Below, piece after piece: positions 1 through 64,000 of a stretch of 64,000 nucleotides of DNA. The position numbers and the translations under genes are program-made. Source of the DNA: Candidatus Levyibacteriota bacterium (GTDB lineage: Bacteria; Patescibacteriota; Microgenomatia; Levybacterales; GWA1-39-11). Every line of letters begins with the position of its first letter. The stretch's first letter is position 1. The notes beneath the pieces were generated by a model. The model saw nothing but the letters and a program-made list of their open reading frames with translations, did no database searches and was not told the DNA's origin. The stretch covers positions 11,211 to 75,210 of the forward strand of contig JAGORM010000002.1 in assembly GCA_018062815.1 (NCBI GenBank), written 5' to 3'.

Positions 1-2148
1 GTGCCTGAAAATCCAACAACTGTTTCAGCAAACCCTTCAGGTTATACTGCAACAAATAGTTTTGCATTCTCATGGAGCGGGGCAACTGATAGCGCTTCAA
101 CAGTTTATGACTACTGTTATAAAACATCCTTAAGTGGTAGTGAAACTTGTGGTGTAACTGATACATCCGTATCTGGTGTGACAGCGGGGGGGACGGGTGC
201 ATCTACGTTTTACGTACGATCAAGGGATCTTGCAGGGAATAAGGCCGCAACATATTCAAGCGTATCTTATTATTACAGCGCAACAGCGCCTAGTGCACCT
301 CAAGACCTTGAAGTATCACCTGAAACAAATACTGTAAATCAATTCTCATTCTCATGGAATCCTCCCTCAACATATTTTGGCTCACAATCATCCCTGCGTT
401 ATTATTACTCTATAAACGCGCTTCCTACTGCTCAAAATGTAAATGTGTTGGGGTTGTCTGTTACTAATCTTGCAACAGATGCATATGCTACCGTTCCGGG
501 TGCAAATGTAATGTATGTGGTTGCCAAAGATGAAGCAGGAAATATTGATTACAATAATTATGCATCTGTAACATTTACCGCTGATACATCAGCCCCGGGT
601 ATTCCAAAAAAAGTAGACATAGCAGACATTTCCGTTAAGACTTTATCCGCTTGGAAACTCGCGGTTTCCTGGGAGGCACCTGATGCCAGTGGTTCAGGAG
701 TATCAAGTTATAAAGTCTATAGCTCAACAACCACAGGTGCCAGTTGTACCACTGATTTTTCAAATTTCTCATACTTAGCATCAACAACCGGCCGTTCATA
801 TGTGGATACAGATATTACTCAAAATGATCATTATTACTGTGTAAAAGCTTGTGATTCCACTAACAATTGTTCTGCAGTTTCATCAACTGTTACTAAATAT
901 CCAACAGGTAAATATGAGGCAGCTGCAGAATTAACTGCAAGTCCTTCAGCTACCGTTAAGACAAAGTCGGCGATAATCACATGGGGTACAAGCAGAACAA
1001 GTAATTCTTTTGTAAAGTATGGTACTAGCTCAGGAGATTATGGGACAGAAGTTGGATCGTCAACTCAGGTTACGGCGCATTCTATAAGTTTACTTAATTT
1101 AGCACCTGGAACAACTTACTACTATAAAGTTCTCTGGACAGATGAAGATGGGAATATAGGCTCATCAACAGAGCAAAGCATTACTACTGAACCCGCACCA
1201 TTAGTAGGATCAGTTAAGGTTGCGAACATAAGTATAAACTCTGCAAATGTATCCTTTTCTGTGTCAAATGCGACAAGCGTTACAGTGCAATATGGACTTA
1301 CCACAAATTACGGAGCGTCAGATACAATTACAACTTCAAAGACAGAAACAACCCAGATTGTAGCACTTGAGAATCTTGAGGAGGGGACAGAGTATCATGT
1401 GCAAATTGTCGCAGAAGATGAGGAGGGAAATACATTTGCAGGAAATGATTATACTTTTGAAACCCTACCTGTTCCTAAGATTACGGCGTTTAAGTTACAA
1501 CAAGTGGCGGGTGAAGCAACTGCAACCTTGCGATTACTTTGGACATCTAACTCGTTAATATCAACAGTAGTAACTTATTACCCGGCAAATAATCCTGTGG
1601 CTACAAAAGATTCTATTAACTTAGTGTTGTCACGTAATCACCAAGTTATTTTAAATAATTTGCTGGACGATACGGATTATACGATTGTCATAAAAGGAAA
1701 AGATAGTGCGGGAAATGAGGCAGAGTATCCTCCTCAGGCTGTTAAAACAGCCGCAGATCTCCGTCCTCCTGGGATTGAAAATATGAATGTAGAGACAACT
1801 ATATTAGGGGTTGGTGACCAGGCAAAAGCACAGGTTGTTGCAACATGGGATACCGATGAGCCTGCCTCTACGCAAATAGAGTATGCGGAAGGAACAGGTA
1901 CTAGTTATAACTTAAGTACCCAAGAGGACACAAATAAGACCATGAATCACTCAGTTACAATTACGGGACTTTCTCCATCTAGAATTTACCATCTGCGTGC
2001 AGTGGGTAAAGATAAAGCAGCAAATGTAGGAAATTCATTTGACACAGTAATTGTTACTCCTAAGAGCACAAAGGATGCGCTAAGCTTAGTAATTGATAAC
2101 CTAGCAAAAACATTCGGATTCTTAAAGGGTGTTAACAGTGGGAAATAA
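1..2148 (+). CDS. Large cell-surface protein with tandem fibronectin-III / purple-acid-phosphatase-N-like beta-sandwich repeats (5' end truncated by window edge)
   Basis: Frame-1 ORF open from nt 1 to TAA 2146-2148. Repeated ~90-100 aa modules with FN3-like signatures (SAPSAPQDLEVSP..FSFSWNPP; TKSAIITWGTSRTSNSFVKYGTS..TTYYYKV; ANVSFSVSNATSVTVQYGLTTNYG..TEYHVQIVAED; QVVATWDTDEPASTQIEYAEG..RIYHLRAVGKD). Confidence 0.7.
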   Translation: MPENPTTVSANPSGYTATNSFAFSWSGATDSASTVYDYCYKTSLSGSETCGVTDTSVSGVTAGGTGASTFYVRSRDLAGNKAATYSSVSYYYSATAPSAPQDLEVSPETNTVNQFSFSWNPPSTYFGSQSSLRYYYSINALPTAQNVNVLGLSVTNLATDAYATVPGANVMYVVAKDEAGNIDYNNYASVTFTADTSAPGIPKKVDIADISVKTLSAWKLAVSWEAPDASGSGVSSYKVYSSTTTGASCTTDFSNFSYLASTTGRSYVDTDITQNDHYYCVKACDSTNNCSAVSSTVTKYPTGKYEAAAELTASPSATVKTKSAIITWGTSRTSNSFVKYGTSSGDYGTEVGSSTQVTAHSISLLNLAPGTTYYYKVLWTDEDGNIGSSTEQSITTEPAPLVGSVKVANISINSANVSFSVSNATSVTVQYGLTTNYGASDTITTSKTETTQIVALENLEEGTEYHVQIVAEDEEGNTFAGNDYTFETLPVPKITAFKLQQVAGEATATLRLLWTSNSLISTVVTYYPANNPVATKDSINLVLSRNHQVILNNLLDDTDYTIVIKGKDSAGNEAEYPPQAVKTAADLRPPGIENMNVETTILGVGDQAKAQVVATWDTDEPASTQIEYAEGTGTSYNLSTQEDTNKTMNHSVTITGLSPSRIYHLRAVGKDKAANVGNSFDTVIVTPKSTKDALSLVIDNLAKTFGFLKGVNSGK

Positions 2149-2149
2149 T

Positions 2150-3091
2150 ATGGATGAAAAAAGTCAAAAACAAATAGGGGGGAATTTATTAAAAACGGTT
2201 GATTTGAAAAAGTCATTTTACATTGGCTTGCCTAATGAAGTAGAGATTTTAAAGGGGATAAATTTAGAAATTGAAAAAGGAGATTTTGTTATCATTTTTG
2301 GTCCATCTGGATGTGGAAAATCAACATTATTGCATACGCTTTTGGGGCTTGAGCCTCCTACGGGTGGTAGTGTAGTGGTTGAAGGAGATGATTTTTATGG
2401 TTCCACTGAGGATAAACGGGCAACTTACAGAAGACATCATGTAGGAATTATTTACCAACAGCCATTATGGATTGCTGCACTAAATATAGCAGAAAATGTA
2501 CAGTTTACATTAAAGCTGTTAAATTATGATGATGAAAAAATTACAAAACGTTCAGATGAAGTTCTTTCTATGGTAGGCATGACAGAATGGAAAGATTACC
2601 GGCCGCAGGAGTTATCATCAGGACAGCAGCAGAAGGTGTCATTGGCTCGTGCCCTATCAATAGATCCCGTACTGATAGTTGCGGATGAACCTACTGGAAA
2701 TTTGGATACAATTTCAGGTCAGCAATTGATTGAGCATTTTATGGAATTTAATAGGAAAGGGATCACCATTATTATGGTTACGCATGACTTGGAGTATTTG
2801 AAATATGGAAATAAGATTATACACATGATTGACGGGATAGTAGTAGAGCAGTATGTAGGAAAACCAGGGCAAGGTTTTAACAAGGAAATAATGGGTAAAA
2901 AATCAGAGTCAAAGACGGGTGATTCAGGTGTTAATGTTCGTGATCCAAAATTCCTTGCATCTCTGAAGGGAACTCATGATGGAAAGATAATGCAGTATGT
3001 AACGCATGTAGATGCGCCTAAAGATGCACCTGATTTACCTCCGAAGTTAGTTAATAAAGATACAACAGATGGTAAATTAAATAAAAAATAA
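2150..3091 (+). CDS. ABC transporter ATP-binding protein (FtsE/LolD/MacB-type) with ~80-aa C-terminal extension
   Basis: Walker A GPSGCGKSTLL, ABC signature LSSGQQQKVSLARAL, Walker B LIVADEPTGNLD, H-loop MVTHD. ATG at 2150 lies 2 nt after the upstream stop; the track start at 2129 would overlap the upstream gene by 20 nt. Confidence 0.85.
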   Translation: MDEKSQKQIGGNLLKTVDLKKSFYIGLPNEVEILKGINLEIEKGDFVIIFGPSGCGKSTLLHTLLGLEPPTGGSVVVEGDDFYGSTEDKRATYRRHHVGIIYQQPLWIAALNIAENVQFTLKLLNYDDEKITKRSDEVLSMVGMTEWKDYRPQELSSGQQQKVSLARALSIDPVLIVADEPTGNLDTISGQQLIEHFMEFNRKGITIIMVTHDLEYLKYGNKIIHMIDGIVVEQYVGKPGQGFNKEIMGKKSESKTGDSGVNVRDPKFLASLKGTHDGKIMQYVTHVDAPKDAPDLPPKLVNKDTTDGKLNKK

Positions 3092-3093
3092 AA

Positions 3094-5283
3094 ATGAAAA
3101 ACATCCTTCCGATTTTTAAAAAAGTTTTATTAGTGATAAGCAAGCCTTCTTTTTGGGTGCATTTACCTAAGAACAGTATTATCTTTATAAAGAAAGCAAG
3201 TGTAACAAGTGTAATATTTGCAAGTTTTTTCCTTCTGCTTAATGTCTGCTTCGTAGAGGTGATATGTAAATATCTGGAATCACTTCCTGTTGTAGGAAGA
3301 ATATTTAAAAAAACAAATATGTTATGGGTAAAATCTTTTGGAAGATATATCCCGAGACTTGTAAGAGGGCTTGAGAAAATGAGGACATATGAAGTACAGC
3401 GTTCTTATCTTATTTTTCTCGCATTTGAAAACTTGCGTGTAAGAAAAAGCAGATCTCTTATCACAGTTGCGGGTATGTCATTTGGAGTAGGTGTAATTGT
3501 CCTGCTTTTATCTTTAGGATATGGAATAGAGCGTTTAGTTGTAAACAAGGTCGCAAGTCTTCAGGACTTACAGGTGGTTGATATTTCAACGGGAGGAAAT
3601 ACAGCAGTAAAATTAACCCAGGACGCAATGAGGAAGTTTCAGAAATTCGGAAAAGTGACAAATGCCATACCGTTTGTTTCTGTTGTCGGAAGAATAACCT
3701 TTAATAAAGCAACCACTGATGTTTTAGTATATTCCGCACCAAATGAATATTTTAAATTCATAAACGCGAAGATGGTGAAGGGAAAGCTTTTTTCAAATAA
3801 TAAAATTTCTTATGCTCCGCCTGATGGTGAAGTTGCAGGGGTATCAACCCAGTATGAAAAAGCAGAATTTGGGAGCAAAGTGAGTCCAAACACAGTTTTG
3901 TTTAATATAAACCCACAAGAAGCGGCAGTTGTTTGGGAGTCATGTAGTACGGGAGGGAAAATTGTAGGGTATACCGCAAGACTCGAAGGAGGGTATAAGG
4001 GGTATCAGTATTGGGGAAGTGAATATTATCCGCTTGAGGGTGACGCGCGGGCTGGGTATAGTAATACTACCCATGAATATTTAGGTAAATGGATAAAGGG
4101 TGTTGTGCCGTTGTATAACAAAAGCTCAGACGGAGCACTTAGACCAATTTTAGATGACCACGGAGTGCATAAATGGCAGGACGCATGTATTCAAATGAAA
4201 TATGTTCAGGTATTAGATGAGTATATTCTTCGTCAAGTTTTAGGTGCGTCAACAAAATCAGGTTCAGTTTTGGCGGCATCGGATTCAGCTTCCATTACGG
4301 CAGAAGCAGATATTGAAAGCTCACAAGATTCATCTTCTTCTGCTGAAATAGATCAAGTAGACTCTGCGGCATTTATTAGTTCATTTGATTCAAGCGTTGT
4401 TGGAACAAATTCTTCAGGAATAGAATTTGTAGATCTTGCATCTCAGCAGAAAGCAAAGAAAAAAGAAACTGAAACATTAAAGTTTAAGGGAGGGCATAGC
4501 GGTGAGGCTATTGTTTCAACTGGACTCCTTAATTTATTGGGTATTCCGGTTTCAAAAGCGTTAGACAGCACATTTAAATCATCTCTTATTATAGGAAAAA
4601 GTCAGATACCGGAATTATTAGGAAAAGCGCAGAGTGAGGAGAAAGATTACAAAATAGTTGGGGTAATTGATGACTTGGATACTCAATACTTTTATATTCC
4701 ATTATCTGACGTAAAGAATTTAGGTGTTACCAATTTCTCTCAAGCAAAGATTGTAATGTTACTTAAGCAGGAAATGGGGAAGTTCAGAAAACAGGTAGAA
4801 GATTTAGGCTTTAGAACTACAAGCACTGCTGATACCGTTAAGCAGATAGAATCATTATTTGGTAATTTAAGAATTGTCTTAGGTCTTTTGGGAATGGTTG
4901 CGCTAGGCGTTGCGTCACTTGGGATGTTTAATACACTAACCGTTTCCCTTCTTGAGCGTACTCGTGAAATCGGTGGAATGAAAACCATAGGTATGGTGAC
5001 TGATGAAGTTCAGGAGCTATTGCTTTCTGAAGCTATGATTATGGGTCTTTCAGGCGGAGTTGGAGGTCTATTGTTGGGGTTTGTTGCGGGCAAGGTGTTA
5101 TCTGGGGCAGTGAGCATTTTTGCAATAGCGGGTGGTCAAGGCTTTTTGGATCTTACATATGTTCCGCCGTTTCTTATACTTTTTATAATTGTTTCGTCAT
5201 TTTTTGTTGGCCTTATTACAGGATTGTATCCTGCAATGCGTGCTCGCAAGATTTCCGCTCTAAATGCCCTGCGGTATGAATGA
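3094..5283 (+). CDS. ABC transporter permease, FtsX/MacB family with large (~430 aa) extracytoplasmic domain
   Basis: ATG 3 nt after the ATPase stop. N-terminal TM (ITVAGMSFGVGVIVLLLSLGYGI), long extracellular domain with an acidic Ser-rich low-complexity segment, C-terminal FtsX-like 3-TM bundle (LRIVLGLLGMVALGVASLGMFN...GLYPAMRARKISALNALR). Confidence 0.8.
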   Translation: MKNILPIFKKVLLVISKPSFWVHLPKNSIIFIKKASVTSVIFASFFLLLNVCFVEVICKYLESLPVVGRIFKKTNMLWVKSFGRYIPRLVRGLEKMRTYEVQRSYLIFLAFENLRVRKSRSLITVAGMSFGVGVIVLLLSLGYGIERLVVNKVASLQDLQVVDISTGGNTAVKLTQDAMRKFQKFGKVTNAIPFVSVVGRITFNKATTDVLVYSAPNEYFKFINAKMVKGKLFSNNKISYAPPDGEVAGVSTQYEKAEFGSKVSPNTVLFNINPQEAAVVWESCSTGGKIVGYTARLEGGYKGYQYWGSEYYPLEGDARAGYSNTTHEYLGKWIKGVVPLYNKSSDGALRPILDDHGVHKWQDACIQMKYVQVLDEYILRQVLGASTKSGSVLAASDSASITAEADIESSQDSSSSAEIDQVDSAAFISSFDSSVVGTNSSGIEFVDLASQQKAKKKETETLKFKGGHSGEAIVSTGLLNLLGIPVSKALDSTFKSSLIIGKSQIPELLGKAQSEEKDYKIVGVIDDLDTQYFYIPLSDVKNLGVTNFSQAKIVMLLKQEMGKFRKQVEDLGFRTTSTADTVKQIESLFGNLRIVLGLLGMVALGVASLGMFNTLTVSLLERTREIGGMKTIGMVTDEVQELLLSEAMIMGLSGGVGGLLLGFVAGKVLSGAVSIFAIAGGQGFLDLTYVPPFLILFIIVSSFFVGLITGLYPAMRARKISALNALRYE

Positions 5284-5322
5284 TCTCTTGATGAGTTGGC
5301 ATAAATCATATACACTTTTTCT

Positions 5323-6057
5323 ATGCCTAAGAAAAGTCAAGATCAAGAAACACTTTCTTCAACATCCTTTACAAAAGAGTCGCTTGTTGACCTTAAAAAA
5401 GAAGGTAAAAACTATTTCCTTCACTGGTTTGATTATCTTGTAACTAACATAAGAAATAAGGTAATAAAGAGGCCAATTGAATATGTGGTTGTGTTTATTG
5501 TAAGTTTTTTTATTACAATATGCGTTTCAGCAATTATTCTGCTCCTAGTTTTTAATAAAATTGAAATGAGTCTTTCACTTCCTGCGATTCCTTTCTATAA
5601 TTTTGGACAGCTTCAGATAAGTAGGACAAATAGAGGAGATGCAAGATTTGACCCTATGGTTTTATTAAAGTTAATACAAAAAAATAATACAGAGTACTTA
5701 CTAATTGATGTACGTACCGCAAGGGAATATGAAAGCGGACATATTAAAACTGCTGTATCCATACCGTTTTATGGTACAGATTTTGTTTTAGATAATGGTG
5801 AGGTAAAAAATATAAGCGGGGAATTAAAAGAAAAATTTAATGTGCTGGCAAAAAACAAAAAAATTGTGATTCTCTACGGACAAACTTCATATTCCTCATA
5901 CGTTGAAAAAGTAGCACAACATCTTGACGCGAGCAGGGGGAAGGTAAAGGTATTAGGTGTAGGTTGGAATGAGTGGGCACACTTTAAGAATTTATGGATT
6001 TCTGAGGCGGATTGGAATGTTATAAATATACAAGACTTTATTCAAGTAAAAGAATAA
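5323..6057 (+). CDS. Membrane-anchored rhodanese-domain protein
   Basis: N-terminal TM (VVVFIVSFFITICVSAIILLLVF); rhodanese signature LIDVRTAREYESGHIKTAVSIPF. Confidence 0.65.
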   Translation: MPKKSQDQETLSSTSFTKESLVDLKKEGKNYFLHWFDYLVTNIRNKVIKRPIEYVVVFIVSFFITICVSAIILLLVFNKIEMSLSLPAIPFYNFGQLQISRTNRGDARFDPMVLLKLIQKNNTEYLLIDVRTAREYESGHIKTAVSIPFYGTDFVLDNGEVKNISGELKEKFNVLAKNKKIVILYGQTSYSSYVEKVAQHLDASRGKVKVLGVGWNEWAHFKNLWISEADWNVINIQDFIQVKE

Positions 6058-6160
6058 TTAAGTTACTCAATTATCTGGATAGTTATATTTCTGGTTGTAT
6101 GCTTTAAAAACTCTCTTAATCTTTCTATTTTGTGTAAAATCTAGTAGAATTGAAAGTTGC

Positions 6161-6245
6161 GCTGGAGTGGCAGAGTAGTCAATTGCTCGTGACTGTAGAT
6201 CACGCGCCCGTTTGGGCTACGGGGGTGCAAATCCCTCCTCCAGCA
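6161..6245 (+). tRNA. tRNA-Tyr (GTA), class II with long variable arm
   Basis: Acceptor GCTGGAG/CTCCAGC, D-stem GCAG/TTGC, anticodon arm CGTGA-CTGTAGA-TCACG, variable hairpin GCCC-GTTT-GGGC, T-arm GGGGG-TGCAAAT-CCCTC (G at position 55 is unusual). No encoded CCA. Confidence 0.65.
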
Positions 6246-6317
6246 CAAAGAAGTAGTAATAAATCCTGTTCAGGCAGCCATAAACTACTTATCTTTTGAA
6301 ATATTTTTCAATGATTA

Positions 6318-6389
6318 GCCTCGATGGCTCAGTGGTAGAGCGAGATCTTGGTAAGATCTAGGTCGGGGGTCCGATTCCCCCTCGAGGCT
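6318..6389 (+). tRNA. tRNA-Thr (GGT)
   Basis: Acceptor GCCTCGA/TCGAGGC, D-arm GCTC-AGTGGTA-GAGC, anticodon arm AGATC-TTGGTAA-GATCT, T-arm GGGGG-TCCGATT-CCCCC, discriminator T. No encoded CCA. Confidence 0.75.
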
Positions 6390-6403
6390 CAAAACAAGTC
6401 TCA

Positions 6404-6432
6404 TTGTATTTTGAGCGTAATTTTTGTATAAT
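6404..6432 (+). promoter_or_regulatory. Candidate sigma-70-type promoter for rpmG (-35 TTGTAT 6404-6409, 17-nt spacer, extended -10 TG-TATAAT 6425-6432)
   Basis: Read directly from sequence; AAGGGAA Shine-Dalgarno-like element ~12 nt before the ATG at 6462. Confidence 0.4.
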
Positions 6433-6461
6433 TATATTTCTCAAGGGAACAAAATAAACAT

Positions 6462-6641
6462 ATGGCAAAGAAAAAAACAGGCGCAGTACTAAAATTAGGA
6501 TTAGTTTGTACAGTGTGTAGAACGCGTGGTTATATAACGTCCAGAAATAAATTAAATACACCTGAAAAGCTGAAATTGAAAAAGTACTGTAGAAAATGCA
6601 TGAAAGTTCAGGAGCATAAGGAAGTAGATAAACTAAAGTAA
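6462..6641 (+). CDS. rpmG: 50S ribosomal protein L33
   Basis: 59-aa ORF not in the supplied track (<60 aa): MAKKKTGAVLKLGLVCTVCRTRGYITSRNKLNTPEKLKLKKYCRKCMKVQEHKEVDKLK. It has the L33 CxxC...CxxC zinc-ribbon pattern and the conserved NTPxKLxLKKYC core. Confidence 0.85.
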   Translation: MAKKKTGAVLKLGLVCTVCRTRGYITSRNKLNTPEKLKLKKYCRKCMKVQEHKEVDKLK

Positions 6642-6647
6642 TATGCA

Positions 6648-6690
6648 AACTTCCTTGCATGGCTCGCTTTGCTCACCCCTAAAGGAAGTT
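6648..6690. terminator. Stem-loop between convergent rpmG and the 553-aa gene (9-bp stem AACTTCCTT/AAGGAAGTT, 25-nt loop), possible bidirectional terminator
   Basis: Inverted repeat read from sequence; followed by a T-rich stretch. The large loop makes it a weak call. Confidence 0.3.
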
Positions 6691-6751
6691 GATAAGTTAA
6701 AATAGATTTTAACTTGCGCTTCACTTCGTAAATCTAAAGTAAAATAGATTT

Positions 6752-8413
6752 TTAAATGTGTTTACCGTTTCTTTTATTGTTCTTCATTTGTTCGTATGCC
6801 TCTATGATAATTGATATATCAGATCTCCCAAACATATAGAACCCTAATTCTTTAAAATTATTTAAAAGTGTTGTGGTATCTTGTTCTGTCGGTCGTTTTT
6901 CTAATTGTGCATGTATTCTATATGTAAGAGAGGATATAGCTCTGAGATTAGTGGTAGATGGTTCTGGTAGATCAGATATGAATGAAGACATAATGCGTAG
7001 TGTATCTGGTCGACTGAAGAGGGCTTCTCCTGCGTTGTTTACTGCTCGAAAAGCATCAATAAATAGTTTTTTAGTGGTAAAAATATTTTCTATTTTTTCA
7101 GTTTTTATTTTAAGGTTTTTTAATTCTTCTTGAGTGTCGAGAAGAGAGTTTGTATTCTCAACAAGTTGTATCTGAGCTTGGATTTCATTTTCTGATCTAT
7201 AAAGGTCTTTATCGTTTGTTTCAGTTCTTGAGATATTTTCTGTTCGTGGCAAAGAATCAATAAGCCTATATGCCTTTGTAATAGTATTTAATTCTCTTCC
7301 AAGCGCTTCTTTTTCTTCAATAGAAAGTTGTACTATATATGGTTTTTTAGCAAAATTTATCAATACTGAAAGTGAGCGAGTGTCTAGGGGAGTTTTTTGT
7401 TTAAAACCATTATAAAGATTAGTGAGGTTAGTTAGGACTTCACGGGTTTTTTGATAGTTATTTTCTCCAAGCAATCTTAAGTAAGTTCTAAGGGGTGATT
7501 TAATCATGCCATGCTTGTATAGGTTATTAATTCGGTTCAGTTTTACAGGATCTCCAAGTTGACTATATATTTTTTGCCATTCTAGCATGAGATCATTTTG
7601 ATTAATTTCTCCGCGTTTTTTCTCAGATGCCTGAATTATCTTCAGTTTTTCAGCGTTTTTAGGGTTTGCGGATTTAATATGTTGTGCAATTATCCGTGCA
7701 TCCTTTATATTTGTAATAGCTATTGATGCCAGATTTCCATTCGGGTAGAGGAGTTGATAGGGACGTTCTATTCCTGCTTGCATTAATGTATCTTGAATTA
7801 TGGAACCAATTGATCGGTTTTCTACCAGGAATCGGATTTCATGTTTATCCATAATTGCTCTACCATCAAAAATGCCCGATAAAAAATCCCATATAAACTC
7901 AGGAGATTGAGTCCATGAATATTTTTGAGAAAATGTTTCAGCAAATCTTTCCCTTGACAAGTCACCTAAGCGGTTTACGGCAACACTATTTGAAAAAAGT
8001 ATAACATTTTTTTGTTTTACATCTTTTTCTTGAGATTCGCCTTGGGGATTTTTATCAAATATATGTTTGCCTATGGATGTAAATTTCTCTCTCGTTTCAG
8101 GATTTTTTTCACCTTTTATAAATCTACTTCCAGAATCTACATATGATGCACCACCTGTGTATCCAATGAACCATGCAAGCTCTGAAGATGGTGGAAAAGG
8201 GATAGTTTTGAATTTTTCTTCTGATATTGCTCTTATTCTGCCCAACTTTGTTTTTCCTAATAAGACCTCAACATACGTTGGGGAGTAACCAGTTTTAGCG
8301 CTTAGTTCAGCAAGAGATGCTAGAGATGGTATTTTGCCTTCTGCGTGCAGCCGAGCATTTTCTAGCACATGTGATTCAAAAGCATTTCTTTTTTCTTGCA
8401 AATGTTCTTTCAT
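6752..8413 (-). CDS. Hypothetical 553-aa protein: N-terminal HTH-like segment, two degenerate LAGLIDADG-like motifs, long C-terminal coiled-coil
   Basis: HTH-like LASLAELSAKTGYSPTYVEVLLGK; motif-like segments LAWFIGYTGGASYVDSG (~aa 80) and WDFLSGIFDGRAIMDKHE (~aa 178), ~100 aa apart as in double-motif LAGLIDADG folds; C-terminal half strongly heptad/charged. Confidence 0.55.
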   Translation of the reverse strand: MKEHLQEKRNAFESHVLENARLHAEGKIPSLASLAELSAKTGYSPTYVEVLLGKTKLGRIRAISEEKFKTIPFPPSSELAWFIGYTGGASYVDSGSRFIKGEKNPETREKFTSIGKHIFDKNPQGESQEKDVKQKNVILFSNSVAVNRLGDLSRERFAETFSQKYSWTQSPEFIWDFLSGIFDGRAIMDKHEIRFLVENRSIGSIIQDTLMQAGIERPYQLLYPNGNLASIAITNIKDARIIAQHIKSANPKNAEKLKIIQASEKKRGEINQNDLMLEWQKIYSQLGDPVKLNRINNLYKHGMIKSPLRTYLRLLGENNYQKTREVLTNLTNLYNGFKQKTPLDTRSLSVLINFAKKPYIVQLSIEEKEALGRELNTITKAYRLIDSLPRTENISRTETNDKDLYRSENEIQAQIQLVENTNSLLDTQEELKNLKIKTEKIENIFTTKKLFIDAFRAVNNAGEALFSRPDTLRIMSSFISDLPEPSTTNLRAISSLTYRIHAQLEKRPTEQDTTTLLNNFKELGFYMFGRSDISIIIEAYEQMKNNKRNGKHI

Positions 8414-8461
8414 GAAAAATAGTATATGAAAATGTTAACCTGTAGTGCTGGTTTAGAGTGT

Positions 8462-9049
8462 TTATTTTAAATTTTTCTCTATATACTTAAATTCTTGCTG
8501 CATTCGGTATTCATCTCTTGGGTCTGTTAATCTAGCCAGAAGATAAACATCTTTTACTCCTTGCATAAATGCATGTGAGTTGTTTTTCTTACCCCCTGTG
8601 TTTTCATATATGGATTCTGCATCCTGTAGGTATCCTTTGAGAATTGGTTGTTCACAGTCAAATGGGTGTGGATCTATAAATAATTTGTCTACAAGAAACC
8701 TATTCCTTGAAGATCCGGTTATAAAATGTAGAGCAGTATCAGTTGCTGATACATAGAGTACATCATGCATGAAAAGAAACCCTGACAGGTATGAGATCGT
8801 TTCACTCTCTTTCCCTTTTGTTGTAAGAGTGGTGAGAGTTTTAGAAAGTACCTCAAGTGTCTTGTCGCCCATTTGCGCACGCTTCTGAGCATCATTTAAT
8901 TGAGTGTGTAAGTACGTTAAGGGGTTTTGTTCCAAGTTCTGCATGGGTAGTGCAAAATTTACTTCAGACAGTGTAGGTATGCCACTGGGTAGCCGTGGCT
9001 TTGTATATTGTTCATGGCCAATTTCTTGTTTCATGAAGTGAATATACAC
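8462..9049 (-). CDS. Hypothetical protein (195 aa), co-directional partner of the 553-aa protein
   Basis: ORF only; 48-nt gap to the upstream gene; no recognisable motifs. Confidence 0.5.
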   Translation of the reverse strand: MYIHFMKQEIGHEQYTKPRLPSGIPTLSEVNFALPMQNLEQNPLTYLHTQLNDAQKRAQMGDKTLEVLSKTLTTLTTKGKESETISYLSGFLFMHDVLYVSATDTALHFITGSSRNRFLVDKLFIDPHPFDCEQPILKGYLQDAESIYENTGGKKNNSHAFMQGVKDVYLLARLTDPRDEYRMQQEFKYIEKNLK

Positions 9050-9070
9050 CTTATAGTATTTTTTGTCAAA

Positions 9071-9736
9071 TCAAAGAAATATGAGTGCAAGAAGAGCCAT
9101 TGAGAGACCAAGTACGGCTCCCCCAATAACATCAGTTGTCCAGTGTTCACCTAATGACACTCGGGATACAAGCATAAGAATAACTATTCCCCAAAAAAAT
9201 CCATATGTTCCTAGTTTAATGAAAGTAGAAAGTTTCAATTTGTATATTAAGAATGAAAAAACAAATGCCAAAAATACTATTCTTAGAGAATGCCCTGAGG
9301 GATATGACGCATCTGTGAAGACATGTAAGCCGGGAAAATCAGTAAAATGGGATCGCAAAAACATTCTTGGCGGTCCGGGTTGTTCCAGGATATTTTTTCC
9401 AATAAGTTCAATTACGTGTGCGAATATAAACAAACCCAAAGGAATAACTGCCCATATCTTTTTTTTAAAAATGCCGTAAAGCATCAGAACTATAAGCAGT
9501 ATACTTCCTGTAAATTCAAATCTTCCCGCAACTGAGAGAAATGAGAAAAAGTCATCAAGCCGCAGTGGTATTTTTGCTTGGAGTTTAACTGTAGTATCAA
9601 AGTCAAAAGACCTAAGCATATCTGCCCGCACTGCTAGAGTAAATGCGAAAAACAAAAACAAAAAAAATAGTCCAAGGAGCAAGAACACAAGATTTTGTTT
9701 TGTAAAAAATTTTGTTAGAAAAGTTTTTTTTGCCAC
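9071..9736 (-). CDS. PAP2-family phosphatase (undecaprenyl-diphosphate/phosphatidate phosphatase-like), polytopic membrane protein
   Basis: PAP2 motifs PSGHS and SRVSLGEHWTTDVIGG; 5-6 predicted TM helices. Confidence 0.75.
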   Translation of the reverse strand: MAKKTFLTKFFTKQNLVFLLLGLFFLFLFFAFTLAVRADMLRSFDFDTTVKLQAKIPLRLDDFFSFLSVAGRFEFTGSILLIVLMLYGIFKKKIWAVIPLGLFIFAHVIELIGKNILEQPGPPRMFLRSHFTDFPGLHVFTDASYPSGHSLRIVFLAFVFSFLIYKLKLSTFIKLGTYGFFWGIVILMLVSRVSLGEHWTTDVIGGAVLGLSMALLALIFL

Positions 9737-9817
9737 AGTTAATGTTACAAGAAAGTAAGCCTAAGATCAAATAAAATTCTTATCCGGAAATTAAGGATTT
9801 TTACTTTTTAGAATTGA

Positions 9818-11545
9818 TTAATTTATTAAGTAAGTTTTACAGAATGAAGAATCAGATAGATTCTCAACTCCAAAGTCAGATATTTTTAAATTTTGTATGT
9901 ATGTTCCAAGTTCTACATTTCGGCAAATTTTATCGCGGTATATAAGATATAACCCTCCGCTGTCTTTTAGTTGCGGTAACAGAATGGGAGTTGAGGTTTT
10001 CAGTTTTATCCCGCAATTTACGTCAATAATAATAATGCCTTTATGACTTTTCCCGGGTGTTTTTCCGGGGCAATTTGAGAAAGTTAAATTATTTATGGTA
10101 AATTTTTTAATTTTTAGTGAATTTTTAATATTTGGGAGCGTATCTTTATTTATTGCGTTTCCATAGAATAGATATTTTTGAAATGAGTCATATGGTGCGT
10201 TGGTGTAGATTGTAACATTATCATTTTGTTGAGCTCGGTTTGCATATGAAGATAAAATTCTTAGCTTAAAGTCAAAATGACCTTGCAACGGGAATTGAAA
10301 AAGATACAATTGCATAAAATTTAAACTTAGAACGGTATAAAGAGAAATAATTATGAAAATTGCTATTTTTTTGTATTTTATGCGGTCAGTGATGAATGTT
10401 ATACCAAACGCTATGCCTATAAATGCGAAAGGAAAAAAAAGTGATATATGAGGAGTAAAATTTCTGACATCATATCCCTGTAATAATTGGGGAAGAAGGG
10501 ATAACAATGTAAGAACACTTAAAAAGATAAAAACTTTTTTTTGTTTGAAAAATAGAAAAATCATACCTAGAAAAAGAAAGGGTAGATCGGAAACAAAAAA
10601 GATGCCATGCCTGGGGACAGAAAAAAATTGATCTCCGGATGAGAAAAGATAGTTAAATGATAACGTATTTAAGAATTTTTCAATAATAATTTTTATATAA
10701 AGGACTGGTTTATTTTCAAAAAAAGTAAGAAGCGGGTTTGCTATTGAGAGTCTTCTTGTATGATCTACTTGTTGGGCTAAGTTTGGAGAAAATGGAGTAA
10801 ATAAATCTGCAGATCTATTATCTTGATTAGTAAGAAAAATTGATGCTGCATAAAAAAGCGTAAATAAAACAGAAAAAATAAGAATACAAATATAATACTT
10901 TTTACTTTTTTTATATTCCTCAGACGTATATACATACCAGATAGTCGTAAAGATAAACGGCAGGAAAAAAACTTTTGTTCCTATATATGAATAAAAAGCA
11001 AGCATCAGCAAGGGTATTACAAGGAGTGTTTTTGCCCCTTTTGCGTATAGCAATAATAGAAGTGATGCAAGAAAGAAAAAAAGTGCAGGGACTAATTCAT
11101 AAGATGTTCTTCCTATGTATACTTCCCAAGGATTTATTGCCATAAGAAATGAAGCAAAAAGTGCGGTTTTAGTTCCCAAAAGTTTTTTAGTAATAAAGAA
11201 GATCAGTGGGATACAGCCAATACTTAATAGCGCGTAAATTATCCTTGCTTGTAAAAGTGAAAATGCAAACGGGGAAACAGCAAGAGATATGAAGTAAGAC
11301 AGCTCTGCTTGGACTGTTCCAGGAGGATACTTAAATAAAAGTGCCATAAGCGGATTCCATGTGTTAGTGAAATCATACCCTGATAGAAAAACCGATTTTG
11401 CAGTAAGAAAATATGTCAGTTCGTCTCCTCCTATGGCATTGGGTACAAACTGCAGATATAAAATGCGGAAAAAAGCTCCTATTAAAGTGATAAGAATAAG
11501 TAGAAAATAAGATTCTTTAAACAATGCCACTGTTTTTTTAGTCAC
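9818..11545 (-). CDS. GT-C fold glycosyltransferase, family 39 (ArnT/PMT-like)
   Basis: ~12 TM helices; first-loop motif AIGGDELTYF resembling the DE motif of PMT_2/ArnT enzymes; large C-terminal soluble domain. Confidence 0.7.
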   Translation of the reverse strand: MTKKTVALFKESYFLLILITLIGAFFRILYLQFVPNAIGGDELTYFLTAKSVFLSGYDFTNTWNPLMALLFKYPPGTVQAELSYFISLAVSPFAFSLLQARIIYALLSIGCIPLIFFITKKLLGTKTALFASFLMAINPWEVYIGRTSYELVPALFFFLASLLLLLYAKGAKTLLVIPLLMLAFYSYIGTKVFFLPFIFTTIWYVYTSEEYKKSKKYYICILIFSVLFTLFYAASIFLTNQDNRSADLFTPFSPNLAQQVDHTRRLSIANPLLTFFENKPVLYIKIIIEKFLNTLSFNYLFSSGDQFFSVPRHGIFFVSDLPFLFLGMIFLFFKQKKVFIFLSVLTLLSLLPQLLQGYDVRNFTPHISLFFPFAFIGIAFGITFITDRIKYKKIAIFIIISLYTVLSLNFMQLYLFQFPLQGHFDFKLRILSSYANRAQQNDNVTIYTNAPYDSFQKYLFYGNAINKDTLPNIKNSLKIKKFTINNLTFSNCPGKTPGKSHKGIIIIDVNCGIKLKTSTPILLPQLKDSGGLYLIYRDKICRNVELGTYIQNLKISDFGVENLSDSSFCKTYLIN

Positions 11546-11588
11546 ACTTCATATTACAAGAAAGATTGAGTGTGCGCAAAGACTATTT

Positions 11589-11867
11589 TTATCCTGCCTT
11601 TCTAAAGTGCCTGCCGGATTTTCCGCGGTTGGGATGTTTTCGGATGTGTTTAATTATTGCAATATCCTCTTTGTCTAAACTCCTTCCGTTCATGCCCAAT
11701 CTTTTTACGATTTTTGAGATCATAGCTTTTGATACTCCTTCTTCCTTTGCCAATCCTGAAACTGCCCCGTGTATAGTTTGGTATTTGGGAAGCGTTTTAT
11801 CTATTCCTATGATTTCATTCTCTCCCTGTGTGCCCAAAGATTCTACCCCCATATTTTTATTATGCAA
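11589..11867 (-). CDS. Small Fis/NtrC-type helix-turn-helix protein
   Basis: HTH GAVSGLAKEEGVSKAMISKIVKRLGMN resembles the Fis C-terminal HTH; sits between rnhB and the GT39 gene on the same strand. The antisense track ORF 11566-11892 has junk-like composition. Confidence 0.5.
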   Translation of the reverse strand: MHNKNMGVESLGTQGENEIIGIDKTLPKYQTIHGAVSGLAKEEGVSKAMISKIVKRLGMNGRSLDKEDIAIIKHIRKHPNRGKSGRHFRKAG

Positions 11868-11877
11868 AATTTTTGAT

Positions 11878-12519
11878 TTAAATGTGTCTTGAAATAAAAT
11901 CCGTTCGGTGGTGAGGGCATGGTCCGTATTCTTTTAGTTTTTCTCTATGAAGCTTTGTGCCATAGCCTTTATTTTTTTGAAATTCATAATGAGGAAATTC
12001 CTGTGCCAAGTCTTCCATGAATGAATCTCTTTTCACTTTTGCAAAAATACTTGCGAGTGAAATAGAAATAGATACTGTGTCTCCGTGTATTATGTTTTTT
12101 TGTTTTTCAGTTTTTACTTCCGGTATTGAAAATGCATCAGTAAGAAAAAAAATATTATTTGTAGCATTTTCAGATTTTGCTTTTTTTGCAATATTTTCAA
12201 ATCCCATTTTATTTGCAAATCCAACTCCTTTCTCATTTATTATGTGAGGTGAGATAAATTCTAGATAAGAGTCGGATATATATTCTTGAGTAATTTTTAA
12301 TATCAATTCTCTTTTTTTCTTTGTGAGCAGTTTTGAGTCGTTAATCCCAAGCTTTAATATCCATTCCTTGTCACGGGAGGAAAGATTTGAGTGAAGGATT
12401 ATTCCGCCTACAACAAGAGGACCAGCAAAACTTCCGCGTCCTACTTCATCTATCCCGCAAACTAGAAAGTTATCTTTCCATAGTTCTTCCTCAAAACGCA
12501 AATGTGGATAGGATTTCAT
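11878..12519 (-). CDS. rnhB: Ribonuclease HII
   Basis: GIDEVGRGSFAGPLVVGGIIL active-site region. Start set at MKSYPHLRF (ATG, complement of CAT at 12517-12519) rather than the track's 12618. Confidence 0.85.
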   Translation of the reverse strand: MKSYPHLRFEEELWKDNFLVCGIDEVGRGSFAGPLVVGGIILHSNLSSRDKEWILKLGINDSKLLTKKKRELILKITQEYISDSYLEFISPHIINEKGVGFANKMGFENIAKKAKSENATNNIFFLTDAFSIPEVKTEKQKNIIHGDTVSISISLASIFAKVKRDSFMEDLAQEFPHYEFQKNKGYGTKLHREKLKEYGPCPHHRTDFISRHI

Positions 12520-12552
12520 AAAACCAGTATAGCATGTGAAAAAAGAGAACTG

Positions 12553-13320
12553 ATGGGGTATAATCATTTTTACAATATGGAATTTGAAAGCGGTGCTTCG
12601 GACTTTTTTAGAATGCATATAGGAGAAAAAGCAAATACAAATATAAGGGGTTTATATATAGAGAGTAATAGAAGAATAAATGAATCATCTCCCATAACTT
12701 ATCTTGCAGGAAGATTTATGGAAGCCTCAAGAGAGGGTCTTCTTCGCGCTGATGCAGAGCTTCAAAAAAATAGATTTGGACTGCCTACACGCGATGATGC
12801 TCAAAAGTTGTATGAATATGATTTTCCTGACTATTTAGCACTTTTTTTCTGCTCAACAATCATCGAAGCAGATTCATATAGACAAACAGGAATTTTTTCC
12901 ACAAATTCTCTTTTGACACGTTTTAATTATTCAATATCAGGAACGGCTATGGCTAAGCTTGATTTGCAGGAGAATATTTATATAAAACCTGGAAGAGAAG
13001 ACCATAAACATTTCAAAGATGAATGGGAGAAAGATCCCACATACACTGAGATTATGCTTAATTTTTCCTCTATGCCTGAAGAATTTAAAGATTATATGAA
13101 TACAAAAAAAAATTTAAAAGAAAGCATGCAAATACTTGCAAATACTCATTGGCGGCAATTGGCTTACGCTTATCTATTGTTTGAAAAAAGCGAGAGCAGT
13201 AAAAAAGAATCTACGAGTTACACTCTTGATACAGAAGATGATTTAAAATGGGCTGGATTTTCGGAAAATTCTATTAAAAAACTTCTCATAATAAAGGAAA
13301 AATATAGGAAAAAAGACTGA
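12553..13320 (+). CDS. Hypothetical protein
   Basis: ORF; start moved to M18 (MGYNHF) so it does not overlap the rnhB start; no motifs recognised. Confidence 0.45.
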   Translation: MGYNHFYNMEFESGASDFFRMHIGEKANTNIRGLYIESNRRINESSPITYLAGRFMEASREGLLRADAELQKNRFGLPTRDDAQKLYEYDFPDYLALFFCSTIIEADSYRQTGIFSTNSLLTRFNYSISGTAMAKLDLQENIYIKPGREDHKHFKDEWEKDPTYTEIMLNFSSMPEEFKDYMNTKKNLKESMQILANTHWRQLAYAYLLFEKSESSKKESTSYTLDTEDDLKWAGFSENSIKKLLIIKEKYRKKD

Positions 13321-13427
13321 TACTTATAATTTTTATATTTACGAGCTATAAAAAACGCCTATGTTTTGAGGAGCGCTTTATTGCCTCTGACTATTTCTAA
13401 TGGTATGATTAAGCAAGGAATTTATTT

Positions 13428-14198
13428 ATGTTAACTTTAGTTTTACTTTTAGTGCCTACATTGGCAGTTATTTCAGCACTGTATTTATACCAACACACTG
13501 GAAAAAAGGAGATATTAAAATTTGATTTGGTTCAGTTTGCCTACGCATTTGTTATTGCGCCAATCATATATGTGTGGCTAAAAAGTTTCTTGTTTACACT
13601 TTTAGTGAGGGAATTAAATCTTCAATTATCAGTAACGGATATTTTTATCGCAGATACAGTATATACAATCATATTTTTGTATTTTTTTGCGTTTATTATT
13701 ATACATTCGCTTACAAAAAGTTTTTCATTAAAGCGCTCTCGTGATCCGTTTTATGACATCTTTCAGATGTCAGAATTTTTTCATATGATAACGTCTCATG
13801 TGGTTTTTTATGTGGGTGGGGCTATTCTTTTTACTCTTCTTTCAACGATAAACATTTTCTTTCCGGTCACGTCAGCTACAAATAATATCTTGTTCTATAT
13901 ATCCCTTTTCCTGGGTCTTGCTTTAGGATTTATTGTATATGTCGGTTTACTTTTAACTGATGATGATTTTGAAGAAAAATATCCTCGGTTTGAGATGTTT
14001 ATAGAATTGTTTTTTGGTGCGTTTTTTATATTAGACGTAGGACTTTATTTTTATTTCAGGCCAGAATTTGATTTGGGACGTGTGATGTATTGGGTTTCTC
14101 TGATGGCTTTTGCCGGATTTATTGCAAGCTCCCTTTTGATTGAGCGCTCTCAAAAATTAGTAGCCATATTGAAAAGACTCCATTATAAAAAGAAGTAA
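13428..14198 (+). CDS. Polytopic membrane protein, unknown function
   Basis: 6-7 hydrophobic helices across 256 aa. Confidence 0.55.
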   Translation: MLTLVLLLVPTLAVISALYLYQHTGKKEILKFDLVQFAYAFVIAPIIYVWLKSFLFTLLVRELNLQLSVTDIFIADTVYTIIFLYFFAFIIIHSLTKSFSLKRSRDPFYDIFQMSEFFHMITSHVVFYVGGAILFTLLSTINIFFPVTSATNNILFYISLFLGLALGFIVYVGLLLTDDDFEEKYPRFEMFIELFFGAFFILDVGLYFYFRPEFDLGRVMYWVSLMAFAGFIASSLLIERSQKLVAILKRLHYKKK

Positions 14199-14209
14199 GG
14201 AAGGATAAT

Positions 14210-14683
14210 TTAGTCAACCCGTGTTAGGGTGAATGGTAGAGTTTCAGGTATGGGATTTCCGTCACCATCAAGCTGTCTAATCTGGTTTTTATTGAGTATT
14301 TCATAAAGAGTTTTAGGTCCTCCAACCTTGGGATTTAGGACATACATCTCTTTCTCGGGATTATTTTTTAAGCTTTTAATAATCCATGTTCCCTGTTCGG
14401 TGATGCTTGTGTCTTTTCCTTCATATTCCATATGGAGCGTGTATTTAGGTGGAGTGTTGTATATAGTAAGTTGAGTTTTTATTCCTGTGCAGTCTGCGCA
14501 TAATGTAGTTCCTGAGTATGTTACTGTTTGAGAAACTACTGCATGATTGCTGTCCTGTGTTTTTTTTACAATAACAAAAAATAATAGACAAGAGGTAAAG
14601 AAAAGCAGGAGCAAAAGTGATAGGCGGGTCAAATCATGCTTATTTTTGTAAAGTTTTTTGTGAGGAGTCTTCTTTTTGGGCAT
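14210..14683 (-). CDS. NlpE N-terminal-domain-like (copper-resistance lipoprotein-like) membrane-anchored protein
   Basis: N-terminal TM; TYSGTTLCADCTGIKTQLTIY matches the NlpE_N CxDCxGI core; EQGTW downstream. Confidence 0.5.
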   Translation of the reverse strand: MPKKKTPHKKLYKNKHDLTRLSLLLLLFFTSCLLFFVIVKKTQDSNHAVVSQTVTYSGTTLCADCTGIKTQLTIYNTPPKYTLHMEYEGKDTSITEQGTWIIKSLKNNPEKEMYVLNPKVGGPKTLYEILNKNQIRQLDGDGNPIPETLPFTLTRVD

Positions 14684-14736
14684 AAATTAAACATAAAGTA
14701 TTTTACAAAATTTGTCAAACAGTTTATTATAGTAAC

Positions 14737-17112
14737 ATGCACCGATTCATCTTCAAAAAATTTGATACCACAAATGATTTTGTAAAAAGACACAAGAAAA
14801 CGGTCTTAATAATTCTTTCGGGTTTCATTTTTGTGGTCATTGTAGTGTTGATTAGCACTCTTTTTATAACAAAAAACTCAATTCATTCAAAAATTCCTGT
14901 AATTCCAACTCCAGTTGCGCTTCAAAATGAAGTTATGGATTATGCTTCAAATTTAAAGTTTAAAAAATACACGTCTCCTGAAAAAATAATCAAAGAGAAC
15001 CCGCTTTATACATATGAACTGAAAGACTCTTTTGCTCGGGAGGATGTTAAAAAAATTGCTGAAAACTTTTCTCTTTTAGATATCGCCTCAGAAGAGGGAT
15101 CGTATGTAACATACAGCGAGACGAAAGACATTAAAAAACTCGGTACATTTACTATGAACAAGGATAACGGATTTTTTACTTATCAGGCGTATAGTTTTCT
15201 TCCGGCTAGTTCATCCAATCCAAAAGACGCAGCAGTTTCGCTGATTAAGAAGCTTGGTTTTTCAGACGGAGACATAACATGCCCCATAACGTATCAACAG
15301 AAAGATGCCCCTGACATAACTTTTGTTGAGTGTCATAGAGATTGGAGTAGGCTCACTGCGCCTCTCTTTACACTTCCTGGAATTATAAATCATGGAGGAA
15401 ACTTCTCACTATCTACAATGGGTGGAGTAGGCATGGTAGATTCAGATGGTCCACTTGATCCAAATATAATAAACGTTTCTACTGGGCAGAATGGGAAAGC
15501 AAGACCAAATGATTTTAACTCTATAACTGTTGGTATTACTAAAAATGGGGCAATATATTCAGTATATTCAAGGATGAGGTTTATAACCGGTAAATCTCAA
15601 ATCGTTAAAAATTCATTGAAGACATATGAAGAAGCATTTTCAGAGATTACAAAAAATCCTACCTATTCATTTTCTATGCCAATTGGCGTTGGAATTGCTG
15701 ATTTTAGGAAGGTATATAAAAATGATGAGGCTGTGGCATTAGAAGCTCAATCTCATGAGTTAGGTATGGCGTACTTGGAATACATAAAAGGAAAACAAAA
15801 AGTGTATGAACCCTTTTATCTTTTATATGGGAGTGCTGAAATTACCTCCGGATATACAATTAAATATGTACAGGCGATCCCAGCAAGTAAATTATCTACT
15901 GCAAGAATTGCTCAGGAATCAACAAACTCACTTCAACTAAGAACATTTAAGCCACTTAATCCTACTCCTACAGTGGGAAGTAGTACCCCACAAAATCCAA
16001 TACCGGGCACACCAATTGAATCAGGGGGTGAAAATTGTCGGACAGGTCCAACGGAAGTAAACAATCATACAGGTGCTTATCCGTTGGTTATTCCGGGATA
16101 CGGAACAATGGTGGTTACCATAGAGGACTTTGGACATCCTTCAAATTTATGGATTTCTTCAATTGATCCGATTGATCCAGGAGTAGATACCACTGTTGTA
16201 GCGGCCAGGAACGCCTTTTTCACGTTTATAGGATATTATTTTGCCTCAGAATACCAAAAAGGGAAAACAGACACCTCTAAAACCGTAAAAGGATCAGGCG
16301 GAATTAAGAAATATTTGCAAGCTGGGGGTAGAATAGGCTCATTACCTTTTGATCAAAACGAATTGATTGCGGCAGTAGATTCCCCGCCCATGCTTAAACC
16401 ATCATTAACAAAAGTTATAAAGTCATTTGAGAAACACGCACTATCTGTTGATAATGGTAATGTCCTTCCTGACGTAGAATATACTGTGCCTGTAGCGTTT
16501 GATTCTTTGTTTTTCTTTGAGAGAAGGCGTGGCGGTAGCGGTCAATGCTATTTAACCGGCGCATCCGGTCCTTCACCTGTAATATTTATGTACTCTGATA
16601 CTCCTGTATCTGCTGAAATTATAAATAATTCGCAAATTACTTATGTTGAGCCAGGACTGGAGAACAAAAAGTGGAACGTGTTATTTGCAAAAGACGGAAT
16701 AACTCAGGCAAATGGGCATAAAAGAAGTTACTTGTATTATGAGTTTGATCGTGGAGTTAATTTTACTAACACAAATATGGGTTATTCTATAAAACGGGAA
16801 GATACATCTGACATTATAAATAAGATAGCAGATGAGCTAAAGCTTACTTCAAAAGAGGCTAGATACTTACATATTGAATTTGAAAAAGCCCTTTCAGACA
16901 TTAAGAGCTCTACTTATATTATGGTCATCTTGGCAGATAAAGATGAAGTTAATAAAAATCTTCCGTTAAAAATCCCTGTGGGAATAAATACCTACAGGTA
17001 CCATTTTCTGTTGTCTGGAACTGATGTAAAAATGCAACTTAATAATCCTAAACTTTCTGAAATAAAAAGAGACGGAGCGGTGCTGATAGAATTAGGGGCA
17101 TCACCAAAATAA
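14737..17112 (+). CDS. Large (791 aa) membrane-anchored extracytoplasmic protein, unknown function
   Basis: N-terminal TM (VLIILSGFIFVVIVVLISTLFI); otherwise no recognised motifs. Confidence 0.6.
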   Translation: MHRFIFKKFDTTNDFVKRHKKTVLIILSGFIFVVIVVLISTLFITKNSIHSKIPVIPTPVALQNEVMDYASNLKFKKYTSPEKIIKENPLYTYELKDSFAREDVKKIAENFSLLDIASEEGSYVTYSETKDIKKLGTFTMNKDNGFFTYQAYSFLPASSSNPKDAAVSLIKKLGFSDGDITCPITYQQKDAPDITFVECHRDWSRLTAPLFTLPGIINHGGNFSLSTMGGVGMVDSDGPLDPNIINVSTGQNGKARPNDFNSITVGITKNGAIYSVYSRMRFITGKSQIVKNSLKTYEEAFSEITKNPTYSFSMPIGVGIADFRKVYKNDEAVALEAQSHELGMAYLEYIKGKQKVYEPFYLLYGSAEITSGYTIKYVQAIPASKLSTARIAQESTNSLQLRTFKPLNPTPTVGSSTPQNPIPGTPIESGGENCRTGPTEVNNHTGAYPLVIPGYGTMVVTIEDFGHPSNLWISSIDPIDPGVDTTVVAARNAFFTFIGYYFASEYQKGKTDTSKTVKGSGGIKKYLQAGGRIGSLPFDQNELIAAVDSPPMLKPSLTKVIKSFEKHALSVDNGNVLPDVEYTVPVAFDSLFFFERRRGGSGQCYLTGASGPSPVIFMYSDTPVSAEIINNSQITYVEPGLENKKWNVLFAKDGITQANGHKRSYLYYEFDRGVNFTNTNMGYSIKREDTSDIINKIADELKLTSKEARYLHIEFEKALSDIKSSTYIMVILADKDEVNKNLPLKIPVGINTYRYHFLLSGTDVKMQLNNPKLSEIKRDGAVLIELGASPK

Positions 17113-17120
17113 ATATAACC

Positions 17121-18083
17121 TTAAGGAAGAAAAACAGGAGATAGCTCATCAACCGTAGATTCATAAATTTTCTCAATATTTCCCCCGCTAGTATCCATGA
17201 GAAAAATATCATAGTTTCCGCCATTATCATTTATAAATATAATTTTTTTCCCTGTGGTGTTGTATGATGGATCATCACTATTTCCGGGAAGAAAAGTAAG
17301 TCTTGTTTTGTTTACCCCGTTTTGTTGCATAGTGTATATGCTGTCCTTGCTGTCCGCTTTATCTCTTGAGACATATACAAGGTCATATGACCGTGGGTTT
17401 ACTGAGGGATACCAATCAGGTACAGAATTTCGGCTAAGTCGTGATAAATTATCTCCGTTTTTATCAATCATAAAAATGTCGTCAGTCAAGTGGTCATCTG
17501 TTTTTCTTTGTACAAATATTATATTTCCGTCAAGATTTTCAACAGGATCCCATTCTTCAGTATCCTCCATTTTGGGTGTTATATTTTTTACTTCCGATCC
17601 GTCTTCATTCATTATAAATATATCTCCTTTTTGGTCGTCTTTGGTTGATTTAAAGAGTATATTTTTACCGTCTTTTGTGTAGCTCGGATCATAGTCATCA
17701 GAAATGTTATGGGTAAGTTGTCGTATCTCACCCGTTGTAAGAGTCATGCGGTAGATTTCATTATCTCCATCTCTGTCAGAATAGAAAACAATATATTTAC
17801 CGTCTGATGAAGGTTGAGGATTCATATCCTGTGCTGCGTTGTGCGTAAGATTAAGTACATGTTTGGATAGCAGATCCATAAGATAGATATCATTATTTCC
17901 TGTCATATTTGACACAAAAAGAATACGTTCAGTTGGCGGTAACGGACTTATGAGTACATCATCAGTATTTGTCTTCTCCAGAATTTTTTCAGGATTTTCT
18001 CGCTCTATCATAGATACAGATAAGATAAAAAGCAGCACGCCTGTTATAAGGAAAAGCGTGAAAAGCACGACCTCTTTTTTCAT
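17121..18083 (-). CDS. TolB-like PD40/WD40-like beta-propeller protein, membrane anchored
   Basis: N-terminal TM; repeated PD40-like units (PQPSSDGKYIVFYSDRDGDNEIY; PSYTKDGKNILFKS; PSYNTTGKKIIFIN). Confidence 0.7.
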   Translation of the reverse strand: MKKEVVLFTLFLITGVLLFILSVSMIERENPEKILEKTNTDDVLISPLPPTERILFVSNMTGNNDIYLMDLLSKHVLNLTHNAAQDMNPQPSSDGKYIVFYSDRDGDNEIYRMTLTTGEIRQLTHNISDDYDPSYTKDGKNILFKSTKDDQKGDIFIMNEDGSEVKNITPKMEDTEEWDPVENLDGNIIFVQRKTDDHLTDDIFMIDKNGDNLSRLSRNSVPDWYPSVNPRSYDLVYVSRDKADSKDSIYTMQQNGVNKTRLTFLPGNSDDPSYNTTGKKIIFINDNGGNYDIFLMDTSGGNIEKIYESTVDELSPVFLP

Positions 18084-18252
18084 AAGCGTATATTATAGGG
18101 CTAGAAAGCCCATAAGTCCAATTACTTATCTCAATATTTCTTGAATCGTGGCTAATAGTCTTTTATTGGGCTATAATCCAAAACAGCTAAGTGTAGGTTA
18201 AATGCATTGCTTTTTGTACCGCAGGGAAGAATGCATATTTAGTGCGCGGGCT

Positions 18253-18993
18253 TTAGAAATCACCAAGGGATTGTAGGATGTCAGCTGCTACATTTGGGCT
18301 GAGAAGCTGTTCAGGGTGAGCATCATACGGTTTATAAGCATCTGGATTTTTCTGTATTACGCCTTTGGCAAAGTGTTTATAATGTTGAATTTGCGACTGC
18401 ATGTCCTTGCGTTCCCGTTCTAGGCAGGGGGATAAAACAGCTGCCAAAAGATCGCGGGGCCATAGTTTTGGATGGGTAATTAGATGTGTACCAGTTGGGT
18501 CAAGCTGAAAAGATTTTTCTATTTGTCTTATTTCTCCTGATGTGAGCGGTGTATCTGGGTAGTCAGCATGAATAAAGGGAAGCTCAGCAGAATAAGTTCC
18601 TGCTACATCATTATTATATCTTGCAGTAAACTTGTATAAAGAAAAAGTTGCCTCATTTCTGGTTTCATAGAGTGAAAGCGCTAGATTTCCCAGTAGAACT
18701 GCCCCTTTATCAGCGTTATAACTTTCATTGTTAGTATTGCTCAGCATAGAATCCTTTGGTGCAATATATTCTAGGGCGCGTTTTTCTTGATTTTCTCCGA
18801 GTCTTCCAGTTTGAAGTCCTCTGGCTCCAGCATCTTTCCATTCATGAGCAAATACTTCAAGTTGAGAAAGAGACTGTGCATGAAGTTCAAATTCCTCACG
18901 TTGCCGCATTTCAAGTGAGGCTGCCAAAGAAGATTTATCTGTATTCATTCTAAGATATCCGCGGATTCTACTGTCTCTTTCTAATTTTTGCAT
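18253..18993 (-). CDS. Hypothetical cytoplasmic protein (246 aa)
   Basis: ORF only. Confidence 0.5.
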   Translation of the reverse strand: MQKLERDSRIRGYLRMNTDKSSLAASLEMRQREEFELHAQSLSQLEVFAHEWKDAGARGLQTGRLGENQEKRALEYIAPKDSMLSNTNNESYNADKGAVLLGNLALSLYETRNEATFSLYKFTARYNNDVAGTYSAELPFIHADYPDTPLTSGEIRQIEKSFQLDPTGTHLITHPKLWPRDLLAAVLSPCLERERKDMQSQIQHYKHFAKGVIQKNPDAYKPYDAHPEQLLSPNVAADILQSLGDF

Positions 18994-19180
18994 GATAAAA
19001 AATAACCCTTGAGTATCTTCACGGATTACTTTGATTTTTTACTGTAAACATATTTTACGTCAGAGATAAGTCTGTTACAGTGATCTATCTCACATCTGGG
19101 GATTTTTAGATGTACGGTTGATTTAAGTTGAGTACTGATTAAAAAAACTTGCTTAAGTTTATTAACTTTAATGAGAAGTG

Positions 19181-19798
19181 TTACTTTAGTAATTTTATCG
19201 ATGATAAGACTTTATTAACCTCGTTCTGATATCCGTTCTGTTTAGGGTCGCTCACAGCATAAGTAATTACTACTGCATAGTTAGACTTATCATCTTTTTG
19301 AAGAGCTAAATTTTTTGAAGTTCCAAGCCCTCTTAAAGCATAACTAAAACCTGGATATTCGTTTTGTATTATTGATTTTTTTGGCTCTACGACTTCTGAT
19401 GTTCCGTCTGCTGTGGATTCCTTTATGCGTGAGTTTACCCAATTTTCCAATGTCTCTCCCTGTAGGTCAATAGTTTCAAACACTATGAGGACACCATCAG
19501 ACATTTCACTTTGGGGTCTTTGAGTTACCCCTCTTTTATATATCCGAATATGCTTAATGTCTTGAGTGTCTAGTGTATAGTCATTAGGATAAAGAATGGA
19601 GAAAATACCCTTTTCATCTAAATAACTGCTTCCGCTAGCTCCCAAATCAATTTGAGATGGCTCGTTCGGGGGAGCAAGGGGAGAAGGTGTTGTGGTTTGT
19701 TGGGAAGTAGACGTTTTTTCTAGTATATTGGAGAAAATCAACCAACATGCAACTCCAATAAGTACTAGTGATAAAATGCCTAACGGTATCAGCTTCAT
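19181..19798 (-). CDS. Secreted/anchored small protein, paralog family member 1 (FSxxYPxxY...SSIKLLK)
   Basis: N-terminal signal-anchor MKLIPLGILSLVLIGVACWLIF (start set at second ATG; track start 19816). Shares motif and C-terminus with the genes at 20011, 20776 and 62628. Confidence 0.6.
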   Translation of the reverse strand: MKLIPLGILSLVLIGVACWLIFSNILEKTSTSQQTTTPSPLAPPNEPSQIDLGASGSSYLDEKGIFSILYPNDYTLDTQDIKHIRIYKRGVTQRPQSEMSDGVLIVFETIDLQGETLENWVNSRIKESTADGTSEVVEPKKSIIQNEYPGFSYALRGLGTSKNLALQKDDKSNYAVVITYAVSDPKQNGYQNEVNKVLSSIKLLK

Positions 19799-20010
19799 GT
19801 GTAGGTATTGTAGCAAACTAATATGAGAATGAGGTAAGAAATTATGTTAAGTGAGTTATGGAGGAGTATCGTTTAAATAGCTCAAAGCTTGTTTGTCTTA
19901 AGCATTAGAGTGAGAAATCTCGAAGATATTTGGTCTTTAACATACAAATATCCATAAAGATGAATAATGTTCGTAGTATATTTCAGAGATTTTTATAACC
20001 TAATGTTGAC

Positions 20011-20676
20011 TTAGTTTGTGAGTTTGAAGCTTGAAATAATTTCTGCAATGGTTTCTTTTGAGGCGTTATAGTCACTTAAAGAAGCTTGCATGCTACCTGA
20101 TGGATAGTCAGTCCCATATAGAATGTTATACTCACCTACTGCAAAATCAACATACGCGCCTCTGTTATTTAAAATAATTTCAGTTTCGTCAATATCTTTG
20201 CCATCAACATTAACTGTTATTTTATTAGTTATAGTACTATTTTCTCCACCAAACCCATATGGAAATTGACCTTTAGAGATAGTAATAGAAACAGTTTTGT
20301 TAGGATTCATTAATTGTACTGTTTCTAAGAATTCGCTTGGTCCGGTTTGTATCCAATCAGCGGGGTACATAAAGGTGTAATTTGCCCCGTTATATGTTTT
20401 CCAATTATTTTTTTGATTTGTAGAAATTGTAGGATTAGGCGTTGGGGTCGTAACAGTAGATGTTGGTTGGAGAGTAGGAGAGGGGGTGATTACTTGTTGG
20501 GGTTGAGTATTATTTTTTTGTGTACCTAAAAAATACGCTCCACCACCTACGATAAGCAATAAGACTATTACGCCTAAAATGATAATAAATTTACCCCTAT
20601 GACTGTTATCAGGGTGTTGTAGGGTTTGATTTGGTGTTTCGGCAGGATTTGTTGGCTGATTAGTAGTATTTTCCAT
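20011..20676 (-). CDS. Secreted/anchored small protein, paralog family member 2
   Basis: TM anchor (FIIILGVIVLLLIVGGGAYFLG), Pro/Thr linker, NWKTYNGANYTFMYPADW motif, C-terminus IISSFKLTN. Confidence 0.65.
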   Translation of the reverse strand: MENTTNQPTNPAETPNQTLQHPDNSHRGKFIIILGVIVLLLIVGGGAYFLGTQKNNTQPQQVITPSPTLQPTSTVTTPTPNPTISTNQKNNWKTYNGANYTFMYPADWIQTGPSEFLETVQLMNPNKTVSITISKGQFPYGFGGENSTITNKITVNVDGKDIDETEIILNNRGAYVDFAVGEYNILYGTDYPSGSMQASLSDYNASKETIAEIISSFKLTN

Positions 20677-20775
20677 ATGAGGTTATTGTTTCAAAATAGA
20701 CAGAGGAAAGCAAGAATCAGATAATATTTCATCCATGATTTGCGGGAGCTAGCAAACTTTGTAGGAACACATGAC

Positions 20776-21363
20776 TTATTTAGCAAACTTGAAGGTTGAG
20801 AGAAGATTATTAAAAGTACTGACGGCATTTTTATTTTTAGTTTCTGTTTCTTCCCAATCAGCATAAATGAGACTGAATTCGTAGTATAACCCGTCTTTTG
20901 AAAATCTTACAACTTCAATAGCCGATTGTATGCCACTAGGAATTGACCATCTTGTTGCTTGTGACCCGCTTACTGTGTATGGATATACTTTTATAGTCTC
21001 TGAGTTACCTAAGTTGATTGGATCATTGGTATAATCTTGTTCAAGGATACTTAAATATATACGCGGCAGAGTAGATTCGCCCTTTTTGACAGGACTATAT
21101 AAAATGACTCCACGACTTTTAGATTTTTCGCTTAACCTCCAATCCTCCGGATAAAAAAAACTAAACCCTAGTTTTTGGTCCATAAATAAGTTTTTTTTAG
21201 GTTGTTTGAATGTAGATGTGAGTTTAAGAGTAGGCGTAGTTTTATTTGAAAAACCCGTTACTTTCACATCTTTTTTTTGTTCTGATGGTTTAATCAAAAA
21301 AGCAATAAACAGTATCAGGATTAGGATGAAGCACGCAATAATTATTTTGTAATAAGTCTTCAT
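20776..21363 (-). CDS. Secreted/anchored small protein, paralog family member 3
   Basis: TM anchor (IIIACFILILILFIAFLI), LGFSFFYPEDW motif, C-terminus LLSTFKFAK. Confidence 0.65.
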   Translation of the reverse strand: MKTYYKIIIACFILILILFIAFLIKPSEQKKDVKVTGFSNKTTPTLKLTSTFKQPKKNLFMDQKLGFSFFYPEDWRLSEKSKSRGVILYSPVKKGESTLPRIYLSILEQDYTNDPINLGNSETIKVYPYTVSGSQATRWSIPSGIQSAIEVVRFSKDGLYYEFSLIYADWEETETKNKNAVSTFNNLLSTFKFAK

Positions 21364-21472
21364 GTTAACTGTGAGAAAAATTTTAACATGGGCAGTTTAA
21401 CACAAACAAGGCTAATAGTAAACTATAAGATTATTTTTTTTGGGGGCAAGCATACATTGTAAGAACACACTG

Positions 21473-22324
21473 TTATGCTTTAATACTTCTTTTATGAAGT
21501 GCATTTTTTATACGTAGATTAAGTTCTTGTGTAAGAGTGGGATTGTCAAAATCACGGTCTACAATTGTATCAATTCCATCTGTGCCAACTTCCAGTACAA
21601 GTAATTTTCCGTCCTTAGATTTAATAAGGTCAACAACCCCAAAAGCGCTAAAGAGTTGAACTGCTTCTAATGCTTTTCTGGAAACATCCATAGCTTCCTC
21701 TGTTGGCTGCTCAAGCGGAAAATATCTTGCTCCTACAGCGTGTGCGACTAAATCTTTGGGTTTTACCCCATCTGGGAGCTTGCGAACATTCCATGCAAAA
21801 ATCTCTCCGTCAACACAGTAAGTTCTATAAACCTCTGGATTTTCATGTCTTACGAATTCCTGGACAATAAACGGTTTTTGCCAATCAAGGTGAGTGAAAT
21901 ACCCCTCAGCATCTAGCTTAACCATTTTCTCACTGTCCACTATGGTGTGTCCTCGCGTTGCCAAGCCTGTTGGGTACTTCAATATCCACTCTTTTTCTGA
22001 ATGTTGTTTTAAAAAATCTTCAGTTTGGGGAGTATCTTTTACCAGATGCGTTTCAGGGGTAGGCACACCATTTTTATTAAATAAATGCGCTTGGATTCGC
22101 TTGTCCCCAGCTGCAATTATCCCAAAATAAGGGATAAATAGTTCATATTTTTTTATTTTTTTGAAACTTTGACGCCCGTCCTCTAAGTAAAGGGGGTAGT
22201 GAACTGCGTTTGCATCAAAAGTCTCAGAAACAGAACCATTCCAATTTCTTGCATTCTCATTTGCTAGTTGTCCGAACCAGGTTTCTCCAACCTTTCCCTG
22301 ATTAACTATTTTTATTTCTTTCAT
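21473..22324 (-). CDS. ATP-grasp family ligase (RimK/GshB-like fold)
   Basis: ATP-grasp signatures: DKRIQAHLFNKNGVPTPET, WILKYPTGLATRGHTIV, FIVQEFVRHENPEVYRTYCVDGEIFAWNVRK, LLVLEVGTDG. Confidence 0.65.
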   Translation of the reverse strand: MKEIKIVNQGKVGETWFGQLANENARNWNGSVSETFDANAVHYPLYLEDGRQSFKKIKKYELFIPYFGIIAAGDKRIQAHLFNKNGVPTPETHLVKDTPQTEDFLKQHSEKEWILKYPTGLATRGHTIVDSEKMVKLDAEGYFTHLDWQKPFIVQEFVRHENPEVYRTYCVDGEIFAWNVRKLPDGVKPKDLVAHAVGARYFPLEQPTEEAMDVSRKALEAVQLFSAFGVVDLIKSKDGKLLVLEVGTDGIDTIVDRDFDNPTLTQELNLRIKNALHKRSIKA

Positions 22325-22437
22325 GAATTAGAGGAGATTATAGGAGGTTCTAGCCAAAATTCAGAAGTTAGATTCGAGTGCTAAAGCTAAACGAGGTTAA
22401 AAGCGATGCAGGCGCTGGTAAACTTCGTTGGAACGTA

Positions 22438-22959
22438 TTATTTTAATAAACCTCTGTTGTTTTCGTAAAAAACCCTCGTATTTTGTTCTATTTGATATTG
22501 TTCAGGTGTGAAAAGTTTAGCTTCGGCAATTTTGTCTGCATTAAAAACAAAATTCATATGCACTGCTTGATAATCAGGGTGGCTCCAGGGATTTTTGCCC
22601 ATTCTTGCTGTCCTAATTCCCCAAGGAAACTCCTTTGGCATTGGCCATTTTTTCCTAATAAGTTTAAGTGTCCTGAAAACATCAGAGCTGTTAACAACCA
22701 ACTGAAGTGCATATAGATCAAGTATTGGTATAGACTTACGCAATGGATTTTCTATCTTTTCAAGTAGCCTATCAGTAGATTTAATTCTCGCGTCGGATTG
22801 CAACACCTCAATTTCGCTCGAAGTTAGATGTGCTAGCATTTCGCTGTGAAGACCTTTTATCACTGCTAATTCGTGAGAGAGATCTCTGTCATTAGCATAG
22901 GCTGCCGTTACCTCGGGTTGCTCTAGTAAAGTCTGAGGACCTGAATATGTTTCTTTCAT
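22438..22959 (-). CDS. RelA/SpoT-domain (GTP pyrophosphokinase-like) small nucleotidyltransferase
   Basis: Matches synthetase-domain landmarks: ARIKSTDRLLEKI (cf. GRVKSxxSxxEKL), IPILDLYALQLVV (cf. DLxGxRII), SSDVFRTLKLIRKKW (cf. DDCYxxLxxI), GKNPWSHPDYQAVHMNFVF (cf. PKxNGYQSLHTxV). The canonical G of DxxG is replaced. Confidence 0.5.
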   Translation of the reverse strand: MKETYSGPQTLLEQPEVTAAYANDRDLSHELAVIKGLHSEMLAHLTSSEIEVLQSDARIKSTDRLLEKIENPLRKSIPILDLYALQLVVNSSDVFRTLKLIRKKWPMPKEFPWGIRTARMGKNPWSHPDYQAVHMNFVFNADKIAEAKLFTPEQYQIEQNTRVFYENNRGLLK

Positions 22960-23009
22960 GCGGTCATTCTATCAAAAAAGAGACCGTTAATCAAACTATA
23001 GGATTTTTG

Positions 23010-23080
23010 CAGGGCCGCAGAGATTCGAACTCTGAAAAGCGGTTTTGGAGACCGCTGTGATACCATTTCACCACAGCCCT
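23010..23080 (-). tRNA. tRNA-Trp (CCA)
   Basis: Minus-strand reading AGGGCTG-TG-GTGA-AATGGTA-TCAC-A-GCGGT-CTCCAAA-ACCGC-TTTTC-CAGAG-TTCGAAT-CTCTG-CGGCCCT-G. Anticodon CCA; acceptor has one G-U pair; no encoded 3' CCA. Confidence 0.75.
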
Positions 23081-23250
23081 TCGATTAGCTCAGGGTAAAC
23101 CCTTCTGTAAGCTCAGGGTAAACCCTTCCGTAAAGCTTCCCTCGGAATACTCGGGACAGGCAGGGTAATCCCTAAGGTAGTCTTATTTTACCCGTTCGAT
23201 AAGCTCAGGGCAAGCCCGTACATTCAAGCTCAGGGCGGGTACAGATTAGT
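23081..23250. repeat. Cluster of 4-5 imperfect copies of AAGCTCAGGG(T/C)AA(A/G)CCC(T) arranged as a duplicated ~50-nt unit, in the divergent spacer between tRNA-Trp and the gene at 23337
   Basis: Copies at ~23086, 23110, 23160 (degenerate, GGCAGGGTAATCCCT), 23200 and 23225. Each contains a short AGGG-TAA(A)-CCCT dyad. Confidence 0.6.
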
Positions 23251-23336
23251 TAAAAACAAATAGAGAAGTTTGACCCCTATAGTATTTTAAGGTATAATTG
23301 TGTTTCTATTTGTTAAGATCAAATAGTGCATAATTT

Positions 23337-24104
23337 ATGGCATTAAATCACGAATCGCATGAAGTTTTTGAACAATACGGTATTTCTGAAGATACACTTT
23401 ATCCAAGGGTAAAGTTGTTAACATCGTCTATAAACTCAACTAAAATTGATCCAATAATGATTGCCATAAATCTTCAAAAAAAAGTTTATGGGGAGACTCC
23501 TGACATAAATATAAGCAAAATTAATCGTTTTACTACAGCAATTTCTAGGCGCGGAATTGATGAAGATGTTCTTGTGGAGACATTTGGGAATAAAGAGGCA
23601 GGAGCGGAGTATGTGAAAAGTAAACTACCATCAGGATTTATGGTGGAAGTGTTTACAGGAGGAGCTTGGAATATAAAAGTTGCAGCTAAAACAGATAAAG
23701 ATTCAGAAAGAAAATTTAATCAGTTGCAGCATTTTGACTCGACAGGTGAAGAAGGTATAAATCAATTGAGTGAGACATGGCCTGTTCTTACAATAACAAA
23801 TGACGGAAAACTTGAATTGTCTTCAAAGGATGCATTTACTATGCGTATAAGTAAATCAGAAGCATCAGTATCAGAACCAAAATGGGAAAAAAAGAGTATA
23901 TTTTTCTCCGCTTATGACATTTATCCCTCTCTTGTTCCTAATGACAGTATAGAAGTTGAAGTCGGAGTACTTATAAGAAATTTTGATGTTCAAGAGATGA
24001 TAGCAAGATTTGGAGAAGGCATTAGACAAAGACAGTTAACACTAGAAGACTTAAGCAGCTACGTTAAGCCTTATATATTACTACATGAACAAAGCAAGGT
24101 ATAA
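23337..24104 (+). CDS. Hypothetical protein (255 aa)
   Basis: ORF immediately upstream of era (stop/start overlap region); no motifs recognised. Confidence 0.5.
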   Translation: MALNHESHEVFEQYGISEDTLYPRVKLLTSSINSTKIDPIMIAINLQKKVYGETPDINISKINRFTTAISRRGIDEDVLVETFGNKEAGAEYVKSKLPSGFMVEVFTGGAWNIKVAAKTDKDSERKFNQLQHFDSTGEEGINQLSETWPVLTITNDGKLELSSKDAFTMRISKSEASVSEPKWEKKSIFFSAYDIYPSLVPNDSIEVEVGVLIRNFDVQEMIARFGEGIRQRQLTLEDLSSYVKPYILLHEQSKV

Positions 24105-24136
24105 TGATAACTGATCATAAAAAGGATAAAAACAAT

Positions 24137-24982
24137 ATGAAAGTAGGAACAGTTGCACTAATCGGAAGACCAAATGTTGGTAAAAGCACACTTGTAAATA
24201 ACCTGGTGGGGCAAAAGGTGGCAATAACAAGCCCCAAGCCTCAGACTACTAAGTTTCCAATATTTGCCGTATATGAAGATGAGCGCGGACAAATAGTGTT
24301 TGTAGATACTCCTGGGATTTTTGCGAAGGCAAAGTTAGCTCAGGGAAAAGAAGCAAACAAAGAATCTGAAAAAATCTTAAAAGAAGAGGTTCAAGCAGTT
24401 TTATATATTGTTGATAAATCACGTGAGCGAGGCTTAGAGGAGAATAGAGTATTAGGTATGGTAAGAAAACTAACAGCTCCTAAAATCATGGTCTACAATA
24501 AGTCAGATATAACAGAACCTGATTTCACCGCCCAGTATAAATTTATGGAAGAGGAATTTGATGCAGTAATACATGTCTCCGCACTCAAGAATCTTCATCT
24601 ACCTATATTGCTTACAAAAATATTTGAGTTCATGCCGGAAGGGGAAAAATATATAGATCGTGCGTCTATGCCTATTGCTGCGCTTAACATGGATTCAAAC
24701 CTCTATATGGAGGAGGTCATTCGGGAAAAGGCATATTTGAAGCTTAGGCGTGAACTTCCTTATATGGTTAGAATTGTAATAGATGAAGTGAGACATAGAA
24801 CAAATGGATCTATGTATATAAAGTCACGCGTTTTAGTTCCGGACACGCATTATAAGAAGATGGTAATTGGCGCGGGAGGTCGTATGATTAAGGAAATAGG
24901 GCTTATGAGCAGAAAAGAATTTGAGGTTGCGACCGGAAAAAAGGTATTTTTAGATTTAACGGTGGAGGTAGGAAAAATATAG
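24137..24982 (+). CDS. era: GTPase Era
   Basis: G1 GRPNVGKSTL, G3 DTPGI, G4 NKSD; C-terminal KH domain (VIGAGGRMIKEIG). Start set at MKVGTVALIG preceded by AAGGAT (track start 24104). Confidence 0.85.
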   Translation: MKVGTVALIGRPNVGKSTLVNNLVGQKVAITSPKPQTTKFPIFAVYEDERGQIVFVDTPGIFAKAKLAQGKEANKESEKILKEEVQAVLYIVDKSRERGLEENRVLGMVRKLTAPKIMVYNKSDITEPDFTAQYKFMEEEFDAVIHVSALKNLHLPILLTKIFEFMPEGEKYIDRASMPIAALNMDSNLYMEEVIREKAYLKLRRELPYMVRIVIDEVRHRTNGSMYIKSRVLVPDTHYKKMVIGAGGRMIKEIGLMSRKEFEVATGKKVFLDLTVEVGKI

Positions 24983-24985
24983 CAT

Positions 24986-25519
24986 ATGAAAGAAATAGCT
25001 TCTCCTGTGGAGCAGATTATAAAAAGGGATGCATTTGTAAATCCACATAGTCCATTTAATCCTTTTTATACTTTCGGGGAGGTTCCCCATAGGAGTAATT
25101 TTATACCTGCTGTTATTAGCACATTTGGTTACTCCAGAGGTTTTACTGACGCTCAGGCAGCGTGCTTCCAGTTTTTAGAAGAATACTCAGGTTTTTGCTA
25201 TAAGCAGTCAATTGAGAATTATTTAGTTGCAGGAGGTTTTAGCGTGTTACGTCAAGAAGAGCAGGTTTTAGTAGTTAAAACTGTAAGGGGGGTAAAAGGT
25301 ACGCGTGGACACAAAACTGAACTAACACAAGCCAGGTCAGAAGAAATCGGGGAAGGGTTTGACAGGTATTTAATACGCGTAATGGAAGAAAAGAATCCAT
25401 ATTTGCAAATGATTACAGAGGGTAAAAGATTGGAGCCATATGCTTTTTTAGGCAAGCTGAAAGGGTATGTTACTCAGGAGGAATACGAGCGTCTAAATGA
25501 CACAATAATTCTTGAGTAA
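24986..25519 (+). CDS. Hypothetical protein (177 aa)
   Basis: ORF 3 nt after era stop. Confidence 0.5.
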   Translation: MKEIASPVEQIIKRDAFVNPHSPFNPFYTFGEVPHRSNFIPAVISTFGYSRGFTDAQAACFQFLEEYSGFCYKQSIENYLVAGGFSVLRQEEQVLVVKTVRGVKGTRGHKTELTQARSEEIGEGFDRYLIRVMEEKNPYLQMITEGKRLEPYAFLGKLKGYVTQEEYERLNDTIILE

Positions 25520-25566
25520 ATTCCTACTTGATTTTGTGTCTTACTATCCCGTATATTTAATACCTG

Positions 25567-26046
25567 ATGCAAGATGACACAAACCTTATAAAATCTGTAG
25601 ATGAAGACGCAGTTGAAGGTGAAGTAGTAGAAAACGCTTCATTTTCAGATTCGCAATCTGTGTCAGATAATGCCGCGACAGTATCCCTGAGCCTTGAGAG
25701 TCTTATAAAGGGTCATTTAAATACACTTACTAAACTTAAAAATCAGGTCGCTGAACAAATGGATATGTTAAACAATGTTTTAGAAAATGACCCTACATAT
25801 AAACAACACTCAGAAGATGCAAAAAAAGCGACCAAAGTAAAAACCGCTACAAAATCAGAGATTATGAAACGTCCTGATGTTATGCAGGTTAACAATAAAA
25901 TTAAGGCAGCCCGTGAGGAACAAAAAGAACAACAGCAGACACTTTCAGAGCTTCTTGCTGAATATCAAAGAACCACAGGACTTGATTCCATTGAGACAGA
26001 AGAAGGCAAAATTAGAAAAATAATTACAACAGCACGCCTTGGATAA
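25567..26046 (+). CDS. Hypothetical acidic coiled-coil protein (159 aa)
   Basis: ORF; strongly acidic N-terminus, heptad-like C-terminus. Confidence 0.5.
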   Translation: MQDDTNLIKSVDEDAVEGEVVENASFSDSQSVSDNAATVSLSLESLIKGHLNTLTKLKNQVAEQMDMLNNVLENDPTYKQHSEDAKKATKVKTATKSEIMKRPDVMQVNNKIKAAREEQKEQQQTLSELLAEYQRTTGLDSIETEEGKIRKIITTARLG

Positions 26047-26115
26047 TTAATTTCTTTACCTCTTTCTTACACTCCCGCACTTGATACTTATTATTTACTG
26101 CCGTATACTTTATCT

Positions 26116-26385
26116 ATGAGCTTACAGGAAGTTTTTTATATAGTAGGATTGGTATATATGAGTTTGGGTATAGTGCTTCTTATAGCGCTTGTAATTGTAG
26201 CTTTTTACATAAAGGGGAGAATTGACGCGATTCATAAAACATTTGATCAAAAATTGCACATAATTGAAAAGCTTACTTCTCGTCCTGCTGAGTCTGCGGC
26301 TGATTTTGGAGCAAGTCTTGCTGAGGCTGCCATTGATCGGGTAAGGTCAGCATTTGAAGGAAACAAAAAAAAGAAATCTTCTTGA
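26116..26385 (+). CDS. Small single-pass membrane protein (89 aa)
   Basis: One TM (VGLVYMSLGIVLLIALVIVAFYI) followed by a basic tail. Confidence 0.45.
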   Translation: MSLQEVFYIVGLVYMSLGIVLLIALVIVAFYIKGRIDAIHKTFDQKLHIIEKLTSRPAESAADFGASLAEAAIDRVRSAFEGNKKKKSS

Positions 26386-26427
26386 AGGAATCGGATTAAT
26401 TTTTATAAAAAGATCTTCTGTAGTTAA

Positions 26428-26715
26428 TTACTCATTCAAAAAATCAAGATTTGCATCATGATTTTTAAATTGTTTTTCTTCCCCACAACCGTTGCACTTA
26501 CCCATTGAAGTTTCTCCGTTTGGTTCATCAATTCTCCATCTGTGAGCATGTTTCACAGAGGTAAGTTGAGAGAGTTTTGTGTTTTTTTCCTGGTTTTCTT
26601 GCTTACCCTTGGTTTTATACAAAAGCGTATCCATTTTTTTCCATGGACGATTATTAGGCTCTATTGGAGTTGTTTTTTGTTTATGATTAGATTTTTCTGC
26701 AGACATAAAGCGCAT
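26428..26715 (-). CDS. Small zinc-ribbon-like protein
   Basis: C-terminal CNGCGEEKQF...H motif; the antisense track ORF 26542-26808 is Phe/Cys-rich junk. Confidence 0.4.
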   Translation of the reverse strand: MRFMSAEKSNHKQKTTPIEPNNRPWKKMDTLLYKTKGKQENQEKNTKLSQLTSVKHAHRWRIDEPNGETSMGKCNGCGEEKQFKNHDANLDFLNE

Positions 26716-26770
26716 TATAAGATGAATTTAGCTGAATTTCAACACGACATGGATAGGTTTTGTATTCTGT

Positions 26771-27448
26771 TTATTGCAGAGTTATATGAAGTCTTGCCTG
26801 ATCAATAGTTGCCGGAGAGTTTAGCTGTGTTTGAATTTGAATCTGATAAAGTTTGTTTCCAGCGGGAAGGCTCAACGGGCCGGATATAAGTAATTGTGGA
26901 GATCCTCCCTGGGTTGTAACTTGAGAATTTGGGATAACATTTCCATCTGTCGCATCATACAGTTGAACAGATGCAATCCCATTGCTTGTGATAGACACTT
27001 CTAAAACTACGCTTGCAACATTTGAGTAGTTGCTAATGTTCATATATGCTTGTAAGGCAGACAGTGTTGAAAAGCTGCCTTGAGACGCGCCTGTCGCAGC
27101 TCCAAAAGGCACAAAATACTCATTTGACCCTGAAGATATTTGCTGAGTGGTTGTATTTGTAACGTTTTGTGTTAGCTTAAGTGATGAGGTTGCAGTTTTT
27201 ATAGCAGCAAGACAGGTATTAGGACACACGTCTGTTGTGCCTAGTTGTTGAAAGGGTGTGGTTTGTGTTCCATTTTGTGCCGTATTGTTTGTGCCCGCTG
27301 TTGTAGTCCCACCTACTGTGATATTTTGAACAATTTGGCGTGGTTTCCCAAAAAAGGTGAAGTAATTAAGTATTAATACATTTAAAAAAAGAATACCTAC
27401 TAATATATAAATTAAATTTTCCCAAGCTGTATAAAAAAAATTTCTCAC
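26771..27448 (-). CDS. Secreted Thr/Asn/Gln-rich protein with N-terminal anchor (possible surface/adhesin-like)
   Basis: N-terminal hydrophobic segment, then low-complexity T/N/Q-rich sequence. Confidence 0.5.
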   Translation of the reverse strand: MRNFFYTAWENLIYILVGILFLNVLILNYFTFFGKPRQIVQNITVGGTTTAGTNNTAQNGTQTTPFQQLGTTDVCPNTCLAAIKTATSSLKLTQNVTNTTTQQISSGSNEYFVPFGAATGASQGSFSTLSALQAYMNISNYSNVASVVLEVSITSNGIASVQLYDATDGNVIPNSQVTTQGGSPQLLISGPLSLPAGNKLYQIQIQTQLNSPATIDQARLHITLQ

Positions 27449-27632
27449 ACACTAATCATAACTGGAATATTCATCTTCTTCAATATCAGAATGTTATATC
27501 TGCATGCATAGATATAATTTTAAAATTTGCTATAATCTTTTTTTATTCTTGCAGGTGAGTACCAGTATTATTTAGAGAATAAGGCGAAGTATTCCAAAAG
27601 TTACATGCGGGGAAAAATATCCTGGGCGTTTT

Positions 27633-28337
27633 TTGGGAACATTAATTATGACAAACCACGAATTATTAAAGAATCATAAAGCATATCCGCTTCCCAGGTT
27701 AGATTTTGGGGTTTTAGATAATTTGTATGGATTTCCAGCTAAAAACTTAATAATTCGTTCTAAAAAAGAATTTACGTATGAACAGTTTCAACGGGCAAAA
27801 GGTTTACTCACTGAATTGAATCAGGACTATGGCATAGCAACACCCCTTCTGAGAATTTCCTCCCCACCAACAGACGGAAGACAAATGGTAGTTGTTCAAA
27901 AAATTCAGGGCATACTTCTTGCTGACACAGTTTTACAGGGGAATAATTTTCTGGCATCTATTAATGGTCTTTGTGGCGGACTTATGAGGTATGCACAGGA
28001 TAAATTTGAAAATGGCGGAGAATATTTATTGGATATGCAGTTAAAGCAGTTTATGTGGGGGAGAAGAAGAACAGACAAGGAGGATAAGCCTTATTTTGTA
28101 GACTTAGATCCCAGAATTGGAGTTTATAATCCTGAACGACCAGGAGACAAAATACACTTTATACAAGCGTTACCTGTAGACATAGCAGAGATGATATTAT
28201 CTTTTGAGTCTAAGTATGGAAAGGGGAGTATTTCCGCAAGAAAAGATTTTCAAATATTTACATCTAAAATACTGCAGGACAAAAATACAAGGAATTTTGT
28301 AGCAAACCATTTGCCCATATATTCAAAATTTACCTAA
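27633..28337 (+). CDS. Hypothetical protein (234 aa)
   Basis: ORF; no confident motif. Confidence 0.5.
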   Translation: MGTLIMTNHELLKNHKAYPLPRLDFGVLDNLYGFPAKNLIIRSKKEFTYEQFQRAKGLLTELNQDYGIATPLLRISSPPTDGRQMVVVQKIQGILLADTVLQGNNFLASINGLCGGLMRYAQDKFENGGEYLLDMQLKQFMWGRRRTDKEDKPYFVDLDPRIGVYNPERPGDKIHFIQALPVDIAEMILSFESKYGKGSISARKDFQIFTSKILQDKNTRNFVANHLPIYSKFT

Positions 28338-28388
28338 CAGTGTTTAATAAAAGGAATTTACTCTCGGATTCTGTTATAATATGTGTAA

Positions 28389-28416
28389 CCCCCAAATGTG
28401 TTGGGGGATTTTTTAA
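28389..28416 (+). terminator. Intrinsic-terminator-like hairpin CCCCCAA-ATGTG-TTGGGGG followed by ATTTTTTAATT, ending 3 nt before the bipA ATG
   Basis: Perfect 7-bp GC-rich stem and T-run read from sequence; a TATAAT at 28375-28380 sits just upstream, so this could also be a 5' leader/attenuator hairpin. Confidence 0.55.
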
Positions 28417-28418
28417 TT

Positions 28419-30248
28419 ATGAATATCAGAAATGTTGCCATTATCGCGCACGTTGACCACGGAAAAACCACATTAGTGGATTGTTTATTGCGTCAAGCAA
28501 AGACTCATTTGGGGAAAGAGTTTGATGATACATCCCATCTTATCATGGATTCAAATGAGCTGGAAAAAGAGCGCGGAATTACCATTTTTTCAAAAAATGC
28601 TTCTGTTGCATGGAAAGATAATGCCGGCGAGGAATATAAAATAAATATTATAGATACTCCAGGGCACGCCGATTTTGGCGGAGAAGTGGAGCGAGTACTT
28701 ACTATGGCTGACGGATGCCTACTTTTAATTGACGCAAAAGAAGGTCCTATGCCTCAAACACGCTTTGTGCTAAAGCAGGCGTTAAAGATGAAGCACAAGA
28801 TAATAGTGGTTATAAATAAAATTGATAAACCAGATGCAAGAATCAATCACGTTATTAATAAGACATTTGACTTATTCATAGAATTAGGTGCAGATGATGC
28901 AACAGCGGAATTCCCAATAGTATATGCATCAGCTAAAAACGGACTTGCTGGGCTTGAGCCAGTTCTTTCAGACATGAAAGATATCACCCCTGTTTTTGAC
29001 GCGATTTTAAAAGAGATCCCTGAACCTAAAGTAGATCCAGATTCACATCTTCAAATGCTTGTTACAACCATTGGGGCAGATTCCCACAAGGGAAGAATTG
29101 CGATTGGGCGCATACTAAACGGAAAGATCACTGCAAATCAGGAAGTTATGCACATTAATCGTGAAGGTGCACAAAAGAAAGTTCGTCTTACATCTTTAAT
29201 GACTTTTGAAGGGTTGGGGAAAATTGATGCCTCCTCAGCTCAGGCAGGTGATATAGTAGCTGTTACGGGTATTTTGGATGTGAACATTGGGGAAACTATA
29301 GCTGATGTTGATAATCCAATTGCGCTTCCTGTTTTAAAGATTGAAGAACCCACTGTCCGTATGACATTTGCAGTAAACGGTTCTCCATTTGCAGGTAAAG
29401 AAGGAGAATTTAAAACATCCCGTCAAATAGAGGAGAGGTTGTATAAAGAGCTTGAGACAGATATGGCGCTTCGGGTAGAGCAAAACCCAACAGGTGGGTG
29501 GATAGTATCGGGTCGTGGAGAGCTTCATTTAGCAATATTTATTGAACGACTTAGGCGTGAAGGATATGAATTTCAGGTTTCACGTCCTCAGGTAATAAAT
29601 AAGACAATTGATGGGAAAAAGATGACTCCCTACGAACAGGTTTTTATAGAAGTACCTGAAGAGACATCTGGGTCAGTTATGCAAAAAATGGGAATAAGAC
29701 ACGGACAAATGGTTGAAATGAATATAGATAACGGAATTGTTATGTATGAATTTATTATGGCTACAAAAGACCTTTTTGGATACAGGTCTGAATTTTTAAC
29801 TGACACTCGGGGATTGGGTATTATCAACACAATATTTTTAGATTACAAAGAGGACAAAGGGGACACAATCCCGCGTGAACGTGGATCATTAGTAGCCTTT
29901 GAATCAGGCCCTACAACTCATTACGGCTTAGTAAATGCACAAGATAGAGGTACTCTATTTATTGCAGCAGCAACCCCAGTTTATAAAGGGCAAGTTATAG
30001 GACAGAACTCAAGACCGGAGGACATGAGAATAAACGTGTGCAAGATTAAACAACAATCAAATATGCGCTCTAAAGGAGAGGGAGTTTCTGCTCATGCTGA
30101 TACTCCTAAGACTATGAGTTTGGAAGATGCATTGGAATATATTGATGACACAGAGCTTGTAGAGGTTACTCCTCAAAACATAAGAATTCGTAAGAAGATT
30201 TTGGACGAAAATGAAGAGCGCAGAATGCGCGCGCAAGGGAAAATATAG
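28419..30248 (+). CDS. typA: Translational GTPase BipA/TypA
   Basis: IAIIAHVDHGKTTLVD, DTPGHADFGGEVER, NKIDK; ~609 aa with the BipA-type C-terminal domain. Start at MNIRNVAII. Confidence 0.9.
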   Translation: MNIRNVAIIAHVDHGKTTLVDCLLRQAKTHLGKEFDDTSHLIMDSNELEKERGITIFSKNASVAWKDNAGEEYKINIIDTPGHADFGGEVERVLTMADGCLLLIDAKEGPMPQTRFVLKQALKMKHKIIVVINKIDKPDARINHVINKTFDLFIELGADDATAEFPIVYASAKNGLAGLEPVLSDMKDITPVFDAILKEIPEPKVDPDSHLQMLVTTIGADSHKGRIAIGRILNGKITANQEVMHINREGAQKKVRLTSLMTFEGLGKIDASSAQAGDIVAVTGILDVNIGETIADVDNPIALPVLKIEEPTVRMTFAVNGSPFAGKEGEFKTSRQIEERLYKELETDMALRVEQNPTGGWIVSGRGELHLAIFIERLRREGYEFQVSRPQVINKTIDGKKMTPYEQVFIEVPEETSGSVMQKMGIRHGQMVEMNIDNGIVMYEFIMATKDLFGYRSEFLTDTRGLGIINTIFLDYKEDKGDTIPRERGSLVAFESGPTTHYGLVNAQDRGTLFIAAATPVYKGQVIGQNSRPEDMRINVCKIKQQSNMRSKGEGVSAHADTPKTMSLEDALEYIDDTELVEVTPQNIRIRKKILDENEERRMRAQGKI

Positions 30249-30251
30249 AAT

Positions 30252-30869
30252 ATGCCACCGTTCCCTGAGTCCTTACATATAAATATTCCACAATTTCAGT
30301 TACGTTCATTTGATAGTATTACTCCAACCCAAAAAAAGGAAATAGAATTAATTTATAAAAAATCATACGGAAGTGTGGGTTTTTGGATAGGAGATTTAAC
30401 CTATGCCGAACTTACCTTGCCTACCACAACTGATGTGGCTACTGTAAGTATAGAAGACAAAATAGCAGCCTGTACAAATCTCAATGGAAAACGTGCGGGT
30501 ATTATTGCTGTAAATCCTGAATTCAGAAATAACGGCCTTGTAGCTACCATTTTTAACGGTTTGTCATCAGTGCGCCCAGGGGCTTGGATTTCTATTTCTA
30601 CAGAGGAATCTGCAAGAGGCATGCTTGCATCTGCAACCGCAAGAGACGTTCCGCTAAAACCTGTATGTAGCCAGGAAGAAATTATAAAATTATTTGAAGA
30701 TACAAAGCAAATTAGGCTACCTAAGGATTATATGTTTAAGGAAATAGAAGATGAATTTTTAACAAAAAGACTTCAGCGAAAAGGTATTAATCAGGAGACT
30801 TTTACTATAGTCTCAAAAACTAACTCTCTTCATAAGCCCTCATATTGGCAATTTGTCTTCCAAACATAG
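30252..30869 (+). CDS. Hypothetical protein, possible GNAT-like acetyltransferase
   Basis: AGIIAVNPEFRNNGLVATIF weakly resembles GNAT motif A; otherwise unassigned. Confidence 0.4.
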   Translation: MPPFPESLHINIPQFQLRSFDSITPTQKKEIELIYKKSYGSVGFWIGDLTYAELTLPTTTDVATVSIEDKIAACTNLNGKRAGIIAVNPEFRNNGLVATIFNGLSSVRPGAWISISTEESARGMLASATARDVPLKPVCSQEEIIKLFEDTKQIRLPKDYMFKEIEDEFLTKRLQRKGINQETFTIVSKTNSLHKPSYWQFVFQT

Positions 30870-30883
30870 TGCTAACTATTCCA

Positions 30884-31650
30884 ACCCCAATGAGGTCGAA
30901 CCTCAATTAGCTTGAAAAAAATTTCACATTGGAATATTCTATATGAATGCCGGCACGAAATATTGTTAAAAGTTATGTGGCTGGTGGATATTATCATATC
31001 TATAATCGTGGGGTTGAAAGAAGGGATATATTCCTTGACAAACAAGACTGTGTAGTTTTTCAAAGATATCTAAAGCTTTATTTGGCAAAGCCTTCTGAGG
31101 TTGCAAATATAGATGTTCCAAGAATTCAAATATTTCTTCAAAATAATTTACATGATGAGCTAGATCTTCTTGCTTTTTCTTTGATGCCTAATCATATACA
31201 TCTCCAAGTCCGGCAGGTTCATGAGGATTCGATTTCTAAACTTATGAAAAGATTAATAACGAGTTATGTAATGTATTTTAATAGAAAATATAAGCGTGTG
31301 GGTCCACTTTTCCAAAATAGATATAAAGCAGCTTTGATAGAAGGTGATTCATACCTACTGCATCTTTCAAGATATATTCATTTAAATCCAACAAAAATTA
31401 ATAATAATAAAATTGATTTCAATGATTTTTGTTCACTTCCATACTATCTGGGAGAAAAAGAGTCTAGTTGGCTCAAATACTCTGAAATATTGAGTTATTT
31501 TAATGGATATAAACGAAAAGATAAAGGAAAAACTTATAAGGATTTTGTAATTTCATATAGTACTCCAGCGGAAAAAATATTAGGAAATATGGTAATTGAA
31601 GATGATGTGACTTAAATTCGTGCCCAATTGAGGTTCGACCTCAGGGTCAA
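30884..31650 (+). mobile_element. REP-RAYT unit: REP-associated tyrosine transposase gene flanked by palindromic REP-like hairpins in mirror orientation
   Basis: Left flank CCCCAA-TGAGGTCGAACCTCA-ATTAG (hairpin 30891-30905). Right flank CCCAAT-TGAGGTTCGACCTCA-GGGTCAATT (hairpin 31629-31643), the exact reverse complement including the loop CGA/TCG. Together they bracket a single HuH-Y1 transposase ORF. Confidence 0.75.
30947..31615 (+). CDS. REP-associated tyrosine transposase (RAYT; IS200/IS605-like Y1 HuH transposase)
   Basis: N-terminal YHIYNRGVERRDIF, HuH motif LMPNHIHLQV, catalytic Tyr motif LSRYIHLNP; 222 aa. Confidence 0.8.
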   Translation: MPARNIVKSYVAGGYYHIYNRGVERRDIFLDKQDCVVFQRYLKLYLAKPSEVANIDVPRIQIFLQNNLHDELDLLAFSLMPNHIHLQVRQVHEDSISKLMKRLITSYVMYFNRKYKRVGPLFQNRYKAALIEGDSYLLHLSRYIHLNPTKINNNKIDFNDFCSLPYYLGEKESSWLKYSEILSYFNGYKRKDKGKTYKDFVISYSTPAEKILGNMVIEDDVT

Positions 31651-31675
31651 TTATAAAAAACAACAGAAAATAATA

Positions 31676-31771
31676 CAAAAATCCCTCATCTTTACGATGA
31701 GGGATAATTGTATTCTGTCATCCTGAAGCTGATTCAGGATCTAAAAGATTCCGAAGCGACTTCGGAATGAC
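31676..31771 (-). terminator. Triple stem-loop array plus U-tract terminating the RRM-protein gene
   Basis: Hairpins ATCCCTCATC-TTTAC-GATGAGGGAT (31681-31705), ATCCTGAA-GCTGA-TTCAGGAT (31720-31740) and ATTCCGAAG-CGA-CTTCGGAAT (31748-31768). On the minus strand the last hairpin is followed by TTTTGTATTATTTTCTGTTGTTTTTT. Confidence 0.55.
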
Positions 31772-31776
31772 AAAAA

Positions 31777-32124
31777 TTAACGGTCGTGACCGTATCCTCC
31801 ACGGTTTCCACCGCGGTCTCCGCCTCCTCTGAAGTCACGGCCACCGCCGTTTCCTCCAAAATCGCGTCTAGGTCTATCCTCTTTTGGACGTGCAACTGAA
31901 ACTACAATATTGCGTCCGCTAAAGTCTGCACCGTTAGCTTTTTCGATGGCAGCCTGTGCTGCAGCATCATCTTCCATTTCAACAAATCCAAAACCTTTAG
32001 ATCTGCCGGAGAATTTATCCATGATTATGTCAGCGGATAAAACGGTTCCGTACTGGGCAAAGTGATCCTGAAGTAATTGATTTGTTGTATTATATGGAAG
32101 GTTTCCAACATATAATTTTGTCAT
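31777..32124 (-). CDS. RRM-type RNA-binding protein with Gly/Arg-rich (RGG) C-terminal tail
   Basis: RNP-2 KLYVGNL, RNP-1 KGFGFVEM; C-terminal RPRRDFGGNGGGRDFRGGGDRGGNRGGYGHDR. Confidence 0.85.
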   Translation of the reverse strand: MTKLYVGNLPYNTTNQLLQDHFAQYGTVLSADIIMDKFSGRSKGFGFVEMEDDAAAQAAIEKANGADFSGRNIVVSVARPKEDRPRRDFGGNGGGRDFRGGGDRGGNRGGYGHDR

Positions 32125-32263
32125 AGTATTTATTCACCACCTTTCTTTATGGAGATTATATCTGTAATAAAAATTCGTGCGTACATGAAAATAAATTGCT
32201 CGTGGAAAGGAAGAATCGCGAAGATAAACTACGGTCGCCTTACACAACTTGCACTTCATATGG

Positions 32264-32292
32264 AGTATACCATATAGAGATAAAAAGGGCAA
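32264..32292 (-). promoter_or_regulatory. Candidate promoter of the RRM-protein gene (minus strand -35 TTGCCC, 17-nt spacer, -10 TATACT), implying a ~130-nt 5' leader
   Basis: Read from the reverse complement; GAAAGGTGG Shine-Dalgarno 8 nt before the ATG. Confidence 0.35.
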
Positions 32293-32309
32293 ATAAGTAG
32301 CTGTAAACA

Positions 32310-34613
32310 TTATTCTTCAACAAAGCTGACCTCTATGGCCGTAAACCCTTTCCTGATGATTTTTTCAAATACAGGAGCCTTGGGTTTTATTGAAGGTTGA
32401 GAACTGTATTTTTTAATATAAAAAACAATATTTTTATAGGTATCAGGGTGAGGAGTAAAAGATATTGGTAGAATCTGTTTAGACAGTTCATCTGAATAGA
32501 AAGAAACAAAAAGATAAGGGCTTTTTATCTTTGCGGTAGAGGATACTAGATCCAATATTTCTTTTTTATTTAATCCTATGGAAAGACCAAAGCTTTTAAG
32601 TGTTTCCTCAAGCATATTGCCAGGAATGAGAACTCCATGTGTAGGTTTTTGGATGGTACGCAGTGCAGGAAGATAGTCAAATTCAAAACCTGATAAGACC
32701 TTGTCATCAACTAAAAAATCGCCGTTAGTAAGTAGCTTTGCGTTTAGTCCTTTTTCCGGAAGAACAGATGCGTTAATCGGATATATGGGTGTGCCAAATC
32801 TAATTGTGACATTTTTCCCTTGTTGCCCGTAAAGATAGAGCGGGCTATCATAGCATGCGTCTCCGGTGCCATTTGCTACCAAATTATTTGAAGAAGACCT
32901 TGTTGAGCTTGTGCTAAGCAGCCCGGCACGCTCCAAACACTCATAGCATATATTTGCTGAATCGTATGCTTCCTGAAGGCAAGTTCCATAGGCTGCAGTC
33001 ATTGGGTCAGGAGGTTTAGTTGAATCTCCAGTGAAATGGTAATTGCACCCCGCAATAGCCTCGTCCATGCAGAAGTTTCCCGTTCCTGTTTGTGGGGCCA
33101 GGGTTGGCTGTGGATTAGGCGGGAGTTCTGATTGTCTATCTTCACGTATAGGACCGAGTTTAGGCTCAATAACTATTGCTTGAAGGGATAGTGCATAGTT
33201 TTTCTCATTAAGCTCGGCAATTCTGTTTTTTGAAACCTGGGAGCCAAGCAAATTTTCTTTGGTAAATCCTAAGATTTGAAAGTAGGAGGGTACACTCAAT
33301 GGGAATATTTTTATGTTATTTGTTTTTTTATCATAAAAATAAAGTTTTTCGGCAAGCAGGGTATAATCTGCTCCCAAATTATTTATATAAGTGTTTGTCG
33401 GTGTTTTCCGTGTGATAAATGTTTGAGTGCTGTCTGTTCCTTCAATTACATACGCCTTATCGTCTAGTGCGACGGGAGCTACCATTTTGCTTACGTCTAT
33501 TTTTTTTGAGGTTTTAGTTGCAAGGTCAAACAAATATCTACCTGTTTTTTCTTGTTGAGTGGAAATTTTTTTATATATTATATTTCCTGAAAGAGAATCC
33601 CATTGTGCGTCAGTAATACTATCTGGTGCCACATTTAAAAGTCTTATTTTTTCTCTTGTTGCAGTGTCAAGGACATCTAATGTGTTTGTTGAGAGAATAA
33701 CTTTTCTGTATGCTCCTACAGCTTCAGCTCCGTTTCCGATTGACCCGTCATAGCCTGCGAACACAAAATATCTTCCGTCTTTAGACATTTCCGGTTGTGT
33801 TCCATATGTTCCGTTTTCCAAAGATTGAATTGGAGTTTTTACTTCTCCATTAATGGATGAGTAGCTCATGCCGTAAGCCATTCCCACTCCGGAGTTAGGG
33901 AGAAATGTATCAGTAAACACCTCACCATTATTTGTAACTCCCACAGGGTAGTGAACGGGAGATGTTGTAGAGGAAGTCTCACTGTATAAAAGATACTGCT
34001 TATTGTTTGTCGTATCCACTGAATAAACCCTGGACTCTCCACCAATTAGTTGCGATGCGTTTGGAAGAGGTTTAACTGCCCATATTGCAAGATATTTTCC
34101 GTTCGGCGATATTCTGTAGTCATCAATCCCAAAACCGTCTGAAATCGTAAAAAGAGTCACTTCCTTTTTCTGTGTAGTATCATTTTTGACAATTTGCGTT
34201 CCATAATCCCAGGAATTTGTATTTGCAATATAAGATATGACTGAAGGTGTTAGTATCCTTATGTGTTTTATGTTTTTAGGTAGTTCTGTGAGTATTTTTT
34301 CTTTTTGTTGCGTCAGATCAATAAGTCCAACTGAGACTCCGCTTGTACTTCTAAAGGCATAGACGATTGAATTTGGTGATTTTTCCTTTGTCTGACTATT
34401 TTTTACCGTTAAAGATTTTTTAATCGCCTCATTCTTTCTAGATTCCGTATTTTTTTCAACCGTAACTGAAACTATATTAATTATACCTAACAATATGACT
34501 ATGAGAATAGCTGCGGAAAATATAATAAATAATTTCTTGTGCCTATTTAGTAGGTTGGATTGATTATTTAATAGTGATGGATCTGGTGCTAATTGTTGTT
34601 GAGATTCATCCAT
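32310..34613 (-). CDS. Large (767 aa) membrane-anchored extracytoplasmic protein with PD40-like beta-propeller repeats and a Cys-rich module
   Basis: N-terminal TM (LFIIFSAAILIVILLGIINIV); PD40-like ISPNGKYLAIWA and MSKDGRYFVFAG; Cys cluster (CMDEAIAGCNYHF...CLQEAYDSANICYECLERAG...ACYDSP). Confidence 0.6.
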   Translation of the reverse strand: MDESQQQLAPDPSLLNNQSNLLNRHKKLFIIFSAAILIVILLGIINIVSVTVEKNTESRKNEAIKKSLTVKNSQTKEKSPNSIVYAFRSTSGVSVGLIDLTQQKEKILTELPKNIKHIRILTPSVISYIANTNSWDYGTQIVKNDTTQKKEVTLFTISDGFGIDDYRISPNGKYLAIWAVKPLPNASQLIGGESRVYSVDTTNNKQYLLYSETSSTTSPVHYPVGVTNNGEVFTDTFLPNSGVGMAYGMSYSSINGEVKTPIQSLENGTYGTQPEMSKDGRYFVFAGYDGSIGNGAEAVGAYRKVILSTNTLDVLDTATREKIRLLNVAPDSITDAQWDSLSGNIIYKKISTQQEKTGRYLFDLATKTSKKIDVSKMVAPVALDDKAYVIEGTDSTQTFITRKTPTNTYINNLGADYTLLAEKLYFYDKKTNNIKIFPLSVPSYFQILGFTKENLLGSQVSKNRIAELNEKNYALSLQAIVIEPKLGPIREDRQSELPPNPQPTLAPQTGTGNFCMDEAIAGCNYHFTGDSTKPPDPMTAAYGTCLQEAYDSANICYECLERAGLLSTSSTRSSSNNLVANGTGDACYDSPLYLYGQQGKNVTIRFGTPIYPINASVLPEKGLNAKLLTNGDFLVDDKVLSGFEFDYLPALRTIQKPTHGVLIPGNMLEETLKSFGLSIGLNKKEILDLVSSTAKIKSPYLFVSFYSDELSKQILPISFTPHPDTYKNIVFYIKKYSSQPSIKPKAPVFEKIIRKGFTAIEVSFVEE

Positions 34614-34661
34614 ATAAAGTTCTTCCTTCAGAGTACCAAAGAAGCATAGGATGCGTCAAGT

Positions 34662-35441
34662 TCACATATCAGTTTTACCGTTCAGAATAAATGTATTAAT
34701 GACGTCACATATTCCATCCTCAGTTACTGAAGGAGCTATGTAGTCTGCAATTGTTTTTAATTCTGGAATAGCGTTTCCCATGGCAACTTTCAGTCCTGAT
34801 GCCATTAGAAGCGGGAAGTCATTATACCCGTCGCCTACACCTATTACTTCTTCACGCTTTATGTTTAGCTTTTCACACACTGAAACTATTCCATGAAGTT
34901 TTGTTGCTCTAGCATGTGTGATATTGAAGCCAAAATGATTAGGTTTTTTATGCTTTGATTTGTGAAGCGTAAGGTCAGTCATGTGAGAGAAAAGAGAGAA
35001 AAGTTTTGTTATTTTTTCGTCCGTATAATCTTCTAATGCATAAATCATATAGGCTTTCTGAAAGGTGTCGGAGTTGTTAAATGGACCACTATCAGATGCG
35101 CCTTCGTACATATCACTCTTAAGATAAAAAGGCACATTCTCTTGTCTTAAGATTTGGACTATTTCTTTTGCAGACGCATAGGTAATTGGTTCTTCATAAA
35201 TGGCCTTTTTTGTTTTTATATCTATAACAACTGCCCCACCATTTGTTACAGCATAAGAAGTGCCAGGTAGAGCATTTAAAATTGGTTCAATTGCATTGTA
35301 TGCTCGTCCAGTGACAAGACACACTGCCAGTTTTTTTTGAGCCTCTAAGAGAGAGGAGATAACATTTTTTGAGGGAAACGATTCGTATTGATAGGGGATA
35401 AGTGTTCCGTCCACATCAACCATGAGAGCCTTATACTTCAT
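34662..35441 (-). CDS. HAD-superfamily hydrolase, Cof-type (subfamily IIB) sugar phosphatase
   Basis: Motif I MVDVDGTLI, motif IV GVGDGYNDFPLL; 259 aa. Confidence 0.8.
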   Translation of the reverse strand: MKYKALMVDVDGTLIPYQYESFPSKNVISSLLEAQKKLAVCLVTGRAYNAIEPILNALPGTSYAVTNGGAVVIDIKTKKAIYEEPITYASAKEIVQILRQENVPFYLKSDMYEGASDSGPFNNSDTFQKAYMIYALEDYTDEKITKLFSLFSHMTDLTLHKSKHKKPNHFGFNITHARATKLHGIVSVCEKLNIKREEVIGVGDGYNDFPLLMASGLKVAMGNAIPELKTIADYIAPSVTEDGICDVINTFILNGKTDM

Positions 35442-35499
35442 AAAAAATTATAGCACAAAACATTGACATATTGCGCATATTTTTGTAGTCTTATTATGT

Positions 35500-36264
35500 A
35501 TGGAAAATAAACCTCAACCAGCAGTTAAAAAGCCCAATTTTTTCAAGGGCATAAATAGAGTTGCAAAGGCTATGGGGATTGAGAAAGTTTCCGAGTCTAA
35601 TCCTACTACAGTGCAAAACCTACCCTCATTAACGCCTCAGGTAATTACTAGTGTTGAACAAATAAAACCTGTTGTAGAACAGCCTTCAGAAGGGAATACG
35701 CTTGCACCTGAGCAAAGTGCAGCACAGGATAATATGGGAATGACTCAGGGAACGGGTGAATCTGATACAACTCAGATAACGCCTCCGGTAGTTTCACCTC
35801 CAGAGATGCCCTCAGACGTGATTTCGGAAACCATTATTGTTCCAAGGTCTGAAGCAGTGCCATCCACAATTACTGTAGATAGCAAGAAAGATGAAATAGA
35901 GCCTAAAACAAGGATTGTGCCGGATATTTCCATGCCAAGCATGTCTCAAGAATCGCATCAAATGACTGAACAGGAAAATTCTTTGGTAGAATCATTAAGC
36001 GGTTCTCTTGAGGCACTTGTTTTAGAGACTGATTCTGGCAGTTACATAAATCCTGATGGTTCTATAGATAGCTTAAAGGTAAATTCAGCAGTAATAAAGT
36101 ACGCACAAAACCCAGAAAATATAGATAGAATAAAAGCAGTAGATCCAGTTTCAGGTACTTTTTTGCAAAACTTAGCTGACAGAGGGTTATTGCAGAATAA
36201 TAACGTGGTAGCCTCCGGTCTTAAAGTAATTTCTATAAGAAAAAACACTGATAAAGCTGCTTAA
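35500..36264 (+). CDS. Hypothetical low-complexity (Pro/Ser/Thr/Glu-rich) protein
   Basis: ORF; largely disordered-looking composition. Confidence 0.45.
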   Translation: MENKPQPAVKKPNFFKGINRVAKAMGIEKVSESNPTTVQNLPSLTPQVITSVEQIKPVVEQPSEGNTLAPEQSAAQDNMGMTQGTGESDTTQITPPVVSPPEMPSDVISETIIVPRSEAVPSTITVDSKKDEIEPKTRIVPDISMPSMSQESHQMTEQENSLVESLSGSLEALVLETDSGSYINPDGSIDSLKVNSAVIKYAQNPENIDRIKAVDPVSGTFLQNLADRGLLQNNNVVASGLKVISIRKNTDKAA

Positions 36265-36319
36265 GAAATTCTTTTCATATACTTGATACTTCTTTTTTGA
36301 TCCATCATACTAAAGCTAT

Positions 36320-37198
36320 ATGTCAGATTTTAAATTTATAGAGATTCCTAATGGGAATCAGTGGGTAGTAAGCGCGCCAAAGCGTGCAAAAAGACCTGTA
36401 AGTAAGAAAAAAACCGGATGTGTTTTTTGCCCAAAAGAAGATCCAAATGATATTGAAATCGAGAAGTATAGAATTGGTGGGGAAAAGGGTGACCCTCATT
36501 GGAAAATACGGATTATACAAAATAAATTTCCCTTCACCCCAATTCATGATGTTGTAATTCTCACTCCGGAGCATGTAAAACACCTTTCGGATGTTAGCGT
36601 GGAACAGGTGAGATTAGGTATAGAAGCATATGTAAATAGGTACAATACATATAAGAAAGATGGAAGTGTGACAATATTTGGGAATGCAGGCCCTGGATCC
36701 GGTGAATCTATAGGGCATCCTCATGCCCAAATCGCGGTAACTCCCTCAGAGGTCTCACTTACTGTTCCAAGGCTGGAGAAAGAACTTTCCTACAGGGGCG
36801 AGCATTTTGTGGTAGGAGAGTTTGAGATAATATGTCCGCCATATTCACAATGGCCTGATGAGGTTTGGGTTATCCCACAGGAACGGGGAAAAGTTTTTGG
36901 TGAGGTAACATATAAAGAAATTGAAAGCCTATCATATATTTGGCATAGACTAATTAAAATATTTGAAATTAGGCATGGGCATAAATTTCCTCATAATTTT
37001 TACATATACCCATTTTCAGACTGGTATTTAAGAATTATTCCCCGTGTAAAAATTCCCGGTGGATTTGAGTTGGCAACCGGGGTTTTTGTAAATACTCAAG
37101 ATCCTCATGAAACGATGAGCTTTATAAAAGAACATTTTGCTGAAGCTGAAGAAGATCATATTAAAAAACACAGAGCAAGATACCGAAAAGGCGTATAG
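36320..37198 (+). CDS. Galactose-1-phosphate uridylyltransferase-like HIT-family nucleotidyltransferase
   Basis: Zn-site CVFCP, PHWKIRIIQNKFPF, HIT-like GHPHAQI; short (292 aa) relative to E. coli GalT. Confidence 0.65.
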   Translation: MSDFKFIEIPNGNQWVVSAPKRAKRPVSKKKTGCVFCPKEDPNDIEIEKYRIGGEKGDPHWKIRIIQNKFPFTPIHDVVILTPEHVKHLSDVSVEQVRLGIEAYVNRYNTYKKDGSVTIFGNAGPGSGESIGHPHAQIAVTPSEVSLTVPRLEKELSYRGEHFVVGEFEIICPPYSQWPDEVWVIPQERGKVFGEVTYKEIESLSYIWHRLIKIFEIRHGHKFPHNFYIYPFSDWYLRIIPRVKIPGGFELATGVFVNTQDPHETMSFIKEHFAEAEEDHIKKHRARYRKGV

Positions 37199-37355
37199 GT
37201 TTACCGCAGTTAGCCTCCATCTATAATTGACTAATTCTATTTATGATGATGATTCTTGTGAAGAGAAGGTCTTGGAAGTTTTGAGATTGTTAATGAGAGG
37301 CTTGATAAATAATATACTTTTTGGTTTTCCAATCTGGTATAATTATTTTTTCCTG

Positions 37356-38138
37356 ATGAATAAAAATCTTGTTATTATATCTGATTACGGAATAGGTGAC
37401 CCCGCCTTTGTAGAGGTTTCTATACGTTTAAAGTCGTATTTGCCTGATTTGGCCATTTTTCCAATTGCAGCACCTGCGTTCTCAACAGTAAACACCGGTT
37501 TTTGGATTTCACAAATTGCCTTAGCTCAAAACGTGCGTGATACCTACATCTTTTCTAATACAGCACCCAGGAAAGAAGACAAAAGGGCACAAAAAAATAA
37601 TCGTGGAGAAAAGCTAATGTATGCAAGGCTAAAAAATGGGTTTGAAATTATTGCTGTAAATTCAGGATTTTGTTTTGCTTTTGTTAGGGATGACATAAAA
37701 GAGTTTAGAGAGGTTAAGGTGTCAAATGAAGGCTCACAATTCAGATCAAGAGATAATTATCCACAAAAGGTATCAGAAATGATTTCTGGAAAATATGAGG
37801 AATTTTTAGGAGAAGAAGTTCCAATTTATTCAATTCCTGAAATACCAAAGTGCAATGTTGCATCAATTGACGGGTATGGGAATATAAAAACAACAATGCG
37901 TCTTTCAGAGATTAGTTATAAGCCTGGGCAGAAATTATTGATGAAATTAAATGAAACCTCACATTTAGTTACATTTTCTGATGGGGTATTTAATATAGCG
38001 GAAGGTGAAACGGCATTTGCTCCGGGATCATCAGGTTATGATGACCGTTTTATGGAAATATTTGTCCGTGGTGGTAGTGCATATGCGCAATTTAGAAAAC
38101 CCCGTGTAGAACAAGAATTTGAGATAGTTAAGAAATAG
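37356..38138 (+). CDS. SAM hydroxide adenosyltransferase-like (DUF62 / fluorinase-chlorinase family) protein
   Basis: Start set at MNKNLVIISDYGIGDPAFVEV, the family's typical N-terminus (track ORF starts 43 codons earlier at 37227). C-terminal ASIDGYGNIKTTM resembles the DxFGNxxTN motif. Confidence 0.55.
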   Translation: MNKNLVIISDYGIGDPAFVEVSIRLKSYLPDLAIFPIAAPAFSTVNTGFWISQIALAQNVRDTYIFSNTAPRKEDKRAQKNNRGEKLMYARLKNGFEIIAVNSGFCFAFVRDDIKEFREVKVSNEGSQFRSRDNYPQKVSEMISGKYEEFLGEEVPIYSIPEIPKCNVASIDGYGNIKTTMRLSEISYKPGQKLLMKLNETSHLVTFSDGVFNIAEGETAFAPGSSGYDDRFMEIFVRGGSAYAQFRKPRVEQEFEIVKK

Positions 38139-38181
38139 AATCTTTTTGAATGAGATAGTAAAATATTTTATTCAACCCCTC

Positions 38182-39054
38182 TTAAGGTGTAGTAGTCGGT
38201 AGTACTATTTGAGGTATGTCTTGGTTTTTCAGTTGTGACTTAGCCTTTAAAAATCCCGATTCTGAAGCATTTGTATTCTTAGGTGTTACGATTATAAGCC
38301 CCTGTATGATCTGACGAGCATCAAGAAGCGCAGTTTTTATATCCTGGATTGCAGTTTGAAGATTTGCTTTTGCGTTTTGAAGAATTATTTTATTGTTAGG
38401 ATAACCTTCTGGAGTGAGTGGGGTAATATTTGTAATAATCGTATTTGCCTGAGCATTTGCGTCTGTAATTTTTAAGTTCATATCTGCAAGTAACGGTTCA
38501 ATTGTGGTAGTATCTACACCATTTTTCTTAGCGCTAGTTATCCTTTCTGATAGTCTGGCTGAAAGCGAGGAAAGTTTTGTTGTTGTTTCAAGTACGCTAT
38601 TTGCACCTGCAAGAAGACGTATTTGTGGGATATAAACAGCATAAACGCGATAAGATGTTACTATAGATTGTATATCTGTCTTAAGAATTGTAGCGTCTGT
38701 ATCTGATTGAATTTTAGTGGACAATGTATTTAGGCTTGTTATTTCAGCTTGAATTGAAGTTGCAAATTTTTCTTTTTGAGCGGGGGTTAAATATTTTAAA
38801 GAGTTTATCTTTGTTAAAAGTTCTGATAATGATTTGATTCGTTTTTGAATTTCAGACAGGGCACGTTGTTGAAGAGTTCCTTGTATATTTTGCTTAATGA
38901 CAGCACTATTGCTTCCAACCCTATTGCCGGTGGGGTATTTAATTTGACTTGGATTGAGCGTCACGCTTTGAGCATGAGCAGTTTTTACCCCCGTGAATAG
39001 AAGTAAAGAGAGAACAATAATTAATAGTGAGCTGTATTTATATGCGTATTTCAT
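38182..39054 (-). CDS. Secreted alpha-helical protein with cleavable signal peptide
   Basis: Signal peptide LLIIVLSLLLFTGVKTAHAQ; helical/coiled composition. Confidence 0.55.
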   Translation of the reverse strand: MKYAYKYSSLLIIVLSLLLFTGVKTAHAQSVTLNPSQIKYPTGNRVGSNSAVIKQNIQGTLQQRALSEIQKRIKSLSELLTKINSLKYLTPAQKEKFATSIQAEITSLNTLSTKIQSDTDATILKTDIQSIVTSYRVYAVYIPQIRLLAGANSVLETTTKLSSLSARLSERITSAKKNGVDTTTIEPLLADMNLKITDANAQANTIITNITPLTPEGYPNNKIILQNAKANLQTAIQDIKTALLDARQIIQGLIIVTPKNTNASESGFLKAKSQLKNQDIPQIVLPTTTP

Positions 39055-39500
39055 TATTGCAAATTTGGTGCCTGTTCAGTAAGTGAATCGTTTATTTGGT
39101 TTAGCTGTGTTTCAAGTTGATTCACATCTTGTGTTACTTCTTGGTTTGTCTGTTCAAGTGCTGCATCACTTGAAGCTGTAGTGGGGGATGGGATTAGGGT
39201 TGGAGTAACAGTCGATTCAACTGTAACTTTTTTTTCTGCTGTTTCTTTTCCCTGAAGCATTACAAAATAAGTTATTCCAAATATAACTACAAGACCTACT
39301 AGTCCTATTAAAACAAAAAATAAGATTTTTGATGATTTATGTTGTGTCTGCATGTTATCCGTTGTGGATGATTGAGGAGGAGTAGGATCGTTGGTAGGAG
39401 GTGTTGTCTGTTGTGGCTCAGGGGCTTGAACAGGAGCAGCAGGCGTAGGTGGTGTCGCATTCTCTACCGGAGTAGTAGTATTCTGGGCAGAATTTTCCAT
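39054..39500 (-). CDS. Pro/Thr-rich single-pass membrane protein
   Basis: PT-rich N-terminus, TM ILFFVLIGLVGLVVIFGITYFVM; start overlaps the stop of the downstream gene (ATGA-type junction at 39054). Confidence 0.5.
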   Translation of the reverse strand: MENSAQNTTTPVENATPPTPAAPVQAPEPQQTTPPTNDPTPPQSSTTDNMQTQHKSSKILFFVLIGLVGLVVIFGITYFVMLQGKETAEKKVTVESTVTPTLIPSPTTASSDAALEQTNQEVTQDVNQLETQLNQINDSLTEQAPNLQ

Positions 39501-39538
39501 ATAGTTTAGAGTACCTTCTTAGCAGGGAATTGTCAAGT

Positions 39539-39982
39539 TTATTTTATATTTCCTGAGTGAATTGTGTTTTTTCTATAAAAATTATTATTTACTATTTTAT
39601 TTGCTATAAGCCCAGTCATAAGCTGCAGCACTTCCTGTCTTGTGAGTTTCCATAAGTTTGTGTTTGATAAATATTCGCCCACTCCCAATGCAGACCTAAC
39701 TTTTCTGATTTTATCTTGATCATAAGACATGACAAGTTGACCGACATCAGTAAGAGTTGTTTGTATGTATTCACTTTCCCAGTTTAGCTGTTCCCATATT
39801 TTTTCACCTATGGAACTTGATGCGAGTGCATTAAAATCCTTTACGGCTATCCCCCAAGTACTTTTTAACTGTTCTCTTTTTCTGGCGTTATTTTTTTCTA
39901 AGTTACTCCCATCATGAGGAAAGGGAATTTTTGTCAACCCAATAAAGGGAGGTTGTTGTGATAAGAACTCAGCTGAGGGCAT
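39539..39982 (-). CDS. Hypothetical protein (147 aa)
   Basis: ORF directly downstream of rplA on the same strand. Confidence 0.45.
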   Translation of the reverse strand: MPSAEFLSQQPPFIGLTKIPFPHDGSNLEKNNARKREQLKSTWGIAVKDFNALASSSIGEKIWEQLNWESEYIQTTLTDVGQLVMSYDQDKIRKVRSALGVGEYLSNTNLWKLTRQEVLQLMTGLIANKIVNNNFYRKNTIHSGNIK

Positions 39983-39991
39983 AATAGATTT

Positions 39992-40822
39992 TTACAGGGA
40001 AATCTTTACCGCGGGTGACATAGTAGACTTAAGAATTACTGAATTGATTTTACTGTTCCCTATAGCGGACAAAACGGTTGTGATATTATCTGCAATTTTT
40101 TTATCTTCAAAAGATAATTTACCCACAGAAAGATGAATGATGGGAGCTGTTGACTCTGTTTTATATCCAATTTGCCCTGCAGAAAGTTTTTCAGCTGCCT
40201 TTTCAGGTTCCGTGCTAATTGTTCCATTCTTGGGATTTGGCATAAGGCCGCGTGGTCCTAGTATTTTTGCTACCTTAGCCAGTTTAGGCATTACTGAAGG
40301 ATGGGCTACAAGAACATCAAAGCTGATTTTCCCTTTTTCTATCTCTGTAATTAATTGATCATCTGCAATTTTTATATTCAGTTTTTTGCCTGTTCCGTGT
40401 GGAAGGACAACTGTTCCTGAAATTCCCTTTTCTCTTGTGTTTATGTGAAGCTCTACGGTTTCATCAAAAGATGAGGCTTTAAACTTTCTTAATTTTTCAA
40501 TTGATCTTGTAATATTTAATGGAGTAGTATCAGTAAGTTTTTTATTTTCTATATGACGCTTAGAGATGACTCTGGCTTTTTTTTCTGCCTTTTCTTTTTT
40601 TTGAGATGTTTCTTTCTCATTCGGGGCAACATCTAGCTGGGCTGAAATTTCTTCTTCGGAAACGCCCACGGTAGTTGTTCTTTCTCCGCCCTTCATTCCT
40701 GCAACATGAGCACTTTTCTTTCCTTCGCGTAAATCTTTTTGTTCACGCTTAGCCTTATTTTTTTCTATTTCCTGCTGCTCTTGTTGTTCATCTCCTATGA
40801 CTTTTATTTTTACTTTTCCCAT
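39992..40822 (-). CDS. rplA: 50S ribosomal protein L1 with ~90-aa Lys/Glu-rich N-terminal extension
   Basis: L1 core GTVVLPHGTGKKLNIKI, FDVLVAHPSVMPKLAKVAKILGPRGLMPNPKNGT; 276 aa versus ~230 typical. Confidence 0.85.
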   Translation of the reverse strand: MGKVKIKVIGDEQQEQQEIEKNKAKREQKDLREGKKSAHVAGMKGGERTTTVGVSEEEISAQLDVAPNEKETSQKKEKAEKKARVISKRHIENKKLTDTTPLNITRSIEKLRKFKASSFDETVELHINTREKGISGTVVLPHGTGKKLNIKIADDQLITEIEKGKISFDVLVAHPSVMPKLAKVAKILGPRGLMPNPKNGTISTEPEKAAEKLSAGQIGYKTESTAPIIHLSVGKLSFEDKKIADNITTVLSAIGNSKINSVILKSTMSPAVKISL

Positions 40823-40866
40823 ATTTAAAAACTTTCTTAGAGTATATCTTTTTTTTGTTTAAGAAA

Positions 40867-41301
40867 TTACACAGCTTCTGCCTCTGTTTCAATTCCCATA
40901 CTTCGCGCAACGCCCTTTACAATTCGTGCACCCATTTTAACATCTTTCGTATTTAAATCATCCATCTTAATGGTTGCAATTTCTTCAGCTTGGGCATTTG
41001 AAAGTTTTCCTGCAACTTCTTTTGAAGGTTTTCCTGATCCCTTTTGAATCTTAAGCGTTTTTTTAATAAGTTCAGCAACAGGTGGCTTTTTTACTATAAA
41101 AGAAAATGTTCTGTCTTCATAAACGGTGATAACTACAGGGAGTACTGTTCCTTTTTGATCTCCGGTTTTATCATTAAACGCTTTCACAAACTCCATAATA
41201 GGAAGTCCGTGAGGACCTAGTGCGGTACCTATAGGAGGTGCAGGGGTTGCCTCTCCACCCTTAACGTTAATCTTTATAAATGTCTTTATTTTTTTTGCCA
41301 T
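40867..41301 (-). CDS. rplK: 50S ribosomal protein L11
   Basis: MAKKIKTFIKINVKGGEATPAPPIGTALGPHGLPIMEFVKAFN. Confidence 0.9.
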   Translation of the reverse strand: MAKKIKTFIKINVKGGEATPAPPIGTALGPHGLPIMEFVKAFNDKTGDQKGTVLPVVITVYEDRTFSFIVKKPPVAELIKKTLKIQKGSGKPSKEVAGKLSNAQAEEIATIKMDDLNTKDVKMGARIVKGVARSMGIETEAEAV

Positions 41302-41325
41302 TTTTCTTTAAAAATACCTTTTATC

Positions 41326-41862
41326 TTATAGTTTCTCCACCTGTAAGAAATCAAATTCTACTGGTGTTTCGCGTTCAAAGATGTTCATTAAGACCTTAAG
41401 CCTTCCCCGTTGTTCATCAATTGATTCTATTGTTCCTAGTTGATCTGAAAATGGTCCATCTATTATCTTTACGGCTTGTCCTACAGAGAATGCAGATTTA
41501 AATACCGGATCTTTCATCTCTACAAATTTAACAATTGCTTCAACTTCATCATCCCGCACTGGAGTTGGTTTATTTTGTGCTCCTACAAAAGAGGTCACAC
41601 CTGCTGTAGTGCGTACTAAGAGCCATGATTCATCATCCAGAACCATTTTTACCATAATGTAACCTGGGAAAATTTTCTCCTTAACGTTTTCTTTCTTTCC
41701 CCCGCGAACCTTGATGGTTTCACGAGTTGGAACGAGGACCTCAAGAATTCTTCCCTCAAATCCCATACTTTGTACACGTTGCATAAGTGTTTTTGCAACT
41801 TTATTTTCGTGTCCAGAATAGGTGTGAACTATATACCAGTGTGCTTTTTTTAATTCTTCCAT
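41326..41862 (-). CDS. nusG: Transcription termination/antitermination factor NusG
   Basis: NGN domain WYIVHTYSGHENKV; KOW-like C-terminus GQAVKIIDGPFSDQLGTIESID. Confidence 0.9.
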   Translation of the reverse strand: MEELKKAHWYIVHTYSGHENKVAKTLMQRVQSMGFEGRILEVLVPTRETIKVRGGKKENVKEKIFPGYIMVKMVLDDESWLLVRTTAGVTSFVGAQNKPTPVRDDEVEAIVKFVEMKDPVFKSAFSVGQAVKIIDGPFSDQLGTIESIDEQRGRLKVLMNIFERETPVEFDFLQVEKL

Positions 41863-41883
41863 ACTTTATATATACCTAAATTA

Positions 41884-42075
41884 TTATTGAATTATCAATT
41901 TTAACAGTTCTGCAAACAAAAAGTCTGCGATACCTAAATATATGCCTACAAATATGCTTATTGCAATAACTACTGCAGTTAGACGCATAATCTCAGTTCT
42001 ACTTGGCCATTCTACCTGCATAAGTTCAGCCTGTACTTGTTTTAAGAACGTGAGCATATAAAACTCAAATCTCAA
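41884..42075 (-). CDS. secE: Preprotein translocase subunit SecE
   Basis: 63 aa, single TM LTAVVIAISIFVGIYLGIADFLF preceded by EWPSRTE, directly upstream of nusG. Confidence 0.8.
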   Translation of the reverse strand: MRFEFYMLTFLKQVQAELMQVEWPSRTEIMRLTAVVIAISIFVGIYLGIADFLFAELLKLIIQ

Positions 42076-42222
42076 ATCGGAAATTTATCTAGCTTGGAAA
42101 CTACAATCTGAGGTTGAGAACTTAATTTTATCACACATTACTTAGCCTTGTAAAGTGTGTATTGTTTTAAGTCCTATTTGATGTTTGACAAATTTTCTGT
42201 AAAAATCTACAATTGCATAACA

Positions 42223-43116
42223 ATGTCAAGAATTAGAAAAGCTGTTATTCCCGCGGCAGGATTTGGAACGCGCTTTCTCCCCCAGACAAAAGCAATGCCC
42301 AAGGAAATGCTACCTATAGTAGATAAGCCCATCATCCAGTACATAGTTGAAGAATTGGTGAATGCGGGTATTACAGATATTATTTTAGTAACAGGTTATC
42401 ACAAGCGTACAATAGAGGATCACTTTGATGCGGCAAATCTGGATCTTATTGAAAATTTAAGAATGGGAGGGGAGAAAAAACGCCCGCTTCTTGAGGAAAT
42501 AGAAAAAATCTCCGGTATGGCAAATTTTATTTACGTACGGCAAAAAGGTCCTTATGGGAATGGAACGCCCCTTATGAATGTGCGTCATATTGTAGGGAAT
42601 GAACCATTTATCTATGCATTTTCAGATGATTTTATCCACGCAGCTCCTAAATCCCGCTTTCAACAGTTAGTTGAGCTATATGATGAGTTTGGATGTTCTA
42701 TTTTGTCATCAATTAGGGCAGAAAAAGAAGTAGACTATGATAGATATGGCTTTGCCGGCGGAGAAGAGATTCGACCAGGAGTAATTTCTGCAAAGGTAAT
42801 AATTGAAAAACCAGGGAAAGATGCTGCCCCTTCAGACTTAGCAAATGTTAGTTCAACCGTACTGTCTCCTGAAATTTTTAACTACTTAGATCGTGCATCT
42901 GAAAACTTAAAGGATGGAGATGAGCTATATTATAATGATGCCCTCAAGCTCATGATTGAAGATGGTAGAAAGGTAATAGCTGCCGAAATTGCTGGCGGAA
43001 AGTACTATGATACGGGAAATAAATTAGAATACATGAAAACAGTTGTAGAATTTGCCCTTGAGCACCCTGAGATTAATGGGAAATTCCGTGAGTTCCTAAA
43101 AGGTCTTGACCTCTAA
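42223..43116 (+). CDS. galU: UTP-glucose-1-phosphate uridylyltransferase
   Basis: KAVIPAAGFGTRFLPQTKAMPKEMLPIVDKPIIQYIVEE. Start at MSRIRKAV (track start 42157 adds 22 poorly conserved residues). Confidence 0.85.
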   Translation: MSRIRKAVIPAAGFGTRFLPQTKAMPKEMLPIVDKPIIQYIVEELVNAGITDIILVTGYHKRTIEDHFDAANLDLIENLRMGGEKKRPLLEEIEKISGMANFIYVRQKGPYGNGTPLMNVRHIVGNEPFIYAFSDDFIHAAPKSRFQQLVELYDEFGCSILSSIRAEKEVDYDRYGFAGGEEIRPGVISAKVIIEKPGKDAAPSDLANVSSTVLSPEIFNYLDRASENLKDGDELYYNDALKLMIEDGRKVIAAEIAGGKYYDTGNKLEYMKTVVEFALEHPEINGKFREFLKGLDL

Positions 43117-43183
43117 TAGTTTTAAAAACCTTAACAATTCCTTCTATATTACCTTCTGAATTATCGTGCTGTATAATAAGTTT

Positions 43184-44881
43184 ATGAGTGCACAAAAAGA
43201 TATTTTATTTGCCTTGTCAGAATTAATAGAGCAATTACATGAAAAGACAGAAGTGGTGCTTGATATACCAGAGGACTACATAAATGGAGATTATTCATCA
43301 AGCATAGCCTTAAAGCTTTCAAAGAAAATGGGTAAGCCTCCCCGGGAAATTGCAGAGGAGATAAAACAAAAAATGGAAAAATACCATGTTGAATCTCTTG
43401 AGAGAGTTGAAGTGGCAGGTCCTGGCTTTATTAATTTCTACCTTTCAAAAAGTTATTTGATCTCCGGTTTAAATTTAATTAGGGAGCAAAAAGATAAATT
43501 TGGGGAATCTAACACGCTTCAAGAAAAGAAAATAATGGTTGAGTTTACCGATCCTAACCCGCTCAAAGAATTTCACATAGGGCATTTATATAGTAATGCA
43601 GTAGGGGAGAGTGTATCCCGTCTTTTAGAGTCTCAGGGCGCAGAGGTTGTACGCGCTTGTTATCAAGGAGACGTAGGAATGCATGTGGCAAAAGCTCTTT
43701 TTGGCATTATGAGTTTTGGGCTTAAAATAGATGAGATGCAAGGCGAGTCTCTTCCTGCGAAGGCAAAATTCTTAGGGGAAGCATATGCGTTGGGTGCTAA
43801 AAAATATGAAGAAAGCGATGAAATAAAAAAAGAGATAGGGGAATTAAATAAAAAAATATATAATCATGATCCTGAAGTATATCCTTTATATGAACAGGCA
43901 AAAGAATGGAGCCTTTTGTATTTTGAGCAGATGTATGAGAGGTTGGGAACAAAATATAAAGAATATTATTTTGAGTCAAAAGTGGGAGAAGAAGGTGTAA
44001 AAATTGTTAAAGAAAACTTGGGGACTGTGTTTGAGGAGGATAACGGTGCAATAATCTTTTCAAAGGAAAAATCCAATCTTCATACGCGTGTATTTATAAA
44101 TTCACAAGGTCTCCCTACATATGAAGCAAAAGAACTAGGATTGGCTCCTATAAAATATGAAGATTTTCCCTATGACCAGTCAATTATTATTACAGGAAAT
44201 GAAATAAATGAATATTTTAAGGTGCTTCTTGCAGCGCTTTCTCTGATAAGACCTGATCTTGCTGAAAAAACTATACATATTTCTCATGGTATGGTGCGGC
44301 TTCCAAGCGGAAAGATGTCCAGTAGGACCGGAGACGTTATAACAGGTGAATGGTTGCTTAATGAGACTAAGAGTAAATTAAAAACTGCGCATTCAGAAAT
44401 GAGCGAAGATGTTTCAGAGAAGCTTACCATTGGGGCAGTAAAGTACGCACTCTTAAAAGTTGGGATCGGATCTGATATTACATTTTCATTTGAGGAATCA
44501 ATTAACCTTCATGGAAATTCTGGCCCATATATTCAATATTCTTATGCCAGAACGCAAAATGTTTTAGATAAATTTGAAAAAAGTGAATATGGGCTAACTT
44601 CTCCTGATTCACTTATGAAAGAAGAGCAGGAGGTACTAAAAAAAATGATTCATTTTCCGGAAATCGTCATGAATGCAGCAGCTTCATTTTCTCCGAGCAT
44701 ACTTTGCACATACTTATATGACTTGTCTCAATTGTTTAATGCGTTCTATGAAAAACATAGGGTATACCAAGAAGACGATCTCACGGTTAAAAATTTTAGG
44801 CGCGCGCTTACTGAGTCAACAGGATATGTGCTAGGGAATGGCTTGCATTTATTGGGCATTTTATCACCATCTAAAATATAA
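43184..44881 (+). CDS. argS: Arginine-tRNA ligase
   Basis: N-terminal GPGFINFYL, class-I HIGH motif (HIGHLYSNAVGES), KMSSR-like GKMSSRTG; ~565 aa. ATG at 43184 sits 6 nt after a TATAAT box (43172-43177); the track's GTG at 43166 is an alternative start. Confidence 0.85.
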   Translation: MSAQKDILFALSELIEQLHEKTEVVLDIPEDYINGDYSSSIALKLSKKMGKPPREIAEEIKQKMEKYHVESLERVEVAGPGFINFYLSKSYLISGLNLIREQKDKFGESNTLQEKKIMVEFTDPNPLKEFHIGHLYSNAVGESVSRLLESQGAEVVRACYQGDVGMHVAKALFGIMSFGLKIDEMQGESLPAKAKFLGEAYALGAKKYEESDEIKKEIGELNKKIYNHDPEVYPLYEQAKEWSLLYFEQMYERLGTKYKEYYFESKVGEEGVKIVKENLGTVFEEDNGAIIFSKEKSNLHTRVFINSQGLPTYEAKELGLAPIKYEDFPYDQSIIITGNEINEYFKVLLAALSLIRPDLAEKTIHISHGMVRLPSGKMSSRTGDVITGEWLLNETKSKLKTAHSEMSEDVSEKLTIGAVKYALLKVGIGSDITFSFEESINLHGNSGPYIQYSYARTQNVLDKFEKSEYGLTSPDSLMKEEQEVLKKMIHFPEIVMNAAASFSPSILCTYLYDLSQLFNAFYEKHRVYQEDDLTVKNFRRALTESTGYVLGNGLHLLGILSPSKI

Positions 44882-44887
44882 GTCAGA

Positions 44888-45286
44888 TTATTCAGGCTTG
44901 TGCTTCCTGGGGTATTTTAGATATTTTCTATATTCCTCGTAGGTATAAATCTCTTTTCCGAGCATTCTAAGTGACATAAGACATGCATTCCTGTATATCT
45001 TATTCGCAGATCGGGGGTTGTACCCTGCCTCCGCAAATTTAGACTGTATTTCGTCTGTGTTTTTCTGCAAATCCGAATATGCCTCCCGCATGTCAATATG
45101 ATCCCAGGGTGTATTTGGTTCTTCTGTGGCTTTATATTCTTTTAATCCTAAGTATATTTTTTTTGCTAACGTGACTTGAAGCTCAAGCGGAAGTCGTCCT
45201 TTGAGTGTTTTATTTTGTACAACTTCTACGGAAACTTGAAGTATAGTATTTATTTCTGAATTGTCTTTTCTTTCAGGGTTAGCCAC
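44888..45286 (-). CDS. Hypothetical protein (132 aa)
   Basis: ORF convergent with argS. Confidence 0.45.
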   Translation of the reverse strand: MANPERKDNSEINTILQVSVEVVQNKTLKGRLPLELQVTLAKKIYLGLKEYKATEEPNTPWDHIDMREAYSDLQKNTDEIQSKFAEAGYNPRSANKIYRNACLMSLRMLGKEIYTYEEYRKYLKYPRKHKPE

Positions 45287-45374
45287 GTTTGAACTATATC
45301 ATCTTATAATAAATCTTGCAACACATTGAAAGATACGAGGCTATATGAGATAATGTGAGCCTTCACGTAAATTT

Positions 45375-46646
45375 ATGAACTATACAAAACACATTCTATC
45401 TAATGGTTTACAAGTAATTTTGGTACCGATTCAAGAAGTTGAGTCGGCTACAACTTTGGTGCTCGTTGGCGCGGGTTCTAGGTATGAAAACAAGAAAAAT
45501 AGCGGAATTTCACATTTTCTTGAACATATGGCATTTAAGGGTACTAAAAATAGACCAACTGCTCGTGAAATTTCCTCAGTGATAGATGGGATAGGTGCAG
45601 AAAGTAACGCATTTACAGGCAAAGAGATAACCGGATATTATATTAAATCATCATCAGAGCATGTTGATTTATCTTTGGATATTCTCTCAGATATGTTGGC
45701 AAATCTTTTGCTTGATTCTTCTGAAATTGAAAAGGAAAAAGGGGTAATACTTGAGGAAATAAATTTATATGAAGATACTCCGTCACGTAAAATTGGAGAT
45801 ATTTTTGAGGATTTGCTTTACGGAGATGTTCCCATGGGGTGGGATATTTCAGGAGACAAGAAAGTGATAAAGTCTGTGACACGTGAGGATTTTATGGAAT
45901 ATATGAAAACCTTATATTCCGCAGATAATATGGTAGTCGTAGTTGCAGGAAAATATGATGAGAAAACAATATTGTCAGAAATTGATAAACGTTTTGGTGT
46001 TCTGGAGCAGTTTAAAATTGCAGGATATGAGAGGGTTATAGAGTCACAAGAAGGATCAAAAGTTTTACTTAAACATAAAAAAACAGAACAATCGCATTTT
46101 GCCCTAGGAGTAAGAACTATAGGTATAGAGGCAGATCAGGAGAACTATGTTTTAGGAGTTCTTGCATCAGTTCTGGGTGGTGGAATGAGTTCACGTTTAT
46201 TTCATGAGGTGCGTGAGAAACGTGGGCTTGCTTATTATGTGCGTGCATATTCTGAAAATTATAAAGACGTTGGGTATCTTGCGGCTTTTGCGGGGGTAGA
46301 TAAAAATAGAATAGATGAGGCCATAGAAGTAGTTCGCGATGAATTGTTAAAGATTTGTCAGGATGGAGAGATAACAGAAGAAGAGTTAACAAAGGCAAAA
46401 GAATACATGAAAGGGCATTTTATACTTGATTTAGAAGATACTCGTTCTGTTGCTTCTCATTACTCAACAGACCTGATTTTAAAAGGTAAAATGGAGAATC
46501 CTGATGAGGTTCTAAAACATATAGACGCAGTTACTCTGGATCAGGTGAAACAGGCAGCTTGTAAATATATTAAAAAAGACCGAATGAACTTAGCTATTAT
46601 TGGTGACTTTGAAGATAAATCCCGTTTTGAAAAACTTCTTGTTTAA
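45375..46646 (+). CDS. M16-family (pitrilysin/insulinase-like) zinc peptidase
   Basis: Inverted zinc motif HFLEHMAFKGT; 423 aa with two M16 lobes. Confidence 0.85.
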   Translation: MNYTKHILSNGLQVILVPIQEVESATTLVLVGAGSRYENKKNSGISHFLEHMAFKGTKNRPTAREISSVIDGIGAESNAFTGKEITGYYIKSSSEHVDLSLDILSDMLANLLLDSSEIEKEKGVILEEINLYEDTPSRKIGDIFEDLLYGDVPMGWDISGDKKVIKSVTREDFMEYMKTLYSADNMVVVVAGKYDEKTILSEIDKRFGVLEQFKIAGYERVIESQEGSKVLLKHKKTEQSHFALGVRTIGIEADQENYVLGVLASVLGGGMSSRLFHEVREKRGLAYYVRAYSENYKDVGYLAAFAGVDKNRIDEAIEVVRDELLKICQDGEITEEELTKAKEYMKGHFILDLEDTRSVASHYSTDLILKGKMENPDEVLKHIDAVTLDQVKQAACKYIKKDRMNLAIIGDFEDKSRFEKLLV

Positions 46647-46689
46647 CCTACATTGATTTCAGGACTTTAGATATGGTACTGTAGATTTC

Positions 46690-47598
46690 ATGGATTCATT
46701 AGGGGAAGGTTCTTATGGTAGTTTTAGTACCGAATCGACCGGATACGAATTTAGCTTTATGGCTCGTGAAGTTGAGCTTATGCAGCGTGCAAGTAAAGAT
46801 GTGGCAAAAGGACTAAATTGGACTGAGGGGGGAAGATTTAGTCTAGAGAGGAATAAGATGCGAGCAATAGTAGAGACAGCTACTCTTGAGTTAGAATATC
46901 CACAGCTAACACTCGTTCCTATGTTTCCGTCACTTTATAGATTTCTGAGAACGGAAGAGCTAAATAACGCGCTTACAAGAGGAGGAGAAACTATGTTGGT
47001 AGGGAGTGGTACAACTCTCTATGAATCTCTTGCGATGACTGTGGAGCAACCCTCTCAAGGAAAAGTCGAAGAGGTATTTTCAGAATTTGGTCCAGAGATA
47101 AATTCTTTATTTGCAAGAAGAAAAAATATATCAAACGGAGAGCAGCCTGTAAACAAGGTACCTCTCCTTCCTCATAGAATAGTTGCTTTTGAGCCGGATA
47201 AAAGGCAGACTTCAGGATTTGAACGAGCAAATCAATTTTTTAGTACAGATACAATAATAGAAAATAAACCTGCTAAGGAGAATATTGGCAAATTTTCGCA
47301 TGAATCATTCCAAAATATCATGCTTAATAGATTAGATCCGGCAGTATTTAGTAGCAGTCCAAAATTTTTTGCAGACCTTATGCAGTTGGTAGAGCCAGGT
47401 GGGTCGCTTGTTGTAACAATTGGAACAGGAAATAATCCCGAGGAGCTTACATTGCGCAAAAATTTTCTAGATCAAATAGTCCAAGATTTTCCAAATGCTA
47501 GGATGCGTGAATCGTCTAAGCTTCCGCGTTTTGTAGGCACTGCTAAAAAAATATATGGACCTGAAATGATAGCACACGTGATAGGGAGGAAAAAATGA
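46690..47598 (+). CDS. Hypothetical protein (302 aa), possibly SAM-methyltransferase-like C-terminal region
   Basis: LVEPGGSLVVTIGTG weakly resembles MTase post-II; stop overlaps the next gene's start (ATGA at 47595-47598). Confidence 0.45.
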   Translation: MDSLGEGSYGSFSTESTGYEFSFMAREVELMQRASKDVAKGLNWTEGGRFSLERNKMRAIVETATLELEYPQLTLVPMFPSLYRFLRTEELNNALTRGGETMLVGSGTTLYESLAMTVEQPSQGKVEEVFSEFGPEINSLFARRKNISNGEQPVNKVPLLPHRIVAFEPDKRQTSGFERANQFFSTDTIIENKPAKENIGKFSHESFQNIMLNRLDPAVFSSSPKFFADLMQLVEPGGSLVVTIGTGNNPEELTLRKNFLDQIVQDFPNARMRESSKLPRFVGTAKKIYGPEMIAHVIGRKK

Positions 47599-48347
47599 AA
47601 CTAAAAATAGTAACGCTTAACATTTGGAGAGGAGAGATTTATAAAGAGGCTATTAAATTTCTTATGCAGGAGAATGCAGATATTATTTTTCTTCAAGAGG
47701 TATATGATGGAAAAGATAAAAATCTCCCTATTCCCTATAGACTATATAGCTTTCTCTCTGAAATGTTCCCCCGGCATTTTTCAGTTTTTGGGGCACAGTT
47801 TTGTGATATTACAGAGTATGGAAATATAGAAGAGGGGAATGCGATTTTCTCAAGATTTCCCATAATAAGTTCTAAAAACACTTTTTTTGATGTCCCGTAT
47901 TCAGTATTTAATAACCGTTTAAAAGAGCGATTTGATGATAATCCACAGGCTATTCTCCAGGCAAAGTTGAAATTTGGAGAGGGCATACTGAACACTTTTT
48001 GCGTACATGGGGTTTGGGGGTTTGACGGGAAGGATAATGAAAGAAGATTTACTATGGCGAAAGTAATAAAAAAAGAGACCGCTGGTGTCAATAACACAAT
48101 AATGGCAGGGGATTTTAATTTAGTACATAACACACAAGCTGTGGGGCAAATAGAAGAGAACTTAACAAGCGTATTTAGGAATGAATTAGTCTCAACGTTT
48201 AATATGAAGTATAAAGATAATGGTGGATACGCAACTGCTGCTGTGGATATGGTATTTGTATCTTCAAATATATCAGTACTTTCTAAAAATTGTCCGCAAG
48301 TAGATGTATCTGACCATCTTCCTCTGGTCGCTACACTTGAGTTGTAA
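47595..48347 (+). CDS. Endonuclease/exonuclease/phosphatase (EEP) family protein
   Basis: N-terminal KIVTLNIWRGE...IIFLQEV, catalytic-His region SDHLPLVATLEL. Confidence 0.75.
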   Translation: MKLKIVTLNIWRGEIYKEAIKFLMQENADIIFLQEVYDGKDKNLPIPYRLYSFLSEMFPRHFSVFGAQFCDITEYGNIEEGNAIFSRFPIISSKNTFFDVPYSVFNNRLKERFDDNPQAILQAKLKFGEGILNTFCVHGVWGFDGKDNERRFTMAKVIKKETAGVNNTIMAGDFNLVHNTQAVGQIEENLTSVFRNELVSTFNMKYKDNGGYATAAVDMVFVSSNISVLSKNCPQVDVSDHLPLVATLEL

Positions 48348-48506
48348 GCCTATTTTTAGCGTGATATATTCCTTTATTGTTAAGGGTGTTGAAAAGGAAT
48401 GTTTTAAGGATAAAAGATAAGTACGTTATGGGCTTATAGAGCATGAGTGGGTAGAATTAGTAGAACTTCAAGCTCAGCTACATTAAAAATTTAATAAATG
48501 AGGGGA

Positions 48507-49160
48507 TTATTCTTTTCCGATTATAACGAGTGCATCTCCTGCGCCCGTGTAGTCAGCTGCCGCCGTTCCAATTGTATATGTTGCCCCTAAGTCTTTTTTA
48601 AGAAGTGTTAAGAGGCTAGACTTTCCTGCTTTTACATGTATTTCACTTTGTGCGTAGTCTGATGTGTCAGCGTTTCCTACTGTACCCAATGTATATCCTA
48701 ATTCAGTCAATTCATCTCCTGCCTTTTTGGCAGCCCCTGTTACTCCGCTTCCATTTTGAACTGCTACTGTTATAGTAGCACGGTCTATCCCGGTTGCAGC
48801 ATCTTTTGTTGTGTTTCCGGCTGTCTTTGTGGGTGTTACAGGTGGCAAGGTCGGTGTTATTTTTCCGGTTGGAGAGGGAGTAGTTTCTTCCTCTGGTGTA
48901 GGAGTAGGTAAATCAGTAGGAGTGGGTTCCATTACTTGAGTAGGAGTAGGCGTTGAATCACTATTCATTGTGTCTTCACCTAAAAATTTTACAGCTCCAA
49001 ATGCAATAAGACCTAGAATGATTAAAAGAATGATCAGAAATAAAAGTTTTTTTCCGCGTCGTGAAGAACTAGAAGATGAACTAGATGAAGAAGTTGTTTC
49101 TGTGCTGAAGGGAGATTGTGAAAAAACTGATTCTTCCATGGGTAAAGTGGAGTATAGCAT
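48507..49160 (-). CDS. LytR_C-domain membrane-anchored protein with Ser-rich and Pro/Thr-rich linker
   Basis: poly-Ser run, TM LLFLIILLIILGLIAFGAV, PT-rich linker, C-terminal LytR_C-like ITVAVQNGSGVTGAAKKAGDELTELGYTLGTVGNA. Confidence 0.65.
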   Translation of the reverse strand: MLYSTLPMEESVFSQSPFSTETTSSSSSSSSSSRRGKKLLFLIILLIILGLIAFGAVKFLGEDTMNSDSTPTPTQVMEPTPTDLPTPTPEEETTPSPTGKITPTLPPVTPTKTAGNTTKDAATGIDRATITVAVQNGSGVTGAAKKAGDELTELGYTLGTVGNADTSDYAQSEIHVKAGKSSLLTLLKKDLGATYTIGTAAADYTGAGDALVIIGKE

Positions 49161-49230
49161 AACTTATAAAAAATGCAAGAACAATAACTCCTTTACATGG
49201 GTTAGTGTTTTCAGTACAATATACACATTC

Positions 49231-49695
49231 ATGGAGAAAACAGTAGTATTAGTAAAACCAGACGGAGTACAAAGAGGATTAATCGGTGAGATTATCACAA
49301 GATTTGAAAGAAAGGGCTTACGCTTAGCGGGTCTTAAGATGATTTCTTTAGGAGATGCTATATTGGATGAATGGTATGCTCATCACAAAGACAAATCTTT
49401 CTTTCCTGATCTTAAATCTTATATGATGTCGTATCCGGTCGTAGCCATGCTCTGGGAAGGACTGGATTCTGCCGTTACAGTCAGGAAATTGATTGGAATT
49501 ACTAAAGCCAGAGATGCAGAGCCTGGTACTATCCGTGGAGACTTTGCTATGTCTCAGCAGTACAATCTTATTCACGCCTCTGAATCAGTTGAAGCAGCCA
49601 GGAAAGAGGAAGCGCTTATCTTTACTGAAGATGAAGTATTTCAGTGGGTAAAAGAAGACTATAAGCAAGTATATGCCTCAGAAGAGAAGAAGTAA
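49231..49695 (+). CDS. ndk: Nucleoside diphosphate kinase
   Basis: MEKTVVLVKPDGVQRGLIGEIITRFERKGL...NLIHASES (active-site His). The track's 87-codon 5' extension is antisense to the LytR_C gene and was trimmed. Confidence 0.85.
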   Translation: MEKTVVLVKPDGVQRGLIGEIITRFERKGLRLAGLKMISLGDAILDEWYAHHKDKSFFPDLKSYMMSYPVVAMLWEGLDSAVTVRKLIGITKARDAEPGTIRGDFAMSQQYNLIHASESVEAARKEEALIFTEDEVFQWVKEDYKQVYASEEKK

Positions 49696-49696
49696 G

Positions 49697-50380
49697 TTAA
49701 ATTTTTGATTTTAATTCCTCAAGTTTGACTGTTTGATCCAAATTAAATTCCGCAACTCTAGTTCTTACTAACCTGGTAATATATGCGCCAGTGTGTAGTG
49801 ATTCTCCAATGTCACGGGCAAGACTCCTAATATATACACCAGTTCCGCATTCTACTTTAAGTTCTAGTTTTGGGTAGCTGTAGCTTACAATTTCAATGTT
49901 TTTGATTACGACTAAGCGTTTTTCCATTTTAAAATCCTCCCCCTTTCTTATTCTTTTGTATGCCTCTTTCCCGTTAACCTTGATAGCGGAGTACTGAGAA
50001 GGGGTTTGCAAAATATCCCCGATAAATTTTTTTATACATTCAGTTACTTCTTTCGTGGTTGGTGTAGTTTTGGTGTTCAGTTTATCACCAGTATCTATGC
50101 TTTGTTTATACTCATGAATCGGGCCTTCTTTGTCATCTGTCTCAGAAATATATCCAAGCATGAGTGTTGCAATATACTCCTTATCTCCCTTTACATAAAT
50201 ATCCAATTTCTTTGTGTTTTCACGCCCTACAGCAATTACTAAGACACCTTCAGCTAGGGGATCCAGTGTCCCTCCGTGTCCGACGCGTTTTACTTTTGTA
50301 GCCCTTCGAACGCAATTGACCATGTCATGCGATGTCATTCCTACCGGTTTGTAAATTGAAAATACACCCTGATGAAGCAT
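49697..50380 (-). CDS. truB: tRNA pseudouridine(55) synthase TruB
   Basis: GVFSIYKPVGMTSHD, catalytic GHGGTLDPLAEGVLVIAVG. Start set at MLHQGVF (complement CAT 50378-50380). Confidence 0.8.
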   Translation of the reverse strand: MLHQGVFSIYKPVGMTSHDMVNCVRRATKVKRVGHGGTLDPLAEGVLVIAVGRENTKKLDIYVKGDKEYIATLMLGYISETDDKEGPIHEYKQSIDTGDKLNTKTTPTTKEVTECIKKFIGDILQTPSQYSAIKVNGKEAYKRIRKGEDFKMEKRLVVIKNIEIVSYSYPKLELKVECGTGVYIRSLARDIGESLHTGAYITRLVRTRVAEFNLDQTVKLEELKSKI

Positions 50381-51689
50381 GTGGGTATTGTATAATAATC
50401 CGGTGAATAAACAAAAAATAGGAATATATGCATGGGCAGGACCCGGCACAGTAAGGCTTCTTAATGTCAAATATCACAATCCCAGAATAGATAAGAAAAG
50501 TTTTTTAACTGCTTATGAAAGTAAAAAACTTACGACCATTAAAGAACGTTTTGGGGTGACAGATGCATGGGTGACTTATTCATGGGGGTTTTCTCAGCAG
50601 ACTGAAATGTCTGATTATAGCTTTATAGTTTCACAGCTTAAAAATTTCAAAAAAAATAACATTCGGGCACATGCATATATACAAGGATTTAACCTTGTGA
50701 CTTCTGAATTTAAAGACCAGGATCCATGGTGCAGGGATTTTAAAGGGAGACTTTTGCCATACAGTAAAGGAAGAAGCCTTACCTGTCCCAATAATCCTGT
50801 TGCCTTAAAAATTATTCTAGATAGAGTAAAGAGGGCATGTAGAGAAGATTTTGATGGAATTTTTATAGATAACATATTTTTTGGTCTGCCACCCCTTTTT
50901 GTTTACTCTGACTACATGTCATATTGTGGATGCGTATGTGTATATTGTCAGAGCAAATTTAAAAATAAATATGGATATAACCTTTCTCTAAAGGATAAAA
51001 GAGGGCACGAAGTGCTAGATTATTTAGAGTTTAGGACTGAAAGCACTTATGAGGTATTAAAGATGGCAAAGAGTATAGCGCAAAAAAATAAAAAGCTTTT
51101 TGGGGTAAATTTATATGATCCCGTCTCATATGCTCCTGAAATATATTTTGGATATAGCTTTTCAAAAATTTCTAAATTACTCTCGTACTATCTTATTGAG
51201 AATCTGTCCTTGCCCTCGCAATTAAACCATAATAACTCCTACTATAAAGAATTTATTCAGAACACAAAAAAAGATGTATTTATAGTGTCTTACAGGAAGG
51301 GAATAGGATTGGATAGCGAGTATTCTCAAGGTGACATTAATTCTATTTTTGCAGAAGGAAAAAGCTTGGGATATGCGCCATGTATTAAGACAAGTGAATA
51401 TAAAACACATGGTGAATGGCATTACTTAGATGCAGAAAAGTTTCAACAGCCTGACAGGACAATAAAAATATTTAGAAATATTGTCATAAAGTCTAGAAAG
51501 CTAAAGAAAAGCGGAAAGGTAAATGTTCTTGTGGGACAAGCCTCAAGCTATTTATATACCCCGCTTTCTAATTTATTATGGGATAGTAGAGTTATTTATT
51601 CACTTCTTAACAAGACGCGCGTGTTGCCGCGTATGCTCAAAAAAACAAGGAAGTATGAATTAGAAGGATTTAATAGGCGCAAAAAATAA
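50379..51689 (+). CDS. Hypothetical protein (436 aa), Cys-containing, possibly TIM-barrel glycoside-hydrolase-like
   Basis: ORF; ATG at 50379 overlaps the truB start codon on the opposite strand, so the true start may be downstream. Confidence 0.45.
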   Translation: MWVLYNNPVNKQKIGIYAWAGPGTVRLLNVKYHNPRIDKKSFLTAYESKKLTTIKERFGVTDAWVTYSWGFSQQTEMSDYSFIVSQLKNFKKNNIRAHAYIQGFNLVTSEFKDQDPWCRDFKGRLLPYSKGRSLTCPNNPVALKIILDRVKRACREDFDGIFIDNIFFGLPPLFVYSDYMSYCGCVCVYCQSKFKNKYGYNLSLKDKRGHEVLDYLEFRTESTYEVLKMAKSIAQKNKKLFGVNLYDPVSYAPEIYFGYSFSKISKLLSYYLIENLSLPSQLNHNNSYYKEFIQNTKKDVFIVSYRKGIGLDSEYSQGDINSIFAEGKSLGYAPCIKTSEYKTHGEWHYLDAEKFQQPDRTIKIFRNIVIKSRKLKKSGKVNVLVGQASSYLYTPLSNLLWDSRVIYSLLNKTRVLPRMLKKTRKYELEGFNRRKK

Positions 51690-51751
51690 GATAGGACTGA
51701 GAAATATTATAATATTTAAAGCTGTTGCAGGAGCTGGGTAGCTTATGTAGT

Positions 51752-52552
51752 TTAAGTATTAAACTTGTTTAGCGGTCGCGTTTTTCTAAAAGTTTGATAA
51801 TCAGATAACGCAGCATGAGTTACATCTATAGTAGTGTTTCTTGAAAAAGGCGATTCGATAACAGATATTTGGTTTGGAACATTTTTGACGTGGTATTCAT
51901 ATGGCACTACTAATGCAACTTCCGCGTCTTGTGCAATTTTTAAGGAATGATATTGTTCGGTTTGACCATTCATATCAAACGCAGTAGGACTCTTGAAATA
52001 AATTTCTTCTCCTCTTACGTTTTGAATAAAGGTGTTCATATTCATCAATTGGGTAAGATTTTTTTCTTGTCTATTATAGTTGGTTTTATACTCAAGAAAT
52101 GTATGCGCTATGGGTGGCTGAACTGTATCTATTATTACACCGTCTGGAATTGGGTAGTCACCCATTTTCCTAAAAACTCTCATACATGAATCAGAGTCAA
52201 TAAGATCTTTCTCATTTGGAAGTAGGTTTGAAATCCATGCATTCGTTAACCCTTCAAATGTAACCCCAAGTGCACGTTGAAAAGTACGGGCGTTCCAAGC
52301 TTTTCCTACCCCATTTTCTGCGATAAAGAGTTCTAATATATTTGACAGAGCAGGGGATTGTTTTGCAAGTATATTAAGTTGTGGAAAATCTTCTAGGATG
52401 ATATAGTTATTTTCCCTTATGCCGATGTTTGATGTCGGGCGGGGTTTAGAGTTTATATTTCTCTCGCCTTGCCTTACCTTCCGGTTTGGTTTTTGAATTT
52501 GACTAAGAACAAATTCGTTGCTGTTGTAAAATTCAATATCAATTTTGCCCAC
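51752..52552 (-). CDS. Hypothetical protein (266 aa)
   Basis: ORF only. Confidence 0.5.
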   Translation of the reverse strand: MGKIDIEFYNSNEFVLSQIQKPNRKVRQGERNINSKPRPTSNIGIRENNYIILEDFPQLNILAKQSPALSNILELFIAENGVGKAWNARTFQRALGVTFEGLTNAWISNLLPNEKDLIDSDSCMRVFRKMGDYPIPDGVIIDTVQPPIAHTFLEYKTNYNRQEKNLTQLMNMNTFIQNVRGEEIYFKSPTAFDMNGQTEQYHSLKIAQDAEVALVVPYEYHVKNVPNQISVIESPFSRNTTIDVTHAALSDYQTFRKTRPLNKFNT

Positions 52553-52615
52553 GCGGCTATTATAGGCTTAAATTGTATTAAAGGCAAATATTGTTTGCCT
52601 GCGGAAAATTTTAAG

Positions 52616-52687
52616 TCGGGGATGGCAGATTTGAACTGCCGACCTCACGGTCCCGAACCGTGCGCGCTACCACTGCGCCAATCCCCG
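52616..52687 (-). tRNA. tRNA-Pro (CGG)
   Basis: Minus-strand reading CGGGGAT-TG-GCGC-AGTGGTA-GCGC-G-CACGG-TTCGGGA-CCGTG-AGGTC-GGCAG-TTCAAAT-CTGCC-ATCCCCG-A. G37 as expected for Pro; no encoded CCA. Confidence 0.75.
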
Positions 52688-52785
52688 GCAACAATAAATG
52701 TAGTGTTTTTAGCCTCTCAATTCCCAAATTATACTCTAAAAATGGTAGAATACGAAGTGATTGATATGCTTTTAAAGCTATATCT

Positions 52786-52858
52786 GACTCCGTAGCTCAA
52801 TGGATTGAGCAGTCCCGTCCTAAGGGAAAGATTGCGAGTTCGACTCTCGCCGGGGTCA
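52786..52858 (+). tRNA. tRNA-Arg (CCT)
   Basis: GACTCCG-TA-GCTC-AATGGATT-GAGC-A-GTCCC-GTCCTAA-GGGAA-AGATT-GCGAG-TTCGACT-CTCGC-CGGGGTC-A. One G-U in the acceptor and a G27:A43 mismatch; the 3' trailer reads CACCA, so no directly encoded CCA. TGGTAGAAT -10-like box at 52743-52751. Confidence 0.6.
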
Positions 52859-52924
52859 CACCACTGGTTAGTAATAATTTTGAATAGTAGTAGTACTTCT
52901 AATAATTTTGTATAGTAATTAGTA

Positions 52925-54214
52925 ATGATTGATGCTCCCGAACTTCAAAAACCAACAAAATTAAAACAAAACATTCTAAGAGTACGCGAGGCAAAAGATG
53001 TGGCAAGAGTATTTGAAACTAGAATAGTTGGTCGAACAAGTAATGAATTTAGAGAGATATGTTATAGTGCTGATCTTGTCCTTGGAGGATTGGAAAACGA
53101 ATACGAGCATTTTATAACACAAAAATTCACTGAGCTTGAATCTTATCTAGATACTTCTTACGATAACTTACGCGAACATCACAATGAAGGATTCCGTAAG
53201 TTCCTACTCCAACAGTATCGTACTTATAAAAAAGAACAACCAAGCAGTGTTGATTCTTTAAAAGAAGAAGAAAGTATAAAGGATCTTGCTATCGGATATA
53301 CATTTGACTACATAAGAACACTAACACTTGGTAAGAGAATGGGGATAAGCTCAAAAAACGCACTTATGTTAGCAGAAGTTTCTCATTGGAATACTCCTAA
53401 TGTGCTTATTTCCCTTGCAAAAAAGTTTCCAGATGCAGATCCAAATGTTATTTTTAATGCTGCGGCGCACCGCCCAGCACATCCAGAAGATTTTCTAAGA
53501 GAAGTTCTTGAAGCAATCCCAAGACTTCAAGAGAAGTTTCCTGATATGGATCTCGGAATTATTAAAGGGGCTGCAACTAATTATCGATCAGCTCCCGAAC
53601 AGTATCTCCAAGGTGTGAATGATGCAATCCCAAGACTTCAAGAGAAGTTTCCTGATATAGATCTTGGAACAATTAAAAAAGCGGCTAGTGACTACTCCTC
53701 TGACCCAGAAGAATTTATCCAAGGCGTCATTACCACAGTTTCCAAATTGAGGGAAAAGTTTCCTGAAGCTGATGTTCGCTTGCTTAAAACTGCCGCAAAC
53801 ATGCACCCTCTCGATCCTGAAGGATTTGTTAATAAAGTAACTGAAAGGGTGCAGAGCCTACAAGCAAGCTTTCCAGAGATTGACTTGAGAATCATTAAAA
53901 CTGCTGCAATAAGTTACGGATCGAACCCCGAAGTATTTATCAGGAAAGTCTTGTCTGATATTCCAGACCTGCAATTAAAATTTCCTGATATCCCCCTTTC
54001 TGTTATTAAAGCTGTCGTGATTAGTCACACATCAGATTCCGAAGGTTTCATCAGAAATGTGTCTGAAAAAGCTCCTGGGTTGCAAAAAGAGTTTCCTGAT
54101 TTATCAGCAAGCGTGGTTTATCGTGCTTTAATTGGCTATCGGGATCCGCAGACCTTTCTAAGAGAAGTTCAAAATAGAATTCAAGCCTCATTAAAGCAGC
54201 GGAATCAGGCGTGA
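52925..54214 (+). CDS. Tandem-repeat protein: ~150-aa N-terminal domain plus 7 copies of a ~37-aa helical repeat (consensus xIPxLQEKFPDxDLxxIKxAAxxYxSxPExFIxxV)
   Basis: Repeat units visible in the translation. At DNA level, ATCCCAAGACTTCAAGAGAAGTTTCCTGATAT occurs twice (53515-53546 and 53625-53656). Confidence 0.65.
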   Translation: MIDAPELQKPTKLKQNILRVREAKDVARVFETRIVGRTSNEFREICYSADLVLGGLENEYEHFITQKFTELESYLDTSYDNLREHHNEGFRKFLLQQYRTYKKEQPSSVDSLKEEESIKDLAIGYTFDYIRTLTLGKRMGISSKNALMLAEVSHWNTPNVLISLAKKFPDADPNVIFNAAAHRPAHPEDFLREVLEAIPRLQEKFPDMDLGIIKGAATNYRSAPEQYLQGVNDAIPRLQEKFPDIDLGTIKKAASDYSSDPEEFIQGVITTVSKLREKFPEADVRLLKTAANMHPLDPEGFVNKVTERVQSLQASFPEIDLRIIKTAAISYGSNPEVFIRKVLSDIPDLQLKFPDIPLSVIKAVVISHTSDSEGFIRNVSEKAPGLQKEFPDLSASVVYRALIGYRDPQTFLREVQNRIQASLKQRNQA

Positions 54215-54432
54215 ATTTGGTTCCCCTCCAATTACGAAGGGCAAGAACCTGAAGTATCAGGCAATTTAAAAAAATTTGGGTCAAACCATCAATCTCTGTG
54301 GTGCAGTAGGCAACTTTGATTCTATACAACAGGCAAATTGAGCAATTCCAAATTTATCACCGTCAAAAGGTATAGAAGGATTTTGCGCGCATCATTTTTG
54401 CATTTTAAAAAAAAACAGTATAATCCATTTTT

Positions 54433-55185
54433 ATGAGTAAAGAGCATCGGCTTATCCCAATAGAGGATACATACGGGAGAGTATCTTTATCCGCATTAAC
54501 ACTTCCCCCTTTTATTAAAGGGAAGATTGGAGTGAATCTTGAGAAAACCGAAAAGCTTATGAATATAGGCGGTATACTTCAGGTAAAAGCCGTAAATGCA
54601 GAGAAAAAAGAAAATACAACACCTCAGATTGTCGGTTATGATAGTAATGGAAATGTATACGGTGGTACAGGAAAAAGTAAAGAAGACGCCACCCAGAAGA
54701 AAAAATCTAATATATTGTATGAAACAAAATCATACAGAGATAAGGGACGTACCTGGAGATCAATTCAAGTAGAAGTGAGTAAGGATCAAATATCAGAAGA
54801 TCTAGCAAGTAAGGCCTTACTTCAGTCTCCTGAAGCGTGGGGAAAGGTAATTAATGAAAAAATTAGAGACAGTGTTAAAAACGAGGGGCGCTCATTTTCT
54901 CTTGAGTTAGGCAGAGATATTCGCTCCTATTTTTTTGATTTTGCGAACACTTTTTCTGCTGCAAATATCGTGACAGCCAACATGCAAGGTGAATATTTTA
55001 TAGGTACATCAATATCTGCATTAATGCTTGCAGCAGCAGGATTTAGAATTAGACAAGATGTTCAGAATCCCGGATATCGTGCTGATATTTTTGAATCAAT
55101 ACATCCAGTCCGAGCTTTTTGGGCAACATACCGTGCAAACACTGCATACAGGAATCTTATAGAAGCTATTCCTCAAGATTCCTAA
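54433..55185 (+). CDS. Hypothetical protein (250 aa)
   Basis: ORF; TATAAT box 10 nt upstream of the ATG. Confidence 0.5.
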   Translation: MSKEHRLIPIEDTYGRVSLSALTLPPFIKGKIGVNLEKTEKLMNIGGILQVKAVNAEKKENTTPQIVGYDSNGNVYGGTGKSKEDATQKKKSNILYETKSYRDKGRTWRSIQVEVSKDQISEDLASKALLQSPEAWGKVINEKIRDSVKNEGRSFSLELGRDIRSYFFDFANTFSAANIVTANMQGEYFIGTSISALMLAAAGFRIRQDVQNPGYRADIFESIHPVRAFWATYRANTAYRNLIEAIPQDS

Positions 55186-55224
55186 ACATTGACTTAATAG
55201 TTTTAATTTCATATCATTGTTTTC

Positions 55225-55947
55225 ATGGAGGGTCGGTTGACTAAGAAGGAGCGTAGGGAGCAGAAAAGACTTGATATGACAGATAAAATGGAAGAAAAAC
55301 CTCAGAAAACAAAATTTATAATTATTTTTCTGGTTTGTATTTTGTTTCTGGGATTTGCCGTGTTTGCAATCTATTCAAGCAAGATGTCGCAAAGCAAAAG
55401 AGCAAGCACATCAGTTTCATTTTCACCATCAGGTTGGGTAACGGGAAATAAAAATTCATCAGTTACGGTAACAGAGTTTGGGGATTTTCAGTGTCCGGCA
55501 TGTTCTGCTTATGAGACTACTATGCGCAAAGTAAGAAGCGAATATGGCAATAAAGTAAAAATTGTCTTTAAGCACTTTCCGCTTAGGCAAGCACATCCAA
55601 ATGCGTTTCCTTCAGCAATTGCAGCCGAAGCAGCTGGAAAACAGGGGAAATTTTGGGAATTTCACGATTTATTATATGACAATCAAAACACATGGGCAAA
55701 TCTTCCGAATCCGACCCCGGAGTTTATAAAATATGCAGAAAAATTAAAATTAGATCCTGACTTATTTAAAAAAGAACTTGAAAATGGTGAGCATAGCCAG
55801 GTTATAACAGCTCAGGAAGACGAAGGTATAAAAATAGGAGTAAACGCAACGCCTACGGTATATGTAAATGGTATGTATATGGGGGTTCCAAGCTATGAGG
55901 ATTTAAAGAAAAAAATAGACGATGCACTTCTCGCCTCTAAAAAATGA
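55225..55947 (+). CDS. DsbA-like thiol:disulfide oxidoreductase, membrane anchored
   Basis: TM FIIIFLVCILFLGFAVFAIY; thioredoxin-fold CxxC FGDFQCPACSAYE; 240 aa. Confidence 0.75.
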   Translation: MEGRLTKKERREQKRLDMTDKMEEKPQKTKFIIIFLVCILFLGFAVFAIYSSKMSQSKRASTSVSFSPSGWVTGNKNSSVTVTEFGDFQCPACSAYETTMRKVRSEYGNKVKIVFKHFPLRQAHPNAFPSAIAAEAAGKQGKFWEFHDLLYDNQNTWANLPNPTPEFIKYAEKLKLDPDLFKKELENGEHSQVITAQEDEGIKIGVNATPTVYVNGMYMGVPSYEDLKKKIDDALLASKK

Positions 55948-55948
55948 T

Positions 55949-56506
55949 ATGGATACATCTTTTGCTCCGATCATATCTTTTTTTGCTCTCGGAACGCTCG
56001 CATTAAATATTGGTATTTTTTTAGGGATTGTTGTTCTTTTAGTTGAAAACTTGTCAAATAAGAAATCTATATTCACGCATGCCTCAGAATTTGTGCACAA
56101 AAACTCATTGCTGCTTGCGTTTTTGATAGCTACTATGGCAACACTTTCAAGTCTTTTCCTGTCAGAGATTGTGCTTTTTCCCCCCTGCAAATTGTGTTGG
56201 TATCAGCGTATTTTTATGTATCCTCAGGTAATTATTTTGGGTGTTGGATTATTATTAAATGATAAAATGGCTAAACTTTATGCACTTATTTTAAGCGTTA
56301 TAGGTTTAATGATTGCAGCTTATCATATTTTATTGCAGTTCTTTCCTGGAATTTTTCCTTGCACGGATGAGATAGCAAGCTGTGCTCTCAAGCAATTTGA
56401 CTATTTTGGATACATAACTATTCCTGTTATGTCTGCTTCTGCATTTGCCGCGATAATTGTTATATTAGTTTTTGGCTATCAAAAACACCGCAAGATTTCA
56501 TCTTGA
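55949..56506 (+). CDS. DsbB/BdbC-like disulfide bond formation membrane protein
   Basis: 4 TM; Cys pairs CKLCWYQR (loop 1) and FPCTDEIASC (loop 2). ATG one nt after the dsbA-like stop (track start 55922 overlaps upstream gene). Confidence 0.7.
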   Translation: MDTSFAPIISFFALGTLALNIGIFLGIVVLLVENLSNKKSIFTHASEFVHKNSLLLAFLIATMATLSSLFLSEIVLFPPCKLCWYQRIFMYPQVIILGVGLLLNDKMAKLYALILSVIGLMIAAYHILLQFFPGIFPCTDEIASCALKQFDYFGYITIPVMSASAFAAIIVILVFGYQKHRKISS

Positions 56507-56546
56507 GTAGAAAATCTACTATAATATACCTAGTATCTAAAATGCT

Positions 56547-57266
56547 ATGTCTAAGAAGCAAATTATTAAATTCCTCGTGCTGCGTACTTTAGGAAATTTT
56601 CTGGTTTTGTTTATGATCTTTGGATTTATTGCAACTTTTGGCCCTGCTCTTTTTTATGAAGTAAGATTCAGGATTGAAGAGGCAAGAGGAGTAAAGTATG
56701 AACTGCCAAATACTGAACCTTCCGAGCTTGCAAAAATAATTCAGAAAAGAAAAGCATTACAACAGCCAACCCAAAATTTACTTGGCTCAGTGCTTTCAGA
56801 TAAAAAAGTACAAATTTTAACACCGGTTGATACTAGTTTTTCTGTTGTAATTCCAAAAATTGGCGCAAATGAAAGGGTAACCCCCAATGTAAATCCTGCG
56901 GATGGAGGAGAGTACTTAGAAGTTTTAAAACACACAGTTGCTCATGCTCGCGGGACATCCCTTCCAGGATTAAACGGTACGACTTATCTTTTTGCGCATT
57001 CTGCTGATAATTTTTGGGATGTAGGGCGCTATAATGCAGTCTTTTACTTATTAAAAGACTTGCAGATAGGAGATGATATTTCCGTTTTCTTCAATGATAA
57101 ACGTTACAATTACACAGTATATGATAAAAAAATTGTAGATCCTAGTGAGGTGGGGTATTTGGCTGCAAATATTGGGCAAGGAGAACGCCTTATATTGCAA
57201 ACCTGTTGGCCGCCGGGCACAACGTGGAAGCGGTTACTTATCTTTGCTAAGCCTAAAAACACTTAA
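56547..57266 (+). CDS. Sortase-family transpeptidase
   Basis: N-terminal TM; active-site His region YLFAHSADNFW; catalytic Cys in the TLxTC-type motif LILQTCWPPGT. Confidence 0.7.
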   Translation: MSKKQIIKFLVLRTLGNFLVLFMIFGFIATFGPALFYEVRFRIEEARGVKYELPNTEPSELAKIIQKRKALQQPTQNLLGSVLSDKKVQILTPVDTSFSVVIPKIGANERVTPNVNPADGGEYLEVLKHTVAHARGTSLPGLNGTTYLFAHSADNFWDVGRYNAVFYLLKDLQIGDDISVFFNDKRYNYTVYDKKIVDPSEVGYLAANIGQGERLILQTCWPPGTTWKRLLIFAKPKNT

Positions 57267-57336
57267 TATTAACTGGATTAGGAAAATTCCTACCTCTTGT
57301 TATGACAAATGGTTTGATAACGAGTATAATTATTTT

Positions 57337-59559
57337 ATGAACAATTCAGGAGGAAATTCGCAGGATAAATTAGTTCATCTAATGGTTAGAAATCCTAAAG
57401 ATGATGAGACTCCAATTCAGGCTGCGACACAAATTTTTTCAGGAATTCTTCCTCATTCATTCATCCCGCTTTGGAAACGTATGTATGTTCATCCCTCAGT
57501 CTTTGCTTTTGAATTGTTTCTGATAAATCAGTCGGCATCTTTTTATGTTACCGCACCGCAAGAAAAAGAAACAGTTGTCTCAAGTCTTATTTCATCATCT
57601 TTTCCAAAATCTAATATTGCTAAAACTACTGACCCCATGGTGGAAGTTTTGAAGGCGAAGCATATTGTATATGGACAGATGGTTTTAGATTCCTATTCTT
57701 ATCTGCCTATAAAAACATATGCTGACTTTGAAGACGTAGATCCACTATCTGCGCTTTTAGGTTTTTTAGGCAAGCAAGATGAGAATACTCAAATGGCGGT
57801 TCAAATTTTAGTAACTCCTGCGCTTTTTGATTGGCAACATAAGGCAGTAGACATGGCTGGTCATATGGTTTTAGATGCGCCCGGAGCACCAAATGATCCA
57901 AATGAAAAAGCTCGTTATTCGCAAAATCCCCAAAAACTGCTCATGATGCAAAAAGCGTCTTTTGTAGGCGGTAAAGCAGTGGTACGTTTGGTGGTGGGCA
58001 GTGACAGCGCTGAGAAGGCAAAACACGAGCTGCATAACCTAGCGGGTATTTTTGGTACTTTTTCACAGGGGGAGGGTAATCAATTTGTTTTAAAACGCCC
58101 TAGAATTAGAAAGAAAGTGTTGCTCGCGAGGATAAAAGACAGAAAAACTGGAATTTTTGAACGTCGGAATCAAGTATTAAACGCACAGGAGTTGGCGACT
58201 TTATGGCATCCTCCTGGATTTCTTCTTTCAGGAATAAGAAATGTAGCATGGGGGAAGACACTTCTTGGGGAGCCTCCGGAGAATCTACCCGTTATAACTG
58301 GGATGACTGAAGATGAAAAACAAAAAGTAAACTTTTTTGCAAAGACAGAATATAAAAACAAAGATACAATATTCGGAATAAAAGATGCTGACAGGAGAAA
58401 ACACATCTATGCAATTGGTAAAACCGGTGCGGGTAAATCTACACTAATTGCAAATATGGCTATTGATGATATTCGGAAGGGAAGAGGTGTTGGGATAATA
58501 GATCCTCATGGTGACTTGTCAGAAACAATTTTGGATTATATTCCAAAAAGACGTTTGAATGATGTTGTATATCTGGAACCGTTTGATGTAGAGAGGCCCT
58601 TCTCATTAAATGTGCTTGAAGTCCACAATAGACAGCATAAAGATTTGATTGCATCAGGAATTGTATCTATTTTCCATAAGATTTATGGAGATAGCTGGGG
58701 TCCTCGATTGGAATATATACTGAGGAATGTTATCTTAACACTTTTGGATATAGAGGAGGGAACACTTATAGATGCATTGAGGTTATTGTCAGATAATTCA
58801 TTTAGGGCAAGTGTAGTTCCCCGTCTGAGTGATCCTGTTCTAAGAAATTTTTGGGTAGGTGAATTTGATAAAATGTCTGATAAATTAAGGGCAGAGGCAG
58901 TGTCTCCTATTCAGAATAAGATTGGGCAATTTGTCTCAAGCAGCATGATAAGAAATATCATTGGGAACAAAACGTCAAGCATTAATCTTTCAGAAATTAT
59001 GGATGAGGGGAAAATACTCATTCTAAATTTATCTCAAGGGAAATTGGGAGAAGACAATGCAGCTTTACTGGGCGCTATGATAATTACACAAATCCAACTT
59101 GCCGCAATGAATAGGTCATATGTTAAGGAAGAAGATAGACGGGATTTTTTCCTCTATGTTGATGAGTTTCAAAATTTTGCCACAGAGTCTTTTGCAAAAA
59201 TTTTATCAGAGGCAAGGAAATATAGACTTTCATTAACTCTTGCAAACCAATATGGTGACCAATTGGAAGAGGAAATACAGAGGGCAATTTTTGGTAACGC
59301 AGGAAGTATCATATCATTTGTAGTAGGAGCAAGAGATGCATATATGTTAACTCGGGAATTTGCCGAAGTATATTCTGAAAATGATTTAGTATCCCTTGGG
59401 AAATTTGAAACAGTAGTGAAGTTGTCTATTGACGGAATGACATCCGGGCCATTTCCGGCAGTGACATTACCGCTACCAAGTTTGAAGAATGATAATAGAG
59501 AGGATATTATAAGAAATAGCCGTGAACGTTATGGTAGAAAGCCTTCAAAAAACTTTTAA
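57337..59559 (+). CDS. HerA/VirB4-superfamily (DUF87/AAA_10-like) P-loop ATPase
   Basis: ~360-aa N-terminal domain, Walker A AIGKTGAGKSTL followed by GIIDPHGD (HerA/DUF87-like DPHGEY signature), Walker B FLYVDEFQNF, then ARKYRLSLTLANQ (RK/Q sensor region typical of the FtsK-HerA-VirB4 clade). Start set at MNNSGGNS (ATG 57337); the track start 57145 overlaps the sortase gene. Confidence 0.7.
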   Translation: MNNSGGNSQDKLVHLMVRNPKDDETPIQAATQIFSGILPHSFIPLWKRMYVHPSVFAFELFLINQSASFYVTAPQEKETVVSSLISSSFPKSNIAKTTDPMVEVLKAKHIVYGQMVLDSYSYLPIKTYADFEDVDPLSALLGFLGKQDENTQMAVQILVTPALFDWQHKAVDMAGHMVLDAPGAPNDPNEKARYSQNPQKLLMMQKASFVGGKAVVRLVVGSDSAEKAKHELHNLAGIFGTFSQGEGNQFVLKRPRIRKKVLLARIKDRKTGIFERRNQVLNAQELATLWHPPGFLLSGIRNVAWGKTLLGEPPENLPVITGMTEDEKQKVNFFAKTEYKNKDTIFGIKDADRRKHIYAIGKTGAGKSTLIANMAIDDIRKGRGVGIIDPHGDLSETILDYIPKRRLNDVVYLEPFDVERPFSLNVLEVHNRQHKDLIASGIVSIFHKIYGDSWGPRLEYILRNVILTLLDIEEGTLIDALRLLSDNSFRASVVPRLSDPVLRNFWVGEFDKMSDKLRAEAVSPIQNKIGQFVSSSMIRNIIGNKTSSINLSEIMDEGKILILNLSQGKLGEDNAALLGAMIITQIQLAAMNRSYVKEEDRRDFFLYVDEFQNFATESFAKILSEARKYRLSLTLANQYGDQLEEEIQRAIFGNAGSIISFVVGARDAYMLTREFAEVYSENDLVSLGKFETVVKLSIDGMTSGPFPAVTLPLPSLKNDNREDIIRNSRERYGRKPSKNF

Positions 59560-59598
59560 ACCTGTGCTTTCTAATTTTAGCCTTAACCTTTTGTTATA

Positions 59599-60375
59599 GT
59601 GTATAATGCCAATATGGTGAAACACCTTATTCCATTGTTGTGTGTAATGCTTCTATGTATTCTTTTTGTTGTTTTTTCATCTACCATTTCAAAACCCATA
59701 GATTTTTTAGTTAATACTTTGTCTTTTCCGCGTATGGTACTGCATAGTTCAGTATATGCTCAGGGTAAGCTGACAAGAGAAGACACTCTACTAATTGAAA
59801 ATAAAAAGTTGAGTGAAGAGTTGGTAAAAATGGAGTCATTAAAAAAGGATAATGATGCGCTTCGTTCACAATTCCAAGAAACCACCTATCTCTCAACAAA
59901 TCTGCTTCCCGCAAAAGTTGTAGGTTTCACTGGGGCATTGAATAATCCAAACGCGCTTATTTTGGATCAGGGAGAAAAAAATCATGTAAAGTCTGGGATG
60001 GCAGTTATAGTTGGCGTAAATTTAGTTGGTAAAATTGGAAAAACTACAAGTTGGAGTTCGGAATTGATCTTGCCCGTGAGTAAAAAATTTTCCACTCTGG
60101 GAGTTTCCGCATCACACAATAGCCCTGGAATTGTAAAGGGTGAAGAAGACTTTATAATGTTTGAGAATGTTGTTATCACAGATTCTATATCAAAAAACGA
60201 AATGGTAATAACAAAAGGGGAGAAAAGTTTAGGCGGTATAGGTATTCCACCGGATTTAATAATAGGAAAGATCATGCTTGTAAATAAATCGGAAACACAA
60301 CCATTTCAGAACGCACAAATAAAAAGCTTAATAGATTTTAAAAAATTAACAACAGTTTTTATAATTACAAAGTAG
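59599..60375 (+). CDS. mreC: Rod shape-determining protein MreC
   Basis: N-terminal TM, coiled-coil (LIENKKLSEELVKMESLKKDNDALRSQF), beta-domain GMAVIVGVNLVGKIGKTT and C-terminal SLGGIGIPPDLIIGKI, matching the MreC pattern. Confidence 0.7.
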   Translation: MYNANMVKHLIPLLCVMLLCILFVVFSSTISKPIDFLVNTLSFPRMVLHSSVYAQGKLTREDTLLIENKKLSEELVKMESLKKDNDALRSQFQETTYLSTNLLPAKVVGFTGALNNPNALILDQGEKNHVKSGMAVIVGVNLVGKIGKTTSWSSELILPVSKKFSTLGVSASHNSPGIVKGEEDFIMFENVVITDSISKNEMVITKGEKSLGGIGIPPDLIIGKIMLVNKSETQPFQNAQIKSLIDFKKLTTVFIITK

Positions 60376-60379
60376 CAGT

Positions 60380-60817
60380 ATGATTTTCCAAATATTATTT
60401 ATTTTTCTTCTTACAGTTGCATTATTGGTAGAAATTTCAATAATTCCTTTCCCTTTTGTTTTTATGTTTTCCGTATTGTATTTTTTCTATTCAAGAAAGT
60501 TAATTACTATTTTTATAATTTTATTTTTTTCAATGTTATTGGATAGGGCACAATTACATACACTAGGTGTAAGTTCTTTTTTCTTTTTCTTTTTCTTTTG
60601 TATTGTTACAGTACTAGAGAAATCGTTTTCTATCAAGGCGACTTCTTTATTTGCAGCATTTGCGGTACTAATAAGTGTTGAGATTTATAGAAATTATGTA
60701 GGCTATCCTTTTTTGCCGGCTTTTGAAGTACTGCTAATTCTATTTCTTGTAGCACTTATCATGCTTGAACGTTTCATTAATAAGAAAGAGGGGTCGTTAT
60801 ATGACAAAGAAATATAA
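60380..60817 (+). CDS. mreD: Rod shape-determining protein MreD (polytopic membrane protein)
   Basis: 145 aa, 4-5 TM helices, positioned between mreC and the PBP2 gene. Confidence 0.55.
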   Translation: MIFQILFIFLLTVALLVEISIIPFPFVFMFSVLYFFYSRKLITIFIILFFSMLLDRAQLHTLGVSSFFFFFFFCIVTVLEKSFSIKATSLFAAFAVLISVEIYRNYVGYPFLPAFEVLLILFLVALIMLERFINKKEGSLYDKEI

Positions 60818-62588
60818 AACTGGAATAGCTTTTTCTGATTTTGTAACACAAGAGCGGTCTATGTTTTCCTCAGGGAAAAAGACTTCTTCTGTTTTTCACC
60901 CTTCGGAGTTGTTGCTAATGATACCTGCATTTTTACTAATTTGCCTTTTTCTGATCCTTTTTTTAAGGCTTTTTTACGTTCAGGTAGTGCAAGGGGCTTA
61001 TTATTCAAGCCTATCCGATCAAAATAGAACGAGAACAATAACTATACCAGCAGCAAGAGGCATAATTTTTGATAGGTTTAACCGTCCTCTTGTTCGGAAT
61101 GTTCCCATATTTGAGATATTTGAAAACAAAAAAGCAAAATTAATCGAAAAAGATCAAGCCTTACAATTAATAAGTCAGGGAAAAGACGTGAAGGATACAA
61201 TTACGCGCGAATATTTATACAGTAGTAATTTTGCAAACATTTTAGGATACACTGGGCAGATTTCTGAAGAAGAACTTAATAGCGCAGAATATAAGAATTA
61301 CGTCATAACAGATTTTGTAGGTAAAATGGGACTTGAAGATGAATATGAAAAAATTCTTCATGGTGAAAATGGGCGCGAGTTGTATGAAGTAAATGCAGCA
61401 GGTGAAAAAAGTAGATTTCTTGGGAGACAGGAGCCTATTTCAGGAGGAAATATTACGTCTACGTTGGATATAGATATTCAGTTGGCAGCTGCAAACGCGA
61501 TGAAAAGTGTTAGTAAAGGCGCGGTTGTTGTATCAAGTCCCAAAGATGGTGGAATATTAGCTATGTATACAAAGCCTACATTTGACAGTAATATATTTAC
61601 TCATTCAAAAGAATATCAAGCAGAAGGGGATTATAAGGATGTAATGTCCATTCTTTCAGATACTGAGAATCAACCATTATTAGACAGGGCAATTGGAGGA
61701 GTATATCCTCCTGGTTCAACGTTTAAACTTGTTACTGCTGTCGCAGCTCTGTCATCAGGCGCCATAAAAGCAGACACAAAAATTGAGGATACAGGGGTTT
61801 TAAAAGTTGGGAGTTTTTCTTTTGGAAATTGGTATTTCTTGCAGCACGGAAGAAAGGATGGGTTTGTAGATGTAGTTGCCGCTATAAAACGTTCAAATGA
61901 CATATTTTTCTACAAAGCAGCGGATGAAACAGGAGTTGATACGCTTAGTCGTTGGGCAATGCAGTTTGGATTAGGAAATCCCCTGGGAATAGATCTTCCG
62001 GGTGAAGTAGCCGGTACGGTTCCGACTCGTGAATGGAAAGATAGAGTTATCTCCGAGCAGTGGTATTTAGGGGATACCTTTAATTACGGCATAGGACAGG
62101 GATACTTATTGACAACTCCATTACAGATTAACTTTATGACTACAGTTTTTGCAAATGGGGGAGTCTTGTATAAGCCGCATATAATACAAGGAACAGAAAA
62201 AAAATTACGGGAAAATTTGGTAAAAAAAGAATATCTTAATTTAGTATTGCAGGGAATGAAAGAGAGTTGTGAGGAGGGTGGAGTAGCCTGGCCATTTTTT
62301 GATTTTAAGGTTAAAAATGATACGTTGAAAATAGATAATACAAATTATGTACAGGATGCATCAGGGAGCAGTAAAATGGTGCGGGTTAAAGTGGGGTGTA
62401 AGACAGGTACTGCGGAAACTGGAGGAAAAGAAACAAAGCCGCATGCCTGGATTACGGTGATTGCCCCCTTCTATAATCCGGAAGTGGTAGTGACTGTTTT
62501 AGTAGAAAATGGAGGGGAGGGGTCTAGTGTTGCGGGACCAGTTGCTCGTGATATTTTAAAAGTATATTTTGAGAAGAAAAAGAATTAA
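60801..62588 (+). CDS. mrdA: Penicillin-binding protein 2 (peptidoglycan D,D-transpeptidase MrdA)
   Basis: N-terminal anchor plus dimerisation-domain pattern RLFYVQVVQGAYYSSLSDQNRTRTITIPAARGIIFDRFNRPL; transpeptidase SxxK (STFKL), SxN (SND), KTG (KTGTA). Start at MTKKYKTG (track start 60765). Confidence 0.85.
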   Translation: MTKKYKTGIAFSDFVTQERSMFSSGKKTSSVFHPSELLLMIPAFLLICLFLILFLRLFYVQVVQGAYYSSLSDQNRTRTITIPAARGIIFDRFNRPLVRNVPIFEIFENKKAKLIEKDQALQLISQGKDVKDTITREYLYSSNFANILGYTGQISEEELNSAEYKNYVITDFVGKMGLEDEYEKILHGENGRELYEVNAAGEKSRFLGRQEPISGGNITSTLDIDIQLAAANAMKSVSKGAVVVSSPKDGGILAMYTKPTFDSNIFTHSKEYQAEGDYKDVMSILSDTENQPLLDRAIGGVYPPGSTFKLVTAVAALSSGAIKADTKIEDTGVLKVGSFSFGNWYFLQHGRKDGFVDVVAAIKRSNDIFFYKAADETGVDTLSRWAMQFGLGNPLGIDLPGEVAGTVPTREWKDRVISEQWYLGDTFNYGIGQGYLLTTPLQINFMTTVFANGGVLYKPHIIQGTEKKLRENLVKKEYLNLVLQGMKESCEEGGVAWPFFDFKVKNDTLKIDNTNYVQDASGSSKMVRVKVGCKTGTAETGGKETKPHAWITVIAPFYNPEVVVTVLVENGGEGSSVAGPVARDILKVYFEKKKN

Positions 62589-62627
62589 TATTTTACTAAA
62601 ACAGATATCTATTATCCCCATCCGTAT

Positions 62628-63290
62628 TTAATTTTTAAATTTGAAACTTGAGAGGATATCCTCTAATTCTTTACCTTTATTATTCCTCCCAATAAATACA
62701 AAGTAGTATATTTTTCCTTTATGTACTGTATAGGCGACTGATATATGTCCGGAAATGCCTGTTGCAGTACCAGTAGTATTTGCGCTATAAAGTAAGCCTT
62801 TTTGTCCTCCCAGTATTATTTCTTTTTTTATTACACCCGCAGAAGGGGCAAACTCTAATTCTGCTGGTCCTCCTTGTTTATCTATTATTTCTTGGAATGC
62901 TTTTAAATCAGGAATTTCTTCATATCTTCGTACGCTAACTGTTAATTCTTCTCCGCTTAATACCTGAGAAGATGAATCGGTAGATCTTTCATTGGGTACT
63001 GAGAGTCTATAGTCAGGCGATCTGAGTTGAAAGTTTGCAATAATATTTTCCTGCAAAGTTGTGTTTACTGGGATGTATGTTAGGTTTTTGGGGTAGGAAA
63101 AGGAAAAATTTGATGATGAGTTATAAGTTTTCCAGTTTTCTTTTTTGGGATTAAGTATTTCATTGGTGGAGTTATTGCCTGTTTTATTAAAGACAAAAAT
63201 TACAAATAAAATCACAGCCAAAAAAATAAGACAGAACAAGCTTATATAAATTACTTTGTGTGATATTTGCATGTTTTTATTGTAGCACAT
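62628..63290 (-). CDS. Secreted/anchored small protein, paralog family member 4
   Basis: TM anchor IYISLFCLIFLAVILFVIFVF; ENWKTYNSSSNFSFSYPKNL motif (compare NWKTYNGANYTFMYPADW in member 2); C-terminus ILSSFKFKN. Confidence 0.65.
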   Translation of the reverse strand: MCYNKNMQISHKVIYISLFCLIFLAVILFVIFVFNKTGNNSTNEILNPKKENWKTYNSSSNFSFSYPKNLTYIPVNTTLQENIIANFQLRSPDYRLSVPNERSTDSSSQVLSGEELTVSVRRYEEIPDLKAFQEIIDKQGGPAELEFAPSAGVIKKEIILGGQKGLLYSANTTGTATGISGHISVAYTVHKGKIYYFVFIGRNNKGKELEDILSSFKFKN

Positions 63291-63384
63291 GCTTTAAGGG
63301 CAAAGTTATTTCTTATCTATTTTTTTGATTTTTTGTGCAAGGCAATTGAAAAAGAATTCATAAAAAGGTAATAATTAAAATACA

Positions 63385-64000
63385 ATGAGTGAATCACAGG
63401 CAGCATTTGCAATATCTCTTTGTGATGGGATAGGACCTAAGACATTTTATAAATTAATAAAATATTTTGGGTCGGCTGATAAGATATGGGAAAATTTAAA
63501 TTCCTTTAACTATAAAAATGTTGGAATGGGAAAAAGTGTTTTTCAGAAATTTGAAAGTCATAAAAACTCCTTTGATCTACCTTTTTATCTTAATAAATTA
63601 GAAAAAGCAAAGGTTGTTGTTGTGGCAATTACAGATGTCTCTTATCCCGATTCTCTAAAAAAGCTCGAGGCTCCGCCAATTGTTCTCTATTGTAAGGGGA
63701 ATTTGGATCTTTTAAATACAGCATCAGCGTTGGGAGTTGTAGGCGCTCGTAAGATCACATCATATGGGAAAGAGGTGACTCAGAAAATAGTTTCTGAATT
63801 GGTTGCACAAGACATTGTAATAGTATCAGGACTGGCGTTTGGGGTAGATGCTGTTTCGCATGTTACAACACTTTCAGAAATGGGAAAGACCATTGCGGTT
63901 CTGGGGTGTGGAGTTGACTGTTGTACTCCTTTGGAGAATCAAGGAGTCTATGAGGAGATTTTAGATAAAGAAGGTTTAATTCTCTCAGAGTATTTTTTGG
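63385..64000 (+). CDS. dprA: DNA processing protein DprA (Smf), 3' end truncated by window edge
   Basis: MSESQAAFAISLCDGIGPKTFYKLIKYFG; Rossmann-like core LGVVGARKITSYGKEVTQKIVSELVAQDIVIVSGLAFGVDAVSH. The ORF runs off the window end, so it is not in the track. Confidence 0.8.
   Translation, partial: MSESQAAFAISLCDGIGPKTFYKLIKYFGSADKIWENLNSFNYKNVGMGKSVFQKFESHKNSFDLPFYLNKLEKAKVVVVAITDVSYPDSLKKLEAPPIVLYCKGNLDLLNTASALGVVGARKITSYGKEVTQKIVSELVAQDIVIVSGLAFGVDAVSHVTTLSEMGKTIAVLGCGVDCCTPLENQGVYEEILDKEGLILSEYFL

Follow-up and report, generated by a model that had tools for sequence, protein, structure and literature searches.

Among transposases that were co-opted by their hosts, the RAYTs with their REP sequences are the best known; most descriptions concern Proteobacteria, Cyanobacteria and Bacteroidetes. 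In the canonical unit, the RAYT/REPtron, two or more cognate REPs reportedly flank the gene in inverted orientation; these REPs are said to carry GT[AG]G at their 5′ foot and usually to exceed 100 extragenic copies.

The sections of Quentin et al. (2018, PMC6006769) drawn on here distinguish class 2 TnpA_Y1 enzymes, with the motif Y---NP, from those of class 1 (IS200), with Y---Q, and describe the former as present in few copies per genome with low identity between them. Subclass 2.1 is characterised there by the motifs NHVH or NH[YF]H, W[EQ] or FQ, and YIELNP or Y[IV]HLNP, by SS in the proximal tail and by a median length of 238 aa. Those same sections give no REPs or REP-like structure for subclass 2.1, and present in-frame REPs in an enzyme’s own gene, between the HUH and Tyr motifs, as unique to subclass 2.4 (PMC6006769). 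Subclass 2.1 corresponds to the TIRYTs, encoded in TIRtrons (Di Nocera et al. 2013, PMC3733652), and to RAYT Group 1 (Bertels et al. 2017, PMC5581495); in the parts of the literature cited here, it is the largest RAYT-like group and is reported without a REP partner (PMC6006769, PMC5581495). The same excerpts describe terminal inverted repeats, many with GGGGWSAS, for TIRYT/Group 1 units (PMC3733652, PMC5581495), and 16-mers flanking Group 1 genes that number about 12 per replicon (Bertels et al. 2017, PMC5581495). A CPR host goes unmentioned in these portions of the TIRYT, subclass 2.1 and Group 1 papers, and a literature search found no paper linking RAYTs to CPR/Patescibacteria.

Here, we describe an 808-bp cassette in 64 kb of DNA (64,000 nt; the whole stretch analysed, called the window) from Candidatus Levyibacteriota, a CPR lineage. 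The cassette is a lineage-specific example of an element of known kind, accompanied by very few additional hairpin copies. It is probably a low-copy unit resembling REPtrons and TIRtrons, whose enzyme would belong to an undescribed class-2 Y1 HUH subfamily specific to Microgenomates (CPR).

A Y1 HUH gene between two hairpins

The components of the cassette are collected in Table 1. There is no second ORF within it, and no tnpB.

Table 1. Features of the cassette, in coordinates of the window.
Feature	Position	Strand	Sequence or content	Basis
Whole cassette (808 bp)	30866..31673		Outer left segment, left hairpin, promoter-like site, Y1 gene, right hairpin, outer right segment	
Left hairpin	30891..30905	+	TGAGGTCGAACCTCA (TGAGGT-CGA-ACCTCA)	Sequence, fold
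Promoter-like site	30912..30940	+	TTGAAA-17-TATTCT	Consensus scan, positional conservation
Y1 HUH gene (RAYT-like, TnpA_Y1 class 2)	30947..31615	+	222 aa	Profiles, fold match, conservation
Right hairpin	31629..31643	+	TGAGGTTCGACCTCA (TGAGGT-TCG-ACCTCA)	Sequence, fold

Both hairpins have a 6-bp stem and a 3-nt loop, each is preceded by CCCAA(T), and they are exact reverse complements of each other, loops included, all of which had been read correctly in a preliminary description of the locus. The perfect inverted repeat extends to 18 nt (30891-30908 and 31626-31643), with 717 nt separating its arms, and the extended palindrome reads GCCTAATTGAGGT-NNN-ACCTCAATTAGGC. As single-stranded DNA, the left and right hairpins fold with -4.6 and -6.3 kcal/mol, respectively (z about -2 to -2.7). 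Measured inwards from the cassette boundary on its side, the left hairpin is reached after 25 nt and the right one after 30 nt; 41 nt separate the left hairpin from the ATG downstream, and 13 nt the right one from the stop codon upstream. The extended 5′ arm of the right hairpin, AAATTCGTGCCCAAT (31614-31628), overlaps the stop codon. A search of the 64 kb with the 21-nt consensus AATTGAGGTNNNACCTCAATT, allowing up to three mismatches, returned these two sites only, where 0.07 were expected, and the 15-mer with up to three mismatches returned the same two. Since the consensus matches are far above expectation and the hairpins are conserved in relatives, which is the strongest evidence, the pair is unlikely to have arisen by chance.

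The 222-aa protein carries YHIYNRG at residues 16-22, the HUH motif N82-H83-I84-H85-L86 (within NHIHLQV) and the Tyr motif R142-Y143-I144-H145-L146-N147-P148, with Y143 as catalytic tyrosine, followed by a conserved C-terminal tail of about 70 aa. These motifs, present as previously noted, had been called diagnostic of TnpA_REP: they are, more broadly, diagnostic of Y1 HUH enzymes as a whole. Over residues 62-145, the protein scores 40.4 bits with Pfam PF01797 (Y1_Tnp; cut-off 23 bits, E 3.8e-10) and thus passes; with the RAYT equivalog of NCBIfam, REP_Tyr_transpos (NF047646), it reaches 40.8 bits and stays below the cut-off of 80. A PDB sequence search with the family profile gave ISDra2 TnpA alone (E 0.13), without detecting E. 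coli TnpA_REP, and a fold search was therefore used. With an AF2 model of the protein (pLDDT 85.9), the best PDB match was E. coli TnpA_REP (4er8_A; E 1.2e-7, TM 0.62 on target), at a sequence identity of only 15%, followed by the IS608 and ISDra2 TnpA structures; in all, 30 Y1 transposase chains were matched at E <= 2.3e-4. The ORF is, thus, a Y1 HUH enzyme of the RAYT-like class.

Its Tyr motif, YIHLNP, is the class-2 form (Y---NP). Compared with the motifs of the published table, rather than with the authors’ profiles, FQ (in LFQNRYKA) and YIHLNP match subclass 2.1, while the HUH motif NHIH is unlisted. The tail motif is CS in the window protein and SS in most relatives (FSSYPYYLG), and its length of 222 aa compares with the subclass 2.1 median of 238 aa. 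In 25 relatives, 56 columns are invariant, with H83-I84-H85 and Y143 among them, and dN/dS between the window gene and that of L110, its closest relative, is 0.075. As read from its sequence, the Y1 gene is intact and under strong purifying selection, with all catalytic residues kept.

Cognate hairpins in relatives and at solo sites

In the seven Levybacteria-clade units, 13 of the 14 hairpins have an identical 12-nt stem, the left stem stands 41-42 nt before the ATG in all seven, and the right stem lies 13-33 nt after the stop codon in relatives. Between the Y1 genes of this clade, pS is 0.66-0.86; that is, synonymous sites are saturated. The stem and its distances are kept under such saturation, and the hairpins belong to the Y1 gene.

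The 3-nt loop varies between elements and agrees between the two ends of a single element. Of 73 distinct relatives in a census, 34 share one perfect hairpin between their two ends, with agreeing loops in 32 of these; in the control, mismatched locus pairs agree in 58 of 5256 cases. The loops (left/right) are GCC/GCC in L003, GTA/GTA in L008, and GGC/GGC in both L112 and L004, and in L111 the stem itself is changed, to TGAGGA, at both ends. Ends are direct in 18 elements of the census, inverted in seven and accompanied by doublets in another seven. The window combines CGA on the left with TCG on the right, while its closest relative, L110 (83% identical), has CGA/CGA on the same strand, so the right loop of the window is best taken as a derived flip. 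The mirror-image arrangement emphasised in the preliminary description, thus, holds for the window, with its 18-nt inverted repeat, and fails as a family design: it would go back to an inversion of the right-hand loop inside its palindromic stem rather than to an inverted repeat by design, and is not the family rule. Direct end-to-end matches of 23-31 nt occur in L045, L048, L059, L087, L056 and L057, and REPIN-like doublets were found at both ends and elsewhere in L011, L012, L014, L023 and L029. Furthermore, eight relatives carry a third cognate hairpin in frame inside the ORF, inserted either upstream of the HUH motif, at about aa 62, or downstream of the Tyr motif, at aa 151-158; the window gene has none.

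The outer 25-30 nt between cassette boundary and hairpin are not conserved between units and, for that reason, the indel boundaries need not coincide with enzymatic cleavage sites. An IS608-style guide/cleavage pairing at the indel boundaries was rejected on the same ground, no cleavage site being proposable. No GT[AG]G was found within 90 nt of either hairpin, nor GGGGWSAS within 30800-30950 or 31600-31720, on both strands in either case.

The promoter-like site follows the left hairpin directly, and its -10 element ends 6 nt before the ATG. The consensus scan is not significant by itself (five sites versus 4.9 expected); the block TTAGCTTG[A/C]AA is, nevertheless, invariant in position in L003, L008, L004, L110, L112 and L111 despite the saturated synonymous sites. 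A leaderless or near-leaderless mRNA from this candidate promoter is suggested.

With one palindrome abutting a promoter-like site, the other in the 3′ UTR, and a free 3-nt centre resembling that of a dimer operator, the hairpins could be taken for ordinary regulatory or terminator sequences, or for operators of a dimeric regulator, unrelated to catalysis by an ORF that would then be a decaying relic. We find this hardly credible. The gene is under strong purifying selection with all its catalytic residues present; the three central nucleotides change in concert at both ends, which an operator would not require; hairpins appear and vanish together with the gene, and solo copies sit away from any gene start. 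There is no T-run after either hairpin, the real terminators lie outside them at 31681-31768, and an Rfam scan of 30200-32300 gave sub-threshold chance matches only. An origin of the hairpin as a tRNA T-arm fragment was considered and rejected, there being no tRNA at either window site.

The preliminary description counted a single hairpin pair in the 64 kb and supposed a low-copy family. The mismatch-tolerant scans bear out the count, the pair at the gene being all that the window contains; at a distance of 535 nt past the window end, the same genome has a third copy. This intergenic solo (L121, 8756-8770), situated near dprA, has the loop CGC and is part of a 53-nt palindrome that folds into a two-tier hairpin (-16.3 kcal/mol, z -6.2). 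The source genome, thus, has three hairpin copies and one Y1 gene in about 73 kb (the 64-kb window and 9 kb beyond). Solos also occur in relatives (L003 at 1637, L004 at 667, L112 at 1702, and in L029, L034, L017, L061 and L070), and the arm AAAATTCGTGCCTAATTGAGGT of the right hairpin is also an arm of the L003 solo palindrome. A low-copy dispersed hairpin family exists, as the solos in this genome and in relatives attest; with a single solo in the 9 kb past the window and none within its 64 kb, the extrapolated number of copies is in the tens rather than the hundreds. Scanning the contig collection, which does not include the source genome, with TGAGGTCGAACCTCAAT gave 21 scattered matches, against an estimated 70 or so expected by chance. 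Several chance genome matches to the hairpin pattern look T-arm-like on a reading of their flanks.

Taken literally, the preliminary description implies a canonical domesticated RAYT with a large population of REPs or REPINs to serve, like those of E. coli or Pseudomonas. The closest solved structure being E. coli TnpA_REP, the single-copy gene between inverted hairpins in the window, the existence of solos and the REPIN-like doublets of the five relatives named above all speak for such a RAYT, yet we regard it as very improbable. The NCBIfam equivalog score is about half its cut-off, GT[AG]G is absent from the hairpin foot, and the extrapolated copy number is in the tens; the motifs fit subclass 2.1, which is without REPs in the sections cited of Quentin et al. 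(PMC6006769), and inverted orientation is the minority state in the family. Of the proposed complete REP-RAYT unit, the cognate hairpins and the RAYT-like enzyme are upheld; canonical REP features are missing, with no GT[AG]G foot and no hundreds of copies seen in the DNA covered.

Presence, absence and inheritance of the cassette

We have compared the window by BLASTN with L118 (GCA_964419005.1), the nearest sister genome, which is colinear over 22 kb with flanks of 82-85% nucleotide identity and a BipA identical at 98.7% of amino acids. Homology ends at 30865 and restarts at 31674: in place of the 808 bp, L118 has 12 nt (gtctttttgacc), with no Y1 gene and no hairpin at this empty site. L119 and L120 share a junction identical to that of L118, and the cassette is also absent from L114, L115 and L116/117. 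The empty sites are clean, with no leftover hairpin. The comparison of flanks in sister genomes that had been proposed earlier, thus, revealed a presence/absence polymorphism, and with it a discrete cassette of 808 bp, which the preliminary description had not considered.

The cassette is present in the window, L003 and L110 and absent in L118, L114/L115 and L116. To explain this distribution, one must assume that it was lost three times or, alternatively, that it was gained independently two to three times at one and the same intergenic position; both a resident unit that was lost and a mobile one are compatible with this. In L003 and L110, the orthologues adjoin the RRM gene, as in the window, and Y1 divergence (78-83%) is like that of neighbouring genes. 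Judged by such comparisons, residence is single-copy and long-term. The cassette is found in three different left contexts beside the same RRM terminator. The gene upstream, described previously as GNAT-like, finds no support as such: its 205-aa ORF has no Pfam or NCBIfam match, and its single-sequence AF2 model (pLDDT 35.6) is unusable.

Paralogues within one genome are 65-71% identical (68% for the L003/L008 pair of GCA_964406795.1). Recent transposition was rejected: among 96 sampled genes, there are no near-identical ones in different contexts, and all pairs with at least 88% nucleotide identity share flanks, bearing in mind that metagenome assemblies can collapse repeats. A search of viral contigs returned no relatives, and plasmid and phage records held relatives of at most 36% identity, with no sign of a vector. 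At the site corresponding to paralogue 2, the window has the ArgRS and NTP-transferase genes adjacent, with a 70-nt spacer and no remnant. This site was discarded as a second empty-site test, L008 and L112 differing there by a multi-gene indel of about 4 kb with uninformative boundaries.

Clean empty sites and varied left contexts recall an autonomous IS200/IS605-style insertion sequence, in which the whole cassette would move by single-strand “peel and paste” with its hairpins on one strand, the solos being debris left by earlier copies. Subterminal hairpins, 25 and 30 nt inside the indel boundaries, and the same loop with asymmetric flanks on the same strand in most relatives (18 direct versus seven inverted; compare LE/RE of IS608) would agree with this. 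Nonetheless, we consider such an element unlikely: the enzyme is of the Y---NP class, not Y---Q, and has 222 aa with a conserved tail instead of about 150 aa; tnpB is lacking; a single copy occurs in about 73 kb, mid-contig, and divergence at orthologous positions is host-like. The 96 sampled genes contain no near-identical pair in different contexts, and paralogues of one genome show only the identities given above. Moreover, the flipped right loop of the window would place the cognate hairpin form on the opposite strand.

A probable low-copy unit compared with known systems

In the preferred reading, that of a low-copy REPtron/TIRtron-like unit, the enzyme would bind the hairpin extruded from single-stranded DNA, such as the lagging-strand template, by analogy with TnpA_REP and IS608 TnpA, and would cleave and rejoin nearby with an HUH-bound metal and Tyr143. 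Occasional copying of the palindrome to new intergenic sites could give rise to the solos, and the concerted loop changes would follow if the enzyme keeps both flanking copies in agreement with one another and with the specificity of the protein. The enzyme may also excise or insert the whole cassette. As the left hairpin directly adjoins the -35 box of the gene’s own putative promoter, binding there probably also autoregulates expression.

A more tentative possibility is that the Microgenomates family represents a still-living intermediate stage that links insertion sequences of the IS200 type to domesticated RAYTs. A class-2 enzyme and whole cassette would still be excising and inserting through subterminal hairpins, most of them located on one strand; as a specificity code, the 3-nt loop would co-evolve with each paralogue, and the enzyme would seed solo palindromes as well as the in-frame copies inside its own ORF. 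If this were true, the origin of REP/RAYT from insertion sequences would become directly testable, and in minimal CPR genomes.

An enzyme of an ultra-small CPR genome that is 2.1-like by its motifs has an unmistakable cognate hairpin, as seen from the concerted loop changes at both ends, the rare solos and the clean present/absent cassette. The system is small and simple: its hairpin has 15 nt, only the 3 nt of the loop are variable, and several paralogues combine one stem with loops of their own. It could serve for tests of hairpin recognition by Y1 enzymes and of the beginnings of REP families. In annotation, such CPR “transposase” genes are not to be taken as active insertion sequences.

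With IS200, IS608 and ISDra2 (subclass 1.1), the window shares the Y1 HUH fold, and with IS200/IS605 elements the hairpins a few tens of nt inside the ends and the clean empty sites; same-strand hairpins at both ends are shared with most relatives of the cassette. The differences lie in the Y---Q motif, the length of about 150 aa and the frequent tnpB of IS200/IS605, against Y---NP, 222 aa and no tnpB here, and in their several near-identical copies in varied contexts, of which the window family has none, residing long-term at orthologous sites. The RAYTs of subclass 2.4, as far as described in the cited sections of PMC6006769, resemble the eight relatives with an in-frame hairpin inside their own ORF, but have other subclass motifs and another insertion place; the window gene lacks such a hairpin.

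E. coli TnpA_REP and its REPtron (subclass 2.2; PDB 4ER8) provide the best structural match and share Y---NP, a single-copy gene between inverted cognate hairpins, and hairpin copies elsewhere in the genome. On the other hand, identity is 15%, the window protein falls below the NCBIfam equivalog cut-off and has an extra tail of about 70 aa, and the E. coli REPs occur in hundreds of copies with a GTAG guide tetranucleotide, in contrast with hairpins without GTAG and in few copies at most.

The TIRYT/TIRtron, insofar as the excerpts cited describe it, differs in three respects: the flanks of the window are short hairpins with a 6-bp stem and 3-nt loop that lack GGGGWSAS, most relatives of the cassette have direct rather than inverted ends, and the HUH motif is NHIH instead of the NHVH or NH[YF]H of subclass 2.1. 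It is like the window, within the same excerpts, in its class-2 Y1 protein, longer than the E. coli RAYT and with a conserved tail, in FQ, Y[IV]HLNP and the SS-type tail motif (CS in the window), in its low copy number, and in inverted or partly self-complementary flanking repeats that form small families.

The Y1 gene, its hairpins and its protein

In the window, a single ORF, the Y1 gene, lies between two hairpins which are exact reverse complements of each other and are each preceded by CCCAA(T) (see table). These features and the YHIYNRG, HUH and Tyr motifs of the 222-aa product are as given in the preliminary description, as is the occurrence of one hairpin pair in 64 kb: a 21-nt consensus search allowing three mismatches returned 2 sites, i.e., both hairpins (0.07 expected), and a 15-mer search the same two sites only. 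No hairpin copy beyond the gene's two and no other abundant repeat family was found in the 64-kb window.

Main features of the Y1 unit, its relatives and their surroundings (window coordinates unless a contig or locus handle is given)
Feature	Location	Remarks
Y1 unit (cassette)	30866-31673	808 bp
Left hairpin	30891-30905	TGAGGTCGAACCTCA; 6-bp stem, 3-nt loop; -4.6 kcal/mol as single-stranded DNA
Right hairpin	31629-31643	TGAGGTTCGACCTCA; 6-bp stem, 3-nt loop; -6.3 kcal/mol as single-stranded DNA
Perfect inverted repeat	30891-30908 / 31626-31643	18 nt
Y1 gene	30947-31615 (+)	YHIYNRG (16-22), NHIHL (82-86), RYIHLNP (142-148)
Terminator-like hairpins, two or three stacked	31681-31768	between cassette and RRM gene
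Terminator hairpin	31681-31705	bidirectional
Terminator hairpin	31748-31768	minus strand
bipA-RRM spacer	30249-31776	
Spacer content	window, L118, L116	205/221/214-aa ORF
Spacer content	L003	235-aa reverse gene
Spacer content	L114	803-aa gene
Spacer content	L116	441-aa gene
Spacer content	L115	nothing
Spacer content	L110	Y1 unit alone
Empty site of second paralogue	43114-43183	70-nt spacer
Solo hairpin	L121 8756-8770	GCCTAATTGAGGT-CGC-ACCTCAATTGGC
Similar solos	L003 1637; L004 667; L112 1702	intergenic
In-frame copies	L033 6186; L045 1743; L057 1924 / L061 6452; L070 6185	
In-frame copies	L079 6182; L080 4619; L034 6158 and 6472; L083 6466	
Doublets on both flanks of Y1 gene	L011, L012, L014, L013, L021, L023, L024, L029	
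Solo doublets	L029 2861/2878 and 4833/4850; L034 3347/3366	kilobases from gene
Tandem half-stems	L110 1252-1310	ACCTCAATTA x3 (attaacctcaacctcaattaacctcaattagcctc)
Second distant Y1 paralogue	L004 14683-15345 (-)	36% identity
Saccharibacteria Y1 homologue	L091 5589-6088	38% identity over 152 aa
Second Saccharibacteria copy of TGAGGTTCGACCTCA	L094 446-460	
Promoter-like sites	L045 1515-1558; L080 4395-4434	also L059, L087, L056
23S_rRNA_IVP genes	L004 9100-9456; 15588-15947	Avd-like four-helix bundle
Y1 unit near reverse transcriptase	L111 7253-8693	
23-nt repeat cluster	23077-23240	CCCTTCGATTAGCTCAGGGTAAA; three or four copies with GGGTAAACCC-type mini-palindromes; beside tRNA-Trp (23009-23080, -)
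111-nt tandem repeats	53482-53925	three copies, 61-72% identity

An identical protein is encoded in the Candidatus Levybacteria MAG (Microgenomates, CPR) GCA_017992235.1, of which the window sequence spans two contigs (JAGOPA010000003 and JAGOPA010000008). Of the profile matches anticipated for it, Pfam Y1_Tnp was passed (40.4 bits; threshold 23), but the curated NCBIfam RAYT equivalog was not reached (40.8 bits; threshold 80). A PDB sequence search with the family profile gave ISDra2 TnpA as sole match (E 0.13), while a structure predicted by AlphaFold from 25 relatives (pLDDT 85.9) matched best E. coli TnpA_REP with its bound REP hairpin (4er8_A, E 1.2e-7), followed by the IS608, ISDra2 and IS200 transposases (E ~1e-5). 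The family is large (3846 matches, the few named ones in Levy-, Davies- and Shapirobacteria) and conserved over its full length, with 56 invariant columns amongst 25 relatives, C-terminal tail included. The gene is under strong purifying selection (dN/dS 0.075 versus the 83% identical relative L110; in other gene pairs, synonymous sites are saturated, pS 0.76-0.86).

Quentin et al. 2018 (PMC6006769) place proteins whose Tyr motif is Y---NP in class 2 (RAYT-like), IS200 having Y---Q; subclass 2.1 is characterised by FQ, Y[IV]HLNP, a conserved SS-motif tail and >200 aa, equals Group 1 of Bertels (PMC5581495) and mostly overlaps Di Nocera's TIRYTs (PMC3733652). Going by this motif table rather than the authors' profiles, the Y1 protein would fit best in subclass 2.1, albeit imperfectly: its HUH motif is NHIH, not NHVH/NH[YF]H, and its tail has CS, not SS.

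Concerted change and orientation of the two ends

We fetched six more units of the Levybacteria clade (protein identity 65-83%). In all seven, the window's included, TGAGG(T/A)-NNN-ACCTCA occurs 41-42 nt 5' of the ATG and again 13-33 nt 3' of the stop (overlapping it in unit L111). The 12-nt stems are identical in 13 of the 14 hairpins despite saturated synonymous divergence; L111 has one stem change, TGAGGA, at both ends. The 3-nt loop varies between units and matches within each: left/right loops are CGA/TCG in the window, CGA/CGA in L110, GCC/GCC in L003, GTA/GTA in L008, and GGC/GGC in both L112 and L004. The paralogues L003 and L008, 68% identical and from one genome (GCA_964406795.1), have a common stem and different loops.

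In a wider sample of 80 metagenomic loci with Y1 relatives at 41-61% identity, the stem sequence is clade-dependent (AAGGT, AAGGA, AGGGT, others) and the end-matching rule persists. The same perfect 5+3+5 hairpin was present at both ends in 34 out of 73 distinct genes, with matching loops in 32 of them, versus 58 out of 5256 mismatched locus pairs taken as control; many of the remaining genes have imperfect or larger-loop hairpins of 18-31 nt common to both ends. If the palindromes were operators or terminators, such concerted change at both ends would not be predicted. Occurring at two sites ~740 nt apart, it argues for a functional link between the Y1 protein and both hairpins.

The second, distant paralogue in contig L004 has another hairpin, TAACGATCCCGTATCGTTA, at both ends, which fits the rule of an own palindrome for each paralogue. 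In the Saccharibacteria MAG CAYJTN01, a distant Y1 homologue (L091) has the exact TGAGGTTCGACCTCA 39 nt 5' of its start and another contig (L094) carries a second copy; stem and loop therefore occur outside Microgenomates as well.

Since the stem is palindromic, orientation can be read solely from the loop and from the outer flanks. The mirror image noted in the preliminary description is real in the window but is not the design of the family: in L110, the closest relative (83%), both loops read CGA on one strand, direct ends are also found in L003, L008, L112 and L004, and the census yielded 18 genes with direct ends only, seven with inverted ends only and seven with doublets of both orientations. 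Amongst the inverted units, true three-base flips occur only in the window, L026 and L032. Because the closest relative and most census units have direct ends, the right-hand loop of the window is a derived flip. Both ends are incomplete versions of a single longer palindrome, approximately GCCTAATTGAGGT-NNN-ACCTCAATTAGGC, with the 3' arm retained on the left and the 5' arm on the right, and this produces the 18-nt inverted repeat.

In L110, tandem half-stems follow 3' of the right hairpin, and a partial inside-out hairpin (CCTCAGTTTGAGG) lies 5' of the left one. Some relatives carry REPIN-like hairpin doublets spaced by 17-19 nt, the two loops of a doublet being reverse complements of each other.

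Copies away from the gene and turnover of the unit

A solo copy exists ~535 nt past the window end in L121, the continuing contig (JAGOPA010000008.1), where it is intergenic, 3' of dprA, with no Y1 gene near. Its loop is one base off CGA; outer arms (GCCCAAA/TTTGGGC) extend it to a two-tier hairpin of 53 nt (-16.3 kcal/mol, z -6.2), and its sequence recurs in two Logan assemblies (L122, L123). Similar intergenic solos also occur in L029, L034, L017, L061 and L070; in most solos of relatives, the loop is the resident one or differs from it by a single base. The L003 solo has arms, AAAATTCGTGCCTAATTGAGGT, identical to the 5' arm of the right end, which overlaps the Y1 stop codon. By estimate, a specified 12-base pattern is expected ~0.0006 times in 9 kb, so the solos are real family members. 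With three copies in ~73 kb, the family is REP-like but sparse, in line with the low-copy REP family surmised earlier.

Eight distinct relatives (41-48% identity) harbour a third copy of their own hairpin in frame inside the Y1 ORF, at ~aa 53-62 (e.g., encoding TLQGGSFKGVP) or aa 151-158; the window's gene has none. The loop is that of the flanks in most and its reverse complement in L034 and L083, and some copies match several flank bases too (L045: ccttgcAAGGAGGCTCCTTtaaagg). In-frame REP insertion is reported as unique to subclass 2.4 by Quentin et al. 2018 (PMC6006769).

Sister genomes were fetched with BipA as anchor. In the nearest, GCA_964419005.1 (L118), and two further assemblies (L119, L120), BipA identity is 98.7%, and the flanks, colinear for 22 kb, share 82-85% of their nucleotides. 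In GCA_964419005.1, 12 nt separate the counterpart of the window's upstream 205-aa ORF from the RRM terminator, with neither Y1 gene nor hairpin at the bipA-RRM site. Comparison of flanks thus shows presence/absence polymorphism of the cassette: its 808 bp versus gtctttttgacc in the sister. These boundaries make the hairpins subterminal (25 and 30 nt inside); one boundary immediately precedes the A-run belonging to the first terminator-like hairpin, and the stacked hairpins are kept in L003, L115 and L118, which show compensatory changes.

Gene and hairpins are also absent from L114 and L115 (BipA 94-95%) and L116/117 (91.5%). L003 (88.5%) and L110, which are more distant, have the unit at the corresponding position beside the RRM gene, the left neighbours being of three different kinds. 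On BipA distances, explaining this pattern requires loss in three cases or gain in two to three. Between L003 and the window, Y1 (78%) has diverged about as much as the neighbouring genes: BipA (88.5%), L11 (90%), RRM (74%) and L1 (66%). A second paralogue shows the same pattern at its own syntenic site in L008 and L112 (71%), which is empty in the window, ArgRS and NTP-transferase genes being adjacent. Near-identical Y1 genes in different contexts were not found amongst 96 sampled genes, nor any family member in viral contigs; plasmid and phage records gave distant relatives only (<=36% identity). The unit behaves as a resident kept in single copy over the long term, sometimes lost or gained whole, and is RAYT-like rather than IS-like in this.

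The bipA-RRM spacer is a gene-turnover hotspot in close Levybacteria. Between the ArgRS and NTP-transferase genes, the companions of the second paralogue are small ORFs together with either an HTH_38 (IS30-like) gene (L008) or a 287-aa ORF (L112). A 23S_rRNA_IVP gene lies 5' of both Y1 paralogues in L004, and the L111 unit is ~1.3 kb from a reverse transcriptase and bAvd pair, likely a diversity-generating retroelement; these neighbourhoods may be coincidence.

Possible mechanism and comparison with known systems

By analogy with TnpA_REP and IS608 TnpA, the Y1 enzyme would recognise the hairpin once it is extruded in single-stranded DNA and carry out cleavage and rejoining close by via HUH and Tyr143, which would account for the solos, keep the two flanking copies matched and possibly underlie cassette gain or loss. 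Hairpin binding could also regulate the gene, since a promoter-like invariant block, TTAGCTTG[A/C]AA, is directly 3' of the left hairpin; it contains a -35-like TTGAAA, followed after 17 nt by a -10-like TATTCT ending 6 nt before the ATG. GT[AG]G and GGGGWSAS motifs were absent from the window hairpins and flanks. As the outer 25-30 nt of the cassette are not conserved between units, we propose no cleavage site. In more distant relatives, the left hairpin appears to lie within a promoter-like site (read by eye), as 17-18-nt spacer between TTGCAA and TAAGAT or TAATAT; the sequence recurs at the right end, where it might drive outward transcription.

Subclass 2.1 is reported without REP-like partners by Quentin et al. 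2018 (PMC6006769), and TIRYTs with other kinds of inverted repeats by Di Nocera et al. 2013 (PMC3733652). Our literature search found no paper linking RAYTs with CPR. The family merits a dedicated study for its predominance of direct ends, its co-varying loops, the hairpin copies in frame within the gene and the doublets at the ends. The REP-RAYT identity initially assigned holds in part: the Y1 unit differs from IS200 in Tyr motif, in size and in not being multicopy, and from a canonical RAYT in missing the NCBIfam threshold, the GTAG foot and high copy number, but it works like a REPtron or TIRtron.

Follow-up and report, generated by a model that had tools for sequence, protein, structure and literature searches.

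The gene analysed here, which encodes a P-loop ATPase between a sortase and MreC, raises the question of which family such a protein belongs to and which partners it might serve. For nucleotides, lipids and amino acids Patescibacteria are dependent on other cells, and how macromolecules cross their envelope is a question of central importance that is still open. A preliminary description had taken the gene for a stand-alone HerA-like ATPase in an envelope operon. We examined it within the window, that is, the whole 64-kb stretch of DNA analysed, which belongs to a Levybacteria (Microgenomates, CPR) genome.

The gene, its start and its promoter-like element

The reading frame is a real ORF of 740 codons running from ATG to stop (Table 1). 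The homologue P0001, 95% identical, is likewise 740 aa long, and the other homologues start no more than about 10 residues away from this ATG. A longer start at GTG-57145 was rejected, as it would run into the sortase CDS in a different frame without gaining a hydrophobic segment, and the homologues begin at the position of the ATG. No TM segment was found in the 740-aa protein: the 19-residue Kyte-Doolittle mean peaks at 1.22, compared to 2.3-2.8 for the anchors of the neighboring sortase, MreC and MreD. The lack of a membrane anchor had thus been recognized correctly. The N-terminal anchor typical of a coupling protein is absent, no upstream extension is possible, and correcting the start does not yield a canonical VirD4 with TM helices. 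GC content at the gene is ordinary, and no paralogue was found in the window.

Immediately before the ATG lies a promoter-like element, the top-scoring site (11/12) in a promoter scan of 54-63.5 kb. Two related loci (L004 and L005) keep both hexamers and their spacing, with the sequence farther upstream diverged. The element, which ends 6 nt before the ATG, suggests that the gene has its own transcript, probably a leaderless one.

Table 1. Features of the T4CP-like gene and of its neighbors (positions in the 64-kb window).
Feature	Position	Strand	Remarks
CDS, TM-less T4CP-family ATPase (DUF8128 N-domain + VirD4/TrwB-type NTPase)	57337..59559	+	740 aa
Promoter-like element ATGACA-17 nt-TATAAT	57302..57330	+	6 nt before ATG; consensus match only
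N-terminal domain	57364..58236	+	aa 10-300; alpha/beta fold like VirB4/TrwK N-terminal domain; homologues annotated PF26449 (DUF8128)
ELATLWHPPG motif at domain boundary	58189..58218	+	E285, H291, P293 invariant across a diverse N-domain alignment (A2)
VirD4/TrwB-type nucleotide-binding domain	58372..59481	+	aa ~346-715
Walker A GKTGAGKST	58417..58443	+	aa 361-369; invariant in 50 homologues
IIDPHGD motif	58495..58515	+	aa 387-393; aligns with TrwB IVDPNGD; invariant in 50 homologues
Helical insertion between Walker A and Walker B	58627..58956	+	aa ~431-540; position of T4CP all-alpha domain
Walker B FLYVDEFQNF	59149..59178	+	aa 605-614; invariant in 50 homologues
ARKYRLSLTLANQ, Arg/Lys + Gln sensor region	59212..59250	+	aa 626-638; invariant in 50 homologues
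DsbA-like	55225-55947		Pfam
DsbB	55922-56506		Pfam
Sortase	56547-57266		Pfam
MreC	59599-60375		Pfam
Polytopic 145-aa ORF in MreD position			No Pfam match
PBP2	60765-62588		Pfam

An intact VirD4/TrwB-type ATPase

The motifs picked out in the preliminary description (GKTGAGKST, IIDPHGD, the DEFQNF Walker B and the sensor) are all present and do not vary among the homologues. Walker A, Walker B and the Arg/Gln sensor of an FtsK-HerA-type nucleotide-binding domain align with the motifs of TrwB, the sensor region ARKYRLSLTLANQ pairing with TrwB GRKAGLRVVAGLQ, and identity over this domain is 84-89% among 49 homologues. At the level of sequence, the 740-aa protein is shown to carry an intact P-loop motor of FtsK-HerA type and of the T4CP kind, and its earlier placement in the FtsK-HerA-VirB4 clade is borne out by motifs and profiles alike.

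The Pfam TrwB_AAD_bind alignment runs through the helical insertion, which has a mean identity of 75% among homologues. AF2 places helices across aa 432-534, with moderate pLDDT values of about 55-86, a block that may correspond to the TrwB all-alpha domain. The full-length model is poor in the ATPase half, where pLDDT falls below 50 for aa 590-711.

A VirB4-like N-terminal domain

By fold, the protein possesses a VirB4-type N-terminal domain, TrwK/VirB4 being the top structural match for both models. This link is one of fold comparison only, since a profile of 25 diverse N-domains found no match among PDB sequences at E<=10. The mean identity of the domain among homologues is 63%. Precomputed PF26449 matches exist for P0001, for the majority of homologues and for distant relatives, so that the 740-aa protein is a putative DUF8128 member by homology. 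A counterpart of the boundary motif is recognizable in the plasmid T4CPs of Embleya (ELAALAHLP) and Bacillus. The domain does not have the fold of a HAS barrel.

The fold favors a reading in which the protein is not a coupling protein but serves a divergent T4SS as its assembly ATPase, VirB4; VirB4 proteins also commonly lack TM segments (PMC11823120). However, while the fold is like that of TrwK/VirB4, detectable sequence similarity is absent, and the ATPase attached to it is of VirD4 type, not VirB4 type. At E<=1, no Pfam match was obtained with CagE_TrbE_VirB, AAA_10 or P-loop_TraG, and the NCBIfam VirB4_plasma model reaches 15.7 against a cut-off of 590, so that the C-terminal half does not qualify as a VirB4-type ATPase.

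Family assignment

On the coupling-protein side, the Pfam models TrwB_AAD_bind (32.4 bits, cut-off 20.5) and T4SS-DNA_transf (22.4 bits, cut-off 20.1) score above their gathering cut-offs, TraG-D_C (21.7 bits) lies just below its cut-off of 22, and the best PDB sequence match is TrwB. Of the Pfam families proposed beforehand for this comparison, T4SS-DNA_transf was recovered above cut-off, while AAA_10 remained unmatched, TraG-D_C fell marginally short and DUF87 matched weakly. The FtsK_SpoIIIE profile gave no match at E<=1 and, with no TM segment either, the protein does not qualify as FtsK/SpoIIIE. The NCBIfam equivalogs CedD, CD1115 and TraD all score far under their cut-offs, which places the protein in none of these named subfamilies.

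The best NCBIfam match is CedD (2.6e-9), whose score of 36 bits, where the cut-off is 600, argues that the protein is not a CedD equivalog. CedD, from the DNA-import Ced system of Sulfolobales, is VirD4-like too. Its gene in Sulfolobus is not clustered with the rest of the system, and some orthologues lack a TM like the 740-aa protein; however, CedD is archaeal, and a DUF8128-type N-domain has not been reported for it. It acts in import, not export (PMC11823120), and is thus an example that a T4CP can serve import.

The label of HerA-like ATPase gives way to the VirD4/TrwB family. HerA helicases, which act in repair and defence, belong to the same FtsK-HerA P-loop superfamily. A reading as the HerA-type core helicase of a system for defence or DNA-end processing, with its partner elsewhere, would account for the weak DUF87/HerA match in Pfam (5.8e-6) and for the PADLOC matches to HerA (5e-6), mad8 (3e-15) and DndH (3e-4). 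The PADLOC similarities are confined to the ATPase domain, scores with the NCBIfam HerA models are 11-18 bits where 850-970 would be required, and the HAS-barrel N-domain and NurA, Sir2 or other partner of HerA helicases are missing. NurA, Sir2, DUF4297, Dnd or MADS partners are absent from every locus examined, and neither the core-gene-like conservation nor the syntenic housekeeping contexts are typical of defence islands. GC content is unremarkable and no relative occurs in 2.9 M viral contigs, two observations on which a phage origin was rejected as well. A HerA core is hardly credible, and a defence system was discarded as a candidate.

We conclude from the sequence comparisons that the 740-aa protein is an anchor-less member of the VirD4/TraG/TrwB coupling protein (T4CP) family, in a subfamily with a VirB4-like N-terminal domain. 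Canonical T4CPs (TrwB of R388, VirD4, DotL, Cag-beta) differ from it in having N-terminal TM anchors, in being encoded with T4SS or relaxosome genes and in lacking the VirB4-like domain of ~300 aa.

Plasmid coupling proteins with the same architecture

The T4CP of an Embleya sp. NBC_00896 plasmid (WP_331738717.1) is collinear with the 740-aa protein over nearly its full length (30% identity, E 1e-85), whereas the VirB4-like ATPase of the same plasmid matches in the ATPase core only (E 2e-5). This T4CP is flanked by the VirB4-like ATPase and a relaxase, in a cluster of the order TrbL/VirB6 - PrgI/VirB3 - VirB4-like - T4CP - Replic_Relax - NlpC/P60. In hhalign comparisons, the N-domain matches that of the Embleya T4CP with a probability of 98% (E 2e-13) and that of a TM-less Bacillus plasmid T4CP with a probability of 99.2% (E 9e-20). 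The latter, from Bacillus sp. F19 (USK36540.1), adjoins Replic_Relax and TcpC, so that TM-less forms do exist in real conjugation loci.

Both plasmid proteins share the two-domain layout of a DUF8128-like N-domain followed by a T4CP ATPase, the Embleya protein with an N-terminal TM, the Bacillus protein, like the 740-aa protein, without. These loci show that the same two-domain protein acts as a T4CP in Gram-positive conjugative plasmids. The plasmid genes lie beside a relaxase (Replic_Relax) and T4SS genes, whereas the window gene is chromosomal, has no such neighbors and is far more conserved. It may nevertheless be of plasmid origin, its closest characterizable relatives being on plasmids.

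The plasmids also bear on the VirB4 reading. The far closer match to the Embleya T4CP, the presence of a separate VirB4-like gene on plasmids with the same architecture, the TraG-D_C and TrwB_AAD_bind signatures and the absence of the VirB3/VirB6/VirB8 neighbors that are usual for Patescibacteria virB4 (PMC12102498) make it quite improbable.

Genomic neighborhood

Pfam searches of the neighbors and of the large ORFs of the window agree with the earlier observation that the gene sits between sortase and MreC with no adjacent T4SS or defence partner. Searches of the window's large ORFs yielded no VirB4, relaxase, nuclease, Sir2 or further P-loop partner. Across ~85 related loci there are no relaxase, nuclease or defence genes, and the 8-10 kb around the soluble form are free of T4SS genes; the nuclease, Sir2 or DUF4297 partner that had been suggested was thus found neither among the large ORFs of the window nor in these loci. 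The other loci present unrelated housekeeping contexts such as YidD-FtsH, YidC-Band_7...GroES/EL, GT-C/GT2 and Wzy_C. When all ORFs of 78 loci were clustered, each family found next to the gene was limited to a single lineage, and conserved neighbors were rejected as functional partners. The neighbors that do recur are a GT-C-like membrane protein (Roizmanbacteria), YidD-FtsH (some Levybacteria), YtxH and a small XRE regulator, none of them T4SS-related.

An envelope or cell-shape factor working with sortase, DsbAB or MreCD-PBP2 would fit the local order: mreC starts 39 nt downstream with no terminator-like site seen in between, and the order T4CP-mreC-(mreD)-pbp2 is kept in the six closest genomes despite a divergence of MreC to 45-56% identity. 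However, the adjacency to sortase and MreC is confined to these six genomes and missing from 72 of the 78 related loci, ~2.9-3.9 kb of variable genes separate the gene from sortase in L006-L009, the gene has its own conserved promoter-like element, and the protein has no resemblance to envelope enzymes. We consider such a role very improbable indeed. The adjacency to sortase and mreCD-pbp2 is a lineage-specific gene order and not a functional module, and the envelope operon originally proposed does not hold.

Relatives in Patescibacteria

In a survey of 3,035 Patescibacteria genomes, T4CP homologues occur in 96% (2,918) and VirB4 in 80%, and only 148 of 5,713 t4cp genes lie near virB4 (PMC12102498, Quinonero-Coronel et al. 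2025). In Microgenomatia, VirB3 homologues have an associated virB4 in only 22.6% of cases, and relaxases are nearly missing from the phylum (PMC12102498). The gene of the window, from the same phylum and likewise without virB4 beside it, very probably belongs to this published set of dispersed t4cp genes. The preliminary description was right that no partners are adjacent, but the stand-alone state is not peculiar to this copy: it is the rule for the T4CP family in Patescibacteria and has already been published (PMC12102498). The main text of that survey is silent on the N-terminal domain, the split between TM-less and TM-anchored forms, the level of conservation and the fusions, which are worked out here.

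Relatives 64-96% identical to the 740-aa protein are found in at least 534 species genomes, and the family is more conserved than MreC, PBP2, DsbA and sortase of the same loci. Among relatives, two distinct branches include proteins with an S1 RNA-binding domain fused at the C-terminus, and another branch has a NUDIX fusion. Of four loci encoding TM-anchored Patescibacteria forms with this N-domain, two have T4SS genes nearby: VirB2-like pilins with dnaN in one and a 1710-aa TrbL_3 protein in the other.

Proposed role

The best reading, to which we give about an even chance, is that of a T4CP-family ring ATPase that docks through its VirB4-like N-domain onto T4SS-type membrane partners encoded elsewhere. 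The protein would assemble into a ring like other T4CPs, and the N-domain would substitute for the TM helices by docking on VirB3/PrgI-, VirB8/TcpC- or VirB6-like T4SS subunits. Once docked, the ATPase would use ATP for substrate recruitment or threading, and the likeliest substrate would be single-stranded nucleic acid. Its partners would be the chromosomal T4SS of Patescibacteria, in Microgenomatia usually near dnaA/dnaN, outside the window.

Several observations count against this T4SS-coupled reading. No T4SS genes lie near the soluble form, and the protein is far more conserved than reported for Patescibacteria T4SS parts. The S1 and NUDIX fusions point to RNA or nucleotide chemistry. Besides the near absence of relaxases, t4cp is reported as non-essential in Southlakia epibionticum while its T4SS is essential (PMC12102498), and the authors of the Cell 2023 study recognized no coupling protein in its T4SS cluster.

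A T4SS-independent housekeeping role is a serious rival, if on the unlikely side. Here, an exapted former coupling protein would now be a core cytoplasmic or membrane-peripheral nucleic-acid motor, for example for imported DNA/RNA in nucleotide salvage or for RNA/chromosome remodelling. The breadth and level of conservation, the invariably housekeeping contexts and the fusions favor it, as do the occurrence of T4CP homologues in more genomes than VirB4 and the reported dispensability of t4cp in Southlakia. The survey authors themselves raise exaptation of the dispersed T4CPs (PMC12102498), and the best NCBIfam match, though far under cut-off, is a DNA-import ATPase. On the other hand, the VirB4-like docking domain is kept and well conserved, which suggests a T4SS-type partner; the gap between 96% and 80% may simply stem from incomplete MAGs, in which t4cp is present at ~two copies per genome; the fusions are infrequent, at 3 of ~40 full-length cluster representatives; and TM-less forms of the same protein occur in bona fide conjugation loci. 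A related and rather doubtful proposal is that CPR/Patescibacteria have domesticated a near-universal, hyper-conserved anchor-less coupling-protein paralogue as a core non-conjugative nucleic-acid motor, with VirB4-type docking on a non-T4SS or minimal partner. If so, it could, for instance, act at the membrane in nucleotide salvage, feeding or receiving DNA/RNA derived from the host.

The assignment removes a false lead, that of a HerA defence core or an envelope-operon gene. It also offers testable handles: the VirB4-like domain, for which docking on VirB3/VirB8-type partners is predicted, the use of the same two-domain protein as coupling protein in Gram-positive plasmids, and the distinct soluble and TM-anchored forms. 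With T4CP-like ATPases in ~96% of genomes (PMC12102498) and a conservation tighter than that of cell-wall enzymes, the protein stands out as a strong candidate for a central component of envelope traffic in Patescibacteria.

Intact catalytic motifs without a membrane anchor

The ATPase reading frame is real and correctly delimited: P0001, a homologue 95% identical to it, is likewise 740 aa long, and the sole longer reading, from a GTG at 57145, overlaps the sortase CDS with no hydrophobic gain. The Walker and sensor motifs noted in the preliminary description are present, and none of the four varies across 50 aligned homologues. No TM segment was found in the ATPase, where the highest Kyte-Doolittle mean in 19-residue windows is 1.22; the anchors of sortase, MreC and MreD next to it score 2.3-2.8 in the same scan. 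The ATPase therefore combines intact catalytic motifs with the absence of a TM segment, as first described.

Coordinates of the ATPase, its motifs and other features (window positions unless a related locus, L, is named)
Feature	Position	Strand	Description
ATPase ORF	57337 (ATG)-59559 (stop)	+	740 aa
GKTGAGKST	aa 361-369 of ATPase
IIDPHGD	aa 387-393 of ATPase
FLYVDEFQNF	aa 605-614 of ATPase
ARKYRLSLTLANQ	aa 626-638 of ATPase
Promoter-like site	57302-57337 region		ATGACA-17-TATAAT
tRNA-Pro	52615-52687	-
tRNA-Arg	52786-52859	+
Repeat-protein gene	52925-54214	+	429 aa
111-nt unit (TRF)	53509-53724		inside repeat-protein gene
Large ORF, no Pfam match	6752-8413	-	553 aa
Large ORF, no Pfam match	14737-17112	+	791 aa, single N-terminal anchor
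Large ORF, no Pfam match	32310-34613	-	767 aa, single N-terminal anchor
DsbB ORF over end of DsbA-like gene	55922-55947		26-nt overlap
PBP2 ORF as listed (TTG 60765) over MreD-position ORF	60765-60817		53-nt overlap
Secreted repeat protein	L006 7283-7885, L007 7297-7899, L008 7128-7733, L009 7266-7862		~200 aa
P0153	L089 6201-9494		soluble; C-terminal NUDIX fusion; 8-member cluster
P0126	L090 7371-10298		soluble; C-terminal S1 RNA-binding domains
P0235			TM-anchored relative; C-terminal S1 RNA-binding domains
PFLF01 copies	L047 2687-4861, L073 5205-7358		soluble
Sigma70_r4 + HARE-HTH gene	L095 85-1173, L096 2857-3852		precedes TM-anchored relative

Assignment of the C-terminal half

In Pfam, TrwB_AAD_bind (6e-8, aa 353-645), T4SS-DNA_transf and DUF87 all lie above the gathering cut-offs, with TraG-D_C narrowly below. 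The best PDB sequence match is TrwB, with the Walker A/DPxGD and Walker B/RK...Q blocks aligned. Using aa 331-740, tblastn matched 657 plasmid records (best 38% identity, E 4e-86), whose annotations name T4SS DNA-binding, TraM-recognition or DUF87 proteins. The best NCBIfam matches are VirD4-like (CedD, CD1115, TraD), likewise far from equivalog scores. By these profiles and matches, the C-terminal half is assigned to the coupling-protein ATPases of the type IV coupling protein (T4CP) family. The initial HerA/VirB4-superfamily call holds for the FtsK-HerA-type motifs, and the Pfam, PDB and plasmid matches place the protein specifically among the T4CPs. Scores against the NCBIfam HerA, VirB4, CedB and FtsK-type models are far under their cut-offs, and a HerA identity for this half was rejected. 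A HerA-type defence core, a lead raised earlier, is extremely improbable given these scores and the absence of nuclease or defence genes from any locus compared.

A VirB4-like N-terminal domain shared with plasmid T4CPs

Precomputed annotations of ATPase homologues include PF26449 (DUF8128), of which we found no mention in the literature searched. With aa 1-330 as query against 1.84 billion cluster representatives, 635 clusters matched at E<=1e-3, and every full-length representative among them has a Walker A ~330-450 residues in. The N-domain profile gave no sequence match in the PDB. An AF2 model built from a 25-sequence alignment of diverse N-domains has a pLDDT of 89.4 and a pTM of 0.86, and each of its top six Foldseek matches falls on a TrwK/VirB4 chain from the R388 machine (probability 1.00). 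Since the query lacks the P-loop and the hit list holds no VirB4 C-domain-only, TrwB or HerA structures, the match is to the N-terminal domain of VirB4, and the N-terminal 300 residues are, by fold, a domain of this type. That the ATPase is itself a VirB4 is nevertheless very improbable: this identity was rejected for the C-terminal half on the NCBIfam score, and the VirB4-like ATPase of an Embleya plasmid aligns over the P-loop core only (E 2e-5).

The same Embleya plasmid encodes an 812-aa T4CP, one of the 657 plasmid matches, collinear with the ATPase from residue 43 to 736 (E 1e-85), in a cluster comprising TrbL/VirB6-like, PrgI (VirB3), VirB4-like ATPase (P-loop_TraG, AAA_10), T4CP, Replic_Relax and NlpC/P60. 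The N-domain is found in this T4CP (hhalign 98%, E 2e-13), preceded by one TM helix, and in a TM-less Bacillus plasmid T4CP (99.2%, E 9e-20) whose gene adjoins Replic_Relax and TcpC. Orthologue-like T4CPs thus exist on plasmids, and the common N-domain defines a distinct subfamily with a VirB4-like N-domain and a VirD4-type motor. To our knowledge, canonical TrwB and VirD4, in contrast, lack such a domain, their N-termini being TM helices only.

Conservation and variants

A pattern-limited scan of species-representative genomes counted at least 534 that encode a relative; the best 80 of these are Levy-, Roizman-, Gottesmanbacteria and other Microgenomates (64-96% identity). The best genome match, at 96% protein identity, is DAIQMY010000003.1, from a MAG of Candidatus Levyibacteriota, and the same architecture recurs in >2,700 homologues of ~720-755 aa. 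Across six syntenic genomes, identity is 79-96% for the ATPase, 71-93% for sortase, 54-91% for PBP2, 45-82% for MreC and 48-85% for DsbA. Among 49 homologues it reaches 89% and 84% in the two halves of the nucleotide-binding domain and 63% in the N-domain. The ATPase is under very strong purifying selection.

In more distant Patescibacteria relatives, a single TM helix at the N-terminus precedes the shared N-domain. T4SS genes lie beside such anchored forms in two of four loci: a pair of VirB2-like pilins with dnaN at one, and a 1,710-aa TrbL_3/VirB6-like protein at the other. Most long relatives have low-complexity tails, and three carry folded C-terminal fusions (Table). A Sigma70_r4 + HARE-HTH protein preceding two TM-anchored relatives is a possible dedicated regulator. 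One Roizmanbacteria MAG, PFLF01, holds two soluble copies (73% mutual identity), either true paralogues or a mixed bin, in keeping with published phylum-wide figures of approximately two t4cp copies per genome. Many species-representative MAGs with this Microgenomates gene (e.g. L005-L007) are publicly titled 'uncultured Gammaproteobacteria bacterium', which appears to be a submission labelling artefact.

Gene neighbourhood and promoter

Pfam confirms DsbA-like, DsbB, sortase, MreC and PBP2 as neighbours; the MreD position holds a polytopic 145-aa ORF without a Pfam match. As originally observed, T4SS partners are missing nearby: among the large ORFs of the 64-kb window there is no VirB4, no relaxase and no further P-loop partner, nor was an ATPase paralogue found in the window. 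The PBP2 ORF overlaps the MreD-position ORF, so its true start is probably further downstream; DsbB likewise overlaps the DsbA-like gene.

In a tblastn comparison with 83 related loci, DsbA-DsbB-sortase upstream and MreC-(MreD)-PBP2 downstream were confined to the six closest genomes (L004-L009, >=79% identity), four of which have ~2.9-3.9 kb of variable genes between sortase and ATPase. Directly upstream of the ATPase gene, L006-L009 encode a secreted repeat protein rich in Gly, Asn and Thr (TGGNNANGN... motifs), which has no Pfam match and which L004, L005 and the window lack. When all the ORFs of 78 loci were clustered de novo, the contexts proved lineage-specific: other Levybacteria have YidD-FtsH upstream; Roizmanbacteria have GT2 and a GT-C-like membrane protein of ~1,100 aa upstream and YtxH downstream; and distant soluble relatives lie in VanW-SBP-x-YidC-Band_7-[gene]-GroES-GroEL (P0153, P0126) or next to a Wzy_C protein. 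A small XRE regulator adjoins the gene in ~10 loci. No soluble-form locus compared contains T4SS, relaxase, nuclease or defence genes, and the ATPase has no conserved partner. The proposed "envelope operon" does not extend beyond the six closest genomes, and an envelope role, to which the sortase and MreC neighbours had pointed, is very improbable.

Genes for the insertion and quality control of membrane proteins (YidD, YidC, FtsH, SPFH/Band_7) recur as neighbours across lineages, with YidD-FtsH upstream in L011, L012, L014 and L018 and YidC-Band_7 in L089 and L090. The recurrence may stem from a functional link, or from an ancestral position near the origin, in the rnpA-yidD-yidC region that T4SS loci of Patescibacteria tend to occupy.

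The top promoter-like site of 54-63.5 kb ends 6 nt before the ATG, and its near-consensus -35/-10 pair is kept at equivalent positions in the two closest genomes, L004 and L005, which suggests a separate, probably leaderless transcript. No terminator-like site was found between the ATPase gene and mreC.

Elsewhere in the window, a tRNA-flanked gene encodes a protein of ~37-aa repeats (FPDxDLxxIKxAA...) whose Pfam match (2.7e-16) is to CUE, a ubiquitin-binding domain of eukaryotic type, here encoded by a CPR bacterium; tblastn did not find the protein in the 96%-identical relative L004. The 791-aa and 767-aa ORFs are probably surface proteins.

Possible role

Dispersed t4cp genes in Patescibacteria are already published (Quinonero-Coronel et al. 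2025, PMC12102498): among 3,035 genomes, VirB4 occurs in 2,417 and VirD4-like T4CPs in 2,918 (5,713 copies, only 148 near virB4), relaxases are nearly absent, and exaptation cannot, according to the authors, be excluded. Wang et al. (2023) recognised no coupling protein in the Southlakia T4SS cluster. The apparent novelty lies in the domain assignment, the tie to a T4CP subfamily of Gram-positive plasmids, the soluble/anchored split and the exceptional conservation; the protein should be labelled an anchor-less ATPase of the T4CP family whose N-domain is VirB4-like.

A housekeeping translocase independent of T4SS, the main alternative, is possible though doubtful; it would fit the conservation, the housekeeping gene contexts, the S1/NUDIX fusions of relatives and the finding that in Southlakia t4cp is not essential, the T4SS being essential (PMC12102498). 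We give about even chances to the ATPase working with the chromosomal Patescibacteria T4SS, a role favoured because the docking domain is kept, TM-less versions function in conjugation loci and TM-anchored paralogues lie near T4SS genes. In Sulfolobales, the VirD4-like CedD takes part in DNA import; its gene lies away from the remaining ced genes, and some of its orthologues are TM-less. In a T4SS-linked role, the ATPase would assemble as a ring, its VirB4-like domain would dock it onto VirB3/VirB8/VirB6-type subunits encoded elsewhere, and its substrate would be nucleic acid.
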